Shown: positions 1-64,000 of the stretch, in pieces
How positions within the stretch are numbered: position 1 is the stretch's first letter
How the letters are laid out: each line of letters starts with the position of its first letter
Virus record (IMG/VR): IMGVR_UViG_3300021400_001327
Location: 32,001 to 96,000 of that record
Direction: 5' to 3' (one strand)
Length of the DNA: 64,000 bases
Source: a virus
Taxonomy: Duplodnaviria > Caudoviricetes
Program-made: the position numbers and the translations under genes
The notes under the pieces: model-generated
What the model was told of the DNA's origin: nothing
The model's database searches: none
The model's input: the letters and a program-made list of their open reading frames with translations, nothing else

Positions 1-688
1 CATAATTGCCAGTAGCCCTGGTTGTGCCGCCTTCGGCGTGGCTACCAGTACCAGTCGCCTGAGTAGAGGCGCCCTCAGCGTGGCTGTTTTCGCCAGTTGC
101 CTGCGTTGAGCCGCCCTCAGCATGGCTCCCGTCGCTGGTTGCAAGTGTTGCTGATCCCTCCGCGTGGCTCGACTCAGCCGATGCCTCAGACAAACGCCCC
201 TCTGCATGACTCGCATAGCCAGAAGCCGTCGTGCTCATTCCTTCTGCGTGACTATACGCGCCCGTCGCGGTGTTTCCGCCTGACGTATTGCCGTAATAGC
301 CCTCGACATGAGAGCCAGAGCCACTCCCGACATCATACGTCGACATTGTGACAGCCAAGACCTGGCTGGCCAAGAATGAATATGTGCCAGTACCGCTCCT
401 GTCAGGAGCTCTCCAGCGATACAGCGTGTTGTCACAGATAAACAGTTCGCCGTGCTTAATCGGTAAGTTGACCACGCCGCCGGTCGTTACGCGATTGGCG
501 GGTACGAAATACGAGCCAAGATCACCGGTCTCTGTCTGTAGGTCGGTGATAGCGGCCTCGGCGCTTGTCGTTCTTGTTTGCAGGTCAGAGACGGCGGTGT
601 CGCTGGCCGCGATGCCATCTTCCATCCTGTTGAGGTCGGCAGAGGTGATTTTATTCGCCTTCGCCCACGTCTTTTTATTGTATGACAT
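1..688 (-). CDS. Tail fibre / receptor-binding protein, runs off window start
   Basis: Not in ORF track. ATG at 688 after AGGAG. Hand translation gives MSYNKKTW..ITSADLNRMEDGI, then 14-aa SHAEG repeats (trimeric beta-roll type). Confidence 0.8.
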   Translation of the reverse strand, partial: MSYNKKTWAKANKITSADLNRMEDGIAASDTAVSDLQTRTTSAEAAITDLQTETGDLGSYFVPANRVTTGGVVNLPIKHGELFICDNTLYRWRAPDRSGTGTYSFLASQVLAVTMSTYDVGSGSGSHVEGYYGNTSGGNTATGAYSHAEGMSTTASGYASHAEGRLSEASAESSHAEGSATLATSDGSHAEGGSTQATGENSHAEGASTQATGTGSHAEGGTTRATGNY

Positions 689-698
689 ACGATCACTC

Positions 699-1904
699 CT
701 ATTCAGTTAATATTGAAACATCAGCGATAGCGAAGTCTGCCATCGGCGCGGGAGCGATTTCGCCATGATGTCCGTCCCACGTCACATCCCTCGAAAACCT
801 GATGTAATTTCTGCTGCCGATTTTCATCGAATCCCTGAACGTTTCCGACCGCGTGACCTTGGCCGCGATCAGGTCGTCCGCCATATTGATGAACGCATTC
901 TCGGCGATGCCGGTGATTTGTCCGTTGCCCTCGTTCTCGATATAGTCCTCGACGCCGAGCTTCAGGTATTGGTTGCCCCTGATATCCATCGTATTGATGG
1001 CCGCGATGGTGCCCTCTCTCGCAAACAGTGTGTCTACATCGATGTTTGCCGCGATCAGCTGTCTGATAATAGCACTGTCCGCGAAGATATCTTGCACGTT
1101 TAGCGTCCTCGCCGTGATACTGTTCTCGATCATCTTGACGTCGCCGTTAATGGTCTGGTCGGCGATTTTCCCGCCGGTGACTGCGAGGTCGTCGATATCA
1201 CTGGTGACAACATGTTTCTTCGTCGCAATGACTTTAGGGTTATCCCGGTCTGATTTTGGGTCGATACCAATAGAGTAGAACGCGCCGTCTGGCCCCTTGA
1301 CCATAAGCTCGCCGACAGACAGTGACACCATATTGGCTTCTGTAACGGCAAGGTCGGCCACATAAAGTTTTCCGTTGACGCCCTTGTGGATGATGCTGTT
1401 CTCGGCCACAAGGTCCTTCACGTTCGCCCATGTAATGTTCGCCCAGTCGATTTGCGTTGATCCGATTTTAGCGTTCGCGATTCGGGCGTCCGCAATATTG
1501 GCGGCATGTGCGTCGAGTTGGTCGACCTGCGCATAGTTGATAGTAGCATTTTCTATTTCTGCCTTCGCGATTCTGGCGACCTCGGCAGTCAGGTCTGTGA
1601 TTTGCGCCTTGTCTATTTGGGCGCTCCTGATAATCAGACCGACGTTCTCATCAAACCTGACGATTTGACTGATATCGATATTACTGTTAGCAATAGCGCT
1701 GACAATCACCTGATTGAGTCCGATGACGTCGCCTGCGTTCACGCTCGCCGCCATGCCGACGTTGATTTCGCCGCTGATTTGCGACGCGTCGATGGTGGCG
1801 TTCGATATCATGCTCTTCACGTTCGGGCTAATAATCTTCATACAGGTGGAGACGATTTGTTGGGCCAGCGCCTGTACGACGTCGCTGTAATTATCTGCCG
1901 CCAT
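699..1904 (-). CDS. Phage tail minor structural protein (IxxAxI repeats)
   Basis: Repetitive I-x-x-A-x-I pattern typical of phage tail/baseplate proteins; lies next to the fibre gene. Confidence 0.6.
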   Translation of the reverse strand: MAADNYSDVVQALAQQIVSTCMKIISPNVKSMISNATIDASQISGEINVGMAASVNAGDVIGLNQVIVSAIANSNIDISQIVRFDENVGLIIRSAQIDKAQITDLTAEVARIAKAEIENATINYAQVDQLDAHAANIADARIANAKIGSTQIDWANITWANVKDLVAENSIIHKGVNGKLYVADLAVTEANMVSLSVGELMVKGPDGAFYSIGIDPKSDRDNPKVIATKKHVVTSDIDDLAVTGGKIADQTINGDVKMIENSITARTLNVQDIFADSAIIRQLIAANIDVDTLFAREGTIAAINTMDIRGNQYLKLGVEDYIENEGNGQITGIAENAFINMADDLIAAKVTRSETFRDSMKIGSRNYIRFSRDVTWDGHHGEIAPAPMADFAIADVSILTE

Positions 1905-2409
1905 GCTCCATCGCCTCCGTCATTGCCCTGATATCGTACCGCTCGTTGACCTTTAGTAACCGCGTCGGTATCTTGTAGCCCATAAGTCTCGCGTCATCAT
2001 GGTTGATAGACTTTTTGTTTAGCGCATCGGTGTAGGTGATAAAGGCTGCGATGGGTATACACCACGTCTCTGCCGCGTTCCTGAAGTTGATGACAATACT
2101 TGGGTAAACACCCTTGAAGACCGCCGCCTCCTGCAATTCCTTTATCTGATGCTTCTTGATTTCAAAAGTGTGCTTTTTTCCGTCGTGCTCGAAGTCCTCG
2201 CGCCAAAACGTGATAGACATAGCTGTTGACTTGAGCTCGACGCAGTGCAGACCTGTTCCCGTATATATCAAACAGTCGAACGGGTTGGTCGGCGAATACT
2301 TGGATGCGCCGCCAGTCCACCCGACGGCTGGGTCTTTCAGTCTCAAATAATAGAAGTCGTCGGGGACGGACTTCTTGAAGTTCTGTTCAAATACTTTGCC
2401 TGTATTCAC
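1891..2409 (-). CDS. recU: Holliday junction resolvase, RecU family
   Basis: GKVFEQ..F, NPFDC, ELKST, IKKHQIKEL motifs; likely GTG start at 2409. Confidence 0.8.
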   Translation of the reverse strand: MNTGKVFEQNFKKSVPDDFYYLRLKDPAVGWTGGASKYSPTNPFDCLIYTGTGLHCVELKSTAMSITFWREDFEHDGKKHTFEIKKHQIKELQEAAVFKGVYPSIVINFRNAAETWCIPIAAFITYTDALNKKSINHDDARLMGYKIPTRLLKVNERYDIRAMTEAMEHGGR

Positions 2410-2432
2410 ACAAGCCCATCTCCTCTCATGCG

Positions 2433-2462
2433 AAAAGGAGGACTGCATTAGAACAGTCCTCC
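2433..2462 (-). terminator. Intrinsic terminator
   Basis: GGAGGACTG/CAGTCCTCC stem followed by TTTT on the minus strand. Confidence 0.6.
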
Positions 2463-2497
2463 TCAGATATATCTTCCGTTACATCAGAGGGGTCCTC

Positions 2498-3031
2498 TCA
2501 ATGTCTCTTTTTATGCCTATTGCTTCCGTAATGTTTATAGTTGTCACTCGCGTATCTTTTCGGCTGGGTGTTATTCTCTGTCCTCGCCTCGGTCGTGACC
2601 GACTCGGGCTGTTCCGACTTAACGTCCTTCTCGACGGCGATATAACCACTCGTCACAGGATAACGCGTCTCACCGGTCTCGCCGTCAACAACGGTATATC
2701 CGGCGTCCAGCGCGTTCTGCGACAAGTCGTCCACAACGACAGGAGTAGCCTCTTCCTCTTCCTCTTCTGGCTCGCCGATCAATTCAATAATCAGGTCGTA
2801 GGATGGGGAATCCTTCCATTTGTTGGCCTCAGCCTCTTCAAGGATTATTTTGATCTCATCCTCGGCCAGCATGCCGTTAGAGTATTTCCACAACGCGAAA
2901 TAAACATCATAATGCTCTGCGGTACACGCTACGGTGCGCCACGTCTTTCCAATCTTTTTATCACATGTGTCACACGCGAAATACGGTTTTCCACAAATGC
3001 GGCAAATATGGTTTGGCTCACCGTGTTTCAT
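2498..3031 (-). CDS. Hypothetical protein with N-terminal Cys motifs
   Basis: CRICG..CDTC..C; GGAGG RBS. Confidence 0.7.
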   Translation of the reverse strand: MKHGEPNHICRICGKPYFACDTCDKKIGKTWRTVACTAEHYDVYFALWKYSNGMLAEDEIKIILEEAEANKWKDSPSYDLIIELIGEPEEEEEEATPVVVDDLSQNALDAGYTVVDGETGETRYPVTSGYIAVEKDVKSEQPESVTTEARTENNTQPKRYASDNYKHYGSNRHKKRH

Positions 3032-3094
3032 ATCGCAAATCCTCCAGATAAGACCCGCCGCAATGACGATCCATCACGGCGGGAATAATGTCGA

Positions 3095-3738
3095 TTACTG
3101 CTCGGGTACAGTGACGGTGAACAGCTTCTTCTCGTGGTCGCAGTAGTCCTGCATGCAGCGCAGCGTGAAGGGATGCTGACCATCGGTGGTGAAGTCAACG
3201 TCGAACTCAGAGCTCAGCTTCGCAGCCGGGAAGTCGACATAGGCATAGTACTTGGTGGTGATATCGCAGGTGTCGTGGCCGAGGACCTCAAGCAGGAAGC
3301 GGCCAGCATCCGGGAAGTTGATGGCGTCCGCCACAGCCTGCACAGCGCCGTTGCCATCAGTGCCATCGGCGGTGTAGGTGTAGAAGGCCAGCACCTTGGT
3401 GTCCACAGTCACATTGGTGGGCGGGGTGATGGTCTTGGTCGCCGCGTTCACAGAGAACACATTAGCACCGGCAGAAGCCGCAACTTCGTACTTGGTGCCG
3501 AGGGTGCCGTCGGGGTTCACGACGTACAGATAGGGAACTTCCGCACCGGCGGTGCCAATCGGGATATGCTTCAGCTGAACGGTCACGCCGTTCTTGATGG
3601 TGAGCTCTTCGGAGACGGTAACGTCAATGGTAGCATTGGCGGCAGCCGTCTTCTTCTGAGTACCAGACTGAGCGGCCAGCAGGCCAAGGTCAAACAGCGC
3701 GTTGGCGGCGCTGAACTCACACTGCTTATTGCGCTCAA
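3095..3738 (-). CDS. Major tail protein, exon 2
   Basis: Spliced frame reads ..IGVPIMT-F-ERNKQCEF.., 271 aa total; strongly biased codons; position in the tail module. Confidence 0.75.
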
Positions 3739-4120
3739 CTTTTTGTTGTGCCATGCTCGCTACACATGACAGGCTGATTACTCAGCGCCTTGTACTTTCG
3801 CACAAGAACAGACTATATCTTCTCCCGCTTTGGGAGTGCATTACTTCGACCGTCAATCGCTTACGGTCTACTCCATATAGGATAGTCGTTGAACCTTCCT
3901 GTTTCCAGACTCGGCTGCTGATTGTCCATTGTTTGGCGTTTAGGTTTTACCCATGCGTCATACATACACTTTTTTCTGCTTTCGCTCTATTACGTTTGCG
4001 TTTCTCTCTATCGCTCCGTTTTAGCAGTATGTCTTTAGGATGTCCCAGCAATTCTATGCATCAATTATTACGCCGCTTTCGCGACGCCGACGCTCTGTTG
4101 CGCGTTGGGTTACGCTAACC
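3739..4120 (-). ncRNA. Group I intron (382 nt, no ORF) in major tail gene
   Basis: Minus strand has core elements GAATTGCTGGGA, AATCAGCAGCC, GTTCAACGACTA and AAGATATAGTC. Exon ends in U (4121), intron ends in G (3739), and removal restores the frame. Confidence 0.9.
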
Positions 4121-4292
4121 ACGTCATGATCGGTACACCGATAGCGTCAACAGCATCTTCGGAGTCCGCAGTCATGCTGAGGGACGGGTCGGTGATCTGG
4201 GTCAGAGTCCAGAGCAGATCAAAGGTACCCTTCTTGAACATCGTGCCACGGATGGCGCGATCAATAACAAAAGAAGAAATATCAAATGCCAT
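4121..4292 (-). CDS. Major tail protein, exon 1
   Basis: MAFDISSFVIDR.. with AAAGGA RBS; joins exon 2 in frame after splicing. Confidence 0.75.
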
Positions 4293-4323
4293 AGTGATTC
4301 ATCCTTTCTATAAATTTGCTAAC

Positions 4324-4348
4324 AAAAAAGCGCCGGTATCCCAGCGCT
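4324..4348 (-). terminator. Intrinsic terminator
   Basis: AGCGCTGG/CCGGCGCT stem followed by a T-run. Confidence 0.55.
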
Positions 4349-4361
4349 GTTGTCGCCCTTA

Positions 4362-5141
4362 TCAGGCTTTGCCATCGTACAGGTCTCTCAGCCCGTCCAG
4401 ATACTTCTTCTGTATCTTGTCCGGGTTGAGCTTTCCGGCATAAATGCCGTTGAGCAACAGGTTCGACGAGTTGATCGTGCAGATACGTCTGACGCTGTCA
4501 AAGAACGGGAAGATATGCATGTCGTTCATCTCATTGACGCCGGTCTTGCTTCCTCCGCTGTTCGCGAGGAAGGAAGCCAGCGGCATCAGGGTAGACTTAT
4601 ACGGCTTATCTCTCATCCTTGTCTTCAGCATTCTGTCCTCTTCCACCATGAATCGACGTGTGGTCATATTGCCCGCGAACTCCGGCGTCTTCTTGATGCC
4701 GTGTATCGTCGATACATAGTTGAAGATGTGACTATACAGCCACACATCTATTTTCAGACCGGTGTCCGGGTCATACATACAGTAGGTATCATTGGTCACC
4801 TGCTTGTACCAGCCGAACTTCGTGAAGTCGATATCGCCAAACAGTATGCGTGTGCGCTCGACTGGCTGGCCGACCATGCACTGCTTGAACATCTCAAAGT
4901 CCTGCACGTCGCCCCAGTACACGCCGTTGTCGGCGAGCTCGCACTTCATGTCTGACGGGATGATGGTGACCATGTTCACAAGTCCCCAGTAATCCCGCTC
5001 GCCATAGTTGACGATTTCCCCCACAGTCGGTTGATGAATCGTTATCCGGTCGTTGACTTTATAATCCCGTCCAAAGTACGCGGCTGCATAATCGATAGGT
5101 TCAACGGGCAGTCTATCTGACGAGCGCGTCTCCATAGACAT
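4362..5141 (-). CDS. Hypothetical protein (morphogenesis region)
   Basis: Long ORF overlapping its neighbours in the structural operon. Confidence 0.75.
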   Translation of the reverse strand: MSMETRSSDRLPVEPIDYAAAYFGRDYKVNDRITIHQPTVGEIVNYGERDYWGLVNMVTIIPSDMKCELADNGVYWGDVQDFEMFKQCMVGQPVERTRILFGDIDFTKFGWYKQVTNDTYCMYDPDTGLKIDVWLYSHIFNYVSTIHGIKKTPEFAGNMTTRRFMVEEDRMLKTRMRDKPYKSTLMPLASFLANSGGSKTGVNEMNDMHIFPFFDSVRRICTINSSNLLLNGIYAGKLNPDKIQKKYLDGLRDLYDGKA

Positions 5142-5604
5142 TCCATCCCTTTATCCTGTACACCATGTCCTTTGTCCGGTGATCAGATGAGAACACGATT
5201 CTGTACCCCTCCCTCGGCTCACATTTCTGAAAGCCCATATCGGTAGAGTTGTTGATCAGCGCGTCGATGCGCGAGCACAGAAGGTCGCGGCGTATTTGTC
5301 CGCGCCCGTCCTCGTCGATGAAGTTCATATAGTTTTTGTGTACGCTGACATAAATATGAAGATCAAAGTTTCTTGCCGTGGGACTCGTAGCATACTGCTC
5401 GTCGATCTCAATACAGATCATAGCCTTGGCTTCTTTGACCGTTTCATCAATGTAATCATACAGAAATACGTTCTTGCCAATAAGGTCTGCGGCGGGAAGC
5501 TTGTGTCCCTTCTCTCCAGTCAGGAGCTCGACACACATCTCATCCCTCACGATCAGATTAGCAAGCCGTCTCTTAAATTCCGTAAACTCGCTCAGAAAAG
5601 GCAT
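5113..5604 (-). CDS. Putative tail completion/terminator protein
   Basis: Position upstream of the tail gene; R.D.LC..ID.L.N pattern; ATG 5604 after GGAGG. Confidence 0.5.
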   Translation of the reverse strand: MPFLSEFTEFKRRLANLIVRDEMCVELLTGEKGHKLPAADLIGKNVFLYDYIDETVKEAKAMICIEIDEQYATSPTARNFDLHIYVSVHKNYMNFIDEDGRGQIRRDLLCSRIDALINNSTDMGFQKCEPREGYRIVFSSDHRTKDMVYRIKGWNVYGDALVR

Positions 5605-5615
5605 ATATCCTCCTG

Positions 5616-6401
5616 TCAAGCCATGTCTATCCAGCCACCGCCATCACTCTCTGGGATATCCTCCGGCGAGTCATAGCCTTGGTTGATACCATGCTTCTCT
5701 ATCCATTTACTGTTATCCGCTATCATGTTTTCGACATCATCTGTCTGTAAAAGCTCGTCCTCAACCGCCATCAGGCGCACCAGCCCATATCCGTCCCAAT
5801 GGTCATTTTCTGTATCGACCTGGGACACCTTCCACGCCGTAGGGTGATAGGTGTTCCTGTCGTGCAGGAAACGGTAGTCATTATCAAAGAGGATAGTCTC
5901 CTCGTTCGCGGGGAAGTAGTACAGCCTCTGGGACGACACGTTGACCATATAGTCGGTCGACCGTTCGCCGGAGTTGTACTGCGTCGCGTTATGTACGACC
6001 ACGGGATAGCGCACGGGCTTGAACGTTTTGAGTGATGTGAAGTTCAGGAAGGAGTTGCAGTAGTACAGGATGCCCTTGCTGTACAGTCGGTTGTCGTCGA
6101 TCAATGAAATAACCAACCACCACCGCCCGTCGATCAGCAGGAGGTCGCCGCACTGTATCATCCCGATGGGTGTCAGTATCTGACGCTCCTTCATCTTGTT
6201 ATAACTGTTCTCCACCTGATCCAGCACCATCGCCCTGATGGCGTGAGGCTCATTGTACGGACTGTTCCCGTATACGTTCACCGTGCGGGCAAAATCTGTG
6301 CTCAGGATACTGTTTTCAAAGGCGTATCGCCAGTCCCTGAACTCATCATTCTCATACCCGCCCAGCACGTCTGCTTCCATTAGATACCATTCTGCGGCCA
6401 T
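5616..6401 (-). CDS. Putative head-tail joining protein
   Basis: GD.L.IDG..WLV pattern; position; ATG 6401 after GAGGTG. Confidence 0.5.
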   Translation of the reverse strand: MAAEWYLMEADVLGGYENDEFRDWRYAFENSILSTDFARTVNVYGNSPYNEPHAIRAMVLDQVENSYNKMKERQILTPIGMIQCGDLLLIDGRWWLVISLIDDNRLYSKGILYYCNSFLNFTSLKTFKPVRYPVVVHNATQYNSGERSTDYMVNVSSQRLYYFPANEETILFDNDYRFLHDRNTYHPTAWKVSQVDTENDHWDGYGLVRLMAVEDELLQTDDVENMIADNSKWIEKHGINQGYDSPEDIPESDGGGWIDMA

Positions 6402-6411
6402 CGGTATCACC

Positions 6412-6810
6412 TCAGTCCCCGTACCAAGACGTCTTCTGTTTGTTGATAAAGTCCGCCGCCGCGTTTCTGGCCTCAAGAAGCTCGTTGTATGTGTACTTCT
6501 TTGTCTCGCCGTTACCGTTCAGCTTGATGTCGTTTGTGATGATATTGTTGATCTTATTCACACGGCTGAGTTCGCGCTCAACATACATCACCTGCATGAG
6601 CCGCGCCATCGTATGAAGCACCACGTACGGTGTCTCGTCGTCGAAGGCGCCGGTCCTCATATTGAAGTGATTATTACCGATTTCGAGCTCATACTGCGCG
6701 AGCGCCTGATTGAACCACATGTCCTCAAGCCCCTCCGGCAGTTTCGTCCTCTCGCGAATCAGCGTGTGGAATGACTCGATCACATCGGTCTTTGTGAACA
6801 AGATAACCAC
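6412..6810 (-). CDS. Putative head-tail adaptor
   Basis: Size and position downstream of the capsid gene. Confidence 0.45.
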   Translation of the reverse strand: MVILFTKTDVIESFHTLIRERTKLPEGLEDMWFNQALAQYELEIGNNHFNMRTGAFDDETPYVVLHTMARLMQVMYVERELSRVNKINNIITNDIKLNGNGETKKYTYNELLEARNAAADFINKQKTSWYGD

Positions 6811-6819
6811 CTCTTAAGT

Positions 6820-7272
6820 TTAGTCGAGTCTGGCCGAAGCCATATTCTCAATATACCGAATCTTGGCGTAATCATTCACGCCTTTGCGCTTGATATAGTC
6901 CAGGATTCGATGTACCTCATGCGGGTACCTCAGGAAATCAGCAATGTGCTTCTCGAATGTGGTCTGCGTTTTGTACTCGAAGACCTTATCGAGAAAGGCG
7001 TCGGTCGGTACCTTCTGATCGTCTGGAATCTGAAACTGGTCTCGCAGTTCCTTGTCCTGAATGATGATCCTTGCGTGAGCGCCATGCCCGTCGTAGCCGA
7101 CGAACATCTCATTTTTGTTATAGCACTGCTGCTCGACTTCATCCCTTTCAAGGGAGATGGTCGCCCCGGCGGCGATACCAATATCGCCAGCGTTCAGCAG
7201 GCGCTTGAAATGTACAGGCCACGGTGCCAGATTTGTGACATTAACCCTCGTGGGTTTCTGATTCTCCGCCAT
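6820..7272 (-). CDS. Hypothetical virion-region protein
   Basis: ORF with GGAGG RBS. Confidence 0.7.
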   Translation of the reverse strand: MAENQKPTRVNVTNLAPWPVHFKRLLNAGDIGIAAGATISLERDEVEQQCYNKNEMFVGYDGHGAHARIIIQDKELRDQFQIPDDQKVPTDAFLDKVFEYKTQTTFEKHIADFLRYPHEVHRILDYIKRKGVNDYAKIRYIENMASARLD

Positions 7273-7558
7273 TTGCTGTTTCCTCCATTACCTTATTTAC
7301 GGCGTGGTCAAGACGGTCGATGTTCTGCATGATGTAACGCAGCTTCTCCACGGGAGCCCATCTCGCCCACTTAAACAAACCCCATTCGACCAGCGCTTTT
7401 GTCAGCGCCTCGCCCTTCACGAACACCCAGTACGGTTTCCCGCTTACCTGATTCTTGCCCTTACTCTCGTAGTCTAGACCACAGGCTTTCAGGAAGTGCA
7501 TCATGACAGCCGAATAACAGTAGAACAGGGTTTCCTCTCTCACATTCTTCGGTTCCAT
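7241..7558 (-). CDS. Hypothetical protein (DUF5659-like)
   Basis: FYCYS..FLK..G..Y..G...YWVF pattern, recalled from small phage proteins. Confidence 0.5.
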   Translation of the reverse strand: MEPKNVREETLFYCYSAVMMHFLKACGLDYESKGKNQVSGKPYWVFVKGEALTKALVEWGLFKWARWAPVEKLRYIMQNIDRLDHAVNKVMEETANGGESETHEG

Positions 7559-7566
7559 GTTTCATT

Positions 7567-7590
7567 AAAGGGGCGGGAAGCCCCGCCCCA
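7567..7590 (-). terminator. Terminator-like hairpin after capsid gene
   Basis: GGGGCGGG/CCCGCCCC stem followed by TTT. Confidence 0.6.
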
Positions 7591-7611
7591 TCCTCCTCAT
7601 TCTATGTCAGA

Positions 7612-8724
7612 TTACAGTGCCATACTCGCAGCAGGAGTGATGCTGGTGTCGTTCAGCATACCAATCTTATACTCCTGGCCCTTGGCAACGTCAGCCGCGA
7701 TGGTCAGGTCGTAGCGGGTCATCAGACGACCGGTGCTCACATCGTTGCCGCTGAAGGAGGTGATGCCGCCGACCGTCCAGGTCGCGATCGGGGAATCGAC
7801 GCCATTCGGCAGGACATACACAATGCCCTCGGGAGACAGGACTTCAAAGTCCGTGCCAGCCGCGTTCATCTTGCCGAAGTCATAAGCCATCGGGATCTCA
7901 CGGATGATAGAGCCGTTGTAGTAGCCCAGCAGGCCGGTGCGACGGATCTCTTCCATCGCGGCGTCACTGATGTTCAGGAAGGGAGTCGCCTGGTTGTTGC
8001 TGTAGGGAGCGAAGTCATTAATCTGGGAGACAGTGGCGTACGCGCCCAGGATGGTGGTCTGACCGAACTTGCGGACAGCCTTCACAACACCGTCGAGACC
8101 GCTCTTGGTGATGCTGGAGTCTTCAGCGAAGTACTTCACGCCGTTCGCGTTCTTGATAGCGTTGTAGACCTTCTTGACGACATAGTCTGTCGCCTTGTTG
8201 ATCATTTCGCTGTGAATGCGCTGGATGGCCGCGTTCTCACGAGTCATGTCGCCCATCGACAGCGTGCGATAGTCCACCTGATAACCGGCGGAGATGTTGA
8301 TGGGCTGCACGAGGTAGCGCTCGGCAGTCGTCACGGGGAAGCGGACAGTGCCGTTCAGAGCCTGCACACGGGCGGTGTCAGTCGACACGCCCCAGACTTC
8401 GCGCTCGACGGTCTCGTTCGCGCCAAGAGACTGATAAGAGCCGAAGATGCTCAGAAGCTGCATTTCCTGCATCGCCACGGGGTTGATGACTTCGCGGCGA
8501 ATCTGGTTGAGTTCAGAGACAGAAGCGATGTCGCCTTCAGCGGCCTTGCTCGCGAGGTTCTTGATGTACTCAACAGCGCGATCGGCGACCTTGCTGTCGG
8601 CATAGCGGGGCAGTTCCCTGCCGTTGACCATCGCGGAGAACACTTCAACCACAGGGGAAGTGCTCTTGATCTTGGGATTCTCAACGTCACGATGGGCGTT
8701 GTTCATTTCAAAAGAGTAATTCAT
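7612..8724 (-). CDS. Major capsid protein
   Basis: 370 aa, strong codon bias, strong RBS, follows portal-scaffold-decoration genes, followed by a hairpin. Confidence 0.75.
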   Translation of the reverse strand: MNYSFEMNNAHRDVENPKIKSTSPVVEVFSAMVNGRELPRYADSKVADRAVEYIKNLASKAAEGDIASVSELNQIRREVINPVAMQEMQLLSIFGSYQSLGANETVEREVWGVSTDTARVQALNGTVRFPVTTAERYLVQPINISAGYQVDYRTLSMGDMTRENAAIQRIHSEMINKATDYVVKKVYNAIKNANGVKYFAEDSSITKSGLDGVVKAVRKFGQTTILGAYATVSQINDFAPYSNNQATPFLNISDAAMEEIRRTGLLGYYNGSIIREIPMAYDFGKMNAAGTDFEVLSPEGIVYVLPNGVDSPIATWTVGGITSFSGNDVSTGRLMTRYDLTIAADVAKGQEYKIGMLNDTSITPAASMAL

Positions 8725-8753
8725 AACTCATTCTCTCCTTTCTTCAGTAATCA

Positions 8754-9203
8754 TCAGTCCGCAGCCTTAACGACCTTGACACGGACGCCGGGGACAGCGC
8801 CGACCATGATCTTGTCGATGACCTTGAAGGTCACGGCGGTAGCCACGCCAGACTTGCTCAGCTTGCCATTGGCGTCAGCCTTCAGGGTGTCGCCAACAGC
8901 GATAGCGGACATGTCGCCAGCGATGTTGGACTTAGTCGCGAGCATTTCGCGGCCATTCCACGCGGCCAGGTCATACAGGTTCAGGGGAGAACCGGCGGGG
9001 ATAACAGCGCCCTCGAGATTCTGGTCATCGCCCAGAAGGTCATTGATGGCCACGTACAGTTCAGTGGCGGAGGCGCTGGGAGCGGCGATAGCGCCATCAT
9101 CGATAGTGCAGATGTACCCGTTCGGGACATCGTTCGCGGCTTTCAGCGTGGGGAAGTTACGAGCGCTATGCTCAATAGACTCGATTTCATGCCATACAAA
9201 CAT
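8754..9203 (-). CDS. Putative capsid decoration protein
   Basis: Small beta-rich ORF (VGDTL..DANGKL) immediately before the capsid gene. Confidence 0.55.
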   Translation of the reverse strand: MFVWHEIESIEHSARNFPTLKAANDVPNGYICTIDDGAIAAPSASATELYVAINDLLGDDQNLEGAVIPAGSPLNLYDLAAWNGREMLATKSNIAGDMSAIAVGDTLKADANGKLSKSGVATAVTFKVIDKIMVGAVPGVRVKVVKAAD

Positions 9204-9228
9204 ATCGTTTCACCATTCCTTTCGTAGA

Positions 9229-10374
9229 TTAGAAGATGCTGGCTTCTCCGTCGCTGCCATTGCTGACAGGGGCAAAGATGTCGAGCTCATCATGATTGTC
9301 GTCATGCTCATTTTTGCGGTTAGCGACGATGCTGACGCAGATTTTGTTCACGACGCTATTGATTTCGCAGTTCATGGGGTCGGCCTTGAACGCGTCAATC
9401 TCATCTTTCGCGTAAGCCTGCTCGGCTTCGCTATAGTCCTTCAGAGCACTCTCCAGTTCGGCAACGCGCTCTTTCTTCGCGTACTCCTCGACCTTCTGTT
9501 CGAGCTCCGCGATTTTGGCTTCCTGTGCAGTCGCCTCTTCTTTCAGCTGATTAACCTCGGCTTCCAGAGCAGCAACCTTTTCGTTCGCGGCGTTCAATTC
9601 CGCGTCCTTGGCTTCGATGCTCTCGTTCAGCTGATTGATCTCGTTCGTGTGATTTGCAGTATCATCAAGCACGGCATGCAATTCCGTCTTAATTTCATCA
9701 ACAAATCCACGGAGCTTGGTTTCATCCATGCTACCATCCTCCTTGTTGTTTAGTTCGAGTACATGACAAGACGTATCGGCTGGCGGTACAGCGCCAGACA
9801 GAATTGCATAGCCAGAGTACTCATATTGCATCGGGACGCGGCCTTCATCTTTATACCCGTCCTCGTACACAATCACATTGTTATTTTCCGGTGTGCCGAC
9901 GATCTCGACACTGCCCATCACGTTGCCGTTCGGGATTTCCTTCTTCAGGTAATCCACCAGCCCAGGGCAGCGATGTTCATACAGGACGCCCTCCGCCAGC
10001 AGTACCTTCGTGGGTGTACCGTCGATATCGACCGTCGTGATCTCGCCGCCGGTAATACTGCCGACAACCTCGGACGTTGTGCTGAACAAAGGCATCGGCT
10101 TGCCGTCGTAATCCTCTGTTTCGCCAAGATGTCCGTGTCCCGCGATCTCGGTCTCGTCAGCAGTCAGTCCTTTCTCAAGATACTCGACGACGATTTCCGA
10201 TGGCGCGAGCCGCTTCATGGCCTCGCGGACATATTCCTCTTTCCACGAGATGCCGTTGTACTGGAAGTCTTCCGGCGAGTCCATGATCCTGTGCAGTATC
10301 ATTTTGATGGGGCGCTTTCCGCCTCTCACCTGAGCTTCACTGAGTTCGTAGATTCTGGTTTTGATCTGTTCCAT
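9229..10374 (-). CDS. Prohead protease/scaffold protein
   Basis: N-terminal protease-like region (GH, GSVEI) plus acidic coiled-coil C-terminus; lies between portal and capsid. Confidence 0.65.
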   Translation of the reverse strand: MEQIKTRIYELSEAQVRGGKRPIKMILHRIMDSPEDFQYNGISWKEEYVREAMKRLAPSEIVVEYLEKGLTADETEIAGHGHLGETEDYDGKPMPLFSTTSEVVGSITGGEITTVDIDGTPTKVLLAEGVLYEHRCPGLVDYLKKEIPNGNVMGSVEIVGTPENNNVIVYEDGYKDEGRVPMQYEYSGYAILSGAVPPADTSCHVLELNNKEDGSMDETKLRGFVDEIKTELHAVLDDTANHTNEINQLNESIEAKDAELNAANEKVAALEAEVNQLKEEATAQEAKIAELEQKVEEYAKKERVAELESALKDYSEAEQAYAKDEIDAFKADPMNCEINSVVNKICVSIVANRKNEHDDNHDELDIFAPVSNGSDGEASIF

Positions 10375-10388
10375 GCAGAATCACCTCC

Positions 10389-11951
10389 TCAGTCGCTTGG
10401 GCTCGGCAGCGCATTGCCGCCATTGGCGCGGGTCGTCAAAGTCTTCGGGTTGTGGGTGTCCTCGTCTATGGGACGGCCACCCCCATTGCCGCCATTGTCA
10501 GCGCCAAACGTAAATGACGTCTGATGCACAGGATACTTATGTTCGACATCGTTCTCGAGCTCTTCATCGAGCATATCGAAGAACGCGTCGGCGCCGATGC
10601 CGACAGCGGTCGCCCACATCGACAGCGAGCCCTTGCCGTTCAGGTACAGGTCCTTCGACATCTCAACAAACTGCTTACGGTTCGTATAAGTGATCGGCAG
10701 GTACCGGATATCCACACGGTATTTGCTGTCCTGTACAATGTTGGCGTTGATGACTTTATTGAGCTCCTCGACAATCATGTCGATGACCTCGAACACCTCT
10801 GCTGTAATCAGCTGAAGGTTGTTCTCCTGAGCGCTGAAAGACGACGTGCCCTCGCCTGTCAGCAGGCTTCCGGCAAAGCCAAGACCGAGGGAAATATTCT
10901 TCCTCAGGTTCTGGCTGTTGTCTTCGTCGAGGATGCTCACGTCTGGCTTTAACACATCCAGCTTTGTTCCAGCCGCCACAGAAAAGAATGTTGTGGCGCC
11001 GGTAGAGCCGTTCGTGCCCTTAATGGCGTCACGCACCGTATCGTGCTGTAGCTTCTGCTGCTTATCGGTCAGTGCGCTCTCGCCCTTGTTCTTTCCCTCG
11101 GGGTATGTCTCATAAATGATGCGTTTGTTGATCTCATCGATAGCCAGCCGCTTCGACCGTGTCATCAGCGCGTCATACAGGATATCGTCGATAGCCGCCA
11201 GTGCCAGCGGCCTGCCGTATGGCTCAGACTTCTTCGCCCTGAACTTGATGGCGACGGTCTTGCTCGTATCGAGCACGCGCCACTGTTTGCCGTGCCCGGA
11301 CCGCCATTGCGCATAAGCATCCCTGATTTCCTTTGGATACCGGCGTAGCTTCTCCTCGGCTGGTTCATTACCGCTCAGCAGGAAGTATTCCAGATTGAAC
11401 GACAGCACATATGACCCGTTCCGTATGCCAACGATGCGTGTGTAGTCGGGATCAAGGTAGATAACAGCGGCGTTCAGCAGCGTGTTCTGTTCGTTGATCT
11501 CGACGATGTTATTGACCTGCCAGTCGCTCAGCGTGGTCTCCGTGCTCAGCGGGCGCTTCCGCGTTTCAAAGTACGCGAAATACACGCCGTCGATCAGCGT
11601 ATTGAAAAGCGCATCGCGAACGAGCTCCTTGTCCCGCACGATACGCAGTACGTCCTTGACGAGATTTTTATATTTCTGTTTCTTGTTCTTGCTGTCACCG
11701 TGCGCCACAAGCACATGATTGAGCGTCGGCAATGCCGTACAATAGTCTATGACGTTAGTGACGACGCCGTTACAGGAGTACAGCGTCCTGCTGAGCTCTC
11801 TGATCTCGCGGTTGAAAGTCATCGGCTCTTTGACGATTTCCTGTATCTTATCGATATCATACAGATCGAGGATATTGCATCCATACACCGGACGCCATGA
11901 TACATTATCCCATCGGGAACTGGCTTCATAGCTTGGGCTTTCCTCAGCCAT
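10389..11951 (-). CDS. Portal protein
   Basis: 520 aa directly after terminase; PYGRP motif and C-terminal GGRP. Confidence 0.75.
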   Translation of the reverse strand: MAEESPSYEASSRWDNVSWRPVYGCNILDLYDIDKIQEIVKEPMTFNREIRELSRTLYSCNGVVTNVIDYCTALPTLNHVLVAHGDSKNKKQKYKNLVKDVLRIVRDKELVRDALFNTLIDGVYFAYFETRKRPLSTETTLSDWQVNNIVEINEQNTLLNAAVIYLDPDYTRIVGIRNGSYVLSFNLEYFLLSGNEPAEEKLRRYPKEIRDAYAQWRSGHGKQWRVLDTSKTVAIKFRAKKSEPYGRPLALAAIDDILYDALMTRSKRLAIDEINKRIIYETYPEGKNKGESALTDKQQKLQHDTVRDAIKGTNGSTGATTFFSVAAGTKLDVLKPDVSILDEDNSQNLRKNISLGLGFAGSLLTGEGTSSFSAQENNLQLITAEVFEVIDMIVEELNKVINANIVQDSKYRVDIRYLPITYTNRKQFVEMSKDLYLNGKGSLSMWATAVGIGADAFFDMLDEELENDVEHKYPVHQTSFTFGADNGGNGGGRPIDEDTHNPKTLTTRANGGNALPSPSD

Positions 11952-11965
11952 CGGCGCTCACCTCC

Positions 11966-13735
11966 TTAATTGACATATACATGGTATTCATACTGACTTG
12001 ATGTAGACAGAAAGTCGTGCTCAAGCAGGGATGCAAAGTAAACGCCATAGCTGACAGACGTGTATCTGTCCTTGGTGTTGTTCCCTTGCTCCGATATCCT
12101 GATGATACCGGTGTCCGGCATTCTGTCATAAGTCAGACTGATCATTTCATTGATAAGGGCTCGCGTCTCGATGAACGGTCCCTCATAGAACATCTGTGTA
12201 TCGAGGTCAATGGCGTCAGCGTATCCCTTGACCTTCGGTAATATATCGTCGACCGCTACGTCGTACTGAGCCAGCAGGTGCATCCTGTGCTCGACGAACT
12301 CACGCCGCGTGACCTGCGCAATCTCACTGTTGATCCTTGATGAGGCGTTGACGGCAAACAACACCTCCATCGCGCCCTCAACGCGGACACGATTGGCTGT
12401 GTTCTCGTCATTCATGCATTTGAAGGCAGGCATCTCGGTCTGTGAGCTCTCATCATAGGTCGGTCTGGCCAGCATGTCGTATACTGCCACGCCGCCGTTC
12501 CGCATATCCAGCACCACATAGTCACAGCCTGTATCAAAGAAGACAGTCTTGATCCTTTTGGCTTGCTCCATCGTGTCGCCGCCATGAATGTGCTCCATAT
12601 AGACGACATGCTTCTGATATGCCATACTCCCGTTCTCGAAGTATTCCGGTAATAGCCTGATAACAGAAAACACAGAGTTGTCGTTGTTCTTCTTGTCGAC
12701 GAACGCCATATCACACGACAGAATCCTGATCTCGCCGTCCTGATGCTTCAGCGTCTCGCCTCTCTTAATCTGGTTGTAGCTGTCCTTGCGCGGGTAGATG
12801 GGCGGCTGCTGTATCGTCTGCGCCGCCGCGAGCATCTCATAGTCGAAGTAGGCGTTCTCGTTCTCGCCGACCATGATATTTTCGCTCTCGATTAACCAGG
12901 TGGTCGGGTCGTCCCTGCGCTTGTCCTTAATCAGCTGATTCCGTGTTTTGATTTTATGGTACAGTGTGATGACGTAATCGAACGCCAGCAACGAGTACCG
13001 CATGTTTCCATGCGCTACCTGCTGGGCGGTATCCCTGATTGTCTTCCACATCCAGTGCGATCTGTACCACGCGGACGATATATAGATGGTCTTGCTCTCT
13101 TCTGGCTCGATGTCCTTATACTCTGGAAGGTCCTTGTACGGCGCGTTGCGCACATGCTGGAATTTACTCAAGACAGAGTCGATGATGAACTTTTTGATCA
13201 TGCGGCACTCTTCCAGTATCAGGATAGTCGAGCGGTAGCCACGGGCGTTATCGTTGCCGACGACGACTACAATAGAGCTCTCGTTTCTGAACAGCACCTC
13301 GATATCGTCGCCCCGCGTCTTGATCGATTTGATTTCAGCGCGGAGGTTAGGCGATACCGGCATAAGCTCCTTCTCTATCTTTTCAGACACGATGAGCTTC
13401 GCCTGCTTCAGCGTGCCAGATGCGATAACGATTTGGCTCTTCGGTCTGAGGATGGCTTCGCAACAGGCGAAGATAGCCAGTACATAAGACTTGGATGTGG
13501 CGCGGGCGGCAATACACATTGACTCGTCCGCGTTGCCGAGCTCGTACAGCATCATCCGCTGGTATGGGTACAGCTTGAGCCCGAGGTAGTGTTCAGCGAA
13601 CCGGTGGATATTATGCCGGTAGAAGTCACACCAATCGATCAGAGCGTTGACGTGCTCCTGATCGCTCAGCCACCCGTCCTCGAAACGCTCAGCCAAAGCC
13701 CTCTGGTTTTTATCGAGCAATCGTTCGTTAGCCAT
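11966..13735 (-). CDS. terL: Terminase large subunit
   Basis: LYPYQ, Walker A-like AARATSKS, ARGYR..ILILEE, nuclease motifs SCDMA and KDRYTS; ATG 13735 after GGAGG. Confidence 0.9.
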   Translation of the reverse strand: MANERLLDKNQRALAERFEDGWLSDQEHVNALIDWCDFYRHNIHRFAEHYLGLKLYPYQRMMLYELGNADESMCIAARATSKSYVLAIFACCEAILRPKSQIVIASGTLKQAKLIVSEKIEKELMPVSPNLRAEIKSIKTRGDDIEVLFRNESSIVVVVGNDNARGYRSTILILEECRMIKKFIIDSVLSKFQHVRNAPYKDLPEYKDIEPEESKTIYISSAWYRSHWMWKTIRDTAQQVAHGNMRYSLLAFDYVITLYHKIKTRNQLIKDKRRDDPTTWLIESENIMVGENENAYFDYEMLAAAQTIQQPPIYPRKDSYNQIKRGETLKHQDGEIRILSCDMAFVDKKNNDNSVFSVIRLLPEYFENGSMAYQKHVVYMEHIHGGDTMEQAKRIKTVFFDTGCDYVVLDMRNGGVAVYDMLARPTYDESSQTEMPAFKCMNDENTANRVRVEGAMEVLFAVNASSRINSEIAQVTRREFVEHRMHLLAQYDVAVDDILPKVKGYADAIDLDTQMFYEGPFIETRALINEMISLTYDRMPDTGIIRISEQGNNTKDRYTSVSYGVYFASLLEHDFLSTSSQYEYHVYVN

Positions 13736-14768
13736 CGTCGTCGCCTCCGATGCTATCGAACGCCGCCGCCTCCTCGTCGGTGATAGAGAGCTCATCGTCC
13801 ACCTTCTGAGACGCCCTATTCAGCAGGTTCATCGTCGGGCGCCGCACGAAGCGGTCATAGTACGTTCCCTGCTTATCGACGTCCTTGTACGGCGTGTTCT
13901 TAACATACTGGGCTGGCGTATATTTCTCGATATATCCCAACAGTACACCGATCGGCGGGACGTCGTTGTCGTCCTTGGGGTTAACGACAGAGTCGAAGCC
14001 GCTCTCGGCGATAGACTTTCGCAGGGCGGAAGACAGCGCCGAAGCATTGGGCTTGTCATTCTTGATAGCCTCCATGCATCGGTATTCAAGTGCGGCCAGA
14101 AAGCGGGCGCTCTTCAACTGACCAGCGGTGGCCGTATCACCCAATGGGTCGATATAGCCACGGTAGATTCTGTACATATAGCCGTACGCCTTTTCCTCAA
14201 AGCCCTCGCCAAAAATATTGACAGCCCTGCTGAGGTCGTCCGTCGATAAACCGGCGTCGGCCAAAGTGACGACATTTCCGCCCCCAGAATACACACGGTC
14301 GCCCTCATCCTGAAGTGTGTCGTCAAAAGATTTATTGATAGAGGATACACTCATCCGAATACGGTGAAGGTATTCCTCCATCCCTTGTTTTTCCGGCAAT
14401 ATGCGGTCCATGATTTTCGGATCATAATACGCGTCGATCCACTCACAGGTTCGACGAACAGCCTTCTGCATATCACCAGAATACATCTCCATGTGGTCGT
14501 TGAAGAATTTTTCGATGCAGTCCATACACACGGCTGTGTAACTGTAATTGCCCGCGTATGTGCTCGATCCAACCTGCGGGAAATATGTCCTCTGCATGGG
14601 ATATGTTTTCCCGCACATCGGACATTTGGTCGGCACATCAGGGACTTTAGGTTTCTCTCGTGGCGGCGGAGACTTGTCTTTGTTCGCCGCCGCGCCTTGT
14701 CCCTTGTTGCGCGTCCTTTTCTCCTTCACGATCACCTGTTCTTTGATTACAACTGGTATCGCTGGCAT
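13728..14768 (-). CDS. Putative terminase small subunit (Zn-finger N-terminus)
   Basis: Overlaps the terL start; CPMC..CMDC. Confidence 0.5.
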   Translation of the reverse strand: MPAIPVVIKEQVIVKEKRTRNKGQGAAANKDKSPPPREKPKVPDVPTKCPMCGKTYPMQRTYFPQVGSSTYAGNYSYTAVCMDCIEKFFNDHMEMYSGDMQKAVRRTCEWIDAYYDPKIMDRILPEKQGMEEYLHRIRMSVSSINKSFDDTLQDEGDRVYSGGGNVVTLADAGLSTDDLSRAVNIFGEGFEEKAYGYMYRIYRGYIDPLGDTATAGQLKSARFLAALEYRCMEAIKNDKPNASALSSALRKSIAESGFDSVVNPKDDNDVPPIGVLLGYIEKYTPAQYVKNTPYKDVDKQGTYYDRFVRRPTMNLLNRASQKVDDELSITDEEAAAFDSIGGDDDG

Positions 14769-14798
14769 CTTTCAACATTCCTTTATTCCCAAAAATAC

Positions 14799-14830
14799 AA
14801 AAACCCCGTGGGCGCAAAGACCCACGGGAC
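14799..14830 (-). terminator. Intrinsic terminator
   Basis: CCCGTGGG/CCCACGGG stem followed by GTTTTT. Confidence 0.6.
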
Positions 14831-14916
14831 CCACTACAATCGCATTAAGGCAGCGAAACGCCATATGTTACGGCTCGCTGGCATAAGCCACCAACAGCGG
14901 CGCAGCCTGTAACTTC

Positions 14917-16173
14917 TTAGTCATCGTCTTCTTCCTCCGCGTACTCGTTGTGATCGAGCGTCACATTATATATACACTCCACTGTCCGACGGTTCGACGT
15001 GATGACCACCGTCTGCTCCACCGGCGCGAACAGACGCTTGTTGAAAGCGTAGCTGTCGGCGCCAGACAGGCATCCACACTGAATCACTCTCGTCTTTCCG
15101 ATAGTGTTATAAGCGCTGTGGTGCATATGCCCCATCAGGATAATATCGGGGATGCGTCCGTAAATCTGCGTCATGTTTCCGGCGACCTTATCCATGCTGT
15201 CGAGGTCACCATGCACGATGACCACGTCACGTCCGGCCTTCGTTTTGAATAGCTGGTTATAATGGTACGATGCGTCACCGCTCGGCATAACCAGTATACG
15301 GCTGTTGCTCGCAGTCGCGGCCTCCAGATAAAACGGGATCAGGTCATCAAGGTTGTCGCCAGGGATATTATCCTCTTTGTTCGAGTTGACCCTGCTGTGG
15401 TTGCCGCTGACGCTATAGATGTAGATTTGCCCGAAGACGCCGCTCAGTTGATAGAGAAACCAGCTGATCTCGCGGCATACGAACTTGATTTGCTGGACAG
15501 TGTTCATGTTGTTCGTAGCGGTGATTGAGGCATGGATACTGCCACTGATCTGGTCGCCCAGAAGGCAGAGATGACATACACCAATATGATGCCGCTCCTG
15601 TATCTCCTTGAGATTTTCGAGATACTCGGCCAGCCTGTTATGCAGTACACTGTGGTCATAGTCATTCATCAGATTGCTGGCCGTAACGCCGACATGCATG
15701 TCAGACAGACACACGATAGCTTCACAGTCCGTGTCGCCCTTATGTTTCGGCTCCATGACCTTTACAGGACACTGCTCTACCAGCACGTCTCTGAGCGCGT
15801 CCATGAATGACTCCTTGCGGGCTTCCTCGCGAAGCTGGCGGTTGAACTGGTTGCGCTCGTCTCTGAGGCGGGTGCGCTCCTTATACAGTTCCTGTTTTGC
15901 CTCGCGAAGCTCCCGGACGAGCTCATCCTCCCCTTTGTTGGCGAAGACCTCGTTATAGTATGTCATCGCCTGAGTATATGGTTTCCGGTACGTTGCGCTG
16001 TCGAAATGACAGCCAAGCTGGTCGTTCAGGACATCTGTGAGCTCATCCCATGTCATGTCGAGTTCGCCGTGGTCCTTCATGGTGGCCAGCCTGTAGATAT
16101 ATTGTATCCGGCTTTCCTCATCTCTTTTCTTCAATTCCTGTTCCAATCTCATCGCTCCTCGAATATATATCAT
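14917..16173 (-). CDS. Calcineurin-like metallophosphoesterase
   Basis: SDMH, LGD, GNH, HGD and GHMH motifs. Confidence 0.85.
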   Translation of the reverse strand: MIYIRGAMRLEQELKKRDEESRIQYIYRLATMKDHGELDMTWDELTDVLNDQLGCHFDSATYRKPYTQAMTYYNEVFANKGEDELVRELREAKQELYKERTRLRDERNQFNRQLREEARKESFMDALRDVLVEQCPVKVMEPKHKGDTDCEAIVCLSDMHVGVTASNLMNDYDHSVLHNRLAEYLENLKEIQERHHIGVCHLCLLGDQISGSIHASITATNNMNTVQQIKFVCREISWFLYQLSGVFGQIYIYSVSGNHSRVNSNKEDNIPGDNLDDLIPFYLEAATASNSRILVMPSGDASYHYNQLFKTKAGRDVVIVHGDLDSMDKVAGNMTQIYGRIPDIILMGHMHHSAYNTIGKTRVIQCGCLSGADSYAFNKRLFAPVEQTVVITSNRRTVECIYNVTLDHNEYAEEEDDD

Positions 16174-16903
16174 CAGCCCACTCGGCGACCTGGCCGCGCC
16201 GCGACTTGGTCAACTGTGTATAATCACACAGGTCTGGCCGCTTCATAAAATGCTCTATATATGGCACAAAACCGCTGAGACGTTTGTTTGGCAGGTCGAT
16301 TTGCTCGCGATGGCCGATGACCACCACAAGGCTATTGTCGAACACACGCGTCAGCAAAAGCCGCATTTCGTCTACCGTGGCGTTCTGCGCCTCGTCGATG
16401 ATAACGATGGCCCTGTTGTCCGGGTCATTACTGCCGAGGTTGCACCCACGCATATACATCTGCCCACTACAATAGATAGGGTTGTCGATGGCTGTCTCTT
16501 CGTCGATGTCGCCATAGCATATCTTCCTGTCGGGGCTGAGACCGGCAGTGATAAGCGCTTGCTCCACAGGGATGAAGTACGGCTTCGTCTTCTCCAGAAG
16601 ACCCGGCCTGTATCCTACCTTTGATTCAGCAGAGCCGCCCATTGCGCGGATGTAATAGGTTTTGTTGGCAAGTCCGTAGTCCATAGCGATCACAGCCAGC
16701 AGTACTGCCAGCGTAGTCTTACCAGACCCGCTCTTGCCTTCAACAAAAACCACCTTCCCGTTTTTGGCGCCCCGCCACATCAGATCAACATAGTGGCGCT
16801 GCTCATCGTTCATGCTCTTTGCGAGCCCGAAGAATGGTGAGTCCTCGAGCGTTTCCGGCGGTGCCTCGCGTTCTGCGGGACGTGTACTCTTTCTTGTTGC
16901 CAA
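16118..16903 (-). CDS. phoH: PhoH-like ATPase
   Basis: GKSGSGKT, YMRG, IIDEAQN, LLTR, QIDL. Confidence 0.85.
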   Translation of the reverse strand: MATRKSTRPAEREAPPETLEDSPFFGLAKSMNDEQRHYVDLMWRGAKNGKVVFVEGKSGSGKTTLAVLLAVIAMDYGLANKTYYIRAMGGSAESKVGYRPGLLEKTKPYFIPVEQALITAGLSPDRKICYGDIDEETAIDNPIYCSGQMYMRGCNLGSNDPDNRAIVIIDEAQNATVDEMRLLLTRVFDNSLVVVIGHREQIDLPNKRLSGFVPYIEHFMKRPDLCDYTQLTKSRRGQVAEWADDIYSRSDEIGTGIEEKR

Positions 16904-16930
16904 GCGGTCTCCACATCCTTTCGTAAAAGA

Positions 16931-17626
16931 TCAGAAGATAATATCTTCAACCTTTGTGATGATGGCATCAGCAATACCGCAGTCAACGGCCTCAGCAGAA
17001 CTCATATATGTATCTGTCTGCATAAACCGTTCCACATTAACACGCGGTATCTTCGTGCGGTCAACAACCATATCAACCATATCGACGACCTGCATATCCC
17101 ACTGCTTCATGCTGTTATGCGCAGACCTGTGGTCCATACTCATGCCATCCACAGACCCGCGATGCATCATGAACCAGCTATGCTTCGTCGCGAAGCGCTT
17201 GTGGCAGGCCAGATAGATAAAGAACGCCGCGCTGTAAGCGATACCGAAGTTGATACCATAGACAGGCGTGGTGCTCATTTGAATGGCGTCATACAACTGC
17301 ATACAGGCATCGAGCTCTCCGCCGTGTGAGTTGATCATGATACAGATAGGCAGGCGCTTGTCCACCGGCGTTTCTGTGTCATCACGATTCCACTGGATGA
17401 TGCGCCGCACGATTTTCGTGGCGCCCTCTACATCGATATCGTCGTCGATCCACACGATACGGTTCATGTCGTCCTGCATGGCTTGCAACTCATCAGGTCC
17501 CGGCACTGAGCCAAGATTGCCATCGCAGTCACAATCGTCGAGTACGATCCCCATCTCTTTGGCTTGTTCCTCAGTGATATACTGAATGTTTTCCTCACTT
17601 TTCATACTGCCGCTTCTCCTTCTCAA
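16931..17626 (-). CDS. clpP: ClpP-family protease subunit
   Basis: INSHGG, AYSAA (catalytic Ser), MMH, YMSS.EA...GIAD. Confidence 0.85.
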   Translation of the reverse strand: MRRRSGSMKSEENIQYITEEQAKEMGIVLDDCDCDGNLGSVPGPDELQAMQDDMNRIVWIDDDIDVEGATKIVRRIIQWNRDDTETPVDKRLPICIMINSHGGELDACMQLYDAIQMSTTPVYGINFGIAYSAAFFIYLACHKRFATKHSWFMMHRGSVDGMSMDHRSAHNSMKQWDMQVVDMVDMVVDRTKIPRVNVERFMQTDTYMSSAEAVDCGIADAIITKVEDIIF

Positions 17627-17771
17627 AATTCTTCAGCGCGTTCAGCACCTTCATGCTCTCCTCCACATAATACCTGTGGCGTTGGCTATGGGCTTTCATC
17701 GTTCTGACAATGTTGAGATTGGGGAATCGACCTCTCAAATATTCCGCTTCTTCTTTGCCGATAAGTACCAT
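17595..17771 (-). CDS. Small hypothetical protein
   Basis: ATG 17771 after AAGGAG. Confidence 0.6.
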   Translation of the reverse strand: MVLIGKEEAEYLRGRFPNLNIVRTMKAHSQRHRYYVEESMKVLNALKNFEKEKRQYEK

Positions 17772-17798
17772 ACAAAGAACTCCTTCACGTAAATTCCC

Positions 17799-17846
17799 GA
17801 TACAGATCGGGTGATACAACTATGATGATACAAGTTGGCCGATACA
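17799..17846 (-). promoter_or_regulatory. Four TGTATC direct repeats at exact 14-bp period
   Basis: GATACA on the plus strand at 17799, 17813, 17827 and 17841, upstream of the late gene block. Confidence 0.65.
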
Positions 17847-17882
17847 TAATTATATATCATAGTTTCCTATAACACGACGAAA

Positions 17883-18512
17883 TCAGCGAGAACCAAGACG
17901 CAGAGCCGCATACAGCGCCTCGATGTCGTTGTCGATAAGTTCGTGCTCTCCTGTATTTTTATATGGCACAAGCAGTTTGAAGCATGACACAGAGCGGCGA
18001 TATTTTGAGAAACGACCAGCGGCCTTGCCTTTGTCTGTATCTACCTTTGCGATGTATTGCCACTCGCACAGGCGGCGGATATTGCGCCCGCGAACGTTGG
18101 CGCCTTTCATATCCAGCCAATTAGCCAGTTGCTCGGTTGACGCCTGAAACACCCCACGCCTGTCAGCGAACGCCTTTGCATTGCACAACAGGGCAAGCGC
18201 CACCTTCCTGTCTGTCTCTGTCGGCGCATGGTCCACGATATTCTGGGCGTCTGTCTCTGATACGAACACACGACAGCCACTGTGAAGCTCGGCTTCATTG
18301 ATGTACGCAGCGTTGACGCACTGAAGGAGATTCAGCCCGTTCGTCTTGTGGCCATTCAGCCAATCACGAATAAAGGAGACGGCGTCCACTGGGGACTCGC
18401 CGTCTGCCTTCATCAGCTTGGATATCATATAACATGCCCGATACAGCCGACTCTGCTCCTCTGGCGGCTGTCCAGACATATACTTCTTAACTTCCGCGAC
18501 CTCGTCAATCAT
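17883..18512 (-). CDS. Hypothetical protein, possible winged-helix C-terminus
   Basis: Coupled to the RNAP stop; STEQLANWL..NV..RNIRRL pattern. Confidence 0.6.
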   Translation of the reverse strand: MIDEVAEVKKYMSGQPPEEQSRLYRACYMISKLMKADGESPVDAVSFIRDWLNGHKTNGLNLLQCVNAAYINEAELHSGCRVFVSETDAQNIVDHAPTETDRKVALALLCNAKAFADRRGVFQASTEQLANWLDMKGANVRGRNIRRLCEWQYIAKVDTDKGKAAGRFSKYRRSVSCFKLLVPYKNTGEHELIDNDIEALYAALRLGSR

Positions 18513-19494
18513 CGTCATCCTCCAGAAAATCAAAGATGCCCGGTTCAAGCGAGATGTCCATCTCGTCACTGTTCATCGGGACCATCGTGTAGTGACGCCC
18601 AAGATAGCTGAGCTCGCCATCATCATCGCGCTTTGGCACCATGATGCCAGCCTGCGGCTTCACGTTCGCCACGACACCGTCCGGCGCCACGACCCAAGGG
18701 AACTTCCTTCCGCGCCCTTTGTACACCTCATGCACGAGCTTTGTAGCAATATTGGCCAGCACCCGCTGGTCATCACAAACCTCAGCGCACAGCTTCCTAT
18801 ACTTCTGATACAGCGCGTCCCAGTCGGCGATGAAGGTAGTCGCCTCGTACTTCGTAAACTGCTGTCTGATCTCACGGTCAGAGTACCGCCTGACTTTCGT
18901 CTGGTATTTCTGGAGCTCGTTCGTCTCCTTGCAGAAGTCTTTGAATATCTTGGCCACCGCGTCGAACTGCTCTTGTGTGTAGGCAATGCTCTCGTCGCAC
19001 ATCACACTGTAGTCGAATCGCTCCTTCCGCCGCCACTTAAGCTCACGTTCCCATTTCTCGAGCTCACGGCAGAGGCGGTTCATATTGCTCGGCGCTTTTG
19101 AAAGTTCCATCCTTGCGTAGTACGGCGACCGATACCGCATAAAATACGGGAGGGGTCTGCCCCACTTACTGATTACGCGGGGCATTGAATAAAGGACGCC
19201 GGTTTTTGCGTAATCGATGCTCTTCCCGACGATGGTACTGATAATGTCCTCATACTTCTCGTACCGCTCCTTCTGCTCATCTGTCTTCGGGCAGCGGTTC
19301 AGATATACACTCGCGTAGTTGCTGTACTCGCCAATCATATTCTTTGTTGTTCTGGTCAACAGCAGGACGCGACCGGCGGCGTCGTTGTTTTCCTTCAGGG
19401 CTGTGACCTTGTCTTCCATGTCGATAACGATAGTGGCGTTTTTGTCCGACCCGTCCAGGAAGAGCGGGTTGTCATTGACCAGTACGATATCACC
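18505..19494 (-). CDS. YonO-like single-subunit RNA polymerase, exon 2
   Basis: Begins GD (second half of DFDGD); IDYAKTG motif of the QDE-1/YonO family. Confidence 0.85.
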   Translation of the reverse strand, partial: GDIVLVNDNPLFLDGSDKNATIVIDMEDKVTALKENNDAAGRVLLLTRTTKNMIGEYSNYASVYLNRCPKTDEQKERYEKYEDIISTIVGKSIDYAKTGVLYSMPRVISKWGRPLPYFMRYRSPYYARMELSKAPSNMNRLCRELEKWERELKWRRKERFDYSVMCDESIAYTQEQFDAVAKIFKDFCKETNELQKYQTKVRRYSDREIRQQFTKYEATTFIADWDALYQKYRKLCAEVCDDQRVLANIATKLVHEVYKGRGRKFPWVVAPDGVVANVKPQAGIMVPKRDDDGELSYLGRHYTMVPMNSDEMDISLEPGIFDFLEDDDD

Positions 19495-19788
19495 CATAAC
19501 CCACCGGCTTTCGCCGATGGCCGGACTATTTCTTTACCCATTGCTGGGCAGCTGGCACTTCGCCGACTGGAGTTTCACCAGCCAGCTACTCCTTACGGAT
19601 AGTCTCTACACCTTCCTCTCACGAGGCTTGGCACGGCATTGTCCTGCGCTCATGCGTTTAGAGTTTTGCCGTTAGCCGACCCAAAAGTCCATATATTATT
19701 GATAGTGGTCATTTGGTCCGACACCCCAGTTGTCTGGGTTCACCAGCTTTTCATCATCACGTTACCGTGATGCGCGACAGTGTTACTT
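19495..19788 (-). ncRNA. Group I intron (294 nt, no ORF) in RNAP catalytic motif
   Basis: P1 exon CGAU pairs with GUCG (U.G at the splice site); core elements GTAGAGACTA and AAGAAATAGTC; terminal G at 19495; splicing gives NGADFD-GD. Confidence 0.92.
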
Positions 19789-21354
19789 ATCGAAATCCGC
19801 ACCGTTCAATCTCTGCGCCACTAAGCTCTTTATGTTCAGCATAGCCACATTTGTCAGGTGGCCGCACCATTTCCAAATCTCGTCCGCGTTATTCACTCGG
19901 AGCACTACGTTCTCGCTCCGGCAGATGTGCGGGTTTCTTGTCACGACGTATTCCCCGTCGTACGTGATGCCCTTGCCTTTCGTCCAGAACTCATCGGCGC
20001 CGAGACAGCCGACAACCGGAAGTCCGCCAATGTGTTCCGCAAACGCGATCAGGTCTGGGGCGATAAACTTGAAGCATGACTTAATGTACAGCTTACCGCA
20101 CTTCATATCGTTGATAAACTTGTCCAGCAGGGACATGATGTATTTGTTCACTGTTGGCTCTTTCATCATGGCGTCGTTCTTAGCAATCGCCGCCACGTAC
20201 GCGTTCAGCGCGTTGCACTTCCCGTCTACGATACCAAGGAAGCATTTGGTAAAAAGCTCGTCTCCGCTAACGATGCGCTCAATCCACCTCGCAGACTGGT
20301 GGGCCAAGGTCTTGAAGTCCTCATAGGGCAGGTCCAGCGTCTGCAAGACCTGATAATTGCTCCGTGTGTACACCGGCTCTTCCTCTTCGGTGAAGTTGGC
20401 GCGGGCAATAGAAATACAGTGTTCGTATTTATAGAACGCATCCCAGTACCGTTGCCAGTCCCTTGCGTCGCCGTACTGCTTGAAGTAGCCGAGCCCCTTG
20501 TACATGCTCTCGCTCAGGATGATCATCTCTTCGTGGATGCTGTGCTTCTGCCCCCACAGGTCCTCAATATACTCGACGCCGCGCTCCTCGTAGAAGCCCT
20601 CGTAGTCGAAGACGTGAAGACACCCTTTAATGAACGGCTGCCTGTAGATGACGGTGGTGATGGGCGTTGTGCTGTTGGTCAGCGTCTCCATCCAGTGAGC
20701 CACGTTCTTATGCATGATGCCAACACCATCGAACGCGTTGATCTCGTAGTCGAACACGCCCTCGGCGATGTCCTTCTGCGTAAAGTTGAACTCTTTGCCT
20801 TCAGAGTTCGTGTACGTGGTCACCTTATCAACAAGGTGTTTGATGCGCTGGTTCTTGATGGTCGTCATCATGTCCGGCACAACGATCATCTTCGGCACAT
20901 AGTTCTCGATGCAGTGTGCTGATGAAAGCGCGAGCCCGCGATAGGCGTACCACTTGCTCAGTACCGTCTTGTCGATTTTCAGCCCCATCGTCACGCGCTC
21001 TGTGAGCTCGTCCGCTATCGAGGCATCGACCATCGACAGTACGCCCTGGCGCACCATAGACGCGCTGCGCTCGCCGAGCACGAACGGTCGCCCGCGTATC
21101 TTGATACCCTCCAGCGCAAGCCGCGACAGTGTAACAGCGATATCCTTGTGGTAGTTAATGTCCACGAAGATGATATACGGGTTGTACTTCGACGTCACGC
21201 CGGTGATGCGCCTGATCTGTCTCAGGTACTGGCTGTCGGCCTGCTTGATGAAATACTTCTTCTCTTCCTCTGGCGAGATATCCAGACTGAAATCTGCCTT
21301 TACGATCGTACGCAGATCAATCGAGCGCACGATATACTGCTTAGGCGCCTGTAT
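19789..21354 (-). CDS. YonO-like single-subunit RNA polymerase, exon 1
   Basis: SAS..RQG, FDGVG, R.PFIKG, RNPH, RLNGADFD. Start is either GTG 21330 or ATA 21354. Spliced product ~843-851 aa. Confidence 0.85.
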
Positions 21355-21372
21355 GTTGCAACACCGCCCTTC

Positions 21373-21573
21373 TTAATCTTCTTCGAGCTCCCGTATGCTG
21401 AAGCCCGCCTGAGCCCATGTCTCTTCCCTCGCTACCTCATAGGCGCGTTCTGGAGACTCGAACTCATCATCGTAGTCATTTGGGTAATAATAGCCGCAGT
21501 ACTGCTCGCCTTCCTTCCCGCAACCCGTCAGCCGCCAGTAACAGGTCGCGCATGAATACTTTGATTTGATCAA
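21373..21573 (-). CDS. Small Cys-containing hypothetical protein
   Basis: Translationally coupled ORF. Confidence 0.6.
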   Translation of the reverse strand: MIKSKYSCATCYWRLTGCGKEGEQYCGYYYPNDYDDEFESPERAYEVAREETWAQAGFSIRELEED

Positions 21574-22004
21574 CCCTCATCACCGGCCTCTGCGGCATCG
21601 CCGCCTTCTTCTATGAAAAGACTGGGATTGCTGGCCATGTACGCAGATTTCGCGCTTGGTACGACGTGATTGTTCAGATCCAGTACAAACTCCTGTAACC
21701 GCTGCAACGTGACCTCCGGCGGCAACAGTCCCTGAGCCATCGCATCCATCATAATGGCCACGACCTGCGCCGGTTCACACATCATGGGCTCCATAGCCAC
21801 CACCTTTGAGTGCTTCAGGATGAACGCCTTTACCTTCGGCGTGAACTTGGTCACCCCTACATTCACGAACACGTTGGCGAGGTCTACCATCACCGTATCC
21901 CCCATACCATCCACATACACGCGCTGAACACCGCACGTCTTCGGCGGCGCCCCCTCTTCTGTCTGTTCCATCAACGCCACCTTGAACCAATGCTTTACTT
22001 CCAT
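21570..22004 (-). CDS. Hypothetical protein
   Basis: AGGAGG RBS. Confidence 0.7.
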   Translation of the reverse strand: MEVKHWFKVALMEQTEEGAPPKTCGVQRVYVDGMGDTVMVDLANVFVNVGVTKFTPKVKAFILKHSKVVAMEPMMCEPAQVVAIMMDAMAQGLLPPEVTLQRLQEFVLDLNNHVVPSAKSAYMASNPSLFIEEGGDAAEAGDEG

Positions 22005-22019
22005 GCTTCCCGCTACCTC

Positions 22020-22328
22020 CTATTTGATTTCTGCCTGTAAACCATATTTCTTGAACAGCGCCTCGACATGCTGCCTGATTGTCTCCTCACGCATAAGCTC
22101 CGGCTGTCTGTTCGCCAAAGACAAAGCTTCGAGCATTACAGACTGCACTTCCTGTATCGCGAAGACGACCAGCATCCCCTCCCTGTAGGCCACTGCCTTT
22201 CCAAGGTCAATGATCGGCTGTACGTCGTCCAGCACAGCCGACGGCGACCCGAACCTCGTCTTGCCGATAAACTCATTGACGAAATGGTCAATAGTAAGGG
22301 CGACCCACTCACCCGTCACGTCAGCCAT
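22020..22328 (-). CDS. Hypothetical protein
   Basis: Coupled ORF with RBS. Confidence 0.65.
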   Translation of the reverse strand: MADVTGEWVALTIDHFVNEFIGKTRFGSPSAVLDDVQPIIDLGKAVAYREGMLVVFAIQEVQSVMLEALSLANRQPELMREETIRQHVEALFKKYGLQAEIK

Positions 22329-22686
22329 CGGCGCTCACCTTCAACTTCAGCTTCTCGACCATCTTGTCGTCGACCAGCTTGGCGCGGTCAATAAACTTCC
22401 GCATGTCGTCCCATACATCCTCAAGGGTTTTGGTCCCGCGCCGGTTGATCGACTCTCGCATCTGCGCCGATACGATAGCCTGGAGCACACCGCCAAGCGT
22501 CGTGTAATAACCGACAGCCACATAGTTCTCTTTGCCGATGTTCTCCTGCTTGGGCTGTTTGCCGGTGCCGCCGCCTTTGACCTTCGTTCGCCGGTACAAA
22601 ATCAAACAGTAGTTGTCCGCGCCGAGGAACCACTCATCAACGATCGGTATGACCTTCGGCTCCCTTTTCTCTTCTGCCAAACCCAC
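22321..22686 (-). CDS. Hypothetical protein
   Basis: GGAGGTG RBS; GYY..L..L pattern common in phage proteins. Confidence 0.65.
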   Translation of the reverse strand: MGLAEEKREPKVIPIVDEWFLGADNYCLILYRRTKVKGGGTGKQPKQENIGKENYVAVGYYTTLGGVLQAIVSAQMRESINRRGTKTLEDVWDDMRKFIDRAKLVDDKMVEKLKLKVSADG

Positions 22687-22712
22687 TCACCTCCATAAAT
22701 ATCCTTAAAACT

Positions 22713-22811
22713 AATTTGAACAAATCGCCACGCGTTTCCACGAAGCGAGCCGATAACTTGTTAGGGTGTTTTTCCATCGGCCTTCACGATCTCTAAAATA
22801 TTGATTTCAGA
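22713..22811 (-). repeat. Left copy of inverted ~100-bp site (candidate recombination site)
   Basis: 22751-22767 is the exact reverse complement of 26585-26601; flanking blocks are conserved at identical spacing. Confidence 0.75.
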
Positions 22812-22815
22812 TTGC

Positions 22816-23211
22816 TTACTTCTTTTTTCTGCTCTGCTCGACCCTGTCCTCAATGATTTCGGCGATCCTCGGGTCTTTGACGATCTCTTCGGCGTCCGCG
22901 TCGGTCGGTACACGATAAGCGCTCTGCACGTAGTTGTAGAAAGCCCCTTTCATCTTTTGACCGAGACCGGCGACAGAGATCATGCCGCCGTTCCAAGCGT
23001 CGGCCAGTACGTTGATATCCGAGTACGCCGGGGTCGAAAGTTTACAGCAGGTACACTCGATCCAATATGCGTGAAGGTTTTTGAATATAGCCTTACTGCC
23101 GCAGAGGGGGCACGTCTTTATCTTCGGCTGTTGCTCGGGCAGCTCAACGTATGCCGTCTCGGTAAGGGACTGAACGCCATAACCAGTGTTCCAGAATGCA
23201 CCGCTTGCCAT
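22816..23211 (-). CDS. Lar (restriction alleviation)-like Zn-finger protein
   Basis: KTCPLCG..IECTCC..AWN pattern. Confidence 0.55.
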   Translation of the reverse strand: MASGAFWNTGYGVQSLTETAYVELPEQQPKIKTCPLCGSKAIFKNLHAYWIECTCCKLSTPAYSDINVLADAWNGGMISVAGLGQKMKGAFYNYVQSAYRVPTDADAEEIVKDPRIAEIIEDRVEQSRKKK

Positions 23212-25615
23212 TACGCATCCCGTTCCTTCCGGTACCAGTCATTGAATATCTCACAGGCGAGCCACAACTGATGCCATATCTGGCCAATATCGATCTCCGC
23301 GATCTCGGTGAACGGTCTGTCGCCCACGAAGTGAAGCTCTGGCGGTTCCTTGCCGGAGAAGTACCAGTAGGCCAGCGTGAAGCAGTAAGCTCTGCCGGAG
23401 CTCTCCCTGGTCCATTTGACGAGCTCTACGTAAGGCTGGCCGTCGCCGAGACTCTTTGTTGTTCGTATTTCAAACTCACCGTATTTCCAATTGAAGTCGA
23501 ATTGATTGGTCTCCATGCATACTCTCCTTTGATGCCATCCATCCTCGCTCCGCACTCGGGGCAGAAGTTGGTCATTGCAAAATCTCCAGCCTTGTCCTCT
23601 ATCGCGAAGGTCAAACAGTTTGAGCAGAACGGCTCGACGCCGTGTTCGTTCGCCACCCATTCCGCATGAGGCTGGGATGGACACTTCCCGCACTGGTCTG
23701 TGGCATAAGTCCACGTCATTTCTTTCCGGCCTCCTCGGCTGCGGTCGCCGCGATGAAGCGGTCCCTGAACTCGATCGCCGCACGGCTCATGTAGGCAGCG
23801 CCGTCGGTGGCCTCGTCCAAAGTATCGGGCAGGCGTCCGGCCAGAAACTCACCGAATAGCAGGTGAACGCCGAGCGTGATCATGTCCCGCTTATGCCGGT
23901 TGCGGCCAGCGCCCTTGATGGCGACAGCGCAGACCTCTGCCAGGTACTGGTCCCAATGTTTATAGAAGCCGGTCTCAGGCGCGATCTTGAACCCGCAGAC
24001 TTCCATCATTTTCTTCAACACATCATCCATGCTTGATGGCCTCCTCAAATTCATCCAATAGCTTAGCCGCCCTCAACATCAGTGCGCCGGTGCAATCACC
24101 GAGGGACTTTCCGTGGTCGGTTCCCGTTACGCAGTCACTGCACGTCTCATCGTTATACGGCAGGCTGCACCGCTTGAGAGACATCGACGTCTGTTGTACC
24201 TCGCCGAGAAGGACGGCGTTCTGGATAACCTTCATCTCCTCGATCTCGTGACGATCGCGCTCAAGGGACAAGTCCTTCCTCAGCTGGCTGATCTCGTTCT
24301 CCGCGTCACGCATCCTGTGCGCGTCCGTGATGTGCATAATGACGAGCAGAAGGCATAGCGCCGTAAATAAAAAATAAATGACCCGAAGGTCAGTCTCAAT
24401 GTTCATGGGGCACCTCCAATACTTCTGCCGGTACGCTCCAGCACTCCCATGTGACCCCGTACTCATTCAATGGCAACATGTACCTGTGCTTCGCGCTCTC
24501 GAACAGGTAAACACCGCTATCCTGCATAAGGAAGAACGTTGGCTCCTGGCACCACACTTCGTCTGGGTCACAGCAGGTGATAACGACGAGCTCGTTCTCC
24601 TCCAGACATTTAACGTCGAGGAGAGTCATCTTAGTTATCTTGCTCATCGAACTCATTCCTTCCTCCTGCGCTCACCAGCGCCATACAAAAAATGCCAACC
24701 ATCGCTGACAGGGGAACGATCCAGAACAGATGCCATATACTAATCATTGCTCCACCTTTCTGATCACGTACCGGTGATCCCTGAACTCAGATTCCTTATC
24801 CATCTTCTCAACGCTGCGCACAATAATGTTGCAGTCGCCCTTAGCTGTATTTACGAGCGCGATATCCCCAGGCTTCAGTTTCTCCGCCAGCGCCTTGTCC
24901 GCGTACCACTGGAAGTCCACTGTGTCGGTCGCGTGATGGACGCCGTGCACCACGTACAGATCCCTCTCATCGTCGTGCAAAGCATCGATATGGCAGAGCA
25001 CGTTCCACAGGCTTTGCTGTACCTGCTTCGCCTCAGCGCCGATACGCTCGATTTCGTCCTTGTACCGTTTCATGGTTTCGCCCAAGCCCTCAGCCTTTCG
25101 CTGAAGCTCTAGCTTTCGCGCCATGAGTGCGCTGTACTGGTGCTCCCTCTTCACATGCTCGACAGGCGGAGGCGTGAACTTGATTGAGGCCAGCATCTCC
25201 TCCGGCGTGAGCTCATGCTCGAGCACCCACTGCTTCTTCTTCACGTCCTTGCCGTTGTCTGTTACGACAGCAACATCATACATTTGCCAGGAGTCATCGG
25301 CCATGTCATAATAACCAACGGTCGAATACGGGTCCTTCCTTAACTTCCAGAGCCATTTGCCCTCGCCCGTGTCCTGATTGATAAAATATCCAATGCTTCC
25401 CTGATACATCAAAACCTCCCGTTATCGTACCAGTCAGATAGTACAGCCATGATTAACACGATACAGAATAAACCGAGAATGATCGTCATGTCCGCTAAGT
25501 CCCCCACAATGAAGGTCACCTCCTTTGCGTAAATAAAAAACGGCGAGCCTTCGCGCCCGCTCAGAGATATGTAAAAGGCAGACACCTGGTCTGCCCTGTA
25601 AGAATAATATAACAC
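23211..25615 (-). other. Cluster of ~8 small coupled hypothetical genes (incl. 23426-23719, 23716-24030, 24023-24406, 24396-24656, 24744-25412)
   Basis: Overlapping start/stop codons with RBSs; no recognisable families. Confidence 0.6.
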
Positions 25616-25634
25616 ATCGTGGCCGCTGCGTCAA
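25606..25634 (-). promoter_or_regulatory. SigmaA-type promoter, leftward
   Basis: TTGACG-17 bp-TATATT with extended TG. Confidence 0.7.
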
Positions 25635-25679
25635 ATTAGGTTGGCGGCTCCGTTCTATCCATTGGATAAACTCTGGATG

Positions 25680-26450
25680 TATATTTTAAAATCGACGAAT
25701 CTTTTGTAATATCAGATTAATTAAATTATTTTTAATCTGTTTTTTGAAAAATTCTCTATCATTAGTATAGTATATATAATAAGACTAATAATCAGATTAG
25801 TACTCAGTTAGATGAGAACTACTGTACAGTAGAACTCAATCAGTTGAGAACTCCTGTAGATGAGTCCTAATTTTTTAAAAACTAATAAGACCGGTCTTAA
25901 TAGCTTATACTCTCTATGGACATAATGGTATACCATTCTCTCTATGAGGTACATGTAGAATAAGCTATTCTGTAACGATATAATATTATAAGCTTAGATG
26001 CAATATAATATAAACTATTACACTCAATAAACTTAGATGCAATATATAAGCTATTAAGCTCAAGTAACTTAGATACGTCTACTATGATACATAATAATAT
26101 AATCTATGACTTAACGGCTTATATAAGCTATTACCTAACGGCTTATACCAGATGTCACTTAATAGCTTATACTCTCCAGTCTTAAGGGCTTATATCTCAT
26201 AGAGTCCTTGATTCTAACTGCTGATATATTCATTTATAGCCATGAAGCAAATAAATGAATATATCAGCAGAGAGTAATAGAAGAATATAGAGAAGACTGT
26301 CCATAGAGTACATGTAGAGCGTAATAGCTTAGTAACGTATCAAGGACTCGTTACAGAATAGCTTATACCTCTCGGTGCTTATATGCTTACCATTATGTTC
26401 TAATCTCTTAATAGCTTTTAAGATAATGGGTCTCGGCAAAAAATTTTCTT
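25680..26450. repeat. AT-rich repeat mosaic, candidate replication origin
   Basis: ORF-free; multiple AATAGCTTA copies in both orientations; 19-bp direct repeat; 20-bp-stem hairpin. Confidence 0.6.
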
Positions 26451-26540
26451 GGGTCGGATGGCTTCGGGGCGCCGGTGACTGACGGCTGATGACGCAGCGG
26501 CTGGCGATTTATCGCCAGGAAGTTTTGCGGCGGGCGCGTA

Positions 26541-26639
26541 TCTGTATTTTTAATTCTAACAAATCCCTGAACGTCTCCGGCTGGACCCTAACAAGTTATC
26601 GACCTTTACGAAAGAATTGGCTGGCGGTTTGTTAGAATT
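26541..26639 (+). repeat. Right copy of inverted ~100-bp site
   Basis: Core ACCCTAACAAGTTATCG flanked by inverted arms AATTCTAACAAA/TTTGTTAGAATT; ends 16 bp from the recombinase stop codon. Confidence 0.75.
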
Positions 26640-26655
26640 TAATATACGTGTATTT

Positions 26656-27492
26656 TCACTCGTCGTCGTCAGTGTCGAGCGCGTACTGGTAGCTGAGTTC
26701 CATGCTCTTCACGGCAGTTTTGCCTAGTACAAAATCAGAAACACCGCGCCGGAGACTGCTGGTACGCGGGAGCCGACATCCGATGTAAGCCATCGTGGTC
26801 GTCTGGTTCGCGTGACGAAGCATCAGGGATGTGTCCGCCATAGCGAGCGCCGCGTTCTGGATGTCTCGGGACGTAGAGGCTATCGTGTTGGCGATGGTGG
26901 CGAAGGTCTTACGCATCGTGTGTGTAGAGGTCCTGAGGTATGGAGCCGCTGCGCGTAAGCCGGTACGCAATAACCGGTTGGCGGCGTCGGTCGCCATCGG
27001 GGTTTTGCCCTTGCCTTTGTTCGAGGCGAAGAGGTAGTTGTCCTGGGTGAACGGCATGGTCCAGCGGCACTCGTTGATGTAGAGGCTGACGTACTGCTTG
27101 ATGGCGTCCGTGATCAGCATCTCGTCGTCCTGAGAGCAGGTGCGCTTGCCGGTCTTGATCTCGATGATGTCGATAGCCCGCCTGAACGTGATGGGGTTCG
27201 TGGAGATCAGAAGGTCGGATACCTTGAGAGCGCAGAGGTCAGAAATACGAAGGCCGGTACATACACCAGTCACGAACATAGCGGCTTCCCTGAACTTGCG
27301 CTGGGAGAGGAAGTGATCGATGACCGCCTTTACCTGAGCATAGGACTCAAGGGGCTGCGCGGCCTTGATGGCAGAGACGCCCTTCGCCAACTGCTTCTGG
27401 CGCGGGGTAAGATTTTCGTCCTCTACGGTATAAGCCAGAGAGGTCATGTTCACAGAGTCCGCGCCGGGGAACGCAATGATCTTACCGCTCAT
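26656..27492 (-). CDS. Tyrosine recombinase (catalytic domain only)
   Basis: TGLRISD, KTGK, HTMRKT, LRH, TMAY give R-K-HxxR-H-Y. Confidence 0.92.
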   Translation of the reverse strand: MSGKIIAFPGADSVNMTSLAYTVEDENLTPRQKQLAKGVSAIKAAQPLESYAQVKAVIDHFLSQRKFREAAMFVTGVCTGLRISDLCALKVSDLLISTNPITFRRAIDIIEIKTGKRTCSQDDEMLITDAIKQYVSLYINECRWTMPFTQDNYLFASNKGKGKTPMATDAANRLLRTGLRAAAPYLRTSTHTMRKTFATIANTIASTSRDIQNAALAMADTSLMLRHANQTTTMAYIGCRLPRTSSLRRGVSDFVLGKTAVKSMELSYQYALDTDDDE

Positions 27493-27549
27493 AATAGCCT
27501 CCGATTAGATGTAGGATCTGGTACGGTGGACCTGACTTCCACCGAAATC

Positions 27550-27578
27550 AGTGTACCACAAAATGTCGGTTTTGTCAA
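27550..27578 (-). promoter_or_regulatory. SigmaA promoter of recombinase with overlapping direct repeats
   Basis: TTGACA-17-TACACT; AAAATGTCGGT at 27560 and 27582. Confidence 0.75.
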
Positions 27579-28171
27579 GAGAAAATGTCGGTCTCCCGGG
27601 CGTTTTCGCGAGGTCGATGTCGGCCTGTGCGATTGAATGCGGGGATGGCGGAAGTGGTCTGGCGACGATGAGGAGCTTGGTGTGCAGCGGCTACGGAAGA
27701 TCAGGCGGCGCCCACACGTTAAAAGAAGGGGACGTAAAGGCCACTACATCATCATGGAAAATGTTTTCCAATCCCCTTTCCCTGTGACTCCCTGGTCCCA
27801 TTTCTTTTGCTTTTCCCAGAGCTCAGAAATGGGACCAGACTACTGGGAGGGAAGGGGATAAGCCGGGAGGCGCAGAGGGTGGGTATACACTCTTTTCGGT
27901 GGTGATTGGTGTCGCGTTTGGGGTCGCAGGGGGAGGAGGTGGTTTTGGGGGTTGAGAGGGGGATTTTGGTGGATGGGAAATAAATTTTGGGGGTTGGGAG
28001 GAGAGGCAGCTTGGCCGGGCCAGGCTGGTCGCTCGGTGGGCTGAGATGTAAACGGGGCGGGGGATGTCGGGTTTCTGTCGAAAACCGATATTCTGCGGCG
28101 GTCGCGGTCGCGGCATAAAAAGAGCAGGGGCGGCGGCGCGTCCCTGCTTCTGTTGCGGTGGTGGTCAATGG

Positions 28172-29008
28172 TTAGTCGGTCACGAGTTCCAGCTTTCCGG
28201 CACTGGTTACTTTCAGCAGCCCAGCCTTTACAAGGACTTTTACAAGGTAGGGCTTGACGGATGAGGGATTTTTCACTTTTTCCCCGTGTCCCTCCACCAT
28301 CCTTTTCATATCCTGCGCCTGCTTCGCTGTGCACTTCCCCATTCGTTCCCGCTCTGCGATGGCTTCCAGCGCTCTCTCGGTCCAGTCCATGACGGCGCTT
28401 GTCTCGGCAAGGCGGCGTTCTGCGGCACTGGTGGCGCTTCGCTCGTGTACGTGCTCGACAGGCGTTCCCTCTTTCGCGCTTCTTGTGACAATCCGCTTCT
28501 CAAGCCTGCCGCAAGCCCTACACGCTTCGATGAATGCACTGTGATGGTCGGCGTAATAATCACCCTCAAGCTCGGCAGGTATCATGACGGTGTACTGTGC
28601 CGCCTCCGCTTCTGCTTCACTGATAGCGAGAGCGGCGGTCTGTATCATGTCGGCATAATGACGAATGTAGACGTTCTTGTCTGCGGTCGCGCCGCGCCTG
28701 ATAGCACCCTTGATTTTCGCGGCTACCACACGCCGCGCAAGGTCATATACAGGGCCTGAAAAAACGGCGCGTCCTGCGGCGGCTTCCTCTGCTCGGTGAT
28801 TGATGGGGGCTGTGGTGGTGGCCTTCCTATTAGTGGCGGCGGCGGTGGTGGTCGTGACGGCGGCGGCGGTGGGGATGGTGTAGGCGTTCATGCGCTCTAA
28901 CACCCTGATGATACGAGCGGTGAAGCTATGCGGTGTGCGGGGGTCTCTGATAGCCTTAACGGCGGCGGCGATACGGGCGGCGGCGGTGGTGGTGTTGGTG
29001 GTTTTCAT
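28172..29008 (-). CDS. Hypothetical protein with Thr/Ala-rich N-terminus
   Basis: ATG 29008 after AAGGA; first gene of the left arm. Confidence 0.6.
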   Translation of the reverse strand: MKTTNTTTAAARIAAAVKAIRDPRTPHSFTARIIRVLERMNAYTIPTAAAVTTTTAAATNRKATTTAPINHRAEEAAAGRAVFSGPVYDLARRVVAAKIKGAIRRGATADKNVYIRHYADMIQTAALAISEAEAEAAQYTVMIPAELEGDYYADHHSAFIEACRACGRLEKRIVTRSAKEGTPVEHVHERSATSAAERRLAETSAVMDWTERALEAIAERERMGKCTAKQAQDMKRMVEGHGEKVKNPSSVKPYLVKVLVKAGLLKVTSAGKLELVTD

Positions 29009-29249
29009 AGTGGTGTTCCTTTCTGCCCTGTGGGCTGTCGGTGTAGTGTGTGTCTTACTGAATGACACTAAAGTAAGAATTCGACAAAAATTTCTGAATT
29101 CCTGCAAAAAATCTCGATTGCCATAATTTTGACATATTTCCTGGGCGCTCTCGGGTGCATGGTGGGTGTAATCGTTCATCGATGATGAATCGATGATGAT
29201 TCATCAATCAGTGTTTAATAATGATTGATGGTATCCAAACAAGTTGTAT

Positions 29250-29695
29250 CTGTTCCATGCCAACCGTTGGATTCATCGGGCGCGAAAGTGCCCGAGATGG
29301 TACGAGCGGCGGACCTGGACGGGCGCTTGCCCGCTGGATAGCTGGAAGTCCAGACGTTGAGTCCCAGCGCAAAAGCTCGATTTGCAGGATGAAGAGCAAA
29401 CACAGAAACGACGCTGCTTAGCAGAAAGCGCGACGTGCGAAAGCACAGCGGCTTGCCTGATAGCCTTCGGCGATTCAGGATTTCCGGCAAAGCCTTCGGC
29501 GATGTCGGCTTGCTTAGTGCTGGGCTCACCCACCGCATTTGCATCTCTGAGCGCATGGTGCCGAGACTGTGACTGACAAAGCAATCAACAGCCGCAAGGC
29601 TGATTTTGCCCACGGTGCAAGCCCGTGGGCCTTATGCCAGCGCTGGCCGCATGAAGCTGGCGCGGTAATAAAATCGCTGGTTAAACCAGCAGAAA
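29250..29695 (+). ncRNA. Unclassified large structured RNA / leader
   Basis: GNRA-capped hairpins and nested long-range helices (see findings). Confidence 0.6.
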
Positions 29696-29704
29696 GAGGT
29701 ACCT

Positions 29705-30631
29705 ATGTATAAGCAGAATGATTACACCGAGAAGAAGTCCGCTGCTCAGGCCAAGCTCGACGCCTACATCGAGAAGGTCAACGCTGACAAGCCGCAGGCC
29801 AACGAAATCACCGGCGCGAAGGAAGCGCTCGACAAGGCCGTCGCCGATTACAACACGCTCGTCGTGTCCGACGCCTACGAGCGCCTGTTCCTGCTGACCG
29901 CCGACGACGCTGAGGTCGGCTCCCTGCCTGATCCAGCCGCACACCTGAAGGCCACTGACCCGCTGGGGCGTGCCTTCCGTGGCTATCGCTTCTCCGGCCT
30001 GATGAAGGCCAGCATAAAGCGCGACAAGCAGACCGACCGTGTAGACACAGGCAAGACGTCGCTGGTCTGTGTCGCCGACGATGACGCCGACGAGAAAAAG
30101 CAGGTCTACCACCTGCGCGACATCGCCGCGAAGTGGGACGAGCTCCAGACTGCCGCAGGCGTGACCCAGAAGGCCGAGCTCATGGCTTCGCCAATGTGGG
30201 GCTCGCTGGTCCAGAAGGTCCGGCGGCTGTTCATCGCTCGCTCGCTGTCGCTGGGCGGCTACGCCATCCCTTCCGGCGTGACCAATGACTATATCGTCTA
30301 CACCGCTGACGGGCAGGCCGTGGCTGTCGCTGACCTGACCGCTGAGCAAAAGAAGGCGCTCGACGACAAGGTCACCGTCAAGGCGCTCAAGGCCGAGCTT
30401 CAGGCGCTCGTTGACGCTGTCTACTTCGACGCGACTGGCCGCAAGAACGGCTCCAACAAGTACCGTGTCAACGAGAAGGACGTGCACTGGCTCGTGGACA
30501 ACGCTCATCGGTTTGATGAGCGCTCCCACAAGACCGTCCTGATGAGTGACGCGAAGGCGTACGAGTTGGCCTTCTGCATGGTCGCCCACATCGTGACCGG
30601 CGAGTCCTACAGCGCTCTTCTGGGGGAGTAA
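29705..30631 (+). CDS. Hypothetical protein, probably highly expressed
   Basis: GAGG RBS; very biased codon usage. Confidence 0.8.
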   Translation: MYKQNDYTEKKSAAQAKLDAYIEKVNADKPQANEITGAKEALDKAVADYNTLVVSDAYERLFLLTADDAEVGSLPDPAAHLKATDPLGRAFRGYRFSGLMKASIKRDKQTDRVDTGKTSLVCVADDDADEKKQVYHLRDIAAKWDELQTAAGVTQKAELMASPMWGSLVQKVRRLFIARSLSLGGYAIPSGVTNDYIVYTADGQAVAVADLTAEQKKALDDKVTVKALKAELQALVDAVYFDATGRKNGSNKYRVNEKDVHWLVDNAHRFDERSHKTVLMSDAKAYELAFCMVAHIVTGESYSALLGE

Positions 30632-30702
30632 TTCCCCCCTTTGCCCCGCATGGCTCAAGCCTCCACGCGGCGCGGGGTGGGTAACGCCGATTGAGTCAGA
30701 CC

Positions 30703-30731
30703 TTGTCAACTGAGCGAGAACGTGATATATT
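30703..30731 (+). promoter_or_regulatory. SigmaA-type promoter
   Basis: TTGTCA-17-TATATT with extended TG. Confidence 0.6.
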
Positions 30732-30740
30732 TATACAGGG

Positions 30741-30971
30741 GTGGTGATATTGGCAAAAGAAAAAGATCGGCACAAGAATCCGAACTATAAGAACGAGTAT
30801 GCCCGCGCAAACTATGAACGTGTTACGTTTATGTACAAACATGACCAACGTTATAAAGAGCGCATCAAAGCGCAGGCTGAATACGATGGTATGTCCATCA
30901 ACGCCTGGATTCTTCGCGCAATTGATACACAGCTTCGCCGCGAGTCCGGCGAGCTTACAGGAGAGGAGTGA
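30741..30971 (+). CDS. Ribbon-helix-helix (Arc/HicB-like) DNA-binding protein
   Basis: NYERV..KERIKAQAE..GMSINAWILRAI. Confidence 0.7.
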   Translation: MVILAKEKDRHKNPNYKNEYARANYERVTFMYKHDQRYKERIKAQAEYDGMSINAWILRAIDTQLRRESGELTGEE

Positions 30972-30977
30972 TACACC

Positions 30978-31670
30978 CTGAAGTTTCTTGATGACCTTGA
31001 CCCGCGACTGATAACCGACGAGCAACGACAACAACTCCGTGAACTCTATGAACGCGACCCGTACGCGTTCTACAACCTGTGGCGCGATCCCGCCCAAGCT
31101 CAAATCTGGGCAGAAGGCGAGAACTTCAAGACAGAGCCCGCCAACGACCTGTATCAGAAAATCGGCGCTTTGAGGCTCGCCGGTGCGCCCGAGCATGTTA
31201 TTGACTTCTGGAAAGACACACTTACGCACAAGGGCAGAGACGAAAGGAGTGATTTACTGCCACCAGCAACAAAACCTGTTCCAGAGAAGCTTAAGCAAAT
31301 CGACGAGCTTTGCGCGTATCTCGACGGTTTATTGAACTGGGTCGAAGACAATCGGCTCGAACTCGATGACAATGCCGACGAGCTTCCAGACGTTCTGCCA
31401 ATTGCTGGCAAGTGGGAGCGTTTGATGCGGCGAGCGACGACGGGCAAAGACGTGATTGAACATCACAACGGCGCCGTGCGTCACTACAAAGCGACTGATG
31501 ACGTTGTAGAGGCCAACATGGGCGTCGAGGTCGTAGAAGTGATATTAAGAGAGGGCGCAGACATCGAGCTCGATATCGAAGACTGGGACAACAACTACAT
31601 CAAGCCCGGAAGCTGCCGCATAGACAGCAACGGCAACATCCTGTTATACTTCTATCACTGTTACGAATGA
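30978..31670 (+). CDS. Hypothetical protein, probable CTG start
   Basis: Frame is open 64 codons upstream of the listed TTG; GAGGAG lies 9 nt before CTG. Confidence 0.6.
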   Translation: MKFLDDLDPRLITDEQRQQLRELYERDPYAFYNLWRDPAQAQIWAEGENFKTEPANDLYQKIGALRLAGAPEHVIDFWKDTLTHKGRDERSDLLPPATKPVPEKLKQIDELCAYLDGLLNWVEDNRLELDDNADELPDVLPIAGKWERLMRRATTGKDVIEHHNGAVRHYKATDDVVEANMGVEVVEVILREGADIELDIEDWDNNYIKPGSCRIDSNGNILLYFYHCYE

Positions 31671-31730
31671 AGCTGATATCACAAGCCTGTAAGTAAAACC
31701 GCATAACGACGCAATGAACCGACCACCAGC

Positions 31731-31753
31731 AACCGCCTACGGGCGGTTTTTTT
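31731..31753 (+). terminator. Intrinsic terminator
   Basis: AACCGCC-TACG-GGCGGTT followed by a T-run. Confidence 0.8.
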
Positions 31754-32200
31754 ATGCCCAAAAATCCTGCACGAGGGATTGATGAGCGAGCGTTTTTTTG
31801 CGACCACTGGTTAGTCGGAACCAGAAATGAAAACGGAATCAGAAAGGAGACCAAAAATGCAGACATTCATTATCAGCAAGAAGCAGTTCAAGCGCCTCAT
31901 GAAAATTATCAGCAAGGGACGCACCATCCAGCGCAAAGCTGAACGGAAAAACAAGAGGCTCGAACGCCTTTTGGCCGAGGTGTTCGGATGATGATTCCAA
32001 CATGGGTTTTCCTTGCCGTTCCTATGGTCATCGCGTACGGAATCGGAACCATAATTGATTCCGTAAAAGACCGCCGCGAGCGCCGGATGCTCCACTACAT
32101 CTTCGACGGTGACAGGCTTCAGGCGGAGCGCTGCAACAAAATCATTATGCGCCGCGAGCGCAAGTTTTATTGACAACCGGAACCAGAAAGGAGAAGCAAT

Positions 32201-32746
32201 ATGTTCGACGTCAAACACGGGCATCACCTGATTTGGACGAACCACGCACTCAACCTCGACGACTGGGCCCCCTTTCTTGAAGAGGAATATCCAGACGTAA
32301 CGGACGAGAGTGACAAGTGGAATATTATCTGCGAGCGGAATCTGGAATATCTGGACGATGAGCGCATGAACCTGAACATTAATCTCGGAATGCCGATCAT
32401 CTGCATAGCGGATCTGGAACTCTGGGACGGACGGAAAGATGGTTATAAAATCATCGGATCGGGAAATATTTCTGATTGTCTGTATGACAGTTGCGACTAC
32501 GACACATGGTACGTGGACGAGGTCGGAGATCTCTGCTGCGACGCCATACACCACGACGGAACCAACCACTATTTGTATAGGGTTTTCCGCGACGGAACCA
32601 CACCTGAACAGATGAGCAAACTGGAACAGAAAATCTACAACGGAATCGCAAAATGGCCTGATATCGCCAGAGTTACGACCAAGATCGGACCCACAATCGC
32701 GAAAGTATATGGGTGGGGATGGAACCGGAACCGGAAACAAAACTGA
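32201..32746 (+). CDS. Hypothetical protein
   Basis: GAAAGGAGA RBS; L.LWDGR and HHDGTN patterns seen in phage/ICE proteins. Confidence 0.75.
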   Translation: MFDVKHGHHLIWTNHALNLDDWAPFLEEEYPDVTDESDKWNIICERNLEYLDDERMNLNINLGMPIICIADLELWDGRKDGYKIIGSGNISDCLYDSCDYDTWYVDEVGDLCCDAIHHDGTNHYLYRVFRDGTTPEQMSKLEQKIYNGIAKWPDIARVTTKIGPTIAKVYGWGWNRNRKQN

Positions 32747-32768
32747 ATCTTGATTTTGTTAAACAATT

Positions 32769-32796
32769 AGCGGGGATGAAAACCACCCCGCTTTTT
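32769..32796 (+). terminator. Intrinsic terminator
   Basis: AGCGGGG/CCCCGCT stem followed by a T-run. Confidence 0.65.
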
Positions 32797-32813
32797 GTTT
32801 GGAAGGAGCAATC

Positions 32814-33551
32814 ATGTCATTCAAAATCGGAAAAATCTTCGACGCGCTCGGACACATCTTCAGAATCAACCAGACGGAACACAAAGGAAAAATGGAGTTC
32901 GTTCCGTCTATCAGTACTTCCTGCCGGTGCAACGAATTCTGTCAGGCACGCATGCGGAACGGCGAGAACGTCTGCGCGGAGTGCTTCGCGGACTCCCTTC
33001 TGGCGTTTCGCTGGTCGCTGGAAGAGGCGCTGGAACAGAATTCCAAACTGCTTTCCGAGCGGCTTCTGACGGAACAGGAAATCGATTCGATTGTCATCCG
33101 TTGGACGCCAAAAATGCTGGAAGGAAATCCGGGTATGTATACCCGCATCGAGAGCTTCGGCGATGTGCGGAACGTAATCCAGGCACGGAATTACATCCGC
33201 ATCATCAAACGGAACCAGAAATGCAACTTTGCCATCTGGAGCAAAAACTGGCGGCTGTGGTTCATCGCCTTCCAGATGGAAGGGAAGCCGGACAATTGCA
33301 CGTTCGTGTTGAGCTCGCTCAAATTGAACGTACAGGACCTGATTCCGCCCGAGATGGAACAGTATGTAGACCACGTTTTTACGGTCTACGATGCTGACTA
33401 CATCGCCGCCAACGGAATCGAAACCAACTGCGCGGCTGAGTCCTGCGCAAAGTGCGGACGTTGCTACAGGAAGAACAGGGCGGACCTGTATGTAAACGAG
33501 AAGCTCAGGAAGAAGGGCGGGAAAGCCCGCCGGATAGCCAAAGCCGCATAA
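32814..33551 (+). CDS. Gp88-like Cys-cluster (radical-SAM-like) protein
   Basis: C..C..CAECFA, RIESFGD, FAIWSKN, C...C..C..C. Confidence 0.6.
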   Translation: MSFKIGKIFDALGHIFRINQTEHKGKMEFVPSISTSCRCNEFCQARMRNGENVCAECFADSLLAFRWSLEEALEQNSKLLSERLLTEQEIDSIVIRWTPKMLEGNPGMYTRIESFGDVRNVIQARNYIRIIKRNQKCNFAIWSKNWRLWFIAFQMEGKPDNCTFVLSSLKLNVQDLIPPEMEQYVDHVFTVYDADYIAANGIETNCAAESCAKCGRCYRKNRADLYVNEKLRKKGGKARRIAKAA

Positions 33552-33710
33552 CGGCATCGGAGCCGAAATGAAATCCAATTCGGATTCCCCGACCGTGGTT
33601 CCCTGACTGAAAACCCACCCCATACGGTCAGCGGAGCCCGAAATGAATCTCGTTTTGGATTTCAGCGGCGGCTCTTGTGGACGAAAACCCACCCCGAAAG
33701 GAGACACACT

Positions 33711-35037
33711 ATGGAGAAACCCGTTGAATACATCGTCAGGGTTTACGACGGACCCGATACCTACGAGTATGAATACTCGAATCCAGAACACGCCAACGAA
33801 GCGCGGGACTGGGAGCGCGAACACGGCAACAGCGCCAGCCTCTTTGCCTACTACTGGGACGGCGTCAACCGTCGCGAAGAGTTTATCCGCTAATGGCGGA
33901 ACCAGAAAGGAGATTGAATCATGAGCAAGCAGTATTTCCCAATCACATCGGACCGGGATCAGACCATAAACTTCATGCGCGTTGACTTCGTCTACAACAA
34001 GGGCGGAATGAACGTCTGGACGTACAAGCGGGAGCCCCGTGGTTACTACCTGATGTTCACGCCGGTCCAGCGTGACGGAATCATGGAGGGCTTCACGGCC
34101 TTCACCGGCAAGAAGTACATCATCACTGAGGTCTCCAGGGCTTCCGCGAAAGCGGAACGGGAAGCAAAAGCTGAAGCTGACCAGTTCATCGAAGACATGC
34201 TGGAGCACGTTTGTGAACAGCTTGGCTGTCATCTGGTCAGAGAGGAGCAGGAATGAAAATCAGGTTTTATCAGGTGACGATGAATCGTCACTATGACTAT
34301 CCGGCTGCTGTGCCTGTGACGGAATCGGAAACCATTGTTAATCGCATCGGTCTATCACCCACCGTCAAGAATGTGAAGCGCTTCATCGAGCGTCACACAG
34401 ACCTTATGATCGACACCCGCTGGATGAGCGTCGCGGAGCAAATCCACGACGGTATGTCATGCGGGTACTTTTCAATCAACCTTGTGACCGGAACAGAATT
34501 TGAAACCTGTTCCATCGGATTTATGGAGGTGTAATCATGAAACGCTCGTTTGAATGGCATGGAAATAAATACTTCCTGCTCGGAACCGGATCGGACGGAG
34601 ATTATTATTGGCTCCAGGAGGCTTCGTTTGATTGTGGCTGGTACTGGAGTATCGGCTACATAGAAACATTCACGAATAATAAAGCTCCGTGGAGGAGCGC
34701 AGATATAGCCAGTCACAGCCATTTTAAGTACATGATGGAACGCCAAAAAAACGACTTTGGCGGACCAATGAATTGGTATGACGCGTTCCGTGCCGTTTTT
34801 CATGAGACGCCGCTGACGGATTCAGAAGTATGGACCGTGATAGAAATCATGAGGAGCCTGTACACGGCGCGTGATTACTCGGATATGCTTTACCATGGCG
34901 GATCGTATTACACCAGAAACCCTGTCGCAGAAACCATAAAGAACGCAGCGGAATACGGGCGGATCAACAAAGTGGTCATCCCTGCCTTGCTCGAAAACCT
35001 GTACAAAATCTTGGACGGAACAGGAAAGGAGAACTAA
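33711..35037 (+). other. Four small hypothetical genes (33711-33893, 33921-34256, 34253-34534, 34537-35037)
   Basis: Each has a strong RBS; tightly packed. Confidence 0.7.
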
Positions 35038-35039
35038 CC

Positions 35040-35420
35040 ATGACCGAAGTCTATCGCCAGACCGGCGCCTATGCCCGCGAACACAATGAGCTCGACCAGT
35101 ACCGCGAATCGTATCGGCTCAACCAGGAATGCAAGCGCGACATCGAGAAGGGCATCGCCGCCGCCTTCGACGGAATGCGCCTCGCTAACGGACCGGAGCA
35201 GGAAGTGCTCACTAAGTACGGCGCGGACCGTGTGTCCTACGTCCTCGCCAACACGCTTCAGGAACTGCGCTACGATGGCCGCTTCAGCCGGAGCAATAAA
35301 GAGTGGGCGAACGGAATCACAATTACACCCAGCGAAAACAACTGCTATCTGATCGTGAACACCCATCCCGCCGTGCTGGATGGATTCGTAAATAAGGTCC
35401 GAAAGATTATCGGACAGTGA
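35040..35420 (+). CDS. DUF3849-like protein
   Basis: YARE..EL..YR.S, YG..RV..VLANT, DGRFS..NK.WA, HP..LDGF. Confidence 0.75.
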   Translation: MTEVYRQTGAYAREHNELDQYRESYRLNQECKRDIEKGIAAAFDGMRLANGPEQEVLTKYGADRVSYVLANTLQELRYDGRFSRSNKEWANGITITPSENNCYLIVNTHPAVLDGFVNKVRKIIGQ

Positions 35421-36120
35421 AAGGAGAACGGAATGGATAATCAATCGCATTTCAAATGGGAACTGACCCGCGATGAACTGGACACCATCTGGTGGGCGCT
35501 GACCGAGCGCGAAACATCCATGCGGAAGAAAGCCGAGCGTGTACACAACGGCGAGAAACTGGGTTGCACGGAAGCAGAATATCACAGCATGGCCAACAAA
35601 TGTTTAGACTTGTACGGCCAAATCAATCGTATGCGGAACCGCTACTGGTAAGAAAGGAGACAAAAACCATGACTATTAAGCGCGACATCCTCGGAACCGT
35701 AATCGAAATCAAATTATCTGAGCAGGAAGTGCTCGCCGCCCACCGTGCCTATCTGGAACAGGAGCTCGGTAAGATGAGCGCTCCTCTCCCCCAGCCCACA
35801 AAGTGTGAGATGACTCAGAAGCCACAGCCGGACTGCAATCCAAAGCTTGTTGTCGCTGTGGCCGTAGGGCAGGAACCTGAGTATATACAGAAACTGTGGG
35901 AGTGCAGGGCAAAACTCGAAGAGGCACCGTACACATCAAAACGTTGTTTGGTGCTGGATGCTTACGTTCCGTATATGGCAGCAGCGCATAAAGCAGGGCT
36001 GTCTGGAAATAAGATTGCGCAAATACTCGGCACTTGCCCGTTAACAGTTCTGAAACGTCTTGATTCTATTCGTCGAGGGAATACTTTCGCCGCCTGACGG
36101 ACTCAGAAAGGAGAGAGCGT

Positions 36121-36486
36121 ATGGGTTACTACACAAGTTATAACATGGACGTAAACAACGTTAAGAGTAAAGCGGAACACGATGCGCTTTATGATGCGCT
36201 TAGAAAGAAGAACATTATTGGATATGCCTTCTATGGCGGAGACTGGGATAAGCATAACTCATCCTCGTTCTGGTGCAGCGAATGCGTTAAGTGGTACGAC
36301 CACGATGAAGACATGCTTGAGATCAGCAAACAGTTCCCGGAAATGACGTTCAAACTGATCGGAACAGGCGATGATGACGATGATCGCTGGTACACGCTGT
36401 ATCGTAATGGCGAATTTGAAACGGTAAAGGCCGTACTGACCTGGCCGGAACCAAAGCGGATTAAGTGGAAGGAGTTATGGAAATGA
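36121..36486 (+). CDS. Hypothetical protein (paralogue of 38280-38651)
   Basis: Shared YT.Y.M.V, IGY.F and S..FP..TFKL...G...D.W. Confidence 0.7.
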   Translation: MGYYTSYNMDVNNVKSKAEHDALYDALRKKNIIGYAFYGGDWDKHNSSSFWCSECVKWYDHDEDMLEISKQFPEMTFKLIGTGDDDDDRWYTLYRNGEFETVKAVLTWPEPKRIKWKELWK

Positions 36487-37053
36487 AAATCGTTTATCAG
36501 GTGACCGTAACGGACGAAGATGTCAGACAGAACGTAATGGACGTTATTGATGAAATGGAAGGTGAAATCGAGTTTCACAACGACGATGAGAAGTCCAACT
36601 TTATCACAGACTGCACTGAGAACATCTGCGATAAATACGAAAGCGAATATTGGAACCACGAATTGTCGTACATGGACTATGAAGAAGAAGTCCTGGATTT
36701 GGCAAGGGAATATGGAATCAGGAAGGACTGACGATGAGAGCGAAGGATTACCTGAAGCTCAATCGGACGGCAGCGGTCGAGCTCCGGGCGCTTGATGAGT
36801 ATTTACTGAGGCTGTGCGGAACAGCATTTGACTGGAGATTCGTCAACATGTACGACATCCCTCTTCTGGCCGGAACGATAAACGGACACGAGTTCCTCGT
36901 GAACCTCAGCCTGCCGATGAAGAAGGTGAAATACTGGATCGATGGAGCCGTAAAGGAGAGTGATGACTATCACGGCTTCAGCGAAGAAGAGCTCGCAATC
37001 GAAATCTCGAACTGGTCCGGCAGGAATTTCTTGTATGAAATCGAATCTCTTAT

Positions 37054-37742
37054 TTGACATCGGAGCCCAAAACGAATTAGGATTATGAAGGGAGTGGAGT
37101 AAATGAGAGCGTCGGACTGGGGAATACTAATCTTACTCGTTATCCTCTTTGGCCAATACTACTACAGGATGAACAAAGCACAGAAGGATCTGTTTAAGGA
37201 ACAGGCGATAAAGTATCAATTGCTCCCGAAGTACGGTGTGTTTGATCAGCACACAATAAAGAATTATCTGAGCAAATTTGCAGAGCCAGGAGTCAATGTG
37301 TACTTCGGCAGCCTGCAAAATGTCGCGCAGAGTGTTCCGATGATGCGGCTCGGATCGATTGACACTGCGATGAGAAAGTACTATAGCTGGTACGGGTTCC
37401 TGTATATCGCAATGTACATCATGTATTATCAGGATTCTATGCCGCAAATCGCCAGACGGATGGCGCACGAGCTTGAGAAGTACTGGCCGGAAGGAATGAC
37501 ATGGCGAAAAGCCACGAAGTACTTAACGGAATTAAATCAACAAGAGATTTATGAACTCGGAAACAAAGCTACCTACTATGCAAAACTATACATGACGCTT
37601 CCGCCGGAAATCCAAGCGAAACTCGATGACAAAAAACAGCGAAAGAAGTTCCTGAAAGAAGAAGGAATAATCTAACGGAACCACAATTGAATATGGATCG
37701 TTACGAAGTATGAGGACTGTCTGGAACGGCAGTCCTCTTTAA
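37054..37742 (+). other. Moron-like unit: promoter, membrane-anchored ORF 37103-37675, terminator
   Basis: TTGACA-18-TAGGAT; N-terminal TM helix; GAGGACTG/CAGTCCTC stem plus TTT. Confidence 0.6.
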
Positions 37743-38279
37743 TTACGAAAGGAGACAGACGGAATGGTAACAAACACATTCGGGCTGAAGATGGACGGCC
37801 TCGCTCAGGCCGCAGCCGCCACCGAAGATTATGGTTGGCGCGGACTCAGATACAACGAACTCTTCTACAATATGCGGACCGGTAAGGTGTGGCTGGTCAA
37901 GCAGACCAGTCTGAACCAGGCCGCCTGTACTAAATATGATAACCCCAGCATCGTGAAGATTGGCAACCTGACGGACCAGTATACAGAACAGAAACTGGCG
38001 GTAAGGATTTACCGTGGGCTCATCAAACAGGGGAGGATCAGAAAATCATGAAAAAGATGTCTGAGGTCTATGCGGAACTGGTCGCCGCGATGCCGTCGGA
38101 AGAAATCGACCATCATGAGTCGGACCTGTATGTGAAAGCCACGCCGGTCAGTAGTCGGATCATCAAAGAGGCTGATATCCCCCACGGAATGGTGGAACGG
38201 TTTGTAGACCAAATTACAGGAACCGTCTGGTACGACCTTGCGTTTGCTTACATGCCCTTCTGGGCGGAAAGGATTTAAT

Positions 38280-38651
38280 ATGGCAGATTACACTCGTTAC
38301 TCTATGGAAGTCGACGGAATCAAAACCGATGAAGAACTGAAGGCGTTTGAGGACAAGCTCAAAGAGCTCGACCTTATCGGATACGTCTTCGATGAAGGTC
38401 CTTGGAAAGCAAAGAATGGTATTTACCAGTGGGGACATTACGATGAGCAGAACTGGACGACATGTGAGGAAACGATGATGCTTCTCAGCAGGACATTTCC
38501 GACCTTCACCTTTAAGCTCATGTGCTACGGTGAGGGGATTGACGACAACTGGGTGCTGTATATGAAGAACAACGTTTGGCAGTGGGTTAAAGCGGAATGC
38601 GTTGCCCCTGCTCCCGACTGGGCGGAATGGCGCGGCGACTGGAAAATGTGA
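38280..38651 (+). CDS. Hypothetical protein (paralogue of 36121-36486)
   Basis: Same shared motifs as its paralogue. Confidence 0.7.
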   Translation: MADYTRYSMEVDGIKTDEELKAFEDKLKELDLIGYVFDEGPWKAKNGIYQWGHYDEQNWTTCEETMMLLSRTFPTFTFKLMCYGEGIDDNWVLYMKNNVWQWVKAECVAPAPDWAEWRGDWKM

Positions 38652-38664
38652 AGGGAGAACCGGA

Positions 38665-38994
38665 ATGACATTTGAAGTGAAAACCCGCTGGGCTGTAACG
38701 CCTGACTGTTACCTGAGTGTTGGCCAATATGAACGCGGCAAGCACATCGCCATCAGCATCTGGTCTGAATCGGAAGGACCGTTCGCTGACCTGACCGTGA
38801 ACCTCGACAAGGTCAAGCGGTTCCCGAGGAACTACGCTTTCGTGGACGTGAACAATTTTCCAGAGGCTGAAGCCATGATCAAACAATTGGGCATTGGAAC
38901 ACGAATTGAAAACGAATTCGGTTTCAGCGGATACTGCGCTTACCCGCTGTATCAGTTCGATGAAGAAGCAATTAAGAAATGGATGGAGGGATGA
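38665..38994 (+). CDS. DUF4313-like protein
   Basis: PFADLTVNL, AFVD.NN, SGYC.YPLY.FD. Confidence 0.75.
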   Translation: MTFEVKTRWAVTPDCYLSVGQYERGKHIAISIWSESEGPFADLTVNLDKVKRFPRNYAFVDVNNFPEAEAMIKQLGIGTRIENEFGFSGYCAYPLYQFDEEAIKKWMEG

Positions 38995-41900
38995 AAATGA
39001 CTATCGGAGATTTGGCGGACGTATATCAGGGACACATGGTGGTTATGGGAGCGGACAAGATAACGCTCGCAGACACGATCCGTGACCACGGGGATTTGCC
39101 GTTCGACCTTATCAATGTGCGGATTGAAGGACTCTTGCCGCTGAAATATCCAAGCGGAGAGTTTTATATTGAAATCACTGTCGACCTGTAACGAAAGGAG
39201 ATAAGAAGTATGGAACTGGAAGTCAAAACAAAGCTCGGAACCCTGATGGCCTCTGCGGACGGAGACGTCAGTTATCCGGGAATCATGATATATCTTGTGC
39301 GTGACGACGGAATGAGAATACTGTATGCCTGGGTCGAAGTCGACGAGACAGAAGCGGAACCAGTGCTGAAGGTGCATGCGTTCAACAGCTACGACGACGA
39401 GCCAGAGTTTGATTTGGACCAGACAGCGGACGACATCAATAATTATGGAGAGGAGACGGAATAATGAAGAGGTATCGGATTGAGTTTAACGGCGTGATTG
39501 AGATTGAAGCCGAGGACGAGGACGAAGCGTGGTCGACCTTTGGATGTATGTCCGACGAAGAAGTACGCGGGAACATCAGCTACATCGATGTAGAAGAGGT
39601 TGAGTAAGGAAGGAGCGATAATCGTGAAAAAGATTCAGTTTGGACTGACGGAAGAGCAGATGCTGATCACGAAGGGATGGACGGTTGTGCCGTCTGACAG
39701 CAACGACCCCACGCAGCCCGTGCTGTTCATCCCGCCGCTTGAGTCGGACGAGCGTCCGTTCATTAAAATGTCCGATGGAACCAGAATCAACGTCACAGCC
39801 AATATGTGCGACGCCATCTACCGCTACGTGGATCGGGAGTCTGCCGCCGATGATTTGAATTACTTCACGAACGATAAGTATGAGGGCGGCGAGTTCATTG
39901 AGCATAAGGACGAGATTGAGGAATGCAAGGAAGATATCATCGACAACTACATTGAGCGCCGGAACGGAGCGGAATCGTGGTGGGATGATATGCGCGACAG
40001 CATCAAGTATTCACTGGGATTGTATTAAGGAAGGAGCGATAAACATGAAACCGTTTAAGGAACTCAGCCGTAGAGAGCGCATGAACGAACTGCTGGTGCA
40101 TGTAAACCAGATCATGCATCGTATCTATCCAGACCGTGAACTCTGGGTGGACTACGTTAAGCCGGACGAGGAAAGCATCAAGACCTTCAGCGACTGGACT
40201 CAGAAGAGACTTGGAATTCTGACTGGAGATGAATACCTAATCGTCAGCGAAGGGCCCCGCATGGAGAGTGTCCTGTACGCCGTGAATATTTCGGCGGACT
40301 CAGAACTCACGGCGATGGACGAACTGTTTCATCTGCTGAGTTATAAGTTTTAAGGAGCGTTGTGATGGATGGTAACGGATACGCCATCTTTTCATATGAA
40401 AGATGGCGTGATGGTATGCAGGATAGGCCGGAGCCCGAAACAATGAGTCTTGAAGACCTGGTCTCCGAACTGATTAAATGGTTGCCGAAGGATGAGCACC
40501 GCATATGGAGCTATGACGGAGACGAAATTCTGTGTGAGACTGAACAGCTTGCTGAAGACATCGCCGACTTCATAGATGCGCTCTATGGCACACCTGTAGC
40601 AAACACAGGATACTACGCCCCAGAAGAGGATGCGCGGAACGGCGAAACAGACCAGCAGACCGGCTGGTATTATGTGACGATAGATTAAGGCGGAAGGAGA
40701 AAATGATATGACGTTATTTGGTGGATATGAGTGCAAGACGACTTTCTGGAACGACTTCGAGATTGCAGAACGATTCGGAAAAGATGCTCTGATGGACACC
40801 TTCAACAGGGCGTTCGGTGAGTGGAAGAACAACTACATCTACCTGACAGAATTGGTCATGGTGATGAACCACAAGCTGTGGTACTGGTACGAGAAAAAGC
40901 ACGATCACCCATATGTGGAACTGTACAACGTTTTCTACGATAAGAGCTCATGCTATGCGGAAGAGAATCTGAAAGGCAATGAGCTCAGCTACTACTACAG
41001 GACGACAGACTGAAAGGAGAATCGTTATGAAGTATCGCGAATACAAGAAAGAATACATCGGCGAATCCGACAGCGCTGTACTGGTGGTGCTGTCTCAGAC
41101 ATATGACGGGGCGCTCGAAGCGGCGCCGCTGAAGTTTGGTCAGGACCACGCATACAGCGCATATATCGTGGACCAGCACTGCGACCCGCCCCAGCTTGAG
41201 GGATGGAACCTTGAGATCATCAGGATTGGCGCTGGTTGGTTCAGAATCTACGACGACCACGAGGGAATCGTGATGCAGAAGGATTTTGATAACGTGCTCC
41301 GCATTTACCGGCGCGGCGAGATGGGCTGCATCATCCAGGCGTATTGAGAGGAGTTAAACATGAAGTATATCGACTATATGGAACAGCATCCGAAAGAGAA
41401 CATGAGTTGGTGCAGGCCGTTCCTGTCAGATGACGGACACGCGCTTGCTCTCAACGAGGGCGACCCAACCTGCCGCTTCCCAGACGGGGCAATAGGCGGG
41501 CAGGAACTGATGAAGCGGTTTGCAATGGAGGTCAATCCATCATATGATTTATACAGCGGATGGGATGACATTCATATAGCGCTCGAGTGCATGCACGAAG
41601 TCGGCTGCGTGGACTGTCCGTTTGCCGACATGTGCGAAGTGATGAACGATGAACTGGAGGGATGAGGAATGAATAAGGAGCGCAGGAAGCAGTTACAGGA
41701 AGTGATCAACAAGATTTCCGAAGCGCACGACCTGCTCGACGAGATATTGAGTGACGAGCAGAACGCCTTCGACAATATGCCGGAGGGGCTCCAGTCTTCG
41801 GAACGCGGTGAGACTATGGAAGAAGGCATCTACAACATGGAAGAGGCGCGTGATAACCTCGAAGACATTACCAGCACACTCGAAGAAGTAATGGGATAGG

Positions 41901-42595
41901 AGAGATGAGCGATGACGGAAGACACTTATATCAAGTGTATTGACGGTAAATGGTATGCCTTTGCGGCAGACACAAAGGATTGGAAAGCATATTCGATTGG
42001 TAGCGACAATCCGAGCAGAGGCAGAGACGGCACGCGTTGGGTGGCGCCACTGAACGACAGTGGAATCAAATATGTGGCTATCTGGTCGACGTCCAGAAGC
42101 GGCGCTTATCAGAAAGCCCGTCGGAATGGCAATTACTGCGGCGAAATGAAATGGTAAGGAGACAACACCATGACGAAGCTCACGAAGGAAGAGGCCAAGA
42201 AGGAACTGTTCGATGCGCTGAACATTGACCATCCAATCATCTTTCATGTCTACGAGACCGACATTACGGACGGATATGTGGTGGGATCGGGGATCATCGG
42301 AGCGCCCGATGACCTGTACGACACAGACCGCTTCTACGATATCGGATATGATAACCACGACGTGGAAGAAATCCATGTCGACAGCATCACGACCTACATG
42401 ATTGGTGATGGTGGGGATAGCGAACATGCTGACTCCAGCGATTGCGCTGTCATAGAGGATATGCTGAACAACCGACGGACAGCTGGCGGACTGATGGAGT
42501 TCCTTGAACACGACGCCGACGTCATCTCTGATTGTGGCGCTGGGTATGTGGACAACCCGTGCTATGAGCCTGAAGACGACGATTACGACATATAA
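38991..42595 (+). other. Run of ~12 small, mostly acidic hypothetical genes
   Basis: Co-oriented ORFs of 45-140 aa, each with an AGGAG-type RBS. Confidence 0.7.
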
Positions 42596-42652
42596 TAGGA
42601 AGAAACCCATGCATGCTTTATCCAATGGATAGAAACGGAAGGAGATTTGATT

Positions 42653-43216
42653 ATGAAGATAGTATTCTCAGCGGAAACATTCAAGAGAATGATGAAGGTT
42701 TGTTCGTCGGCAGTCATCAAGAAGGACGATGGCCGAAGAATGCTCCAGTACATCTGCATTGATGTTGGTTACGACGGAACATTTACTGCGTGTGGTGTGA
42801 ACGGGCATGAGCTTGCCAAGTATAGAGGGGCATGTGAGGCTGACGGAGAGGGACGTGTCTTCATTAAGCCGGTCAAGACGCCAAAGGACGCGACCAGGGT
42901 CGTGGTCGACGGTACAGATGGAACAAGGACCATTGTTGAGTATCAGATGTACAGCCGCGCCATTTACACAGAGGTACAGGTGGTCGATAAAGGCGAGTTT
43001 ATCGCTTACGACAATGTGATTCCTAAACCAGAGGAGCGAGATGTTCTTTCGATTTCGGTCGATCCGAAAGCCATGATTGAGTTAATGTCTGGCCTGAAGG
43101 ACTTTAAGTCTATAAAGATGTCCTTCAGAAGACCGATCGACAGCATCCTGATTACACCGAATCATTACACGGAAGGCGAAGTCACTTGCGTCCTGCTACC
43201 AATGCGTGTCGCTTGA
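42653..43216 (+). CDS. Truncated beta sliding-clamp-like protein
   Basis: R.ML.YI.I, A...NGH.LA, F..Y..VIP, C-terminal VLLPMR as in DnaN. Confidence 0.65.
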   Translation: MKIVFSAETFKRMMKVCSSAVIKKDDGRRMLQYICIDVGYDGTFTACGVNGHELAKYRGACEADGEGRVFIKPVKTPKDATRVVVDGTDGTRTIVEYQMYSRAIYTEVQVVDKGEFIAYDNVIPKPEERDVLSISVDPKAMIELMSGLKDFKSIKMSFRRPIDSILITPNHYTEGEVTCVLLPMRVA

Positions 43217-43250
43217 TGGCGGCAGACCATGATTGATACGTCTTAGCGAT

Positions 43251-43753
43251 TTGACAGGCCGAAATAGTATATGTATACTGTGTATCGAAAGGAGGTCGGT
43301 TTGAAATGGAAGTTAAAGACCCCGGAAATCTGCTGATACCATTTGATAAGGTTAAAGAACTGGTCCATGACAAACTTGTTAAAACACTCGACTTAAGGGC
43401 AGATGTTAACAGTGATGTTCTCAGAGCATTGGAATTGTTCTTTCTCGAACTGGAGATGCAGCTCTATGTGGATGACATCTGGAACCCAGACTGGCGGCTC
43501 GATTACCTGGAGGGCGTCATCGATTTTGTAGAAGAAGCGAAATTGGTCACAAAAAAGCAGGCACAGTGGCTGCGCCAATACCATGACTGGATCGTCGGGA
43601 ACGATGACATGTTTGGCGACGTGGAGGATTACAGGAAGGCACTCGGAATCAAAACCCCCATTCGATATCCGGAAAAAGAAGAAGACGCAGAATAACAGAA
43701 TATGAAAGGAGCCGCATAGCGGACGCACGGTGAAAACTGTGCGTGTTTTTTTT
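43251..43753 (+). other. Moron-like unit: promoter, ORF 43306-43695, terminator
   Basis: TTGACA-17-TATACT; AAAGGAGG; GCACGG/CTGTGC stem plus T-run. Confidence 0.7.
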
Positions 43754-43756
43754 ATT

Positions 43757-44275
43757 ATGACGATAACGATGATTGTGGATGGCGTGGAACATAATGTCAA
43801 CCTGAGCGAAGAGCAGGTGCAGCAACTGCTGGATACAGCGGGACGTCAGCCATATGCCCGTGTCGGGTACGGCGAGACGTATTACTATCTCGATAATCTT
43901 GGCGACGTCAAAACGACGGACGACATTGAATCAAGTGCAGACGACAGGTTGTATGATTTTGGCAATTACTGGGCGAACAAGAAAACATGCGAGGATGATG
44001 CCAGAGCGGACATCTTGCTCAGACAGCTCCGTAGGTTCGCTATGGAGAACGGCGGTTACTTCGACAAAGACACAGACGACCTGATGTTGTCATGGTGTTT
44101 GGAACCGGCGGACAAGCCATCATTGAAAGAGGTGCGCATCTATAAGCGATACACGAGTCGCGTCGGAATGGTGGGCTTCGCTTCATGGGATGCTGCGCGA
44201 GACGCTTTAACGCAGTTCCGCGACGAAATCATCTGGTATCTGTACACCTACCTGCCGAGCAAGGAGATGAAATAA
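43757..44275 (+). CDS. Hypothetical protein
   Basis: GETYYYL..D.RLY..GNY pattern common in Bacillota phages. Confidence 0.65.
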   Translation: MTITMIVDGVEHNVNLSEEQVQQLLDTAGRQPYARVGYGETYYYLDNLGDVKTTDDIESSADDRLYDFGNYWANKKTCEDDARADILLRQLRRFAMENGGYFDKDTDDLMLSWCLEPADKPSLKEVRIYKRYTSRVGMVGFASWDAARDALTQFRDEIIWYLYTYLPSKEMK

Positions 44276-44647
44276 TGGCGCTGATCAAGTATTCATGTGA
44301 AGTTTGTCACCGGCTCTGGGATACAGAGGAGCAGGCGGACGCCTGTGAAGCGACGCACAAAGGAGCGACCGAAATTCTGGAATGCCGTTACAAAAAGAAA
44401 GCGCAGCCGGAACTGTATCCCTCCAGCCTGCTGATGAAAATGGCGGACGGAAAACAAATCGTCTACTACATGGGACGGGCAGAGAAGCAGCCCACTACAC
44501 CGCTCAAATATGAGTCTGTCCCCTACCCCACTGACCCGACTGGCGGACAGTAAAGGAATAGTAAATCGGATTAAGCGCCGACGGCGAGCGGCTATCCGAT
44601 GCGGATTAAGAACCGCCAGTGAGCGGGCATCCGCGTGAAAGGAATAT

Positions 44648-45356
44648 TTGAAGTTAGGGAGTTTGTTCTCCGGGTCCGGCGGCTTTGAGTTCGCCGGACT
44701 TTTTTGTGGCATCACGCCAAGTTGGAATTCCGAGATTTTGGGCTTCCCTCGTTCTGTAACGGATCGCTGGTTTCCAGACACAAAGCAGTTAGGCGACGTG
44801 ACGAAGATTAAAGGGGGTGATGTTGAAGCGGTTGACCTGATTACATTTGGGTCGCCGTGTTAGCCAGGACCTCTCTATCGCCGGTAACCGTGCCGGAATC
44901 CATGATGGAACCAGAAGCTCACTGTTCTTTGAAGCGATCAGAATCATAAAGGAGATGCGCGATGCCACAAACAACCGGTATCCAAGGTTTGCAGTCTGGG
45001 AAAACGTTAGCGGCGCCTTTAGCTCCCACAATGGAGCAGACTTCCAAGCCGTCCTCGAAGCGTTCTGTCAGGTCGCAGGAACCGACATTCATGTACCTTT
45101 CCCTGAAGTCAACAAAGGAAGGTGGGCAAAAGCCGGAACCATCGTGGGAGATGGTTTCTCGATTGCCTGGCGTCTCTACAACGCCGTCGGTTGGGGCGTT
45201 CCCCAGCGTCGAGAGAGAGTCTTCCTTATCGCAGATTTTGGAAGTGAACGTGCCGGAGAAATACTATTTGACAGCGCGTGCGAGTCTTGGGATACTTCGG
45301 CGAGCATGGAAACGTGGAAAGAATTTGCCGGAAGTGTTAAACAACGCACTTGTTGA
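44648..45356 (+). pseudogene. C5 DNA methyltransferase motifs I-VIII, broken by a 4-nt insertion at PC^Q
   Basis: LFSGSGG, GSPC-TAG-C-QDLS.AG, WENV, PQRRER; deleting 4 nt fuses 44648-44863 to 44865-45356. Confidence 0.8.
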
Positions 45357-46332
45357 GTGCATAAAAATTAGTGGTGATTGCTTTGGGCAGAAAGAAATTA
45401 GAGACGCCGGAAAAATATTGCGAGAATTGTGGGAAGAAGTTGGAGAGAAGACCTTTAAAGAATGGATACTTAGAGCCATTATTTCACTTCAACAAGAGAA
45501 AATACTGTTCAATACAGTGTTGCAGTGCTATGCAATCGAGGGAAAAGCTCCTGTGCCCACCAAAGACAGCAAAGACGAGCAGACAGAGGGCGAGAAAGAT
45601 TGTAGAGCAGGGAACGTGTGTGATGTGCGGGGCGCAAACACGGACAGAAGTGCACCATATAGATCACAATCCTATGAACAATACGCCAGAAAATTTGATG
45701 AGATTGTGTTCCAAGTGTCATCACGCCCAGCACAAAAACGACCGACAGAAACCTTTATGTGTTGTTTGCGGGGAGCCGCAGAAGGGGCACCATTTATGCT
45801 CAAAACACTGGCAAGCATGGAGAAAGAGCTTAAAAAGAGGATGGGATACAGAATACACATTGATGATAAAACAATGTTTGATAGATGCGGGGCTGTGAGC
45901 GTCTGGGATGCCCGTGGGAATGGCGACGGAGAGACTTCTCCTACCATCACAGGCGACCACAACAACAGGATCACCGACTACACCGCCGTCATTGTGGAAT
46001 CGAAACCGAGCACCCACTACTTCTCTATGCAGCGCTTCGATGAATTCAAGGAGAGCGATGCGGCGTCCACCCTCAAACAGCGGGACTACAAAGACGTGAC
46101 AGATATCGTGGTCGAGGAACGAGAACCAATACAGGAACGCAAGTACATCGTCCGGCGGCTGACGCCCACGGAAAGCCTGAGTCTTAATGGTTTGCCGAAA
46201 TGGTGGTGCGATGATGTGAAAGGCCGTTCGGATACAGCGGTATATAAGCTGTCCGGAAACGCAATAGCGATTCCGTGTGCTGTAGATGTGTTGGAAAAAA
46301 TCGAACGGGCTTACAGGAGAGATTTGAGATGA
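44962..46332 (+). CDS. Methyltransferase second polypeptide (alternative-frame beta-like segment plus motifs IX-X)
   Basis: AAGGAG 7 nt before ATG; SSLSQILE..KYYL..GILRRA..RGK.LP; RRLTP.E; YK..GNA. Confidence 0.7.
   Translation: MPQTTGIQGLQSGKTLAAPLAPTMEQTSKPSSKRSVRSQEPTFMYLSLKSTKEGGQKPEPSWEMVSRLPGVSTTPSVGAFPSVERESSLSQILEVNVPEKYYLTARASLGILRRAWKRGKNLPEVLNNALVECIKISGDCFGQKEIRDAGKILRELWEEVGEKTFKEWILRAIISLQQEKILFNTVLQCYAIEGKAPVPTKDSKDEQTEGEKDCRAGNVCDVRGANTDRSAPYRSQSYEQYARKFDEIVFQVSSRPAQKRPTETFMCCLRGAAEGAPFMLKTLASMEKELKKRMGYRIHIDDKTMFDRCGAVSVWDARGNGDGETSPTITGDHNNRITDYTAVIVESKPSTHYFSMQRFDEFKESDAASTLKQRDYKDVTDIVVEEREPIQERKYIVRRLTPTESLSLNGLPKWWCDDVKGRSDTAVYKLSGNAIAIPCAVDVLEKIERAYRRDLR
45371..45898 (+). 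CDS. HNH endonuclease nested in a different frame of the MTase ORF
   Basis: CVMCG..EVHHID.N..NN..ENL..LC..CH...H plus extra Zn fingers; likely start TTG 45383. Confidence 0.85.
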   Translation: MVIALGRKKLETPEKYCENCGKKLERRPLKNGYLEPLFHFNKRKYCSIQCCSAMQSREKLLCPPKTAKTSRQRARKIVEQGTCVMCGAQTRTEVHHIDHNPMNNTPENLMRLCSKCHHAQHKNDRQKPLCVVCGEPQKGHHLCSKHWQAWRKSLKRGWDTEYTLMIKQCLIDAGL

Positions 46333-48449
46333 ACAATTACAATTCAGGAGTAATGGATTTATGGCATGCACTGAAAATGGTTTGGCAGGAGATGCCGACC
46401 TCCGCCGTTTGCGGGATGTTTGGTTGGGGTGAGTCATACGATTTTGATTTCGATGATGTCCTTTGTGAAGATCCGATGACCATGATAACAAAGGTCAAGG
46501 AATACGAACAGAGAAAAAACCCGACAAAGAAACAGGTCATCGCGGCGCTGAAGTGCCTCGGCAACCCAGAGTCGGACTCGTGGGATTATAAGAAATGCTT
46601 AGAAACAGGGTGTCCGTTCGCCAGTAATGAGGATGGATGCGCGGCGCCTATCACACAAAGCCTCTTCAAGTATTTTCCAGAGCTTTGTGATGACGGCGCT
46701 GATAAACCTGTCAAAGCCCGCCCAATAAAAAAGCATGAGTTGTCGTTGTTGAAGCCCGGAGATAAGGTCTGGTGGACACTGTGTGATTGTGAACAGAAGC
46801 CGGATTGTGAGACTATCACCTATATCAACAAGAACATCATACGCTATGAGCCCGGTCATGGATTTGACGTCGTCGATAATTACGCAAAGGAGAATGGTTT
46901 TATTCTGTGGTATGACGAGCCAACAGAGGAAGACATCGACGGTGTCGATTTGAAAGGATTGCGCGATGACTGATAACGGGATGCCTGACAGGGAGAAGGT
47001 TATCAGGGCCGTTGAAACTTGTTTTGATAGCTGGATTGATAAGCACCGGAACATAGGTCTTGATTTGCATGAAGTCGAGCGGTTGAAACGAGAAGCGCTG
47101 GAGATGCTGAAAGAGCAGGAAGCTGTTGAACCAAAACTTGTCGATGTAAACACATGGACTTGTGGTGAATGTGGTGCGTTGATCGGTTGGGAGGAATTTG
47201 CACAGTCAGGATTGGAACTGGTCAAGTACAAGTTCTGCACGGAATGCGGAAGGGCGGTGAAATGGGGATGACATATTCTTCGATTGAAAAAATCCGACCG
47301 AAAGCGAGTATCCAATGGGACAATGGCAACGACGGGCGGGATGGGCGTTATTATATCGAATATCGCTGCCCCGTGTGCGGTCGAAGGATATTCTATTATG
47401 GGCGCGATAACGCATGTGATCAGTGCGGAACATTTTACGATTGGGGAAAGCGTGAACCAGTCATCGAAATAACGAGGTGCGTGAAATGGGATGAGTGACC
47501 AATATAATACAGACGGGATAATGGTTTTCCAAAAGGCAAGTCAAAGACCTGTAACAGATAACGCCTTTGAAAGCATTGAACGCGCAATAGCGTTTGACGT
47601 GAGAGACTGGTCTCAAGACCGGAGAAGTGCATGGATCTATGCCATCGTGTTCGGCTGGGAGTACGAGGACGCCTGGGATGAAGTGGCTAAGAAATTCGGC
47701 TGGGATGAAGAAGACCGTAAAAGAGCACGCTCACTGCATGTGCAATGGGAAATGGCAAAGGCGGTGAAGTGGGATGCCTGACCGGGAAAGGGTCATTTAC
47801 GATCTTGAACGATGTACGTGCCACGTTCCGGACGCTTGCCGGGATTGCTCAAAATACGCCAGCGGAACCGTGATGAAATGCATGGAAAGCCTGATGATGG
47901 ACGCGTTGGAACTGCTGAAAGAGCAAGAACCAGTTAAACCAACAGTCAACGTTGATACTTGGATTTGTTCCGAATGCGGTCATACATTAGAAAGTCAAGA
48001 ACTTATTGATGACAATGAGAATCCTCAGGTGCTTATCCATGAGCAATATAATTATTGCCCGAACTGCGGAAAGGCGGTGAAGTGGGATGAGTGAATACAC
48101 AGGAGGGCCGCTTGACAGATTAGCCGATTTGTTCATGAGAGCACTGAGAACGGATGACCCTCAAACGAAAGCCAATTTAATCAATGAATGGAACGAAGAA
48201 ATCAAGTTTATCAATTCTGTATTAAAAGGATGGTGAAGTGTGATGAATGAGTACAAAGAAGGACAGTATATCATTTACCAGAACGGCGATAGATTCGAGA
48301 TCGGGAAGATCAAGCGCCTCACGCCGACCGGCGCGTTTGTATGGTACTCATGCGGTGATACTGCTGCAAATACCCCGTATGACTGTATGCACCCGATCCA
48401 GAATGCTTATGTGATCGGCGAGACAGGGCTTGGAGGGTGTATGACATGA
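46329..48449 (+). other. Small genes joined by a GGCGGTGAARTGGGATG junction motif
   Basis: ORFs 46966-47271, 47268-47498, 47491-47781, 47774-48094, 48087-48236 and 48240-48449. Confidence 0.7.
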
Positions 48450-48832
48450 GGCTGATTGATGCGGATGCACTGAAAAAGGAATGGAGCATGGGCCTTGGAT
48501 CATGTAATGATTGCCCACAGAACACGAGAAGATGTCAATTAGACATGGATTTTACGCGAATGGATATTTGCGGGATGATTGACGATGCTCCAACCGTTGG
48601 CGGCTGGATCAGCGTTAAGGACAGATTGCCGGAAACACGTCATGCTGTACTTGTGTACACGCCGCATTATAAAAACATATGGGCGGCTTCAATGCACGAA
48701 GACGGGAATTGGTGTATATGGTCACCACACAGCGGAGTATATTTGGACCCAGATTGGCACGGGCCGATCACCCATTGGATGCCGCTGCCAGAACCTCCAA
48801 AAAGCTTAAATAGGAGTTTATATTATGGATAA
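48446..48832 (+). CDS. DUF551-domain protein
   Basis: MRLIDAD, WISVKDRLPE, THWMPLPEPP. Confidence 0.85.
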   Translation: MRLIDADALKKEWSMGLGSCNDCPQNTRRCQLDMDFTRMDICGMIDDAPTVGGWISVKDRLPETRHAVLVYTPHYKNIWAASMHEDGNWCIWSPHSGVYLDPDWHGPITHWMPLPEPPKSLNRSLYYG

Positions 48833-50470
48833 TTGCCCTATCTGTAAGTTGAAAATTGGCGAAAAAACAGTTCAAAGTCCAATTGCGCCGTCCCTGTGTT
48901 GGCTTGAAACAAGTCGAAGTAAAAACGGATATATCATTATGAAATTTGGATATGGCGACGATTATGAACACATTTTCTATAGCCCGCGGTATTGTCCAGA
49001 GTGCGGGAAGAAAAATGAGCCAGTTACCTAAATAGGAGTTTTGAACATGACCCGTAGAAACACATTTATACCGTTAGAAATTCAATGCTTCTGGTGTAAC
49101 GGGCAAATGGAAAGAGGGACGGTTATATCTGGTGAACTCAATTGCGTGACGTATTTTTGCGAGCGATGTGGTGGAGTATCACACTTCGCAGTAAATGACA
49201 AGCAGAGAATAAGCAGTATTGAAGTTGAGTATAAATCGCCAGACAAAGGGACTCAAATAGGAGGATAAGCGCGATGGATTGTCCGTGGTATTTAGGGTTT
49301 CAGGCCACAGAAGAATGCCTCAAAACATGCACCATCACAGAAGAAAACCGGGATTATTCGATATGCCCCGAAAGCACCAGCGAAGATGATGTTTATATGG
49401 ACATGGCTTAAAATAGGAGTTTGTATGATATATCACTTGAGCTGTCCATATTGCTTCCATCTTTGGTGGAGTAAAAATGGATTTCCTAAAAGATGTCCAA
49501 AGTGTAGAAAACAACTTAAATAACACTATTGATGGGTGGGTAAGATGAAAGCCAAACAGTATTTTGAAAAATACGGGGAATCAATCTGGAAAGAAGCCAA
49601 CGAGCCCGATGTTCATACTGATGGGCCGATAGCACAGATGTTCATCGAATTCGCATCTGAAATGAAAGAGATTATAACCCGCAGAAACGCGAAAACCGAT
49701 AATGCGGTAATGGCTATCATTTCAGAACAGAACCAAAAATGGAATTCAGTTGTCAATATGTTTGTGAAGCAATATGGAATTTCACCGATTTCAAGAGATG
49801 GATTCGCAAAAGGATTCAAACAACAGCTTGGAATTTAAATAGGAGTTTAGAATGGCTGATTATCACGTTGGTGCTGGCGAAATAACTGGAGAAATCTATG
49901 CTGGCGTGTTGTCGAAAGACGGCAAATCATGGAGAAACCGTTCGATTGTAACTGATGCGGCAATCTGTGCTGTACGGGATCATCTCATCAATCAAATGAA
50001 TCAAAGCAATCAAGATTGGTTTGGTTATGAGTGGTCACGAAAAGACGGCAAGAAGGTCGTATTGAGCATTGCAGTCAAATAATTTAAATCGGAGTTTATA
50101 GCATGAAAGCAATTATAAAATTTACCGCCTGTCTTGAATGTGATATTGATGACAAACTTCGAGACAAGATAGTTTCGAAAGATGAACAGGTCAAACAGCT
50201 AAAAAGCCTGTTAACGGAAGAATGCGATTGCGAGCAAGTTGAAATAAGCGAGTATCACGTAGAACTCAAATAGGAGTTTAAGCAATGAAGCGAACACCAC
50301 AAAATTGCACGGTTGCTGATAGAGTTTATTCCCGCGATGGACATGATAGGTACGTTGGCGATAAATGTGCTGGTGTACGGATTGCTGTTGGTTGGGATGG
50401 CGATGAGCCGATTGATACTTGTAAAAAATGCAAGTATTTCTATATGTTTGATGAGGATGAGGAAACTTAA
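48806..50470 (+). repeat. Mini-gene array delimited by AAATAGGAGTTT
   Basis: Seven copies between ORFs (see findings). Confidence 0.75.
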
Positions 50471-50473
50471 ATT

Positions 50474-51040
50474 ATGGATTTAGGAGCCTACGCACAGATT
50501 GAAAATATTAGCAAAATCATGACAGACAACGGAATCGCTGTTCCAAGACTGCGCGGACTCAGGCTGATGAGTCAGGAAAAAGCAATTTCTACAGACGAAA
50601 TTTCAGAGTCTGCCAATCAATTGGGCCTACAAGAATGTGAAGCTCTCTGCGAGTCAGACTTCCGACTAAACGCACACATTTTCGAATGTTCAAATAGAAC
50701 CCGCCGGATCAGGCGAAAATATCTGAAGTATGACGATGATCAATTCACGCCTGTCGGAGTTAGATGGGATCACATCCATGGCAAAAAGCGCAAGAAGTTC
50801 AAGTACGTTATCAAAGCCGCTTATCAGCGTACGCGTGAACAGCTTGAATTATTCAATCGCTATTGCGGCAGGCCTGATGTTCTCTACATCCACGCAAGAA
50901 TCGGTGGCGGAAACTGGCCGTATTACTGTAACGAGGTAAAGAATCAGCCGTGGTTCATCTGCAAAATCGACGATGCCTTTGATTCCACCTACTGCGACAT
51001 TTACGCCGCGATCAAACCGCCGGAGGAGAGCCATGGCTGA
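50474..51040 (+). CDS. Hypothetical protein
   Basis: PRLRG, YIHARIGGGNW, DD.FD.TYCDIY pattern. Confidence 0.7.
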   Translation: MDLGAYAQIENISKIMTDNGIAVPRLRGLRLMSQEKAISTDEISESANQLGLQECEALCESDFRLNAHIFECSNRTRRIRRKYLKYDDDQFTPVGVRWDHIHGKKRKKFKYVIKAAYQRTREQLELFNRYCGRPDVLYIHARIGGGNWPYYCNEVKNQPWFICKIDDAFDSTYCDIYAAIKPPEESHG

Positions 51041-51191
51041 CGAAGAAAGAGAGCAGAAGATTCATGAAGCGCTTCATGTCCACCATGACAAGGTAAAAGA
51101 AAAATACCATACGGTTATGACTGTTCCTTGTGGAAGCCAGAACTATAGGCTGGATACGGAAAGCAGTGATTATGACACTTTAGGAGCTTAG
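51033..51191 (+). pseudogene. Truncated nucleotidyltransferase
   Basis: GSQNY.LDT..SDYD (Pol-beta superfamily GS..DxD) followed by a stop after 4 codons. Confidence 0.6.
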
Positions 51192-52683
51192 AGGAGTAAA
51201 AATGGCACAGATAAAGACTTTTCCAAGGGACTGTACGAAAAAATGCCCACACTATAAAACGTGGGATATGTCCGTGGACGACTGGACATCATACTGCGAT
51301 TTGCTGAAAGAGCAGGTTGATGATTGCGACGAGGATTACATTCGGTTTCGTTGTCCGCTGGATGCAACTGTGGAATATGCAGACCAACCAACATTGCAAC
51401 CAGCGACTTAAATTGAACCAAAGTCAACGAAAGGAGCTCGCGAGATATGTTGGAACGATTCTACAGATTCAGACACAAGCTATTCGATCTGATCGAGAAG
51501 GTGGATGATGGATATCATAAGAGCTATGAAGGAGCGATGGAAGTACGGTTCCACTACCCAAACATATTTGAAGATGAACCGGTAGAGAAGGTCGACTTTG
51601 TAGAAATCGAAGTGCATTGCTATCTGCTGATAAACGGACGGCACATCACGTTTGAGGGCAAGACGTTCGACGATGCTTTGGATAAAGCAGAAGCGTGGCT
51701 TGAGCGTGTGACGGAAGAGGAAGGTTTCTGATAATGATTCCACTGCTGCTCATTGGTTTTCTTCTTGTCGTTGTTGCTGGCGTCTGGCTGTTGATTATGA
51801 CGGACGAAGAAGCGTTCTGGTTATCAACGACGTTGCGGTCGCACGAGTCTGACTGATTCAAAAGGAGACAGAAATGGTGATCAATCCATCTACAGTTTAT
51901 TGGATGAACGTGCTGTGTCATGTGCGGGAAATCGTACAGGTACTGATGATATCGTCTGCTATTTTTTGCACGATATCGCTTATATGTGGTTGGATAATCG
52001 ATGACGAACAAGAAAAGGCATGGTGTCGGACCTTTGCCTGCATTATGGCTATCATCTGCCTCGTTATGATTTTCCTATACATATTCATACCGGATAAACA
52101 GACCCTGGCAGAGATCATGCTGGCCAAACACATCCGTGTTGATGAGACTGGGTGGACCCCAAAGCTGGTAAGAGAGACAGCGGATTACGTCGTCAAGGCG
52201 TTCAAGCAAATCAAGTGAGGTGTGTTATGAAGATAATCGATTTTGAGAAGAAAGGGAATGTCGTCAGGTTCTACCTCGGTCAGGATAATCTGGAAGACTG
52301 GTACGGCGATGACTGGAATGACAGGCCATACGAGTACAACGCCGGAACTGTGTACGATGAGTTTCTTGCTGGATACAGAGATATCGCGTTCGATTTTGAC
52401 TCGGTTGTTCTGGAGCCAAAGGATGACTATGAAAACCGCGGCAATTCAAAGTACTGTAAAGACGATATGCGGAACAGGGATGTGCCGTGCATCATTGTTG
52501 TGCCTGACGATGTTATTGAGGACAATTGTTGTAGGGATGAATTCAATAGGTACGTTGGCAGCGACCGTGTAACAAAATTCTACTTTGGCGACAGGATGGA
52601 GCCTGACTATGTATACGATGCTCCACCGAAGCGTGATGAAAACTATAGGCTGATCGCAAAACCGGCCAACGGGGGTTGATAAA

Positions 52684-53586
52684 ATGCAGGAAGTGAAGCA
52701 CAACGGAATCACCAAGTATATCTACCAGCGTCTTCTGGCCTTCATCGGAAACCCGTATGGGGTCGCCGGATTGATGGGCAACCTCTACGCGGAATCAGGT
52801 CTGCGCTCTGACAACCTTCAGAACAGCTTCGAGCAGAAGCTCGGTATGACAGACGAAGAGTATACAGACGCCGTCACGAACGGCACGTATACGAAATTCG
52901 CCAACGACGGTGCTGGATACGGCTTGGCGCAGTGGACCAATAGTGCCCGGAAACAAAATCTGCTTGGTCTGTCGAAAGCGATAGGCGCGGCCATTGACAG
53001 TGTGGAGATGCAAATCATTTTCCTGATCCTTGAGCTCCAGAATTACTCACTCGTATGGAACGTCCTGACAAAAACGTCAAGTTCGTATGAAGCGTCTGAT
53101 GCGGTATTGGAACACTACGAGAAACCGGCTACGATAACTGACTCCTCGCGGGACAACAGGCGTTCGTTCAGCGTACAGTACTATCAGCTGTATGGGAGCG
53201 ATGAAAAAATAGCTTACAGTAATGATGAATCTGTCATGTTTGCTGGTGTGCTGAAGCGTGGAAGTCGTGGTGCTGATGTCAGGACGCTCCAGCAGCAACT
53301 GAAAAGGCTTGGCTATGCTGGCGGAACGCTTGCTGTGGACGGTGCATATGGAGAGAAAACGGGAGCGGCTGTCAGTGAGTTTCAGAGGGATTACCACCTG
53401 TACTCTGACGGAAAAGCTGGGGCTGTCACACAGTATGTGCTCAAGCTTCAAGAGCGTGATGGATCGAGATACACAGTTGTGATTGGCAACCTCGATTTCA
53501 CAAGCGCAATGGAGCTTTATCACAAGTATAAAGACGCAATCATCAGAGAGGGACATGTCGATGCAAAAAATTCCGACTTTGTTTAA
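52684..53586 (+). CDS. Phage lysozyme-like protein with peptidoglycan-binding domain
   Basis: AGLMGNLYAESG, GYGLAQWT, YEKP; LKRGSRG.DV..LQ..L..LGY..VDG.YG..T..AV..FQ. Confidence 0.85.
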   Translation: MQEVKHNGITKYIYQRLLAFIGNPYGVAGLMGNLYAESGLRSDNLQNSFEQKLGMTDEEYTDAVTNGTYTKFANDGAGYGLAQWTNSARKQNLLGLSKAIGAAIDSVEMQIIFLILELQNYSLVWNVLTKTSSSYEASDAVLEHYEKPATITDSSRDNRRSFSVQYYQLYGSDEKIAYSNDESVMFAGVLKRGSRGADVRTLQQQLKRLGYAGGTLAVDGAYGEKTGAAVSEFQRDYHLYSDGKAGAVTQYVLKLQERDGSRYTVVIGNLDFTSAMELYHKYKDAIIREGHVDAKNSDFV

Positions 53587-54154
53587 GCGCGAGTTTATCG
53601 ACCGCCATGTTGTTAAAATTCTGCCGGAAGTCACGCCTGGGCTGGAATGGGTGTTGCTTGGCGGCGGTATCCCCACGGTCAAGTATGACGGCGCCTGCTG
53701 CGCGATCATTGACGGTGTGTTCTATAAGCGCTATGACGCGAAACGGAACAAGGATGGCATCCAGAAGTCTCCCCCGCCGGGAGCTATTCCGTGCTGCGAC
53801 CCAGACCCCGTGACCGGTCACTGGCCGCACTGGGTAAAGATAGACGCGGGGAAACCGGAAGACAGATGGTTCATTGAGGCTTACATAAACACGGGGCGCG
53901 ACCGTGAACTTACAGACGGAACGTATGAGGCCGTCGGTCCACACTTTCAAGGCAACCCGTATCACTTGAATTTTGAACACCTTATCAAGCACGGCGAGGA
54001 CGTTATCCGTCTTCCAGACCGTAGCTTTGAAGCTATCAAGGAATACCTGCAATGGAATCACATTGAGGGCATCGTCTTTTGGAAGGATGGCAAGCCGGAA
54101 TGCAAAATCAAACGTTCGGACTTCGGCTTCCCGTGGCCGATTCTTAAATGTTAA
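53561..54154 (+). CDS. RNA ligase-like nucleotidyltransferase (DUF5565-like)
   Basis: KIPTLF.R, KYDG, GTYE.VG..FQGNP, EGIV, KIKR.DF. Confidence 0.65.
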   Translation: MQKIPTLFKREFIDRHVVKILPEVTPGLEWVLLGGGIPTVKYDGACCAIIDGVFYKRYDAKRNKDGIQKSPPPGAIPCCDPDPVTGHWPHWVKIDAGKPEDRWFIEAYINTGRDRELTDGTYEAVGPHFQGNPYHLNFEHLIKHGEDVIRLPDRSFEAIKEYLQWNHIEGIVFWKDGKPECKIKRSDFGFPWPILKC

Positions 54155-54363
54155 CGATTTGTTAAGTTGGTGTCCGCAAAAAGACTTAATTTGCGGACGT
54201 CCATAAAAATGGCAGGTCGGAATCATAAACGCCTGATAGCACACGATATTTGTGAGCAGGCTTTCTAAAAATAGCCGGACAAACCTGTCCTGTACAAACA
54301 CGCGGCTTGTCCGTTAACATAAATATGCGATCGCAAACGACGGAAAAAGAAGGAGAAGAGAGA

Positions 54364-55440
54364 ATGAAGGAATTGTTTGTTCTGCGCAACGTCGCCGACC
54401 TGAAAGCCCACCCGAAGAACGACTATTACTTTGACCCCATCGAAGGAGACAAGTGGATCGAGTTCGTTGACTCGGTTAAGCTCCACGGCGTCATCAACCC
54501 TATCGTTATCGCGCCGGACGGGACGATTATAAGTGGGCATATGCGGGTCGAGGCTTGCAAGGCGCTCGGCATCAAGGAGATTAAGTGCTATATCCTTGAC
54601 GTGAGCGAGGAAGATCAGGAGATCGCACTGATCGAGAGCAACGTCAGGCAGCGCGGGACCATCAATAGCCCCTCCGTTAAGATGGGGCGCGTCATCAAGG
54701 CAATGGAGCAGTACAAGAGCAAGGGCGAAGTCCGTAAGGAACTTCAGATCGACTACAACGTGGCCAGCAGGTCCAAGTGCCTCGCCGACATGCCGGAAGA
54801 GGTACAGGAGCTCATCGAACTGGACGTCATCTCTCCGCGCACAGCGCTCAGCCTTGTGCGGAAGCTGACGCCAGAACAGCAGGTCGAGCTTGCCAAACAG
54901 CTTGACCCCGTCCGCCAGTACACTCAGAACGAGATCGCGGCGGCGATCAAGGAGCTTCCGTCCAAGGAGAAGGTGGACGAGCTCCAGAGCAAGCTGGTCG
55001 AAGCCCAGAGGAACCAGAACGAGGACGAGCTCGAGCTTCGACAGAAAGTCAATGAGCTCACCGAGCGTGAGCGCAAGGCGTATGAGGACCTTCAGGCGGA
55101 GAAGCGGGCGCGTCGGACCATGATTGCGGACTACGAGCGCAGGATTGAGAACGTGGAATCGCTTCTGGAGAATGCCTCCAGCAACGCCAAGGACCTGGTC
55201 GAGCTCGCTGAGGAACGCGACGAGTACATGAAGAGCGCGGAGACCGCTCAGTGCGACGCGGATCTGAAGCTTCTCTGCCAGTTGGTGGAGTCTGTGGCAA
55301 AGGGTCTGTCCGAGGTAGCGAACGACCCGACGCCGCTGTATGGCGACATGGCGACAAGGGCAAGCAGCGCCATCAGCGAACTGAGCGGCGTTCTGGAGAA
55401 GATTACCAGGCGTCTGAACACCGTGGACGGGGCGGCGTAA
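54364..55440 (+). CDS. ParB-N domain protein with coiled-coil C-terminus
   Basis: LK.HPKN, GVINPI, IISGH.R, ESN..QR. Confidence 0.8.
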   Translation: MKELFVLRNVADLKAHPKNDYYFDPIEGDKWIEFVDSVKLHGVINPIVIAPDGTIISGHMRVEACKALGIKEIKCYILDVSEEDQEIALIESNVRQRGTINSPSVKMGRVIKAMEQYKSKGEVRKELQIDYNVASRSKCLADMPEEVQELIELDVISPRTALSLVRKLTPEQQVELAKQLDPVRQYTQNEIAAAIKELPSKEKVDELQSKLVEAQRNQNEDELELRQKVNELTERERKAYEDLQAEKRARRTMIADYERRIENVESLLENASSNAKDLVELAEERDEYMKSAETAQCDADLKLLCQLVESVAKGLSEVANDPTPLYGDMATRASSAISELSGVLEKITRRLNTVDGAA

Positions 55441-55525
55441 GCCGCCTTTGTCTCTGTTATTGGATCTAACCAATTATTATGTATCCCCGATACTGTATCA
55501 CCCTGTATCATCGAAAGGAGAACGC

Positions 55526-56287
55526 ATGGAAAACAAAGAGGATATCATGTCGATGAACCTGTATCAACGTCTGGCGAAAGTCAGAGATATCGCTGACGTC
55601 GTGCAAAAGAACAAGTCCGGCTATGGCTACAAGTACACGTCGGAAGACGAGATTCTGGCCAAGGTCAAAGCTGGCATGACGAAGTATCGTGTATCTATCT
55701 ATCCAAGAGTGGACACGGAATGCTTCAATAGCCAGCCGCGCAACTACGAAAAAATGAAGTACGACAAGGCTGCTGGCAAGAACGTGACCACTACCGAAAC
55801 AGAATGGCTGGTGGACGGGACGGTCGTTTATTCCGTTATCAACGATGACGATCCTAACGACCGCTTTGAAGTGACGTGGCCTATCTGCGGTTCGCAGTCA
55901 GACAAAGCACAGGCGTTTGGCTCAGCGCTGACTTATGCCAATCGTTACTTCTACCTGAAGTTCTTCAATATTGCCACATCCGAGGACGACCCCGACGAGT
56001 GGAAGCGAAAGAAGATGGAAGCGGCTGACGCGGAAGACGAGGCCGCAGCCAAGGTGGTTGTGCAGAAAATCGACGAGCTCTGCCGTGGTGGAATCACCGA
56101 AGAGAACAAGCAAGACATCATCAAGCTGGTCAAGAAGTACGCCAGGGATGGCGGGAAACCGTCAGGTAATTACCTGCTGATCAAGAAGCTGGATGACGCT
56201 AATGCCCTGTACACGGAACTGCGGCAGTTCTTCGATGGAACGGGAACAAAAACCAAGAAGACCGAAAAGAAAGAGGAGGCCAAGTAA
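55526..56287 (+). CDS. ERF-family single-strand annealing protein
   Basis: KNK.GYGYKY, GSALTYA.RY, EDDPD. Confidence 0.85.
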   Translation: MENKEDIMSMNLYQRLAKVRDIADVVQKNKSGYGYKYTSEDEILAKVKAGMTKYRVSIYPRVDTECFNSQPRNYEKMKYDKAAGKNVTTTETEWLVDGTVVYSVINDDDPNDRFEVTWPICGSQSDKAQAFGSALTYANRYFYLKFFNIATSEDDPDEWKRKKMEAADAEDEAAAKVVVQKIDELCRGGITEENKQDIIKLVKKYARDGGKPSGNYLLIKKLDDANALYTELRQFFDGTGTKTKKTEKKEEAK

Positions 56288-56289
56288 TT

Positions 56290-56739
56290 ATGGGTTTCAG
56301 GAATGATGCGTATGCTAAGCTGTGGAAACTGGACATGAGCAGGAAGTACCCTGAAGGGCAGATTTCCATCTCCCGCAAAGACAAGACGACTGGTGAGTAT
56401 GTCACGGACTTTCAGGGCTTCGTGACCTTCAACGGAAAGGCGGCTGAGGACATCCAGAAGGTGCCGAAGGAAGGCCGCTTCCAGATCAAGCAGTGTGATG
56501 TGTCCCGAGTCTTCAATAAAGAGAAGCAGCGGGAATATACGAACTTCCGCGTGTTTGAGATCGACGCCAACGTGGACAATGGTGGACAGCGCCAGCAGAC
56601 GAGTGGCCGAGCTCCGGCGACCGCGAAAGGCGACGACAACATGAGTGTGGCGGAACTGGAAGCAAGGCTGGCCGAGGCGAAGCTCCGTGAGAGTGGGAAG
56701 AATGTTGTGGGAGATCCTGATGAACTCCCTTTTGAGTGA
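56290..56739 (+). CDS. ssb: Single-stranded DNA-binding protein
   Basis: OB-fold-sized, acidic C-terminal DELPF, in the replication module. Confidence 0.75.
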   Translation: MGFRNDAYAKLWKLDMSRKYPEGQISISRKDKTTGEYVTDFQGFVTFNGKAAEDIQKVPKEGRFQIKQCDVSRVFNKEKQREYTNFRVFEIDANVDNGGQRQQTSGRAPATAKGDDNMSVAELEARLAEAKLRESGKNVVGDPDELPFE

Positions 56740-56784
56740 CGGGTTAGCCTTCCCACACAAAAAGGCGGATGAGGCGATGGCGGT

Positions 56785-57540
56785 ATGAGCTCACTGATTT
56801 ACGACGACTGGACGTGGTCCTACAGCCGACTCAGCCTGTTCAATCAGTGCCCGTATGCGTTCGCGCTGAAATACCTGTATGGGGAAACGTCACAGTCAAA
56901 CCAATATGCAGAGTTCGGCTCTTATATCCATAGTATACACGAGCAGTTTTACAATAAGGAATTGAAAGAGTCTGAGCTTGTCCCCTATTACATCGAACAC
57001 TTCAGCGAAGTGAACAGCCGTATGAGCGGCGAAGCGAGAAGTAAATACTTCCTTGATGGTCTCAACTACTTTGAGGGCGGGATACGGGTTGTCCCGTCCT
57101 CAATCATTGGTGTCGAAAAGGTTATCAACTTCAAAGTTGCCAACTACAGGTTTGTTGGAATCATCGACCTGTTGTATCGGAATGAGGACGGTTCACTGAC
57201 CATCCTGGATCATAAGTCCCATAACCTAAAACCAAGGTCTGGCCGCGTCAAGCCGACTGCAACGGACAGGGAGTTGGATGACTATCTAAAACAACTCTAT
57301 TTGTACGCTCACGGCGTTCATCAGCTGGGGTTAGGAAATGTCAGCACCCTTACGTTCAATTGCTTCAGGGGTTCTCAGATTATCGAAAACAGATATTCTA
57401 AAGCCAAGGAAGACGAGGCCGTTGAATGGGCGGTCAACACCATCGGGAAGATAGAGGATGCGACCGTCTTCGATCCGCGTCCAGACTGGTTCTACTGCCG
57501 CAATCTATGTGATTGCCGGGGCATCTGCGAGTACAAATAA
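56785..57540 (+). CDS. PD-(D/E)XK (RecB/AddB-like) exonuclease
   Basis: SYSRL..F..CP, GIIDL, DHKS, QL.LY, C-terminal Cys cluster. Confidence 0.85.
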   Translation: MSSLIYDDWTWSYSRLSLFNQCPYAFALKYLYGETSQSNQYAEFGSYIHSIHEQFYNKELKESELVPYYIEHFSEVNSRMSGEARSKYFLDGLNYFEGGIRVVPSSIIGVEKVINFKVANYRFVGIIDLLYRNEDGSLTILDHKSHNLKPRSGRVKPTATDRELDDYLKQLYLYAHGVHQLGLGNVSTLTFNCFRGSQIIENRYSKAKEDEAVEWAVNTIGKIEDATVFDPRPDWFYCRNLCDCRGICEYK

Positions 57541-57546
57541 ACAGGG

Positions 57547-59523
57547 GTGATGATGTTGGATCAGATATCACAGGAAGCTATACGGGAAGCGAAGGAAAAG
57601 CTCGGCGACCGGCAGGCCGACATGATTGCCGATATCCTCTCCCTTGAACAGTACAATCAACAGCGGCGTATCGCCTGCTGTCCACTTCATAACGACAAGA
57701 CGCCGAGCTTCAGCTATAACCCCCGGAGCAATAGTTTCTTCTGCTTTGGTTGTCACCGGACGGTCGATATTATTGACGCATGGATGATGAAGGGAGATAC
57801 ATTCCTTCAGGCGGTCGAGAAGTTGTTTACCGAGGCAGAGATGCCTCACAACTTCTCGTACCGTGGCGTCAAAGAAGACGACGAGACAGAGTTTTGCTAT
57901 CCAGAGCCGACCTACGCCGAGAACAAAGAACGCGTCTACGCGTACTGGCAGCGCCGTTGCATCTCGCCGGAAACAATCGACGCTATGGATGTGCAGGAAG
58001 ACCCGGATGGGAACACGCTGTTCCAGTTCTATGACTCTGCGGACGTCCTGAGGGCAGTCAAGTTCAGGCCGTCTCGCCCTGTCCCCCACGGCGAGCGGAA
58101 ATGCTGGTGGATGAAGGATAAGAAGAACCCGGCGCTCAAGCCCTATGTCGGAATACTGTTCAACCAGCACAAGCTGAACATCTCCCAGCCTGTCATTATC
58201 TGCACAGGCGAAGGCGACGCGATGGCGGCGTATGAGTGTGGGTTCCATAACGCGTCCAGCATTCCCGGCGGAGACCAGAACCTGAATTGGGTATCGTACC
58301 AGTGGGATTTCCTGACAAAATGTCAGCAGTTCGTGCTGGTATATGATAACGATGAGTCTGGCAGGAAGTACATCAAAGAGATTACGCGCAGGCTTGGTGA
58401 GGACAGGTGTAAGGTGGTTGACCTGCCGGAGACCATCGAACTGGAAGATGGTTCGGTCAAGCATATCAAAGACTTGAACGAGCTCTTGTTCTACGGTGGC
58501 AAACAGGCTGTCATTAACGCCATCAACAACGCGCAGGAGCGGAAGATTGAGTCTGTTATCGACTGCTCAGACGTGCAGGATATCGACATGGATGGTATTG
58601 ACGGCATGAAGACGGGGTTCAAGGAATTGGACTCATGCATTAACCGCTCGTATTGCGGAACTGTATCCATTGTGACGGGGGTTCCCGGCGCGGGCAAGAC
58701 ATCGTTTCTGTCCACTATCATTAATGAGGGCGTAGACCAGGGGTTTCCGACATGGGTCTACTCTGGCGAACTTTCCAATAGTGCATTAAGGAACTGGACT
58801 ATCAAGTGCAGGGCTGGACAGTTCTGGCTGGAGAAGGTCGTACGCGATGGATTCACATCCTATCAGGTGGTGCCGGAAGCCATCAAGAGGATGGATGAGT
58901 ACTATCGCGACAAGCTGTTGTTCTTCAAGGACACATATGACGCCACGCCTGATGCGCTGTTCCAATCACTGGAGTCATGCGTCAGGAAGTACGGTGTCAG
59001 GATGGCAGTCATCGACAACCTGTCGTCGGTCAACCTTGGCGCGTTCGGTGACCATTACTGGGATGAACAGAATAAGTTCATCAGGGACTGTATCGCAACA
59101 GCAAAACGACTGGATGTCATCATGTGGATCGTGCTTCACCCGAAGAAGATGGTCGAGTTCAATCGGGCGCCGGACCTATATGACCTGTCTGGCTCTGTTT
59201 CTGCGGCGAACCTCGCGCACAGGGTGTTTTCCCTGTACAGGGTCAAAGAAGAGGACAGACAGCCGGACAAGAATGGCAATCGCAGACCGTACACGGACTG
59301 CTCTGTACAGCTTCACATCGTCAAGGATCGGTTCACAAGCGCACTTGGCAGGGTCTATCCGCTGTACTATGACCCGAGCAGTCGGCGCTTCTATGACACG
59401 ATGGAAACACTCAGGAAGAACTACTCATGGGATACACAGTTGCACACGGACCCGCTGCCGTTTCTGACGGACGAGCAGGTTGCAATGATGCGTGGAGAGC
59501 TCAATGATGACGACCCGATTTAA
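57547..59523 (+). CDS. Primase-helicase (CHC2 Zn finger, TOPRIM, DnaB-like)
   Basis: CPLH.DKTPS, EGE.DA, DND..G, GVPGAGKT, IDNL, HP.K. Confidence 0.9.
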   Translation: MMMLDQISQEAIREAKEKLGDRQADMIADILSLEQYNQQRRIACCPLHNDKTPSFSYNPRSNSFFCFGCHRTVDIIDAWMMKGDTFLQAVEKLFTEAEMPHNFSYRGVKEDDETEFCYPEPTYAENKERVYAYWQRRCISPETIDAMDVQEDPDGNTLFQFYDSADVLRAVKFRPSRPVPHGERKCWWMKDKKNPALKPYVGILFNQHKLNISQPVIICTGEGDAMAAYECGFHNASSIPGGDQNLNWVSYQWDFLTKCQQFVLVYDNDESGRKYIKEITRRLGEDRCKVVDLPETIELEDGSVKHIKDLNELLFYGGKQAVINAINNAQERKIESVIDCSDVQDIDMDGIDGMKTGFKELDSCINRSYCGTVSIVTGVPGAGKTSFLSTIINEGVDQGFPTWVYSGELSNSALRNWTIKCRAGQFWLEKVVRDGFTSYQVVPEAIKRMDEYYRDKLLFFKDTYDATPDALFQSLESCVRKYGVRMAVIDNLSSVNLGAFGDHYWDEQNKFIRDCIATAKRLDVIMWIVLHPKKMVEFNRAPDLYDLSGSVSAANLAHRVFSLYRVKEEDRQPDKNGNRRPYTDCSVQLHIVKDRFTSALGRVYPLYYDPSSRRFYDTMETLRKNYSWDTQLHTDPLPFLTDEQVAMMRGELNDDDPI

Positions 59524-59533
59524 GGAGGGGTGA

Positions 59534-60706
59534 ATGCCAAACTATGTGATGTACCACTGTCATAGCGATTACAGCCTGCTCGACAGTTGTACAAAGTTCA
59601 GTGATTACATCGAACTGGCGAAACGCGATGGCATGACGGCGATTGGGTCCAGCGAACACGGACTTCCGAGAGGCAACATCAGCAAGATGATCGCCTGCCA
59701 GGAAGCTGGGCTGAAATTCCTCTATGGTGTTGAGGTGTATCTGACCAGGACGTTGAGTGGTGAAAAGGTCAGAGACAATTACCACACCGTGCTGATTGCC
59801 AAGAACCACGAGGGCATGAAGGAAATCAACCTCGCGGTCAAGCTGGCCTCGCGTGACGACCACTTCTACTACCAGCCGAGGATGACATTTGATGAACTGA
59901 TTCGGCTTTCAAAAAACGTGATTGTTATATCAGCCTGTGTCGCTTCGCCGCTAAGCAAGCTGCATGTCAGTGATGCGGACTACCAAAGACTGCTGAACCG
60001 CTACGATTATCTGGAGATACAGCACCATGACCACCCAATGCAGATAGCGTACAACCAACATCTGTACCAACTGTCGCTGGAGACAGGCAAGCCGCTCATC
60101 GCCGGGACGGACACACACTCCTCTACACCGTATAAGGCCGAGTGCCGCGACCTGCTGATGCTGGCCAAGGGCAAGTCGTTTCCCGATGAGGAGACCTTCG
60201 ACCTGACCTATAAGACCTATGATGAATTAGTGGCCGCATATGAGAAACAGGGCGCCCTCCCCCGTGACGTGTATCTTCAGGCGATTGAGAACACGAACGT
60301 GATGGCGGCGAGCGTGGAAGAGTTTACCATCGACCGCAGTAACAAGTATCCGATATCGTATGGCTCTGCCGAAGAGGACGCAAGGCGGTACAAAGAACTG
60401 ACATGGCAGATGTTCGAGGACAAGCTGAAGAAAGGTGTAATACCGAGGAGCCAGGAAGATGCGTTCAGGAAGGCGATAGAAGAGGAGCTCGCCACATTTG
60501 AAAAGCTGGGCATGTGCGGCTTTATGCTGTCTGAAAGCGAGCTCATTCAGTGGTGCCATGCTAACGGCATTCCAACCGGCCCAGCTCGTGGTTCTGTCGG
60601 CGGTTCGCGTGTGGCGTATGTTACGGATATCATCGACATGAACCCTGAGGACTATGGCACGATATTCAGCAGGTTTTGTAACGAAAATCGTATAGAAATT
60701 GGCGAT
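59534..60706 (+). CDS. dnaE: DNA polymerase III alpha subunit, exon 1
   Basis: PHP motif HCHSDYSLLD, GPARGS..GS; ends ..RIEIGD. Confidence 0.92.
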
Positions 60707-61549
60707 CAACCATACGGTCGCCCTTTGCAGTAATGCATCGAAAACAAGCTGGTGAACCAACATACGTTGGGTGTGCGGCGTTTGCCGTGCTAACGGTGAA
60801 AGCTAAACCGCAAGGCATGCTAATACCGTGGTAAGCCTTTAGGAAAGGAGGTAACCATATGATTGACTATAGTTTGCTGTATAGCGGAGAGGAATTGAAA
60901 GAAATCAATGGGTTTGAACATTACTATGTTTCAAATTATGGCCGTGTGTTTTCTGACGGAGAATACAGAAAGAGTGGCCGTCGTGACTTTCATGAGCTGA
61001 AGGGCAAGTACGGGAAGAATCCAGCGAAGTACGGTAATGTCATGCTCTCGAAGGATGGAAAGTATTACACGTTTATGATTCACCGACTTGTAGCTCTACA
61101 CTTTGTGCCCGGATATTTCGATGGCGCTGTCACCAATCATATCGACGGCAACAACAGAAACAATCGAGCCGATAATCTTGAATGGATAACTCAAAAAGAA
61201 AATATCCACAAGTCCTATGTCACATCAGGAGTCAATCAGCTTCGTCATTATGATGAGTGGGCTTTGTTTGACCCTGAGGGCAACGAACTCGGAGTATTCA
61301 AAGGTATGACGGCCATACACAGATTTATCGAGAAGAATCATCTTCCGACGTATGGATCTTCGTTAGAAAAGTATAAGGTCAGTCGTGGTTACCGTGTTGA
61401 AAAAGTTCCTAAGGAAACTGTAACGACTATCCAAATCGGAGTAGCGTGACGGTGAAATTCCGTCGTGCGAAGTGCCAGCCTCCGCAATAATGCGGATGAA
61501 GATATAGTCTACTCCCCTAATAAATATCGGGAAACCGAGGGTATAAAGG
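60707..61549 (+). mobile_element. Group I intron (843 nt) with homing endonuclease
   Basis: P1 GGCGAU/GUCGCC; GTAACGACTA; AAGATATAGTC; terminal G at 61549; splicing gives GD-IDTD in frame. Confidence 0.92.
60859..61449 (+). CDS. Intron-encoded NUMOD4/HNH homing endonuclease
   Basis: Y.VSN.GRV, HRLVA..F, NHIDGN..NN...NLEW.T..EN..H. Confidence 0.9.
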   Translation: MIDYSLLYSGEELKEINGFEHYYVSNYGRVFSDGEYRKSGRRDFHELKGKYGKNPAKYGNVMLSKDGKYYTFMIHRLVALHFVPGYFDGAVTNHIDGNNRNNRADNLEWITQKENIHKSYVTSGVNQLRHYDEWALFDPEGNELGVFKGMTAIHRFIEKNHLPTYGSSLEKYKVSRGYRVEKVPKETVTTIQIGVA

Positions 61550-63547
61550 ATAGATACTGATCTTATTGACACCGATAGGCCAAGAGTGTTCCAACATATC
61601 ATCCAGAAGTTCGGCGAACGCAAGACCGCCCGTGTTTCGGCTTATGGCACGGTCGCCGATAAAGGCGCGATTGACGATATCTGCCGTGGCCTGAAGACGC
61701 GCTGGGTGACAGATAACAGAAAAGACCTAAACCCCAAGACATTCAAAGATGAGATGATTCCAGAGTGCCCGTTCACACTAAAAGCGGCGGACAAAATCAA
61801 GGACGAGTATATGAGCAATCCGACAGCCGCCAGACAGAAATATCCCGATGTCTTCTACTACTTCGATGGCACAGTCAACACCATCGTCAGCCAGTCCATT
61901 CACGCAGCAGGCATCGTTATTTCTCCAGTAACATTGGACGATAACTACGGCACGTTCTACAACTCTGGTGAGCACTGCCTCCTGCTCGATATGGAAGAGG
62001 CTCACGACGTAGGTATGTGCAAGTACGACATGCTGATTCTAACAAACGTTAAAATCATTGCGGACACATATAAGGCGCTGGGCAAACCGTTCCCCAAAAC
62101 GCACGAAATTGACTTCAATGATCAGGCTGTATGGAAAGATATGAGGCGAAGCCCCTACGGCATCTTTCAAATGGAGAGCTCGCTGGGATACAACTCCCTG
62201 CGCAAGATGAAACCGACCAGCGTCAAAGAGATGGCGTTGTTGACTGCATCAATTCGTCCGTCCGGCGCGTCGTACAGGGATGACGTATTCGCCCGTAAGG
62301 TACACGCCAACCCCACCAAGGAGATGGACGAACTCTTCAAAGACAACTTTGGCTTCTGCGTCTATCAGGAAGACATCCTGCGTGCTCTGATCGAGCTTTG
62401 CGGCTTCAGCGGCAGTCAAGCAGACACAGTGCGGCGGGATATCGCAAAGAAGAATCCAGAGAAGGTCGCCAAGGATATTGTGCTGATCAAGCAGGGGTAT
62501 ATCGAACGCTCCAATAAACCAAGGGAAGAGGCTGAACGCGATGTGGCAGACCTGCTTCAGGTCATTCAGGACGCCAGTGGATACTCTTTTAATAGCTCGC
62601 ATGCAGTCGCATATTCCATTGTGGGCTTCATGTGCGCCTATTGCCGCCACTACCACCCGCTTGAGTTCTGCACGGCCTACCTCAACGGCGCCAAGTCGCA
62701 GGAAGACATCTACCACGGAACCGTCCTCGCCCAGCTTTACGGCATCAACATCCAGCCGCCGACCTTCGGCCACTCCGGCGACGAGTACACATTCGACAGA
62801 GCGACCAACACCATTTATCAGGGGCTCGACTCGGTCAAAGATATGGAGTCTGGCGTTGGCCAACGCATGGCCGAGCTTGAGAAGACCGCGCCAACAGACT
62901 CTGCGGTCGACCTGTTCCGTTATCTCAAGAGTAACGGTATCGGCAACAAACAGCTTGAGATACTCATAGACATCGGGTTTTTTGCCAATTTCGGCAATGT
63001 CAGGAAGTTGCAGAAAATCCTTGAAAACGCTATCGCTCTCAAGTGGGGAGATATGACATGGCTCGCGCACGAAAAACTCCCGAGGTTTAGCTTTGAAGCC
63101 GGTGCGCTCTCCGCCTATGCAGAGCGCAGGACAGAGAAGAACTGGAAGGTCAAAGACGGCGCTGGCCTGTTACGGTATATGGGGCGCATCGTCGACGATC
63201 AGAACGTACAGGACGAACCGTTGTCCGAGAAGTTTAGCAAGTGGATGAACTACCTTGGTTATATCCCGGCGATGGGCGCGGACTTCAGGGCAAAGATGTA
63301 TGTCTCAACCGACCCGAGAGAACTCAGGTCCAAGAAGACGGGTAAGGTATGGGCGCACTGCATATCGGCAATTTCGCTGAGAACTGCCGAAATGCATGAA
63401 TGGCTGATACCGAGCGGCTTCTACATCAACAAGCTTAAGAAGGGAGACGTGATCCAGGTCGTCGGCGGGCGCGAAGGATTCAGCGTTGGTGATTATAACG
63501 GTATGCCGACATATCGCCTGTATAACTACAAGGTAACCAATGTTTAA
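61550..63547 (+). CDS. dnaE: DNA polymerase III alpha subunit, exon 2
   Basis: IDTD, HAAG, KYD.L, GIFQ.ES, YQE, YSFN.SHA.AYS; spliced product 1056 aa. Confidence 0.92.
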   Translation: MDTDLIDTDRPRVFQHIIQKFGERKTARVSAYGTVADKGAIDDICRGLKTRWVTDNRKDLNPKTFKDEMIPECPFTLKAADKIKDEYMSNPTAARQKYPDVFYYFDGTVNTIVSQSIHAAGIVISPVTLDDNYGTFYNSGEHCLLLDMEEAHDVGMCKYDMLILTNVKIIADTYKALGKPFPKTHEIDFNDQAVWKDMRRSPYGIFQMESSLGYNSLRKMKPTSVKEMALLTASIRPSGASYRDDVFARKVHANPTKEMDELFKDNFGFCVYQEDILRALIELCGFSGSQADTVRRDIAKKNPEKVAKDIVLIKQGYIERSNKPREEAERDVADLLQVIQDASGYSFNSSHAVAYSIVGFMCAYCRHYHPLEFCTAYLNGAKSQEDIYHGTVLAQLYGINIQPPTFGHSGDEYTFDRATNTIYQGLDSVKDMESGVGQRMAELEKTAPTDSAVDLFRYLKSNGIGNKQLEILIDIGFFANFGNVRKLQKILENAIALKWGDMTWLAHEKLPRFSFEAGALSAYAERRTEKNWKVKDGAGLLRYMGRIVDDQNVQDEPLSEKFSKWMNYLGYIPAMGADFRAKMYVSTDPRELRSKKTGKVWAHCISAISLRTAEMHEWLIPSGFYINKLKKGDVIQVVGGREGFSVGDYNGMPTYRLYNYKVTNV

Positions 63548-63556
63548 GGAGGGCTT

Positions 63557-63964
63557 ATGAAAACACTGACGCGCATTGTATCAGCAACACTGTTGTTTTC
63601 TTTGGTTTGTCTGGCGCTATTGCTCTGCTTCGGTTACCGCACAGCTGTTTCCGATAGCATCACATCAGACACAATCAAGCCAGACCCGTCCATCGTCCTG
63701 CTTGAACCCACGCCGACCCCTGTCCCGAAGACTGTGCTGATCTTCTGCTCGCGCCAGCCCACTATGATGACAGGCGACCCCGTCAGGCTGACGTCAAAGC
63801 TGACTGGCTTTGATGGCCTGAGCGTGAGCTACCAATGGCAGTGTGACAAAGGCGGCGGATTTGAGGACGTGGCTGGGGCGACAAGCGATTCCTATACGTT
63901 TCCAGCCACAAGTGAGACCCTTGGCTGGTCATGGCGGCTGGTGGTCACATATAACACCGATTAA
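63557..63964 (+). CDS. Secreted/membrane-anchored protein with Ig-like domain
   Basis: Hydrophobic N-terminus, PTPTP linker, SYQWQ..GAT...Y. Confidence 0.6.
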   Translation: MKTLTRIVSATLLFSLVCLALLLCFGYRTAVSDSITSDTIKPDPSIVLLEPTPTPVPKTVLIFCSRQPTMMTGDPVRLTSKLTGFDGLSVSYQWQCDKGGGFEDVAGATSDSYTFPATSETLGWSWRLVVTYNTD

Positions 63965-64000
63965 CGATTGACAGGAGATGGTGCCAGTGCAGACGCGAAG

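Follow-up and report, generated by a model that had tools for sequence, protein, structure and literature searches.

In the transposon Tn4430, TnpI is a small (~284 aa) tyrosine recombinase whose site, the IRS, consists of a core and flanking motifs that control the outcome of the reaction. In SPbeta, a phage that also encodes a YonO polymerase, MrpR (YopR) has a tyrosine-recombinase fold and binds SPBRE, a 15-bp intergenic element repeated at ~9 sites (PMC10516654). Here we describe a pair of composite sites that bracket an origin-like region and early genes in a 107,314-bp gut phage genome, with a small tyrosine recombinase gene adjoining one of them. The stretch analysed (the window) is 64,000 nucleotides long and covers positions 32,001-96,000 of IMG/VR record IMGVR_UViG_3300021400_001327. 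Its initial annotation took the pair to be a candidate inversion switch worked by the recombinase. Our analyses support the two elements as real, non-random, conserved and linked to tyrosine recombinase genes, but the value of the finding lies in the family of sites and not in the proposed switch, which is at present unsupported.

The core of the distal site, CGATAACTTGTTAGGGT at 22751-22767 on the plus strand, is the exact reverse complement of positions 26585-26601 in the proximal site (ACCCTAACAAGTTATCG as read on the plus strand); the two cores are identical at 17/17 positions, inverted and 3.8 kb apart. The window holds just two matches to the core at up to three mismatches, a number reached or exceeded in 0 of 100 shuffled sequences (mean 0.16), and the whole 107,314-bp genome holds just two copies at up to two mismatches. 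The composite sites extend over 22706-22812 (distal, minus strand) and 26540-26646 (proximal, plus strand), the distal core reading ACCCT...ATCG on the minus strand, which is the direction of transcription. As the initial annotation had noted, a second block lies exactly 20 bp from the core in both copies (22713-22730, TGGCGATTTGTTCAAATT on the minus strand, and 26620-26637; 15/18 identical), and at the proximal site 12-nt arms, AATTCTAACAAA, stand inverted at 26553-26564 and 26626-26637. Two smaller elements in that description survived in part: the TCTG on the side opposite the second block is real, being found in both sites as a shared CAGAT 41-45 nt past the core, but it is short and weak, and the TAAC-AA-GTTA dyad is present in this phage's core but not conserved in relatives. 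Both sites are intergenic, again as first described, the distal one lying between the ORFs at 22321-22686 and 22816-23211, with its core ending 64 nt upstream of a 121-aa gene, and the proximal one lying between the AT-rich region and the recombinase stop (26656), from which it begins 19 nt away. Both sites show 100% conservation across ~150 nt in one strain whose divergence elsewhere is 1.3-3%.

The adjoining gene (26656-27492, minus strand) encodes a 278-aa protein matching Pfam PF00589 (1.3e-11; 45 bits against a cut-off of 27.1), a match also found in the genome search. In an alignment of 46 family members, R82, K113, H191, R194, H227 and Y236 are invariant, making up the full R-K-H-R-H-Y set. 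The AF2 model (pLDDT 85) is disordered at residues 1-23 and has only short helices before the catalytic domain, and Foldseek returned structural matches to lambda Int, XerA and Cre. No N-terminal core-binding (SAM-like) domain was found, the HMM and PDB alignments beginning at about residue 40-70. Judged by its residues the enzyme is catalytically intact, and its predicted fold is that of a tyrosine-recombinase catalytic domain, which bears out the original view of it as a catalytic-domain-only recombinase. Its nearest sequence relatives are Xer-type resolvases (XerA, XerD) and Cre, and the family profile has its best PDB match in XerA (4a8e, 4.4e-12); at 38-39 bits, against cut-offs of 220-335, the enzyme falls outside the XerC, XerD and XerA equivalogs. 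The region 22000-28000 gave no blastn match among cultured phages, and scans of metagenome and genome contigs with the recombinase protein returned only relatives of at most 35% identity. Among cultured phages, tblastn returned only small 'integrases' of Bacillus and Streptococcus phages that are ~31% identical.

The family core consensus, ACCCTAnCAAGTTATCS followed by ACC, is asymmetric, with ACCCT invariant; arms that are phage-specific and often inverted flank it 16-26 bp away, giving a composite site of ~90-110 bp. A copy lies within ~200 bp past the small recombinase stop in 12/12 relatives with the same gene context (the core being found beside the recombinase in the window, G1/L003, L097, L098, L099, L100, L101, L102, L103, L280, G409 and G2); the chance rate of core matches, at up to four mismatches, is ~2 per 100 kb. 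The core is conserved across recombinases that are only 30% identical, and in the complete phage G408 it adjoins, directly upstream, the only tyrosine recombinase gene, which belongs to a different integrase family. Two distant members of the small recombinase family (P0062 and P0078, 33-36% identical) have another gene context and are without the core. An alignment of 17 sites confirmed the asymmetry, restricted the TAAC-N2-GTTA dyad to this phage's clade and revealed no simple Xer/Cre-type site of two inverted arms around a 6-8 bp spacer. The number of copies ranges from one in G2 (genome-wide) through two in this phage to four in G1, where copies bracket an integrase+attP module. In four phages the distal core lies 64-73 nt upstream of the same 121-aa gene and always points with transcription; in L097, L098 and L103 this orthologous spot is the gap between a Lar-like gene and the 121-aa gene. 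Within the clade, distal cores match at 17, 17, 16 and 15 of 17 positions and proximal cores at 17, 16, 15, 13 and 10 of 17, and most pairs in relatives differ inside the core.

Some other identities for the core were tried and rejected or set aside. As a promoter, the proximal copy would point into the recombinase gene in G0, G1 and L103, and both copies of one G1 pair (pair A) would point outward into convergent genes. A DnaA box, TTATCCACC, fits G1-type cores (8/9) and not those of this clade (TTATCGACC, TTATCGGCT). Nor are the sites the attP of the full-length integrases, which in G0 and G1 have their own tRNA-3'-end-like stretch 130-170 nt downstream. Rfam gave no match at gathering score across the whole window, so that by this route neither an RNA reading of the sites nor an intron gains support.

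Between the sites, and ~150 bp from the proximal one, lies the AT-rich, repeat-laden, non-coding and origin-like region (25640-26440) recognized in the initial annotation. GC skew changes sign there, at ~26 kb, while the coding strand is unchanged, and at the equivalent place G2 has iterons and a Rep3 initiator gene (PF01051, 5e-18). In a dot comparison, the AT-rich regions of relatives had almost no nucleotide conservation and no inverted blocks. The leftward sigma-A-type promoter reported earlier (25606-25634, minus strand; TTGACG-17-TATATT with TG) also lies in the segment and, from its 10/12 match to the consensus, is predicted to read into the early genes. These number six to seven small ORFs (22816-25615, minus strand; 68, 222, 147, 112, 190 and 131 aa), and not the nine or so first proposed; the last, of 131 aa, is Lar-like (restriction alleviation). 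Directly downstream of the distal site, the 121-aa conserved gene (22321-22686, minus strand) opens the gene run to the YonO-like RNA polymerase (19783-21330), an operon that lies outside the segment. This gene has a weak PHROG match ('replication initiation protein', 4.5e-7), none in Pfam, and only 'hypothetical' clusters in the Atlas. In addition the phage encodes a full-length integrase, accompanied by a tRNA-type attP, and probably integrates.

The explanation that we favour, tentatively and at somewhat under an even chance, is that the recombinase is Xer/Cre-like and has its cognate site next to the replication origin, with the left copy a lineage-specific extra. The conserved functional unit would be one small recombinase and one site just past its stop, beside the origin region. 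The recombinase would synapse two copies of this one site, carried on multimeric genomes or on sister genomes, and exchange strands at them, which would resolve multimers or circularize the replicating genome, with no flipping within one genome. The left copy, present at one orthologous intergenic spot in four phages, may provide a further place for binding or synapsis. Since the cores of this phage match exactly and are inverted, the 3.8-kb origin/early-gene segment could occasionally invert as a side reaction, one that we did not see. The data establish the two sites and how conserved they are, the recombinase genes that accompany them, an active site that is intact and an origin-like setting; binding and cleavage of the core by the enzyme, and resolution as the outcome, are what we infer. 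Resolution is favoured by the single site of G2 and L280, by the recurrence of the core beside the small recombinase and beside that of G408, by the closeness of the enzyme to Xer-type resolvases and Cre, and by the origin-like region, while the pair orientation that varies among lineages and the unflipped gene order speak against a flip. Against resolution count the lack of a conserved simple Xer/Cre dyad in the core and the lack of a core-binding domain in the enzyme. Moreover, a core shared by 30%-identical recombinases and by the integrase family of G408 is not expected of freely co-evolving enzyme and site pairs, and this conservation hints at an outside constraint. A 'spare' copy does not explain why, in this clade, the distal core is better conserved than the proximal, and a phage that probably integrates, having a full-length integrase and attP, may not need plasmid-style multimer resolution.

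The sites might instead be operators, the recombinase-fold protein being mainly a DNA-binding regulator of the MrpR kind that restrains the origin/early region and the RNA polymerase operon, but we consider this unlikely. MrpR provides a precedent among YonO-polymerase phages, the distal core keeps its place upstream of the 121-aa gene and along transcription in four phages, and site number and orientation vary freely, as those of operators may. However, MrpR is without most of the catalytic residues, all six of which the small recombinase family keeps, and the family profile found no match to MrpR (8A0A) among PDB entries at E up to 1. Furthermore, neither site overlaps a predicted sigma-A promoter, the proximal site follows the recombinase stop ~950 bp from the early promoter, and the sites of G1 face outward from the integrase gene.

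The programmed switch is also unlikely. By this account the recombinase flips the 3.8-kb segment, either as a developmental lock that would cut the phage RNA polymerase operon off from the early promoter (lysis/dormancy) or, as Flp does in the 2-micron plasmid, to reverse a replication fork, which would turn bidirectional into double rolling-circle replication and give concatemers. It has in its favour the identical inverted 17-nt cores, the adjoining recombinase with its full residue set, the promoter and origin-like region that the segment contains, the origin being near one site as in Futcher's geometry, and the complete conservation of both sites in the diverged strain. The layout, on the other hand, is not constant: three lineages (L097, L098/G409 and L102) have the pair in direct orientation, L280 (proximal only) and G2 have a single site with the second copy absent, and in the inverted pairs of L103 and the main pair of G1 the cores differ within the pair. 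Nor was a flipped segment found among 10 relatives or in five near-identical assemblies, all of which share one direction for the genes that follow the recombinase. Only the reference orientation appeared in contigs of four runs and in two further near-identical assemblies; contigs of X1, X3 and X5 (three samples, two studies) bridge both sites, in that orientation only, and the contig comparison reported no strand-changing joints, although contigs could miss rare flips. A search of IMG/VR for the two predicted flipped junctions gave 0 matches, but had no power, as the reference junction also gave 0 with the window's own records left out. Within the limited power of contigs, then, neither inverted junctions nor inverted relatives were found, and as a conserved function the programmed inversion switch is unsupported, with an inverted layout that varies and a segment unflipped in relatives and assemblies. 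Only where the inverted cores are identical, namely in this phage and in pair A of G1, could the speculative lysis/dormancy and Flp-like ideas apply.

Pair A, the second identical inverted pair, brackets the int+attP module of G1, and gene order around this module differs between G0 and G1. Both observations favour inversion. In a wider form of it, the small recombinase would flip the origin/early module here and the integrase+attP module in G1, and the composite sites would be rearrangement boundaries of large gut phages. We regard this form as distinctly improbable; the G1 module keeps its orientation in the sole close relative, L185. Least probable of all are integration (attP-type) sites, with a core that would also occur in a bacterial attB and variable arms that would serve accessory binding. 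In their favour, a host sequence constraining the core would be expected to keep it conserved while the arms diverge among very different recombinases, one site lies directly upstream of G408's only integrase, and PHROG labels the small enzyme 'integrase'. Against them, the full-length integrases of G0 and G1 have attP sites of their own, an attP present two to four times in a genome would be a hazard, neither core has a half-site joined to foreign DNA in any contig, and the core shows no enrichment among 401 Clostridia genomes (29 matches against ~50 in the reversed control, with no shared context and no recombinase nearby; weak evidence).

If the enzyme acts on these sites, it represents a tyrosine recombinase family that has an intact active site and no DNA-clamping domain, paired with a composite site, long and polar, whose core many large YonO-polymerase phages of ruminant guts have in common. 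Key modules have these sites at their borders, the origin and early genes here and the integrase and attP in a relative, and the sites may explain how such phages come to resolve, rearrange or swap portions of their genomes. Being compact and having a defined site, the recombinase could also be of use as a tool.

Among known systems, Xer/dif (XerA, XerC/D) and Cre/loxP provide the nearest sequence and structure relatives of the recombinase (XerA, XerD, Cre) and share with G2 and L280 the arrangement of one cognate site beside gene and replicon. They differ in that the phage enzyme is without a core-binding domain and, for Xer, far under the equivalog cut-offs (39 vs 335 bits), in that the phage site is ~90 bp long and asymmetric with accessory arms, as opposed to two 11-13 bp inverted arms and a spacer, and in the 2-4 site copies of several phages. 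FimB/FimE-fimS, the Rci shufflon and Flp/FRT likewise have identical inverted cores beside a small tyrosine recombinase, here with a promoter and origin-like region between, and the asymmetry of the phage site is reminiscent of the shufflon sfx sites; in contrast to these systems, no second orientation was seen, the inverted layout is not conserved in relatives, and the segment is no short promoter element but 3.8 kb with 6-7 genes. MrpR/SPBRE is similar in combining a YonO-polymerase phage, a protein with the recombinase fold and a short conserved element that recurs between genes. MrpR, however, possesses a core-binding domain and lacks most of the catalytic residues, the phage family being its opposite in both respects; sequence homology is not detectable, and two sites here compare with ~9 in SPbeta. 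TnpI/IRS, although a transposon cointegrate-resolution system, is by description alike in pairing a small tyrosine recombinase with a core and flanking motifs.

Two copies of a 17-nt core lie in the window, the distal at 22751–22767 and the proximal at 26585–26601; as the initial annotation claimed, one is the exact reverse complement of the other. No third copy was found in the window at ≤ 3 mismatches or in the whole genome at ≤ 2, and none of 100 shuffled sequences contained two core matches. Both sites are intergenic, and in each a second block, identical at 15 of 18 positions between the two, is placed exactly 20 bp from the core, with a shared CAGAT on the opposite side at 41–45 nt. At the right-hand (proximal) site, 12-nt inverted arms (AATTCTAACAAA) flank the core on both sides. 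The TAAC-N2-GTTA dyad ascribed to the core was recovered in the clade of the window phage, and an alignment of 17 sites confines it to that clade.

The proximal site immediately follows the stop codon of a small tyrosine recombinase (26656–27492, minus strand; PF00589, 1.3e-11; PHROG ‘integrase’), which had been described as catalytic-domain-only. This description holds: in its AlphaFold model (pLDDT 85) the catalytic domain begins at about residue 50 and the four-helix core-binding domain is absent, Foldseek matches include lambda Int, XerA and Cre, and the family profile has hits to XerA (4a8e, 4.4e-12), XerD and Cre and none to MrpR. Among 46 aligned family members, R82, K113, H191, R194, H227 and Y236 are invariant, as is the C-terminal tail SLRxAVSDFVLGKT; the active site is thus under selection.

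Close relatives were few in curated collections, and many were drawn from the protein database. Gene context was compared in phage genome G1 (112,852 bp; recombinase 46% identical), in loci L097, L098, L103 and L280 (57–65%) and L099, L100, L101 and L102 (about 45%), in the L098-like genome G409, in genome G2 (30%), and in two near-identical strains (L281 and a 106-kb ENA contig). All share one order: recombinase, a gap of ~1 kb, co-directional small genes, YonO-like RNA polymerase, ClpP, PhoH and YonJ. The polymerase is a single 855-aa ORF in L097 (L097:15276–17843) and is broken after about 515–529 aa in the window (19495–19788), L098 and L102. The split would fit the insertion of an intron, for which Rfam returned nothing at its gathering threshold.

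The sites are real and conserved, and are linked to tyrosine recombinases as their putative targets. Every relative with gene context carries a core-like element within ~200 bp past the recombinase stop, against a chance rate for core matches with ≤ 4 mismatches of only ~2 per 100 kb. The 17 sites, from 10 phages, yield a polar consensus (..aGGCC..ttt ACCCTaaCAAGTTATCs ACC) in which ACCCT is invariant, and the arms, 16–26 bp from the core, vary from phage to phage. The distal copy occupies one orthologous spot, the gap between a Lar-like gene and a 121-aa gene, in the window, L097, L098 and L103, where it is always oriented with transcription and followed by a start codon 64–73 nt on; L280 lacks this copy, and 14 nt separate the pair of genes there. 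There is one site in the whole of G2, three copies, all direct, in L102, and four in G1. Proximal and distal copies are inverted relative to each other in the window, L103 and G1 and direct in L097, L098/G409 and L102, and identity over the full 17-nt core is found only in the window's pair and a second pair in G1.

The initial annotation had proposed that the 3.8-kb segment between the inverted cores is an inversion switch. We found no sign that it operates here, and no relative or contig is flipped; the second copy and the orientation of the pair vary. Genes following the recombinase are co-oriented with it in 10 of 10 relatives, and the window and both near-identical strains are collinear. 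At each of the two sites L281 matches the window at 100% over ~150 nt, while neighbouring DNA differs by 1.3–3%. The public runs containing this stretch are animal-gut metagenomes, bovine among them. Logan contigs from three samples in two studies (runs X1, X3 and X5, the last ~4% diverged from the window) span the distal and proximal sites in reference orientation, and no strand-changing joints were reported in the contigs of the runs. Since contigs lose rare variants, low-frequency flips could escape them. An inversion switch is not the conserved function of the sites; because the window phage's cores are identical and inverted, inversion is physically possible there, and we rate such a switch as quite unlikely.

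The record behind the window is a complete virus of 107,314 bp with 107-bp terminal repeats, of which the window is bases 32001–96000. Cumulative GC skew turns at ~26 kb, within the AT-rich repeat region, with no turn at the switch of coding strand. Genes left of ~29 kb are transcribed leftward, and around the sign change (25001–28000) the flanking genes are all on the minus strand, suggestive of an origin or terminus of replication rather than an effect of coding strand. Mid-way in the AT-rich region there is a perfect inverted repeat (26218–26270; 20-bp arms, 13-nt spacer). A 27-nt inverted pair (25653–25679 and 42608–42634; 85% complementary, core TATCCA-N-TGGATA) has one copy directly upstream of the early promoter that reads leftward, 17 kb from its partner. 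Eight copies of the 17-nt motif CGGAACCAGAAAGGAGA, 82–100% identical, are spread over 31816–44955, each ending in a ribosome-binding site that precedes rightward genes.

In G2, a 117-kb phage with a plasmid-type replicon inside it (L095:5002–5751 and 300 nt upstream), two sets of triple iterons (direct repeats) come after the recombinase and its single site, and then a Rep3-family initiator gene (PF01051, 5e-18; PF21205, 1e-10). The equivalent place in the window is the AT-rich repeat region where the skew turns, and the two contexts together point to a replicon-linked recombination module. The conserved unit is one enzyme and one site beside the putative origin, which we read as Xer/Cre-like, with somewhat less than even confidence.

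The core accompanies tyrosine recombinases generally. The second inverted pair in G1 (41232–41248 and 43054–43070; L087:1232–1248 and 3054–3070), with identical 20-nt cores, encloses a full-length tyrosine integrase (370 aa) and its tRNA-3′-end-like attP. This module has the same orientation in L185, its sole close relative; neighbouring gene order differs between G1 and the window's genome exactly around it. The small recombinase is missing from G408, a complete 111-kb phage whose YonO-like polymerase is a distant one; the sole tyrosine recombinase of G408 is a 438-aa integrase (L289:6939–8255). A single core (L289:8303–8318; G408:C1:20302–20317) lies 50–90 nt upstream of that integrase and is preceded by a long palindrome.

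Constraint from a host attB would explain a conserved core with drifting arms; a set of 401 Clostridia genomes shows no enrichment of the core, although Clostridia may not be the phage's host. By analogy with MrpR of SPbeta, a recombinase-fold repressor that binds a repeated element (PMC10516654), the sites could instead be repressor-bound, a role that this precedent makes possible for such a protein; yet they do not overlap predicted promoters. The window's genome also encodes a full-length tyrosine integrase outside the window (G000:C1:705–1880, plus strand), with, ~170 nt downstream (about 2054–2110), an attP-like stretch resembling a tRNA gene 3′ end (T-arm, acceptor and CCA on the opposite strand); ARAGORN found no complete tRNA gene in this genome. 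As that integrase has its own attP, the composite sites are ruled out as its attP. Unlike MrpR, the small-recombinase family retains every catalytic residue and has no detected homology to that repressor.

What the first reader, a model, noticed from the sequence alone, without database searches (positions are those of the whole stretch)
29250..29695. Unclassified large structured RNA at the point where the two genome arms diverge
Seen: GNRA hairpins TCGGGCGC-GAAA-GTGCCCGA (29276-95), GTGC-GAAA-GCAC and CAGCC-GCAA-GGCTG (29589-602). There is a GCCCACGG/CCGTGGGC stem, and a duplicated AGCCTTCGGCGAT (29462, 29491) caps two adjacent stems. Nested long-range pairings are CCATGC 29255/GCATGG 29553, GAGATG 29294/CATCTC 29542 and GAGTCCCAGCGC 29359/GTGCTGGGCTC 29517. 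No convincing ORF and no group I/II signature. It leads directly into a strongly codon-biased 308-aa orphan and the 34-kb co-oriented arm, which contains internal terminators. Inference: a stand-alone large phage ncRNA, an RNP partner of the orphan, or a put/EAR-like antiterminator.
Basis: partly seen in the sequence, partly recalled or inferred. Interest (0 to 1): 0.75.

Follow-up and report, generated by a model that had tools for sequence, protein, structure and literature searches.

The report
New structured phage early-leader RNA
A roughly 440-base, intricately folded non-coding RNA that matches no catalogued family sits in front of the first early gene of a 107-kb rumen phage and its relatives; the fold is well supported, but its job is unknown.

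Summary
Window 29253-29690 (+ strand) is non-coding. It is conserved upstream of every homologue of the 308-aa gene that has enough flanking DNA (13 distinct sequences, protein identity down to 41%). It carries strong covariation: 51 tested pairs are 94% paired, 25 have compensatory changes, and 0 of 500 shuffles reach this.

The fold has a 5' domain, a central domain with an H-type pseudoknot and two CCUUCGG hairpins, and a highly conserved 3' domain of three hairpins. An A/U linker, a swappable hairpin and the Shine-Dalgarno sequence follow.

No Rfam family reaches threshold. A sub-threshold twister-sister hit (28.5 bits, cut-off 34) is not supported: its P1 and P2 do not covary, and the C-A cleavage step is missing.

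The third (CCCAGC/GCUGGG) recurs in relatives.

The RNA and the ORF form one closed unit. A minimal HDV-like ribozyme, or an intrinsic terminator in three relatives, follows the stop codon, and the next gene has its own promoter. This argues against a put-like antiterminator.

My best reading is a cis-acting leader of a monocistronic early mRNA (about 40%). A processed trans-acting RNA or an RNP remains open. I obtained no expression data.

The parts
29129..29230 (.). Upstream control DNA: TTGACA box (29129-34), conserved block (about 29146-74), tandem ATCGATGATGA x2 (29178-99), inverted repeat (29202-30). The transcription start was not located.
   Evidence: No sigma-70 consensus match was found here.
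29254..29319 (+). 5' domain: long outer stem enclosing a variable hairpin (window: UCGGGCGC-GAAA-GUGCCCGA, 29276-95) and the conserved AUGGUACG (29297-304).
   Evidence: The same architecture is predicted independently in most of the 11 divergent sequences folded (clearly in 8; L101, L100 and L112 fold differently), with different stem sequences.
29320..29333 (+). Hairpin Pc (CGGGC-GCUU-GCCCG). The sequence varies among relatives (GACCG-GCAA-CGGUC, UGGCA-UCU-GCCA).
   Evidence: MAFFT does not align it column by column.
29334..29353 (+). Hairpin Pd (CUGGA / UCCAG) with the conserved loop UAGCUGGA.
   Evidence: All 5 pairs have compensatory changes; 97% paired.
29359..29370 (+). 5' strand of the long-range helix X (core CCCAGC).
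   Evidence: Partner is at 29517-27. Moderately supported.
29369..29397 (+). H-type pseudoknot: S1 GCAAA/UUUGC (29369-73 / 29381-85), S2 GCUC/GAGC (29375-78 / 29394-97), conserved loop AGrrUGAA.
   Evidence: S1 is 87% and S2 90% paired, with 2 and 3 compensatory pairs.
29400..29425 (+). Window-specific insertion with a small hairpin (CUGC-UUA-GCAG).
   Evidence: Absent or shorter in relatives.
29428..29447 (+). Conserved GCGCGAC, then hairpin GUGC-GAAA-GCAC.
   Evidence: The motif is nearly invariant. The hairpin is conserved only in the window's own clade.
29456..29479 (+). Hairpin Ph, capped by AUAGCCUUCGGCGAU.
   Evidence: 100% paired; G-C to G-U and one compensatory change.
29485..29507 (+). 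Hairpin Pi, capped by the second CCUUCGG.
   Evidence: The outer stem is 81% paired, and 4 of its 5 pairs have compensatory changes.
29517..29527 (+). 3' strand of helix X (GUGCUGGGCUC).
29528..29588 (+). Variable linker with conserved CCACCG (29531-36) and a window-specific 22-nt insertion (29541-62).
29589..29602 (+). Hairpin A: CAGyC-GNRA-GrCUG.
   Evidence: 96% paired. C-G to U-A in 7 sequences. Loop is GCAA, or GAAA in two relatives.
29608..29630 (+). Hairpin B: 8-bp stem with the 7-nt loop UGCAAGC, the same letters as loop SL4 of twister-sister.
   Evidence: 98% paired with 4 compensatory pairs. Loop identity: and PMC5660989.
29637..29665 (+). Hairpin C: long imperfect stem with loop GCAYGA. 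The CCGCAYGA segment is invariant even in the most distant member.
   Evidence: 94% paired with 3 compensatory pairs.
29666..29699 (+). A/U-only linker (29666-75), hairpin D (29676-90) and Shine-Dalgarno GAAAGAGG (29692-99).
   Evidence: Hairpin D is present in all 13 sequences in three unrelated sequence versions, always 1-3 nt before the purine-rich Shine-Dalgarno tract.
29705..30631 (+). 308-aa orphan gene, the first gene of the early/replication arm.
   Evidence: 15 homologues; more with a profile. AF2 pLDDT 86.5. No Pfam, PHROG or PDB match.
30622..30697 (+). 3' end of the unit: a hairpin across the stop codon (30622-39), then a minimal (P4-less) HDV-like ribozyme. Predicted cleavage is between 30642 and 30643. 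P1 30643-49/30672-78 with G-U at its base. P2 30652-58/30691-97. P3 30659-61/30669-71. P1.1 30663-64/30679-80. Candidate catalytic C is 30687.
   Evidence: RF00094 37.4 bits (cut-off 50), E 0.001. Found at the same place in 7 other loci. Replaced by an intrinsic terminator in L090, L096 and L097.
30703..30731 (+). Promoter of the next unit (TTGTCA, 17 nt, TG-n-TATATT).
   Evidence: conserved in relatives.

Best explanation
Window 29253-29690 encodes a new family of large structured RNA. It forms the 5' leader of a self-contained, monocistronic early transcript, laid out as: leader, 308-aa ORF, 3' hairpin, then a self-cleaving HDV-like ribozyme or a terminator.

Shown here:
- The RNA folds into at least 11 conserved helices, including a pseudoknot.
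- It is read from the + strand.
- It runs without a terminator into an A/U-rich linker, a small hairpin and an exposed Shine-Dalgarno sequence.
- The unit ends just after the stop codon.

Inferred:
- The leader acts in cis on this mRNA. It would shield the 5' end and set translation of the abundant first early protein.
- Its invariant loops (UGCAAGC, GCAYGA, the two CCUUCGG caps) would serve as docking sites for tertiary contacts or for a protein, possibly the 308-aa product itself (autogenous control).
- The A/U linker may also be a processing site.
For: Conservation and covariation. The + strand is indicated by frequent G-U pairs. Non-coding status.

Hairpin D sits 1-3 nt before the purine-rich Shine-Dalgarno tract and is preceded by an A/U-only linker in all 13 sequences.

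No canonical terminator lies between the RNA and the ORF, although these phages do use canonical U-tailed terminators elsewhere.

The RNA is present upstream of every homologue of the ORF that has enough flank.

The unit is closed by a ribozyme or terminator and is followed by a separate promoter.

A more distant homologue (30% identity, L145) has a different but equally hairpin-rich leader with the same A/U-linker, hairpin and SD ending.
Against: The 5' end, any processing and abundance are therefore unknown, and no promoter was located.

A 440-nt ornate fold with invariant loops is far more than known mRNA stabilisers or translational operators need.

All the loci are syntenic relatives, so co-occurrence of the RNA and the ORF is not independent evidence of coupling.

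Nothing here shows that any protein binds the RNA.
Confidence: 0.4

Rival explanations
1. A stable non-coding RNA acting in trans. It would be cut out of the early transcript at the A/U linker (29666-75), leaving hairpin C as its 3' end and hairpin D as the protected 5' end of the mRNA. It would act on a host or phage target early in infection.
For: The ornate fold has invariant loops and linkers. An A/U-only single-stranded linker sits between two stable hairpins in all members. The same unit already uses RNA self-cleavage at its 3' end. Large phage-borne RNAs with no known mRNA role exist (ROOL, GOLLD; PMC12286853).
Against: No terminator, ribozyme or recognisable processing signal was found at the junction. 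There is no expression evidence. The strict position next to the ribosome-binding site fits a leader equally well.
Confidence: 0.25
2. The RNA subunit, or specific operator, of a ribonucleoprotein formed with the 308-aa orphan. RNA and protein would be expressed together as one cassette.
For: RNA and ORF are always adjacent. They are insulated from neighbouring genes by their own control region and their own 3'-end element. There are two identical hairpin caps, AGCCUUCGGCGAU. The protein has no known fold or family.
Against: No RNA-binding fold or motif was recognised in the model. Co-occurrence is explained by synteny alone. No tool here tests RNA-protein binding.
Confidence: 0.15
3. A processive antiterminator RNA, put-like or EAR-like, that makes RNA polymerase read through the terminators of the 34-kb arm.
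For: It lies directly downstream of the divergent control region at the head of the arm. The arm contains + strand terminators at 31731, 37712, 43723 and 44672.
Against: In three relatives a canonical U-tailed terminator follows the first ORF, and in eight loci a self-cleaving ribozyme does. The next gene and later blocks have their own near-consensus promoters. The RNA is about six times larger than put (from my own knowledge, not checked here). There is no match to any Rfam family.
Confidence: 0.05
4. The 3' domain (29587-29653) is a twister-sister-type self-cleaving ribozyme.
For: RF02681 hit of 28.5 bits, E 7e-4 in 1 kb and 0.046 in the whole window. There are exact matches to GCAAG and to the SL4 loop GUGCAAGCC. 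Another ribozyme lies 1 kb downstream.
Against: The score is below the gathering cut-off (34), while real phage twister-sisters score 79-92 bits. The C-A-U of the cleavage strand is deleted in the alignment (cleavage site C62-A63 per PMC5660989). P1 is 62% and P2 71% paired with almost no covariation (one compensatory cell in P1, none in P2), whereas the competing hairpins A and C are 94-96% paired with covariation. GCAA becomes GAAA or UAAG in three relatives. No twister-sister hit appears in eight relatives at E<=1.
Confidence: 0.03

Closest known systems
Twister-sister ribozyme (Rfam RF02681)
   Same: The 3' domain shares the letters GCAAG and the loop G-UGCAAGC-C. In twister-sister that loop is SL4, which sandwiches an adenine from loop L1 (PMC5660989). 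Both occur in phages.
   Different: It scores below threshold. The cleavage dinucleotide is missing. P1 and P2 are not supported by covariation, because the 'L1' letters form the GNRA loop of a covarying hairpin. It is embedded in a 440-nt RNA.
Large ornate phage-associated RNAs ROOL and GOLLD (PMC12286853)
   Same: Several hundred nucleotides, many helices, phage-borne, function unknown. ROOL was also first found in rumen metagenomes, and several samples holding this family look like rumen metagenomes from their names (my own reading, not checked).
   Different: No similarity to their covariance models even at E<=10. This RNA is fixed directly in front of a ribosome-binding site rather than standing alone.
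HK022 put RNAs / EAR (processive antitermination RNAs)
   Same: Position just downstream of an early promoter region at the head of a long operon.
   Different: Much larger. The unit is followed by a terminator or ribozyme and a fresh promoter, which a terminator-resistant polymerase would make pointless.
Autogenous translational operators with pseudoknots (T4 gene 32 leader; ribosomal protein S15 leader)
   Same: A pseudoknot-containing leader of an abundant early protein's stable mRNA. There is a very weak S15-leader hit (16 bits).
   Different: These operators are tens of nucleotides, not 440. No evidence that the protein binds was obtained.
Large structured early-leader RNAs of phiEco32-like coliphages
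   Same: Several hundred nucleotides of conserved, folded, non-coding RNA at the start of the early region, with no Rfam family and an unknown role.
   Different: No boxA array or tandem consensus promoters were seen here. The sequence, phage group and host are unrelated.

Membership tests
Twister-sister ribozyme (RF02681) | Covariance-model score at or above the gathering cut-off (34 bits) | tested here: not met
   28.5 bits. Real phage examples score 79-92 bits. No hit in 8 relatives at E<=1.
Twister-sister ribozyme (RF02681) | Internal loop L1 with the 3' strand GCUCAU, which carries the C-A cleavage step | tested here: not met
   Only GCU is present; CAU is deleted in the alignment. Cleavage site C62-A63 per PMC5660989.
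Twister-sister ribozyme (RF02681) | Stems P1 and P2 flanking L1 | tested here: not met
   P1 is 62% and P2 71% paired, with almost no covariation (one compensatory cell in P1, none in P2). The same letters form hairpins A and C, which are 94-96% paired with compensatory changes.
Twister-sister ribozyme (RF02681) | P4 with the conserved SL4 loop GUGCAAGCC | tested here: met
   Hairpin B has loop (U/C)GCAAGC closed by G-C and is 98% paired.
ROOL / GOLLD / other Rfam large RNAs | Match to the family covariance model | tested here: not met
   No family at gathering score in the window. Neither family appears among the hits at E<=10 on 28900-29900.
Group I / group II introns | Match to the intron covariance models within 29250-29695 | tested here: not met
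   The group I-like hits lie elsewhere in the window.
put / EAR-type processive antiterminator | Confers terminator read-through on the polymerase that transcribed it | not testable with these tools
   Context argues against it: a terminator or ribozyme plus a new promoter follows directly after the first ORF.
HDV-like (minimal, P4-less) ribozyme, for the element at 30643-30697 | Nested double pseudoknot: 7-bp P1 starting with G-U, then P2, P3 and P1.1, with a C in J4/2 | tested here: met
   All pairings can be written on the sequence and are kept in 8 loci. The single changes give U-G or G-U pairs. Which C is catalytic (30687 or 30688) is uncertain. Position 30688 is U in most relatives.
HDV-like (minimal, P4-less) ribozyme, for the element at 30643-30697 | Covariance-model score at or above the cut-off (RF00094, 50 bits) | tested here: not met
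   37.4 bits. The 28-nt P4 of the model is absent. P4-less minimal forms are known in gut phages (PMC10879173).

The most novel reading that the evidence does not exclude
The RNA is a new class of large phage RNA that acts in its own right. It would be released from the early transcript, or work as an RNP with the 308-aa orphan, to act on the host in the first minutes of infection. It would use a tertiary docking module (the UGCAAGC loop) that it shares with twister-sister ribozymes.
Probability: 0.25. Interest if true: 0.75.

Novelty: new variant of a known kind. Interest (0 to 1): 0.55.

Why it matters
Phage genomes hold many conserved non-coding stretches, but few are backed by enough covariation to be called RNA structures. 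This one is.

It has about a dozen helices, a pseudoknot, and invariant loops kept across phages whose neighbouring protein has diverged to 41% identity.

It heads the early region, so it is probably among the first things made after infection. It is packaged with an orphan protein in a unit whose 3' end is made by a self-cleaving ribozyme in some phages and by a terminator in others.

That gives a compact, testable system for two questions. What do large structured leaders do in phages? Are small ribozymes used as interchangeable 3'-end-forming elements?

If it proves to be only an mRNA leader, it is a modest addition to the catalogue of RNA families.

Tried and rejected
Rfam at gathering score on the whole window gave nothing. 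The permissive scans gave only the twister-sister, S15 and snoRNA/miRNA noise hits in the region.

BLAST of the region against phage and plasmid records found no match.

The search for related loci with the single protein found none. With a profile it found only one viral contig already in hand.

Scans of metagenome and genome contigs with a 22-nt pattern returned 39 loci. nhmmer accepts only L112, L117 and L126 of these (L117 duplicates a sequence already in hand, so two are new members); the Pseudomonas and other genome hits are chance. L104, found with a second pattern, shares only 25 nt inside a coding region.

Protein-coding reading rejected. A 5-codon uORF in loop C (AUG...UAA) is rejected because the AUG is ACG in several relatives. 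tRNA/tmRNA: none.

The alifold helix AAGC/GCUU (29426/29508) was set aside because MAFFT misaligns the 3' strand between the two clades.

Kissing or long-range pairings I considered did not hold across relatives: loop B with GCUUGC, loop C with the CCUUCGG caps, AUGGUAC with the GGUACC at the start codon, and CCACCG with the 5' domain.

Promoter search by eye and by scan in 29011-29250 found no convincing sigma-70 site. No boxA-like signal was conserved.

The origin/primer-RNA idea is set aside because the GC-skew minimum lies about 3 kb away.

Fold searches of the 308-aa model in the PDB (Foldseek and VIA-align) gave only helical-hairpin noise. BFVD gave two uncharacterised phage proteins. 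The protein atlas gave no usable hit.

Full report
**Context**

The window is bases 32001-96000 of a 107,314-bp IMG/VR virus record with direct terminal repeats.

The left arm, on the - strand, carries structural genes, including the terminase large subunit at 11966-13795.

The right arm, on the + strand, carries early and replication genes: C5 methylase, ParB-like, ERF recombinase, PD-(D/E)XK nuclease, primase-helicase and a split DNA polymerase III alpha.

The finding lies in the roughly 700-bp gap between a leftward 279-aa gene, whose start is near 29011, and the first rightward gene, a 308-aa orphan at 29705-30631.

The window's own sequence folds somewhat better than shuffles: z = -2.63 on the + strand and -1.73 on the - strand. 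That alone would be weak.

The 308-aa protein has 15 homologues at 41-74% identity in metagenome assemblies. I fetched the DNA around eleven of them. In every locus that has flanking sequence, the same gap of about 700 bp precedes the gene. A profile of the gap recovers only these loci plus two further metagenome contigs.

The alignment of 15 sequences (13 distinct full or partial members) shows blocks of near-invariant sequence separated by stems whose two sides change together.

**Covariation**

I wrote eight helix elements (11 runs in the tool's count) that are reliably aligned onto this alignment:
- Pd
- the two stems of a pseudoknot
- Ph
- Pi
- hairpins A, B and C

Of the cells, 94% form standard pairs, and 25 of 51 pairs have compensatory changes. 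None of 500 shuffles reaches the observed values for percentage paired, compensatory pairs or cells, or covariation score (1 of 500 reaches the count of further pair types). Sliding the 3' partners by 1-3 columns drops pairing to 28-44%.

G-U pairs are frequent, so the + strand is the RNA.

The 5' domain (an outer stem enclosing a variable hairpin and the conserved AUGGUACG, then hairpins Pc and Pd) is recovered by independent folding in most of 11 divergent sequences (clearly in 8; L101, L100 and L112 give other outer folds), although the stem sequences differ.

Hairpin D, 1-3 nt upstream of the purine-rich Shine-Dalgarno tract, exists in all 13 sequences in three unrelated sequence versions. 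It is always preceded by an A/U-only linker of 8-10 nt.

**Not coding**

Variability shows no 3-base periodicity: 0.137, 0.140 and 0.157 by phase, against 0.15, 0.16 and 0.27 in the adjacent ORF. Indels are 1, 1, 2, 7, 11 and 22 nt. Six-frame similarities appear in every frame on both strands.

Two of them (29255/29553 and 29294/29542) have their 3' arms in a 22-nt insertion (29541-62) that is found only in the window. They are therefore not features of the family.

The third pair (29359-70 with 29517-27) has a core, CCCAG/CUGGG, in nearly all members. It is replaced by UGGCAG/CUUGCCA in the most distant member and by CAGCAG/CUGCUG in another. It probably closes the central domain. Its duplex energy is only 1-1.5 sd better than shuffles, and MAFFT misaligns it between the two clades, so I rate it as plausible rather than shown.

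**Known families**

No Rfam family reaches its gathering score anywhere in the window.

A permissive scan gives a twister-sister hit at 29587-29653: 28.5 bits against a cut-off of 34. I tested it feature by feature.
- In twister-sister, cleavage is at C62-A63 in the 3' strand of loop L1 (GCUCAU), opposite GCAAG. The conserved loop SL4 (GUGCAAGCC) docks onto L1 (PMC5660989).
- Here the SL4 letters are present as the loop of hairpin B, and GCAAG is present. The CAU of the cleavage strand is missing.
- GCAA is the GNRA loop of a hairpin whose stem covaries (C-G to U-A in seven sequences), and it becomes GAAA or UAAG in three relatives.
- The twister-sister stems P1 and P2 are only 62% and 71% paired, with almost no compensatory change (a single cell in P1, none in P2).
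- Genuine twister-sister ribozymes from phage contigs score 79-92 bits with the same model.
- Eight relatives give no twister-sister hit at E<=1.

The element is therefore not a twister-sister ribozyme. The shared UGCAAGC loop may be a common tertiary docking module. That is inference.

**The unit it belongs to**

The scan of the relatives turned up a recurrent sub-threshold HDV-ribozyme hit immediately after the stop codon of the orphan gene. The window has it too, at 30641-30700, scoring 37.4 bits against a cut-off of 50.

On the sequence one can write:
- a 7-bp P1 beginning with a G-U pair
- a 7-bp P2
- a 3-bp P3 with an HDV-like L3
- P1.1
- a J4/2 with an invariant C

P4 is missing, which explains the low score. 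Such minimal, P4-less HDV-like ribozymes are known in gut phages (PMC10879173).

The element is almost invariant in eight loci, and the single changes give wobble pairs. It is preceded by a covarying hairpin that spans the stop codon.

In three relatives the same position holds a canonical U-tailed intrinsic terminator instead. In all of them a near-consensus promoter for the next gene follows.

Leader plus ORF is therefore a closed, probably monocistronic unit. The right arm as a whole is a series of promoter/terminator units.

**What it most likely does**

The closed unit and the fresh promoter after it argue against a put-like RNA that would make polymerase ignore terminators.

The GC-skew minimum lies near 26 kb, not here, which argues against an origin or primer RNA.

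No canonical terminator separates the RNA from the ribosome-binding site, although these phages use canonical terminators elsewhere.

The simplest reading is a cis-acting 5' leader of the first early mRNA. It would contribute stability and controlled, high translation, possibly through binding of a protein to its invariant loops.

The size and ornateness exceed what such roles usually need. The A/U linker between two stable hairpins could be a processing site. A released, trans-acting RNA, or an RNP with the orphan protein, therefore stays open.

The protein gives no help. The model is confident (pLDDT 86.5), but there is no Pfam, PHROG, PDB or atlas match, and only two uncharacterised phage proteins match in BFVD. 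A more distant homologue (30% identity) has a different hairpin-rich leader with the same ending.

**Limits**

No transcription start was found. All members are syntenic relatives from a narrow phage group whose samples look, from their names, like mostly rumen metagenomes (not checked). Parts of the fold remain unsettled: helix X, the GCGCGAC region and the linker.

Earlier notes of this scan describe comparable large early-leader RNAs in unrelated coliphages. Later checks of those kept the structure but priced the 'acts as an RNA in its own right' reading at 9-15%. I have set my odds with that in mind. Those notes are not evidence about this RNA.

Noticed in passing
window 30622-30697; L084, L094, L099, L100, L101, L102, L126 at the same place: A minimal (P4-less) HDV-like self-cleaving ribozyme candidate sits directly after the stop codon of the 308-aa gene, preceded by a covarying hairpin across the stop codon. 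In relatives L090, L096 and L097 the orthologous position holds a canonical intrinsic terminator instead. The two elements look interchangeable as 3'-end formers.
   Followed up: partly
window 19502-19798 (-) and 3789-4035 (-): Sub-threshold group I intron hits: 33.7 bits (E 7.5e-5) and 25 bits. The first lies exactly between ORFs 18505-19497 and 19783-21330 on the same strand, which suggests an intron-split late gene.
   Followed up: no
window 59534-63547: DNA polymerase III alpha is split into two ORFs (59534-60733 and 61586-63547), with a 196-aa ORF (60859-61449) between them. This could be an intron, intein or homing-endonuclease insertion.
   Followed up: no
window 29178-29230: Operator-like DNA just upstream of the RNA: a tandem ATCGATGATGA x2 and a 14-nt inverted repeat (CATCAATCAGTGTT / AATAATGATTGATG). 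Relatives carry different palindromes at the same place.
   Followed up: partly
L005, L007, L064, L070, L078 (IMG/VR contigs): Bona fide twister-sister ribozymes (79-92 bits) occur in tandem arrays of 2-3 copies, a few hundred bases apart, on phage contigs. One locus (L012) also has a RAGATH-5 RNA nearby.
   Followed up: partly
window about 24000-26500: The cumulative GC-skew minimum, with lowered G+C (0.48 in 24001-26000), lies about 3 kb left of the RNA. This is the likelier place for a replication origin than the point where the arms diverge.
   Followed up: no
L145:1-153: A homologue of the orphan protein at about 30% identity has a leader with no sequence similarity to this family. It is equally hairpin-rich and ends in the same A/U linker, hairpin and AGAAAGG Shine-Dalgarno arrangement.
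   Followed up: partly

What the first reader, a model, noticed from the sequence alone, without database searches (positions are those of the whole stretch)
31815..44800. Abrupt, strand-specific saturation of the early region with CGGA
Hand counts: CGGA occurs once in 29701-31800 (2.1 kb), then 23 times in 31801-32760 (960 bp). About 4 are expected at 1/256, and the reverse complement TCCG occurs only twice there. In that stretch 23 of 26 CGG trinucleotides are followed by A. Density stays high (about 19 in 34.5-35.4 kb, about 13 in 39.0-39.5 kb) and fades by ~45 kb. It appears in all three codon phases (GAC GGA, ACG GAA, CGG AA.) and between genes, so it is not simple codon bias. It begins right after the strong terminator at 31731-31753. 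Inference: a polar DNA or RNA signal written over ~40 unrelated genes. Candidates are a coating/silencing or translocation protein, a GGA-binding RNA regulator (CsrA-type proteins bind GGA), an antitermination factor, or a modification target.
Basis: partly seen in the sequence, partly recalled or inferred. Interest (0 to 1): 0.85.

Follow-up and report, generated by a model that had tools for sequence, protein, structure and literature searches.

The report
Early-operon CGGAA tag in gut phages
The first 8-30 kb of the early operon of this uncultured 107-kb SPbeta-like phage, and of five relatives with almost no early genes in common, is saturated on the sense strand with CGGA(A), a conserved nucleic-acid signal whose reader is unknown.

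Summary
CGGA rises from 1.4/kb to 16.5/kb at window 31,801, about 60 nt after a conserved terminator. It stays there to ~39.5 kb and then runs at 7/kb to ~61.5 kb; TCCG stays low throughout.

CGGA is the most over-represented of 256 tetramers under synonymous-codon shuffles (z 6-7). It occurs in all three codon phases and in strictly non-ORF spacers (47 vs 19 expected, pooled over five genomes).

CGGA ranks 1-3 of 256 in the early genes of five relatives (G001, G002, G003, G005, G007; GC 45-57%). These share almost no early genes or nucleotide similarity with this phage. A sixth relative, G004 (GC 43%), uses TGGAA instead, so the family is YGGAA. SPbeta and three other relatives lack the signal.

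The regulatory genes just upstream, and the late genes in four of six genomes, avoid the word.

The boundaries follow expression class, so I favour a sense-transcript tag read by a conserved trans-acting factor, probably host-encoded (about 0.5). No reader was found. CsrA-style loop presentation is not supported, and Chi-like or primase readings fit poorly. I found no report of it in the papers searched.

The parts
31731..31753 (+). Conserved intrinsic terminator (GC stem plus T-run) ending the upstream regulatory block; the tag domain begins about 60 nt downstream
   Evidence: Terminator scan. The same terminator and flank are conserved in G001 and G002 directly before their onset. No sigma-A-like promoter was found between it and the first early gene in any genome.
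31807..31824 (+). Small hairpin (6-bp stem, 6-nt loop) carrying the first CGGA (31816-31819), upstream of the first early gene
   Evidence: Read from the sequence. It is conserved, with a loop change, in G001.
31816..39500 (+). High-density CGGA(A) domain, 16.5 sites/kb, about 22 small early genes plus their spacers
   Evidence: Changepoints. Counts, phases and shuffles. Sites are evenly spread, CV 0.83, with no periodicity.
39501..61500 (+). Intermediate-density continuation, 7.0 sites/kb, through the remaining early/middle genes to the replication module (ParB-like, ERF, PD-(D/E)XK nuclease, primase-helicase, first DNA-polymerase ORF)
   Evidence: Changepoints. Against a codon-usage null, 41-48 kb has z 2.6 and 48-64 kb is neutral. 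Annotation.
29701..31800 (+). Upstream same-strand regulatory genes that avoid the tag (1 CGGA in 2.1 kb)
   Evidence: 1 observed vs 10.5 expected, z -3.6. Pooled with the G001 and G002 homologous blocks: 8 vs 27.3, second most depleted of 256 words. G002 has 0 sites in 2.25 kb before its onset.
32178..32193 (+). Example of the stereotyped intergenic linker CGGAACCAGAAAGGAG (tag plus extended Shine-Dalgarno) before the ATG at 32201; a second copy lies at 33897-33912
   Evidence: The same linker recurs in G001 and G002.
31857..31991 (+). First early gene: a 44-aa very basic peptide, conserved only in G001
   Evidence: Translation and tblastn.
1..25000 (-). Late (structural) arm whose coding strand is depleted in CGGA
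   Evidence: 233 vs 327 expected under synonymous shuffle, z -6.5, rank 249/256. The same holds in G001, G005 and G007 but not in G002 or G003. Other GGA-containing words are depleted too.

Best explanation
CGGA(A), more generally YGGAA, is a sense-strand tag that labels the immediate-early transcription unit of a clade of SPbeta-like temperate phages of gut and rumen Firmicutes. I think it is read on the nascent or mature early RNA, or possibly on the non-template strand of the transcription bubble. About one site every 60 nt, densest near the promoter, would give early messages a fate different from lysogeny and late messages.

My preferred sub-mechanism (about 0.2) is a built-in timer: sites for endonucleolytic processing or decay that make immediate-early mRNAs short-lived, as T4 RegB does with GGAG. 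The next options are a protein coat on untranslated nascent RNA that keeps RNA polymerase reading through terminators or Rho (about 0.15), and titration of a GGA-binding regulator (about 0.1).

Shown: the signal is real, strand-specific, independent of coding, conserved across phages that do not share early genes, bounded by expression class, and avoided in neighbouring gene classes.
For: 1. Nucleic-acid level. The word is rank 1 of 256 under synonymous shuffles, sits in all three phases, and is 2.5-fold enriched in non-ORF spacers. GGA is used for 58% of Gly codons after NNC vs 42% elsewhere in early genes (odds ratio 1.9), and for 20-23% in the 48-64 kb genes.

2. Conserved process, not inherited sequence. 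CGGA ranks 1-3 of 256 in the early genes of G000, G001, G002, G003, G005 and G007 (z 3.6-7.3). G000 shares one early ORF with G005/G007 and has essentially no early-region nucleotide similarity to G002 or G005. G004 (GC 43%) uses TGGA(A) in the same place. SPbeta, G008, G009 and G010 are negative. In a genome-wide scan, CGGA or GGAA at the early domain is the single strongest regional tetramer anomaly in five genomes.

3. Boundaries follow expression class. Onset is within about 60 nt of a conserved terminator. Density decays with distance from the operon start in all genomes.

4. Avoidance elsewhere. The upstream regulatory genes have 8 vs 27 expected. Late genes have z -6.6, -4.9, -3.9 and -3.2 in four genomes. 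In late genes CGGA and GGAA are more depleted than the SD core AGGA.

5. Selection. Aligned CGGA sites are conserved at 45-49% between G000 and G001, against 34% for the average 4-mer, with turnover of individual sites. Two 9-nt in-frame indels carrying GGAACCAGA lie in different reading frames.
Against: No reader was identified. The phages encode no CsrA. No RegB homologue was found, but that search has no positive control. No RNA-binding or RNase domain is recognisable among 53 early or regulatory proteins.

Predicted local RNA structure gives CGGA no preference for unpaired positions: rank 156 of 236.

There are no reversed genes inside any domain, so RNA-level and DNA-level readings could not be separated directly. 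Promoters and transcript ends are predictions only. No sigma-A-like promoter was found in front of the operon.

The depletion in late genes is partly a general avoidance of GGA-containing, SD-like words, and it is absent in G002 and G003. The host is unknown.
Confidence: 0.5

Rival explanations
1. It is a DNA-level polar signal read by a translocating or end-processing machine. Candidates are a Chi-like attenuator of AddAB/RecBCD on the first-injected or pac-cut end, a translocase-orienting word, or recognition sites of the phage's T7-type primase-helicase (the complementary 5'-TTCCG-3' would template a pppGGAA primer).
For: The strand specificity is strict (140 vs 26). In SPbeta the pac site lies in the divergent region and packaging runs into the late arm (bioRxiv 10.1101/2021.11.22.469490). 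If the geometry is the same here, the start of the early arm is near the last-packaged, first-injected end. ERF is shared by G001, G002, G005 and G007 and absent from G003 and the negatives; the PD-(D/E)XK nuclease and primase-helicase are shared by those four but also give weaker or partial matches in G003 and in the negative G009. There is a weak excess of site pairs 11 bp apart.
Against: The 2-6 kb between the presumed end and the operon is depleted of the word, which is the opposite of what end protection needs. Onset and decay follow the operon, not the genome or the replication geometry. The other arm is depleted rather than mirror-symmetric. For an enzyme entering from the left end, the recognised strand would carry TTCCG, unlike the G-rich Chi sequences I know of (from memory). 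On the sense strand a primer would have to start with a pyrimidine, and priming sites would be nearly absent from the late arm. G005/G007 domains end about 10 kb before the primase gene.
Confidence: 0.15
2. It has no dedicated reader. It would be a by-product of composition: purine-rich early genes with a shifted codon or codon-pair usage, avoidance of Shine-Dalgarno-like flanks around GGA, hitch-hiking of a repeated intergenic linker, or a context-dependent mutational bias in a heavily transcribed region.
For: GGA and GAA are the top trinucleotides, and much of the 4-mer excess follows from them (Markov z only 2.4). C before and A after GGA are the flanks that cannot extend pairing with the anti-SD. 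GGAG and GGGA remain depleted in early genes. The linker CGGAACCAGAAAGGAG recurs. The commonest alternative states are single transitions, CAGA and TGGA.
Against: CGGA is rank 1 of 256 after synonymous shuffling that keeps the region's own codon usage. The enrichment is equal in non-coding spacers under dinucleotide shuffles. The linker explains at most about 10% of sites, and the logo has no information beyond CGGA+A. TGGAA and the other YGGAH words are much weaker than CGGAA, so SD avoidance alone does not give the pattern. The same word is selected in phages of 45-57% GC with unrelated genes, is absent from four related phages, and is avoided right next door. Aligned sites are conserved above average.
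Confidence: 0.12
3. It is a CsrA/Rsm-type sponge. Abundant early mRNAs would carry many GGA sites that titrate the host's GGA-binding translational regulator.
For: The invariant core is GGA, at 36/kb in the domain. Density is highest where transcript abundance should be highest. Other gene classes avoid GGA words. From memory, ACGGAU is a known high-affinity RsmE context.
Against: The sites are not preferentially in predicted loops or unpaired stretches. There is no A enrichment at the position expected for A-N-GGA, and the following base is A or C rather than U. C is strongly preferred over A or U before GGA. The carriers are translated mRNAs, which a repressor would harm. The phages encode no CsrA, and the host's CsrA status is unknown.
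Confidence: 0.1
4. It is a target of a nucleic-acid modification, for example adenine methylation within GGAA on DNA or RNA, or sites of a one-strand-methylating Type III-like system kept in one orientation to escape cleavage.
For: The word is asymmetric with extreme orientation bias. From memory, one-orientation sites make T7 refractory to EcoP15I. The phage carries a C5 methyltransferase at 44962-46332. GATC, CTAG and GGCC are strongly avoided genome-wide, so restriction pressure is real.
Against: Orientation bias explains asymmetry, not a 3-fold excess confined to one operon. The phage methyltransferase is a C5-cytosine type. No adenine methyltransferase was noticed among the proteins scanned.
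Confidence: 0.05

Closest known systems
T4 RegB endoribonuclease and its GGAG targets in early mRNAs
   Same: A tetranucleotide containing GGA is tied to the early temporal class of a phage. It lies next to or in Shine-Dalgarno regions of early cistrons and is under-used in later messages. It offers a plausible logic, timed inactivation of early mRNAs.
   Different: The word here is CGGA(A)/YGGAA, not GGAG. It is spread through coding sequence in all phases at about 1 per 60 nt, not mainly in intergenic SDs. No RegB homologue was found (no positive control). No cleavage is shown. The host is Firmicutes-like and the phage SPbeta-like.
CsrB/RsmZ-type sponge RNAs for CsrA/RsmA
   Same: Many GGA motifs sit on an abundant transcript, with avoidance elsewhere.
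   Different: The motifs are on translated polycistronic mRNA. They are not presented in predicted loops, and the flanks differ from A(N)GGA.
Chi, KOPS/SRS and other oriented DNA words
   Same: It is a short, strictly oriented, over-represented word.
   Different: It is confined to one operon with a gradient from its start. It is absent next to the presumed DNA end and depleted on the other arm. It is only 4-5 nt long.
Strand bias of Type III restriction sites in T7 (CAGCAG)
   Same: Nearly all copies are in one orientation.
   Different: In T7, as I recall, the sites are not enriched and are genome-wide. Here there is a 3-fold local excess.
Bacillus phage SPbeta (genome architecture)
   Same: There is a divergent late arm and early arm. 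The terminase is about 36% identical. Both have a C5 methyltransferase in the early arm and many small early genes.
   Different: SPbeta itself shows no CGGA or other tetramer saturation of its early operon.

Membership tests
RegB-type early-mRNA endonuclease system | Phage-encoded RegB endoribonuclease (Pfam PF10715) | tested here: inconclusive
   No match in G000, G001, G002, G004 or G005. The family rang in none of the control genomes either, so absence is not demonstrated.
RegB-type early-mRNA endonuclease system | Target tetranucleotide GGAG concentrated in intergenic/SD regions of early genes | tested here: not met
   The enriched word is CGGA(A). GGAG is depleted in early gene bodies (z -2.8). 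Sites are spread through ORFs, with only a modest peak at -25 to -11.
RegB-type early-mRNA endonuclease system | Site-specific cleavage of early transcripts | not testable with these tools
   This needs 5'-end mapping or RNA-seq of infected or induced cells.
CsrA/Rsm sponge RNA | Multiple GGA motifs on one transcript | tested here: met
   GGA runs at 30-45 per kb in 32-41 kb, against about 20 per kb on other coding strands.
CsrA/Rsm sponge RNA | GGA presented in hairpin loops or unpaired stretches | tested here: not met
   The local-folding unpaired probability of CGGA is 0.10 (rank 156 of 236), the same as composition-matched words.
CsrA/Rsm sponge RNA | A(N)GGA-type flanks (consensus recalled from memory) | tested here: not met
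   A is not enriched before the C. C is preferred directly before GGA and A or C after it.
CsrA/Rsm sponge RNA | A cognate CsrA protein present | tested here: inconclusive
   None is encoded by five of the phages. The host is unknown.
Chi-like recombination/nuclease-attenuation sites | Oriented word placed so that an enzyme entering at the DNA end meets it early, and distributed along the replicon | tested here: not met
   The word is depleted in the 2-6 kb between the presumed pac region and the operon. It is restricted to one operon, and the other arm is depleted. The pac position is inferred from SPbeta only.
Chi-like recombination/nuclease-attenuation sites | Over-representation and replication-oriented skew in the host chromosome | not testable with these tools
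   The host is not identified. The only host flank seen (guaA-glmS next to provirus G007) shows ordinary CGGA density.
Codon usage / codon-pair bias | Excess disappears when synonymous codons are shuffled, and is absent from non-coding DNA | tested here: not met
   z is 6.0-7.3 after shuffling. The excess is present in all phases and in non-ORF spacers.

The most novel reading that the evidence does not exclude
A clade of SPbeta-like phages of gut and rumen Firmicutes writes a 5-nt sense-strand label (YGGAA; C in GC-richer genomes, T/U in an AT-richer one) about every 60 nt across whatever genes occupy the immediate-early operon, and keeps it out of lysogeny and late genes. A conserved cellular factor would read this label on the RNA to give immediate-early messages a distinct fate, either timed decay or processing, or protection of RNA polymerase from termination. 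That would be an operon-wide, sequence-coded temporal-class marker, a kind I did not find described for any phage in the papers searched.
Probability: 0.4. Interest if true: 0.85.

Novelty: categorically new. Interest (0 to 1): 0.74.

Why it matters
If a short word distributed over a whole operon sets the fate of early phage messages, that is a new layer of temporal control. It is also a new way to recognise early regions in uncultured phage genomes directly from sequence.

The data give a clean natural experiment. The same word is maintained over non-homologous gene sets in six genomes, with a C-to-T variant in an AT-richer relative. It is avoided in adjacent gene classes. That makes the question "who reads it?" directly testable by pull-down, recoding and transcript mapping once a host or surrogate is available.

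It also warns that codon usage in phage early genes can be dominated by a non-coding constraint.

Tried and rejected
- Periodicity or helical phasing: none apart from small excesses at 6 and 11 nt.
- A longer degenerate motif: the logo carries no information beyond CGGA plus A at +4.
- RNA loop presentation: not seen.
- A complementary UUCCR-rich phage RNA as reader: no such window found.
- Reversed genes inside the domains, to separate RNA from DNA readings: none exist.
- Phage-encoded CsrA or RegB: not found.
- Domain scan of 53 early or regulatory proteins: only DUFs, GP88, an RNA ligase, methyltransferases, RusA-like, Arc-like and Lar-like hits; no RNA-binding protein or RNase.
- Phylogenetic profiling for a reader: genes shared only by carriers are ERF and structural genes, a PhoH-like ATPase and ClpP (the PD-(D/E)XK nuclease and primase-helicase also match G003 or G009); none is convincing.
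- The small basic first-gene peptide as a universal reader: it is conserved only in G001.
- The conserved upstream 166/233-aa protein: only 6 homologues, all unnamed, and the AlphaFold model is unusable at pLDDT 42. The 308-aa protein has no Atlas neighbour.
- Host identification: terminase relatives sit in MAGs binned as Prevotella/Bacteroidales. However, the provirus G007 flank guaA is closer to Bacilli (58%) than to those MAGs (44-49%), and every gene has a strong GAAAGGAG-type SD. So the host is Firmicutes-like but unnamed.
- Scanning IMG/VR for the 16-nt linker: 14 hits, mostly compatible with chance.
- Literature searches for CGGA, early-region oligonucleotide bias, and SPbeta or YonO: nothing relevant.

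Full report
**What the window is.** The window is bases 32001-96000 of a 107,314-bp IMG/VR virus record with a 107-bp end overlap.
- Genes run on the minus strand from about 2 to 58 kb of the genome. This is the structural arm, with terminase at window 11966-13795 and portal at 10389-11951.
- Genes run on the plus strand from window ~29.7 kb onward. They include many small genes with strong GAAAGGAG-type ribosome-binding sites, a C5 methyltransferase, a ParB-like protein, ERF, a PD-(D/E)XK nuclease, a T7-type primase-helicase and a split DNA polymerase.
- A tyrosine-recombinase-like gene sits in the divergent region.
- The terminase is 35-36% identical to SPbeta-group Bacillus phages. The closest GenBank record is an uncultured human-faecal phage at 37-41%.
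I used it as context but did not verify it.

**The observation.**
- Against the rest of the phage's coding strand, CGGA is the most enriched 4-mer in 31.8-41 kb (141 vs 46). Its extensions are CGGAA, CGGAAC/T and CGGAACCA.
- A maximal-order Markov model shows that much of this comes from GGA (334 vs 233) and GAA.
- Sites lie in all three codon phases (24, 48 and 51) and between genes, at 15.5 vs 14 per kb.
- The synonymous-codon shuffle gives 88+-5.8 vs 123 (z 6.0). Whole-codon permutation gives 60+-6.7 (z 9.3). The 48-64 kb genes show nothing (z -0.8).
- With all 256 tetramers tested the same way, CGGA is rank 1 in early genes.
- Sites are evenly spread (CV 0.83), with no 3-nt or helical periodicity. 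Pooled over genomes there are only small excesses at spacings of 6 and 11 nt.
- Poisson changepoints put the onset at 31,801, a plateau of 16.5/kb to 39.5 kb, then 7.0/kb to 61.5 kb, then 2.0/kb. The finding's right-hand limit of 44.8 kb is therefore too early.

**Refining the word.** The sequence logo around 780 sites in three genomes has no information outside CGGA except A (47%) at the next position.
- Within gene bodies of G000-G002, CGGAA has z +13.6 and CGGAC +4.8.
- TGGAA (+2.5) and AGGAA (+2.2) are weak, and GGGAN and GGAG are depleted.
- GGA supplies 58% of Gly codons after a C-ending codon against 42% otherwise in early genes. It supplies only 20-23% in the 48-64 kb genes.

**Relatives.** A terminase search of IMG/VR gave 61 loci, and I fetched eleven complete or near-complete relatives.

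| Genome | Terminase identity | GC | Domain |
|---|---|---|---|
| G001 | 88% | 53% | CGGA, 22.9 to ~47 kb |
| G002 | 65-66% | 57% | reverse strand, 78.3 down to ~57 kb |
| G005, G007 | 45-46% (human gut; G007 is a provirus) | 45-46% | CGGA, 8-10 kb long |
| G003 | 46% | 45% | GGAA first, CGGA second or third |
| G004 | 46% | 43% | TGGA(A) and GGAA |

- Each domain has an abrupt onset at the start of the purine-rich early arm.
- Under synonymous shuffling, CGGA is rank 1-3 of 256 in the early genes of G000, G001, G002, G003, G005 and G007 (z 3.6-7.3).
- In a genome-wide scan of 6-kb windows, CGGA or GGAA at the early domain is the strongest regional tetramer anomaly in G000, G001, G002, G003 and G005. 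Genomes without the signal, and also G004 and G007, give AT-rich or CG-rich words as their top anomaly.
- SPbeta, G008, G009 and G010 are negative.
- This is not inherited sequence. G000 and G001 early regions are a mosaic with only patches of 65-76% identity. G002 shares 155 nt of the plateau, and G005 shares nothing there.
- At protein level G000 shares one early ORF with G005/G007.
- Pooled non-ORF spacers of five genomes hold 47 CGGA in 2.7 kb, against 19+-4 under dinucleotide shuffles, with 2 TCCG.
- Between G000 and G001, aligned CGGA sites are conserved at 45-49% against 34% for average 4-mers. Losses are mostly single transitions.
- Two 9-nt indels carrying GGAACCAGA sit in different reading frames.

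**Avoidance elsewhere.**
- With the same proteins recoded using non-early codon usage, the late arm has 233 vs 319 CGGA (z -6.3). The three regulatory genes upstream have 1 vs 10.5 (z -3.6). The right-end genes have 27 vs 47 (z -3.1). Early genes have 134 vs 61.5 (z +11.3).
- Late-gene depletion recurs in G001, G005 and G007 but not in G002 or G003.
- It is partly a general avoidance of GGA words, although CGGA (-7.3) and GGAA (-6.1) exceed AGGA (-4.1).
- The upstream regulatory blocks of G000-G002 pooled have 8 vs 27.3, second most depleted of 256 words.
- G002 has no site at all in 2.25 kb of 55% GC before its onset.

**Anatomy at the onset.**
- In G000, G001 and G002 the last regulatory gene is followed by the same intrinsic terminator and flank. 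The first tag follows about 60 nt later, in a small conserved hairpin.
- No sigma-A-like promoter lies between them. The operon may be entered by terminator read-through; this is an inference.
- Intergenic spacers are stereotyped. Clade 1 has a stop codon, then CGGAACCAGAAAGGAG, then about 7 nt, then ATG, or TGA-CGGAAGGAG. Clade 2 has a GC-rich hairpin ending in CCGGA, then gaaCGGAGG, then about 8 nt, then ATG.
- A metagene over 169 genes shows roughly uniform density in gene bodies. There is a modest peak at -25 to -11 and a dip around the start codon.

**Mechanism.** The signal is strand-specific, independent of coding, conserved as a process, and bounded by gene class. It decays from the operon start and is avoided next door, particularly in the message that ends at the terminator guarding the lytic operon.
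- These features fit a reading of the sense transcript or the non-template strand better than a replicon-level DNA signal.
- A gradient proportional to expected transcript abundance is what selection on an RNA-borne function would give.
- The same core is kept in phages whose shared proteins are only 38-46% identical, and immediate-early RNA exists before any phage protein is made. I therefore favour a conserved host factor. This is inference.
- I give about 0.5 to an RNA-level tag read in trans. Within it I give about 0.2 to a decay or processing timer (RegB-like logic), about 0.15 to a nascent-RNA coat that sustains read-through, and about 0.1 to titration of a GGA binder.

**Evidence against the specific rivals.**
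- CsrA-type presentation is not seen, and the flanks are wrong.
- Chi-like protection is contradicted by depletion of the word nearest the presumed end. The pac position is inferred from SPbeta via the Kohm et al. preprint.
- Primase sites on the sense strand would need pyrimidine-initiated primers. On the antisense strand they would leave the late arm nearly unprimed.
- A pure composition or SD-avoidance by-product does not survive the shuffles, the spacers or the negative relatives.

**Reader search.** No phage CsrA or RegB was found. No RNA-binding or RNase domain appeared among 53 proteins. No complementary RNA was found. The first-gene basic peptide is clade-restricted. The upstream conserved protein has six unnamed homologues and an unusable model. 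The host is Firmicutes-like but unnamed.

**Limits.** Gene calls are my own ORF-plus-SD heuristic. Promoters, terminators and RNA folding are predictions. The pac site and RNA-polymerase assignments are by analogy. The carriers form at most three clades, so the phylogenetic profile of candidate readers is weak. No experiment or transcript data was available. Literature searches found no description of this pattern.

Noticed in passing
window 29587-29653 (+) and 30641-30700 (+): Two sub-threshold self-cleaving-ribozyme matches flank the 308-aa ORF 29705-30631. One is Twister-sister (28.5 bits, gathering score 34, E 0.028). The other is HDV-like (37.4 bits, gathering score 50, E 0.053). The first overlaps the 'ornate RNA' noted by earlier readers.
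   Followed up: no
window 31731-31860; G001 ~22960-23090; G002 reverse strand ~34615-34720: A conserved terminator plus flank sits between the regulatory block and the early operon. No sigma-A-like promoter lies after it in any of the three genomes. This suggests entry into the lytic operon by regulated read-through.
   Followed up: partly
window 31857-31991 (+): The first early gene encodes a 44-aa peptide with 14 Lys/Arg, resembling an arginine-rich motif. It is conserved only in G001.
   Followed up: partly
whole genome, all gene classes: GATC, CTAG and GGCC are among the most depleted tetramers under synonymous shuffling. In late genes GATC has z -8.6, CTAG is 4 vs 58, and GGCC has z -7.4. 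This is classic restriction-site avoidance.
   Followed up: no
window 31170-31670 (+): This ORF (166 aa, TTG start) is about 65 residues shorter at the N-terminus than its six metagenomic homologues (229-238 aa). About 200 nt of ORF-free DNA lies upstream. It may be truncated, frameshifted or mis-started.
   Followed up: partly
G000 vs G001 alignment, window ~31620 and ~32137: Two 9-nt in-frame indels consist of GGAACCAGA-like sequence. They lie in different reading frames, as if the short word itself is gained or lost as a unit.
   Followed up: no
G005 61.4-64 kb and G007 76.4-78 kb (loci L083, L099): The early intergenic regions carry a repeated GC-rich hairpin without a U-tract, ending in CCGGA. 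The next gene's CGGAGG ribosome-binding site follows it. This also explains the local CGCG/GCGC excess.
   Followed up: no
G007 (L096 6335-9723; L101 12461-14149): Provirus G007 keeps host flank genes guaA and glmS at one end and a large serine recombinase at the other. The guaA product is 58% identical to Bacilli and 44-49% identical to the Bacteroidales MAGs that hold related terminases. Those MAG bin assignments therefore probably do not indicate the host.
   Followed up: partly
window 53555-54151 (+): An RNA-ligase-family protein lies at the edge of the replication module. One member of the scanned set matches PHROG 14301 at E 1e-54, and this ORF has a weak Pfam RLIG1 hit.
   Followed up: no
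window 59534-63547 (+): The DNA polymerase is in two ORFs (59534-60733 and 61586/61811-63547), separated by a 196-aa ORF (60859-61449) that has relatives in G001 and SPbeta.
   Followed up: no

Follow-up and report, generated by a model that had tools for sequence, protein, structure and literature searches.

Mini-gene arrays joined by a short stop/Shine-Dalgarno linker in an uncultured ruminant-gut phage: what looks like a natural device for gene shuffling, not an integron

The arrays described here belong to an uncultured 107-kb phage of the ruminant gut, represented by an IMG/VR record of 107,314 bp with direct terminal repeats. The window, i.e. the whole stretch of 64,000 nt that was analysed, corresponds to positions 32001-96000 of this record (G000:C1:32001-96000), and coordinates refer to the window unless marked as genome coordinates. 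The genes encoded by the phage include those for a fused primase-helicase, a PHP/PolIII-alpha polymerase, an ERF annealing protein, a ParB-like protein, an endolysin and a C5 methylase, together with two tyrosine recombinases recognised by Phage_integrase matches. DNA of the phage is present in metagenome runs from the gut, and goat and bovine gut runs contain fragments of it. A search with the primase-helicase protein gave no cultured near relative, the best match being uncultured faecal phages with 36% amino-acid identity, and a blastn comparison of the array with 50,697 GenBank phage records gave zero matches. All the relatives compared below, including G001, G003 and the L-series, are metagenomic contigs; the evidence from sequencing runs (X2, X4, goat and bovine) likewise consists of assembled contigs, in which only joints with at least 30 letters on the shorter side were considered.

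As listed in Table 1, array 1 is composed of eight genes of 68, 73, 45, 32, 97, 76, 56 and 61 aa, with copies of a short motif at 48808-50279. The initial annotation had described here a cassette-like array of mini-genes delimited by a recurrent motif, and our analysis confirmed this description: five exact copies of AAATAGGAGTTT and two variants are found, all on the + strand, along with the partial CTTAAAT copies that had been placed near 49515, 50466 and 51407. The statement that each unit is one gene of 32-100 aa, several of them Cys-rich, agrees with the genes found (32-97 aa, four with CxxC pairs), and so does the remark that the rest of the arm uses other ribosome-site contexts, which are mostly GAAAGGAGA. 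It had further been claimed that the motif usually supplies the upstream stop codon and always the next ribosome site. The latter part holds, as 2-7 nt separate each full copy from the following ATG; the upstream stop, however, lies inside or overlaps the motif in only four of the seven copies, and just outside or downstream of it in the remaining three. At the border, the frame of the DUF551 gene reads through the first copy and overlaps the next start by 8 nt. Besides DUF551, only DUF7446 is a recognised family at this array. The gaps between genes in the arrays range from -8 to 21 nt, and the GC content is 39.9% in array 1 and 41.4% in array 2 (see below) versus 50.9% in the genome. Just upstream of array 1, there are paralogous genes with a second repeated junction.

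Table 1. Genes and junctions of array 1 and other features of the window
Feature	Window position	Strand	Evidence or remark
DUF551 gene, 128 aa, array border	48446..48832	+	Pfam DUF551, E 5.5e-13
Linker copy 1, exact AAATAGGAGTTT	48808..48819	+	5 nt before ATG at 48825
Cassette gene, 68 aa, zinc-ribbon-like, two CxxC pairs	48825..49031	+	ORF, sequence
Linker copy 2, exact	49030..49041	+	Upstream TAA 49029-49031 overlaps first two bases
Cassette gene, 73 aa, family F3, CxxC-type	49047..49268	+	ORF, sequence
Linker copy 3, variant AAATAGGAGGAT	49255..49266	+	Left end of 156-nt deletion joint in contigs
Cassette gene, 45 aa, F4	49274..49411	+	Absent from a source-sample variant
Linker copy 4, exact	49411..49422	+	Upstream TAA 49409-49411 overlaps first base
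Cassette gene, 32 aa, Cys-rich mini-protein	49425..49523	+	ORF, sequence
Variant junction CTTAAATAACAC, left half same, without Shine-Dalgarno	49515..49526	+	Sequence
Cassette gene, 97 aa, without full linker upstream	49545..49838	+	ORF
Linker copy 5, exact	49837..49848	+	Upstream TAA 49836-49838 overlaps first two bases
Cassette gene, 76 aa, DUF7446, F1	49852..50082	+	Pfam E 2e-15; paralogue in array 2
Linker copy 6, variant AAATCGGAGTTT	50086..50097	+	Sequence
Cassette gene, 56 aa, F5	50103..50273	+	ORF, homology
Linker copy 7, exact	50268..50279	+	Holds upstream TAG 50271-50273; sole perfect AACTC/GAGTT arms
Cassette gene, 61 aa, Cys-rich	50285..50470	+	ORF, sequence
188-aa gene, single-gene mobile module, without linker	50474..51040	+	85-87% nt identity to L008-L010
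ERF-family single-strand annealing protein	55526..56287	+	Pfam ERF, E 5.1e-17
Tyrosine recombinase	26656..27492 (genome 58656-59492)	-	Pfam Phage_integrase, E 1.3e-11

The motif is more frequent than chance would give and strictly oriented. With at most two mismatches it has 10 matches in the window versus 3.7 +/- 2.0 in shuffles, and none of 100 shuffles reached 10; the whole 107-kb genome holds 7 exact copies, all of them forward and none reverse, and its reversed control pattern has 0 copies there. From 38 instances in five phages, a conserved core of about 17 nt is obtained, A-n-TTAAATAGGAGyTTAr, with the consensus TTAAATAGGAGTTTA. In an unbiased flank analysis of the same instances, only the positions from about -5 to +13 around the core turned out to be conserved: beyond the searched 12-mer, TT on the upstream side and A on the downstream side account for about 1 bit each, and nothing is conserved upstream of -5. 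In an exact 14-mer scan of IMG/VR, 108 of 115 loci were single-copy and mostly chance matches. The geometry of inverted arms AACTC...GAGTT proposed in the initial annotation was overstated, being perfect in 1 of 16 genome copies and not conserved between copies, and an alternative dyad, TTAAA-TAGGAG-TTTAA, is likewise perfect in 1 of 16. The idea of a hairpin whose TTAAA/TTTAA arms present the Shine-Dalgarno in a loop was set aside, since compensatory changes are missing from the variants and the consensus folds very weakly (-2.4 to -3.5 kcal/mol at best).

Beyond the window, at genome 100604-103160, there is a second array, with about 10 motif copies. It contains a counterpart (genome 101060-101315) of 49835-50089, which holds the DUF7446 gene and its junctions; the two have 89% identity, their homology ends at the junctions, and no other part of the array-1 region is repeated within the genome. 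In array 2 the motif also precedes two non-coding, tRNA-shaped RNA units (genome 100604 and 102528), and because of this position it is, in one respect, more than a mere ribosome site. Moreover, a variant in which the left half is kept and the Shine-Dalgarno is replaced (AAATAACAC) is found upstream of other non-coding units, and at 49515 upstream of the 97-aa gene; in array 2 and in relatives, variants of the 49515 type stand upstream of non-coding RNA-like units. With Rfam, array 1 gave no match and array 2 none of relevance. ARAGORN called no tRNAs in either the window or array 2, even when introns were allowed, and gave only doubtful calls at lowered thresholds.

The comparison with relatives revealed that the arrays are gained, lost and rearranged. 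For example, G001, a genome of 116 kb that also has direct terminal repeats, aligns collinearly with our phage over its whole length at 65-85% nucleotide identity, yet the stretch 46245-54286, which holds array 1, is unalignable in it and the counterpart has no motif, while array 2, of 3.4 kb, faces about 0.3 kb. G001 has an array of its own, 2.3 kb long and containing six copies of the motif; it separates the primase-helicase gene from the polymerase gene, at a site where our phage has a gap of 10 nt (59523/59534). A 114-aa cassette is 91% identical between array 2 and this G001 array, which exceeds the identity of the backbone. More specifically, the changes can be followed in a 5.3-kb contig from another sample (L138), which is 97-99.5% identical to array 2. 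In this contig, the array-1 cassette for 68 aa (48806-49041, motif to motif, 93.6%) is inserted behind the motif at genome 100604; the cassette F7 is at the front, versus the end in our phage; an extra 36-aa gene and a tRNA stand behind the motif at genome 102528; and 550 nt holding two further cassettes are missing. Seven of the 10 internal alignment ends lie in a motif, and at several junctions the flanking alignments overlap by the motif itself. Two junctions map inside AGGAGTTT, and a third is a mid-motif one, TAAATAG followed by unrelated caattt, which also occurs as a loose end in run X2.

Beyond these close relatives, there are contigs which over 17-20 kb have nothing but single cassettes in common with our phage, at 79-95% identity and with homology running from motif to motif. 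For instance, the F3 cassette (49029-49263) is 89% identical to L130/L047 (G003), with the motif on both sides and nothing else common in 17 kb; the F4 cassette is 80% identical to L125 and 95.7% to L141, with different neighbours in each; and the F5 cassette (50084-50272) is 79% identical to L129/L038 (G002), with no other similarity nearby. L113 matches the 3' end of the DUF551 gene as far as the motif, at 87% identity, and continues with another cassette. A map of the cassette families gives differing neighbours in the same way, namely F3-F4 in our phage, F3-F9 in G003 and F9-F4-F2 in L125. Seven close homologues of the DUF7446 gene in other contigs each have a different downstream neighbour, and five of the seven have the motif upstream, whereas the 44%-identical homologues from another sample series are without it; therefore the motif belongs to the gene pool and not to the protein family. 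Altogether, of the 24 ends of homology to other phages, 11 lie within a 15-nt motif interval (null mean 1.07, P<5e-5, under a null that ignores gene boundaries, where the motifs sit). The comparisons thus show that cassettes have been exchanged between arrays, between strains, and between phages without other common DNA. The 188-aa gene behaves otherwise: its homology to L008-L010 is limited to 50471-51043, with gene-exact ends and no motif. These three contigs were considered as syntenic relatives and rejected, since only this gene is common; in them it sits between tRNA-shaped RNA units.

Variation of the same kind is found within the source sample. In contigs of runs X2 and X4, position 49254 is joined to 49411, the two sides having 7 letters in common (in X2 the shorter side is 68 letters long). 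The joint falls within two copies of the motif, and exactly the 45-aa cassette is lost; the assembled contigs gave this deletion joint and no junction of an excised circle. Because the third frame of the motif is open, this deletion would, in silico, fuse the 73-aa and 32-aa genes in frame. The run contigs are presumably built from 31-letter words, and therefore a 13-nt repeat should not cause such joints by misassembly. The exact 49254/49411 junction had zero matches in the IMG/VR and JGI metagenome contigs searched. In addition, an X2 contig at main depth has the DUF7446 gene replaced by 235 other letters. In the gut runs, a goat contig covers 50084-50281 with unrelated sequence upstream, and a bovine contig covers 50271-50472; both are single cassettes that break at motifs.

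From these results, the explanation we consider best, and probably the correct one, is that the loci are hyperplastic arrays of low-GC mini-genes joined by a linker of about 17 nt, which combines stop and Shine-Dalgarno and serves as microhomology for recombination as well. The junction contains a stop in two of three frames (TAA, TAG), an AGGAG core and a U-rich spacer before the ATG, so that any gene joined to it would be terminated and the next gene translated, a role in translation that we infer from its position. Because the same sequence stands at every boundary, single genes are inserted, deleted, replaced and moved at the junctions, as the comparisons show. Identical junctions would offer 8-17 nt of homology for such exchange; the joints would be formed by short-homology recombination, either through ERF annealing or through template switching during replication; and selection for intact genes would then filter the recombinants, with no dedicated site-specific recombinase behind the events. 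The ERF protein is a plausible candidate agent, and Erf-type recombinases act on diverged and short homologies (PMC3945230). The minimum quoted for Red-beta recombination is, however, about 30 bp (PMC3945230), and 13-17 nt falls below it, so that template switching or rare annealing must be assumed. Some observations speak against the linker. Random recombination with selection would likewise put breakpoints at gene boundaries, and such breakpoints are observed for the 188-aa gene, which moves without a linker; because it does so with gene-exact ends and no motif, it counts against a necessary role of the linker. Moreover, one mid-motif junction has a non-motif partner, as described above for L138, and the tRNA-shaped RNA unit also present in L125 lacks the motif in that contig.

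Among known systems, the closest in behaviour are the PeSLs of T4-type phages and the closest in form is the SAS of Cluster K mycobacteriophages. PeSLs are short conserved intergenic elements just upstream of small genes of unknown function in hyperplastic regions, where insertions, deletions and replacements between close relatives break at the elements and no dedicated recombinase has been identified (PMC2839356, PMC4122927); their authors themselves draw the comparison with integrons (Arbiol et al. 2010, PMC2839356; Comeau et al. 2014, PMC4122927). The present array is alike in lying in a hyperplastic region and in that indels and replacements between relatives break at the elements. However, a PeSL consists of a sigma-70 promoter and a stem-loop terminator, making each cassette its own transcription unit, and mini-circles have been shown (PMC2839356, PMC4122927), whereas the junction here has only 13-17 nt, too few to hold a promoter or hairpin, and the cassettes would therefore depend on read-through transcription. 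In a scan of 44-55 kb of the window, promoter-like sites were not enriched (14 vs 14.4 in shuffles), nor were terminator-like sites enriched in the scan. The phage lineage is also unrelated to the T4-type one, and RNA genes are cassettes here as well. As for form, the SAS, GGGATAGGAGCCC, is located 3-7 nt before start codons, in one orientation and in the non-structural arm (Pope et al. 2011, PMC3203893). The SAS and the present motif are alike in being asymmetric repeats of 12-13 nt that have the ATAGGAG core in common, between complementary flanks (GGG/CCC in SAS, AAA/TTT here); both stand a few nucleotides before the ATG, in one orientation and in the non-structural half only, upstream of genes of different families, and sometimes with the upstream stop inside. 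They differ in the outer triplets, the host phylum and the phage group. Half of the SAS have extended 17-bp inverted repeats, the ESAS (PMC3203893), which are absent here, and cassette shuffling is not claimed for SAS, whose function is still open (PMC12699233). In the linker model of Botstein and Campbell, as summarised in PMC2839356, modules are exchanged via short conserved flanks that ensure placement and expression; in that summary the likeness lies in short flanking sequences guiding the exchange, and the difference in scale, with larger functional modules of lambdoid phages there versus a single mini-gene and a translation junction here.

Much of the above would also agree with the motif being a shared translation-initiation signal only, SAS-like and possibly recognised by a phage or host factor, with shuffling left to illegitimate recombination and selection for whole genes. 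The motif is confined to the coding strand and always followed by an ATG at a distance of 2-7 nt, it shares the ATAGGAG core and symmetric outer triplets with GGGATAGGAGCCC (PMC3203893), and its conserved T before AGGAG appears to add no pairing with the standard anti-Shine-Dalgarno, just as noted by Pope et al. in the case of SAS, which were interpreted as translation signals (PMC3203893). The gene-exact mosaic ends of the motif-free 188-aa gene fit as well. We nevertheless regard a translation signal alone as rather unlikely, for the motif precedes the non-coding RNA units at genome 100604 and 102528, where a ribosome site is not needed, both sides of the deletion joint are in motif copies and have letters in common, and flanking alignments overlap by the motif at several L138 junctions. 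Furthermore, the arrays are indel-dense between strains of 97-99.5% identity, while motif-free backbone genes are collinear. The breakpoints would be left unexplained if the motif were an RNA-level signal on a polycistronic early transcript, such as a RegB-type site for cleavage or protection, and the rearrangements were incidental. RegB cuts GGAG in T4 early mRNAs, and a GGAG core does stand at each gene boundary of this long co-directional operon; the RegB/RegA Pfam models gave no match, but control genomes were equally silent, and we hold such a signal to be very improbable. Hardly any more credit can be given to the copies being functionless leftovers of local tandem duplication of one founder junction. 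One cassette is indeed duplicated between the arrays, and the paralogous genes just upstream with their second repeated junction would suit such a history, but the cassettes between copies are unrelated in sequence, and genes without relation to each other are bounded by this motif in at least five phages and in several studies.

The initial annotation had interpreted the locus as an integron-like capture and shuffling array. Its first element, i.e. gain, loss and movement at the motif, was borne out: relatives differ in both the content and the order of their genes, and their breakpoints at the motif are as had been proposed. The integron mechanism, in which a tyrosine recombinase (26656-27492 or genome 825-1880) would cut in the motif and capture or excise circular cassettes, is not supported, and we judge it most unlikely. 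In its favour, the cassettes form an array of promoterless, co-oriented single genes that are gained, lost and reordered, two tyrosine recombinases are encoded, and TTAAA-TAGGAG-TTTAA is a partial dyad. However, attC sites are imperfect palindromes of about 57-141 bp after each cassette, and the gaps of -8 to 21 nt leave no room for hairpin sites of this type; there is no IntI and no single attI/Pc end, and several arrays per genome and crossover points that vary between junctions are seen instead. Both recombinases are more than 20 kb from both arrays, with that at 26656-27492 being 21 kb off and on the other strand, and the best integron-integrase model score for the two is 44 bits against a cut-off of 265. 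The candidacy of 26656-27492 as the array enzyme was not supported in its own right either: its Xer-type NCBIfam matches are weak (39 bits vs cut-offs >220). G001 keeps this recombinase in place with its array elsewhere, and both dyads, perfect in a single copy each, are without compensatory changes in the variants. There is also a bolder reading, namely that the junction is a candidate recognition site of a dedicated exchange machinery moving protein and RNA cassettes between unrelated gut phages, a kind of 'integron without integrase' with the mycobacteriophage SAS as its GC-rich counterpart; this seems to us a doubtful, quite speculative extension. The linker reading preferred above, in any case, makes the junction look like a natural device for gene shuffling and not like an integron.

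Phage mosaicism at exact gene boundaries poses an old question, that of linker-guided exchange versus random recombination with selection. To our knowledge, documented linkers are few, and the PeSLs are the main case. The present locus can serve as a compact natural test, with one junction, two arrays, a collinear relative that has its array elsewhere, a strain of 97-99.5% identity with four rearrangements, and a single-cassette deletion in one sample. It also connects the SAS of mycobacteriophages with a similar motif in a phage group unrelated to theirs, and in practical terms the motif marks exchange sites of accessory genes, which may be for host takeover or anti-defence, among ruminant-gut phages. 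Small RNA genes, moreover, travel in these arrays as well.

Besides protein-coding cassettes, the second array of the phage (genome 100604-103160) carries units of tRNA-like shape, and in this array each of them is immediately preceded by the linker, i.e. the stop codon and Shine-Dalgarno junction between cassettes. The 5' end of these units, comprising the acceptor strand and the D arm, is GCGGTGGCGGAAnAGGTAGACGC, while the 3' end is GTGAGGTGCAAATCCTCAC followed by the acceptor strand, and the two ends are separated by a variable insert of 60-160 nt. Among the copies the acceptor stem covaries (GCGG/CCGC, GTGG/CCAC, TCGG/CCGA and ACGG/CCGT); neither ARAGORN nor Rfam gave a call for the units. 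They form a family, with further members in L008-L010, L104, L125 and L131.

In L138, a strain-level contig of the second array, a canonical-looking tRNA lies behind a linker copy, and therefore true tRNA genes are also carried in the arrays. The spacer of this copy is identical to that preceding the F6-family cassette in our phage (genome 100875). The junction of the truncated motif with the non-coding element of L138 recurs as a loose end at window 49035 in X2, a sequencing run of the source sample.

RNA features and repeated junctions in and around the arrays
Feature	Position	Remark
Canonical-looking tRNA	L138:2755-2880	Anticodon loop CTTATAA, Ile-UAU-like by eye
tRNA-shaped RNA unit	genome 100616-100770 (L137:4616-4770)	Second array, outside window
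tRNA-shaped RNA unit	genome 102540-102755 (L137:6540-6755)	Second array, outside window
GGCGGTGAAGTGGGATGAGTGA-like gene junction	47481, 47764, 48077, 48233 (plus 47241)	4-5 copies, window 47241-48250
Non-coding element, ~95 nt	L138:391-486	Behind truncated motif TAAATAG

The 188-aa gene (window 50474-51040; L008:9940-10760) is a mobile module of one gene, with 85-87% nucleotide identity in three phages of 108-148 kb (L008-L010) that share no other similarity, where it is flanked by two tRNA-shaped units.

As the third reading frame of the linker is free of stops, about one third of linker joins could yield fusion proteins. The joint 49254->49411 (window 49047-49523), observed in contigs and removing a single cassette, would leave the zinc-ribbon-like genes of 73 and 32 aa fused in the same frame.

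Upstream of the first array, at the GGCGGTGAAGTGGGATGAGTGA-like junctions, the preceding gene terminates in ...AVKWDE-stop and overlaps the following ATG. These repeats are partly accounted for by the paralogous genes 46966-47271 and 47774-48094, and several short contig joints are located in the same region. Further upstream, the early operon genes (window 32000-44000) share an extended ribosome-site context, (a/g)GAAAGGAGa, which, compared with the array motif, would allow pairing with more bases at the 3' end of a 16S rRNA of the Firmicutes type; the two gene sets therefore differ in their translation-start design.
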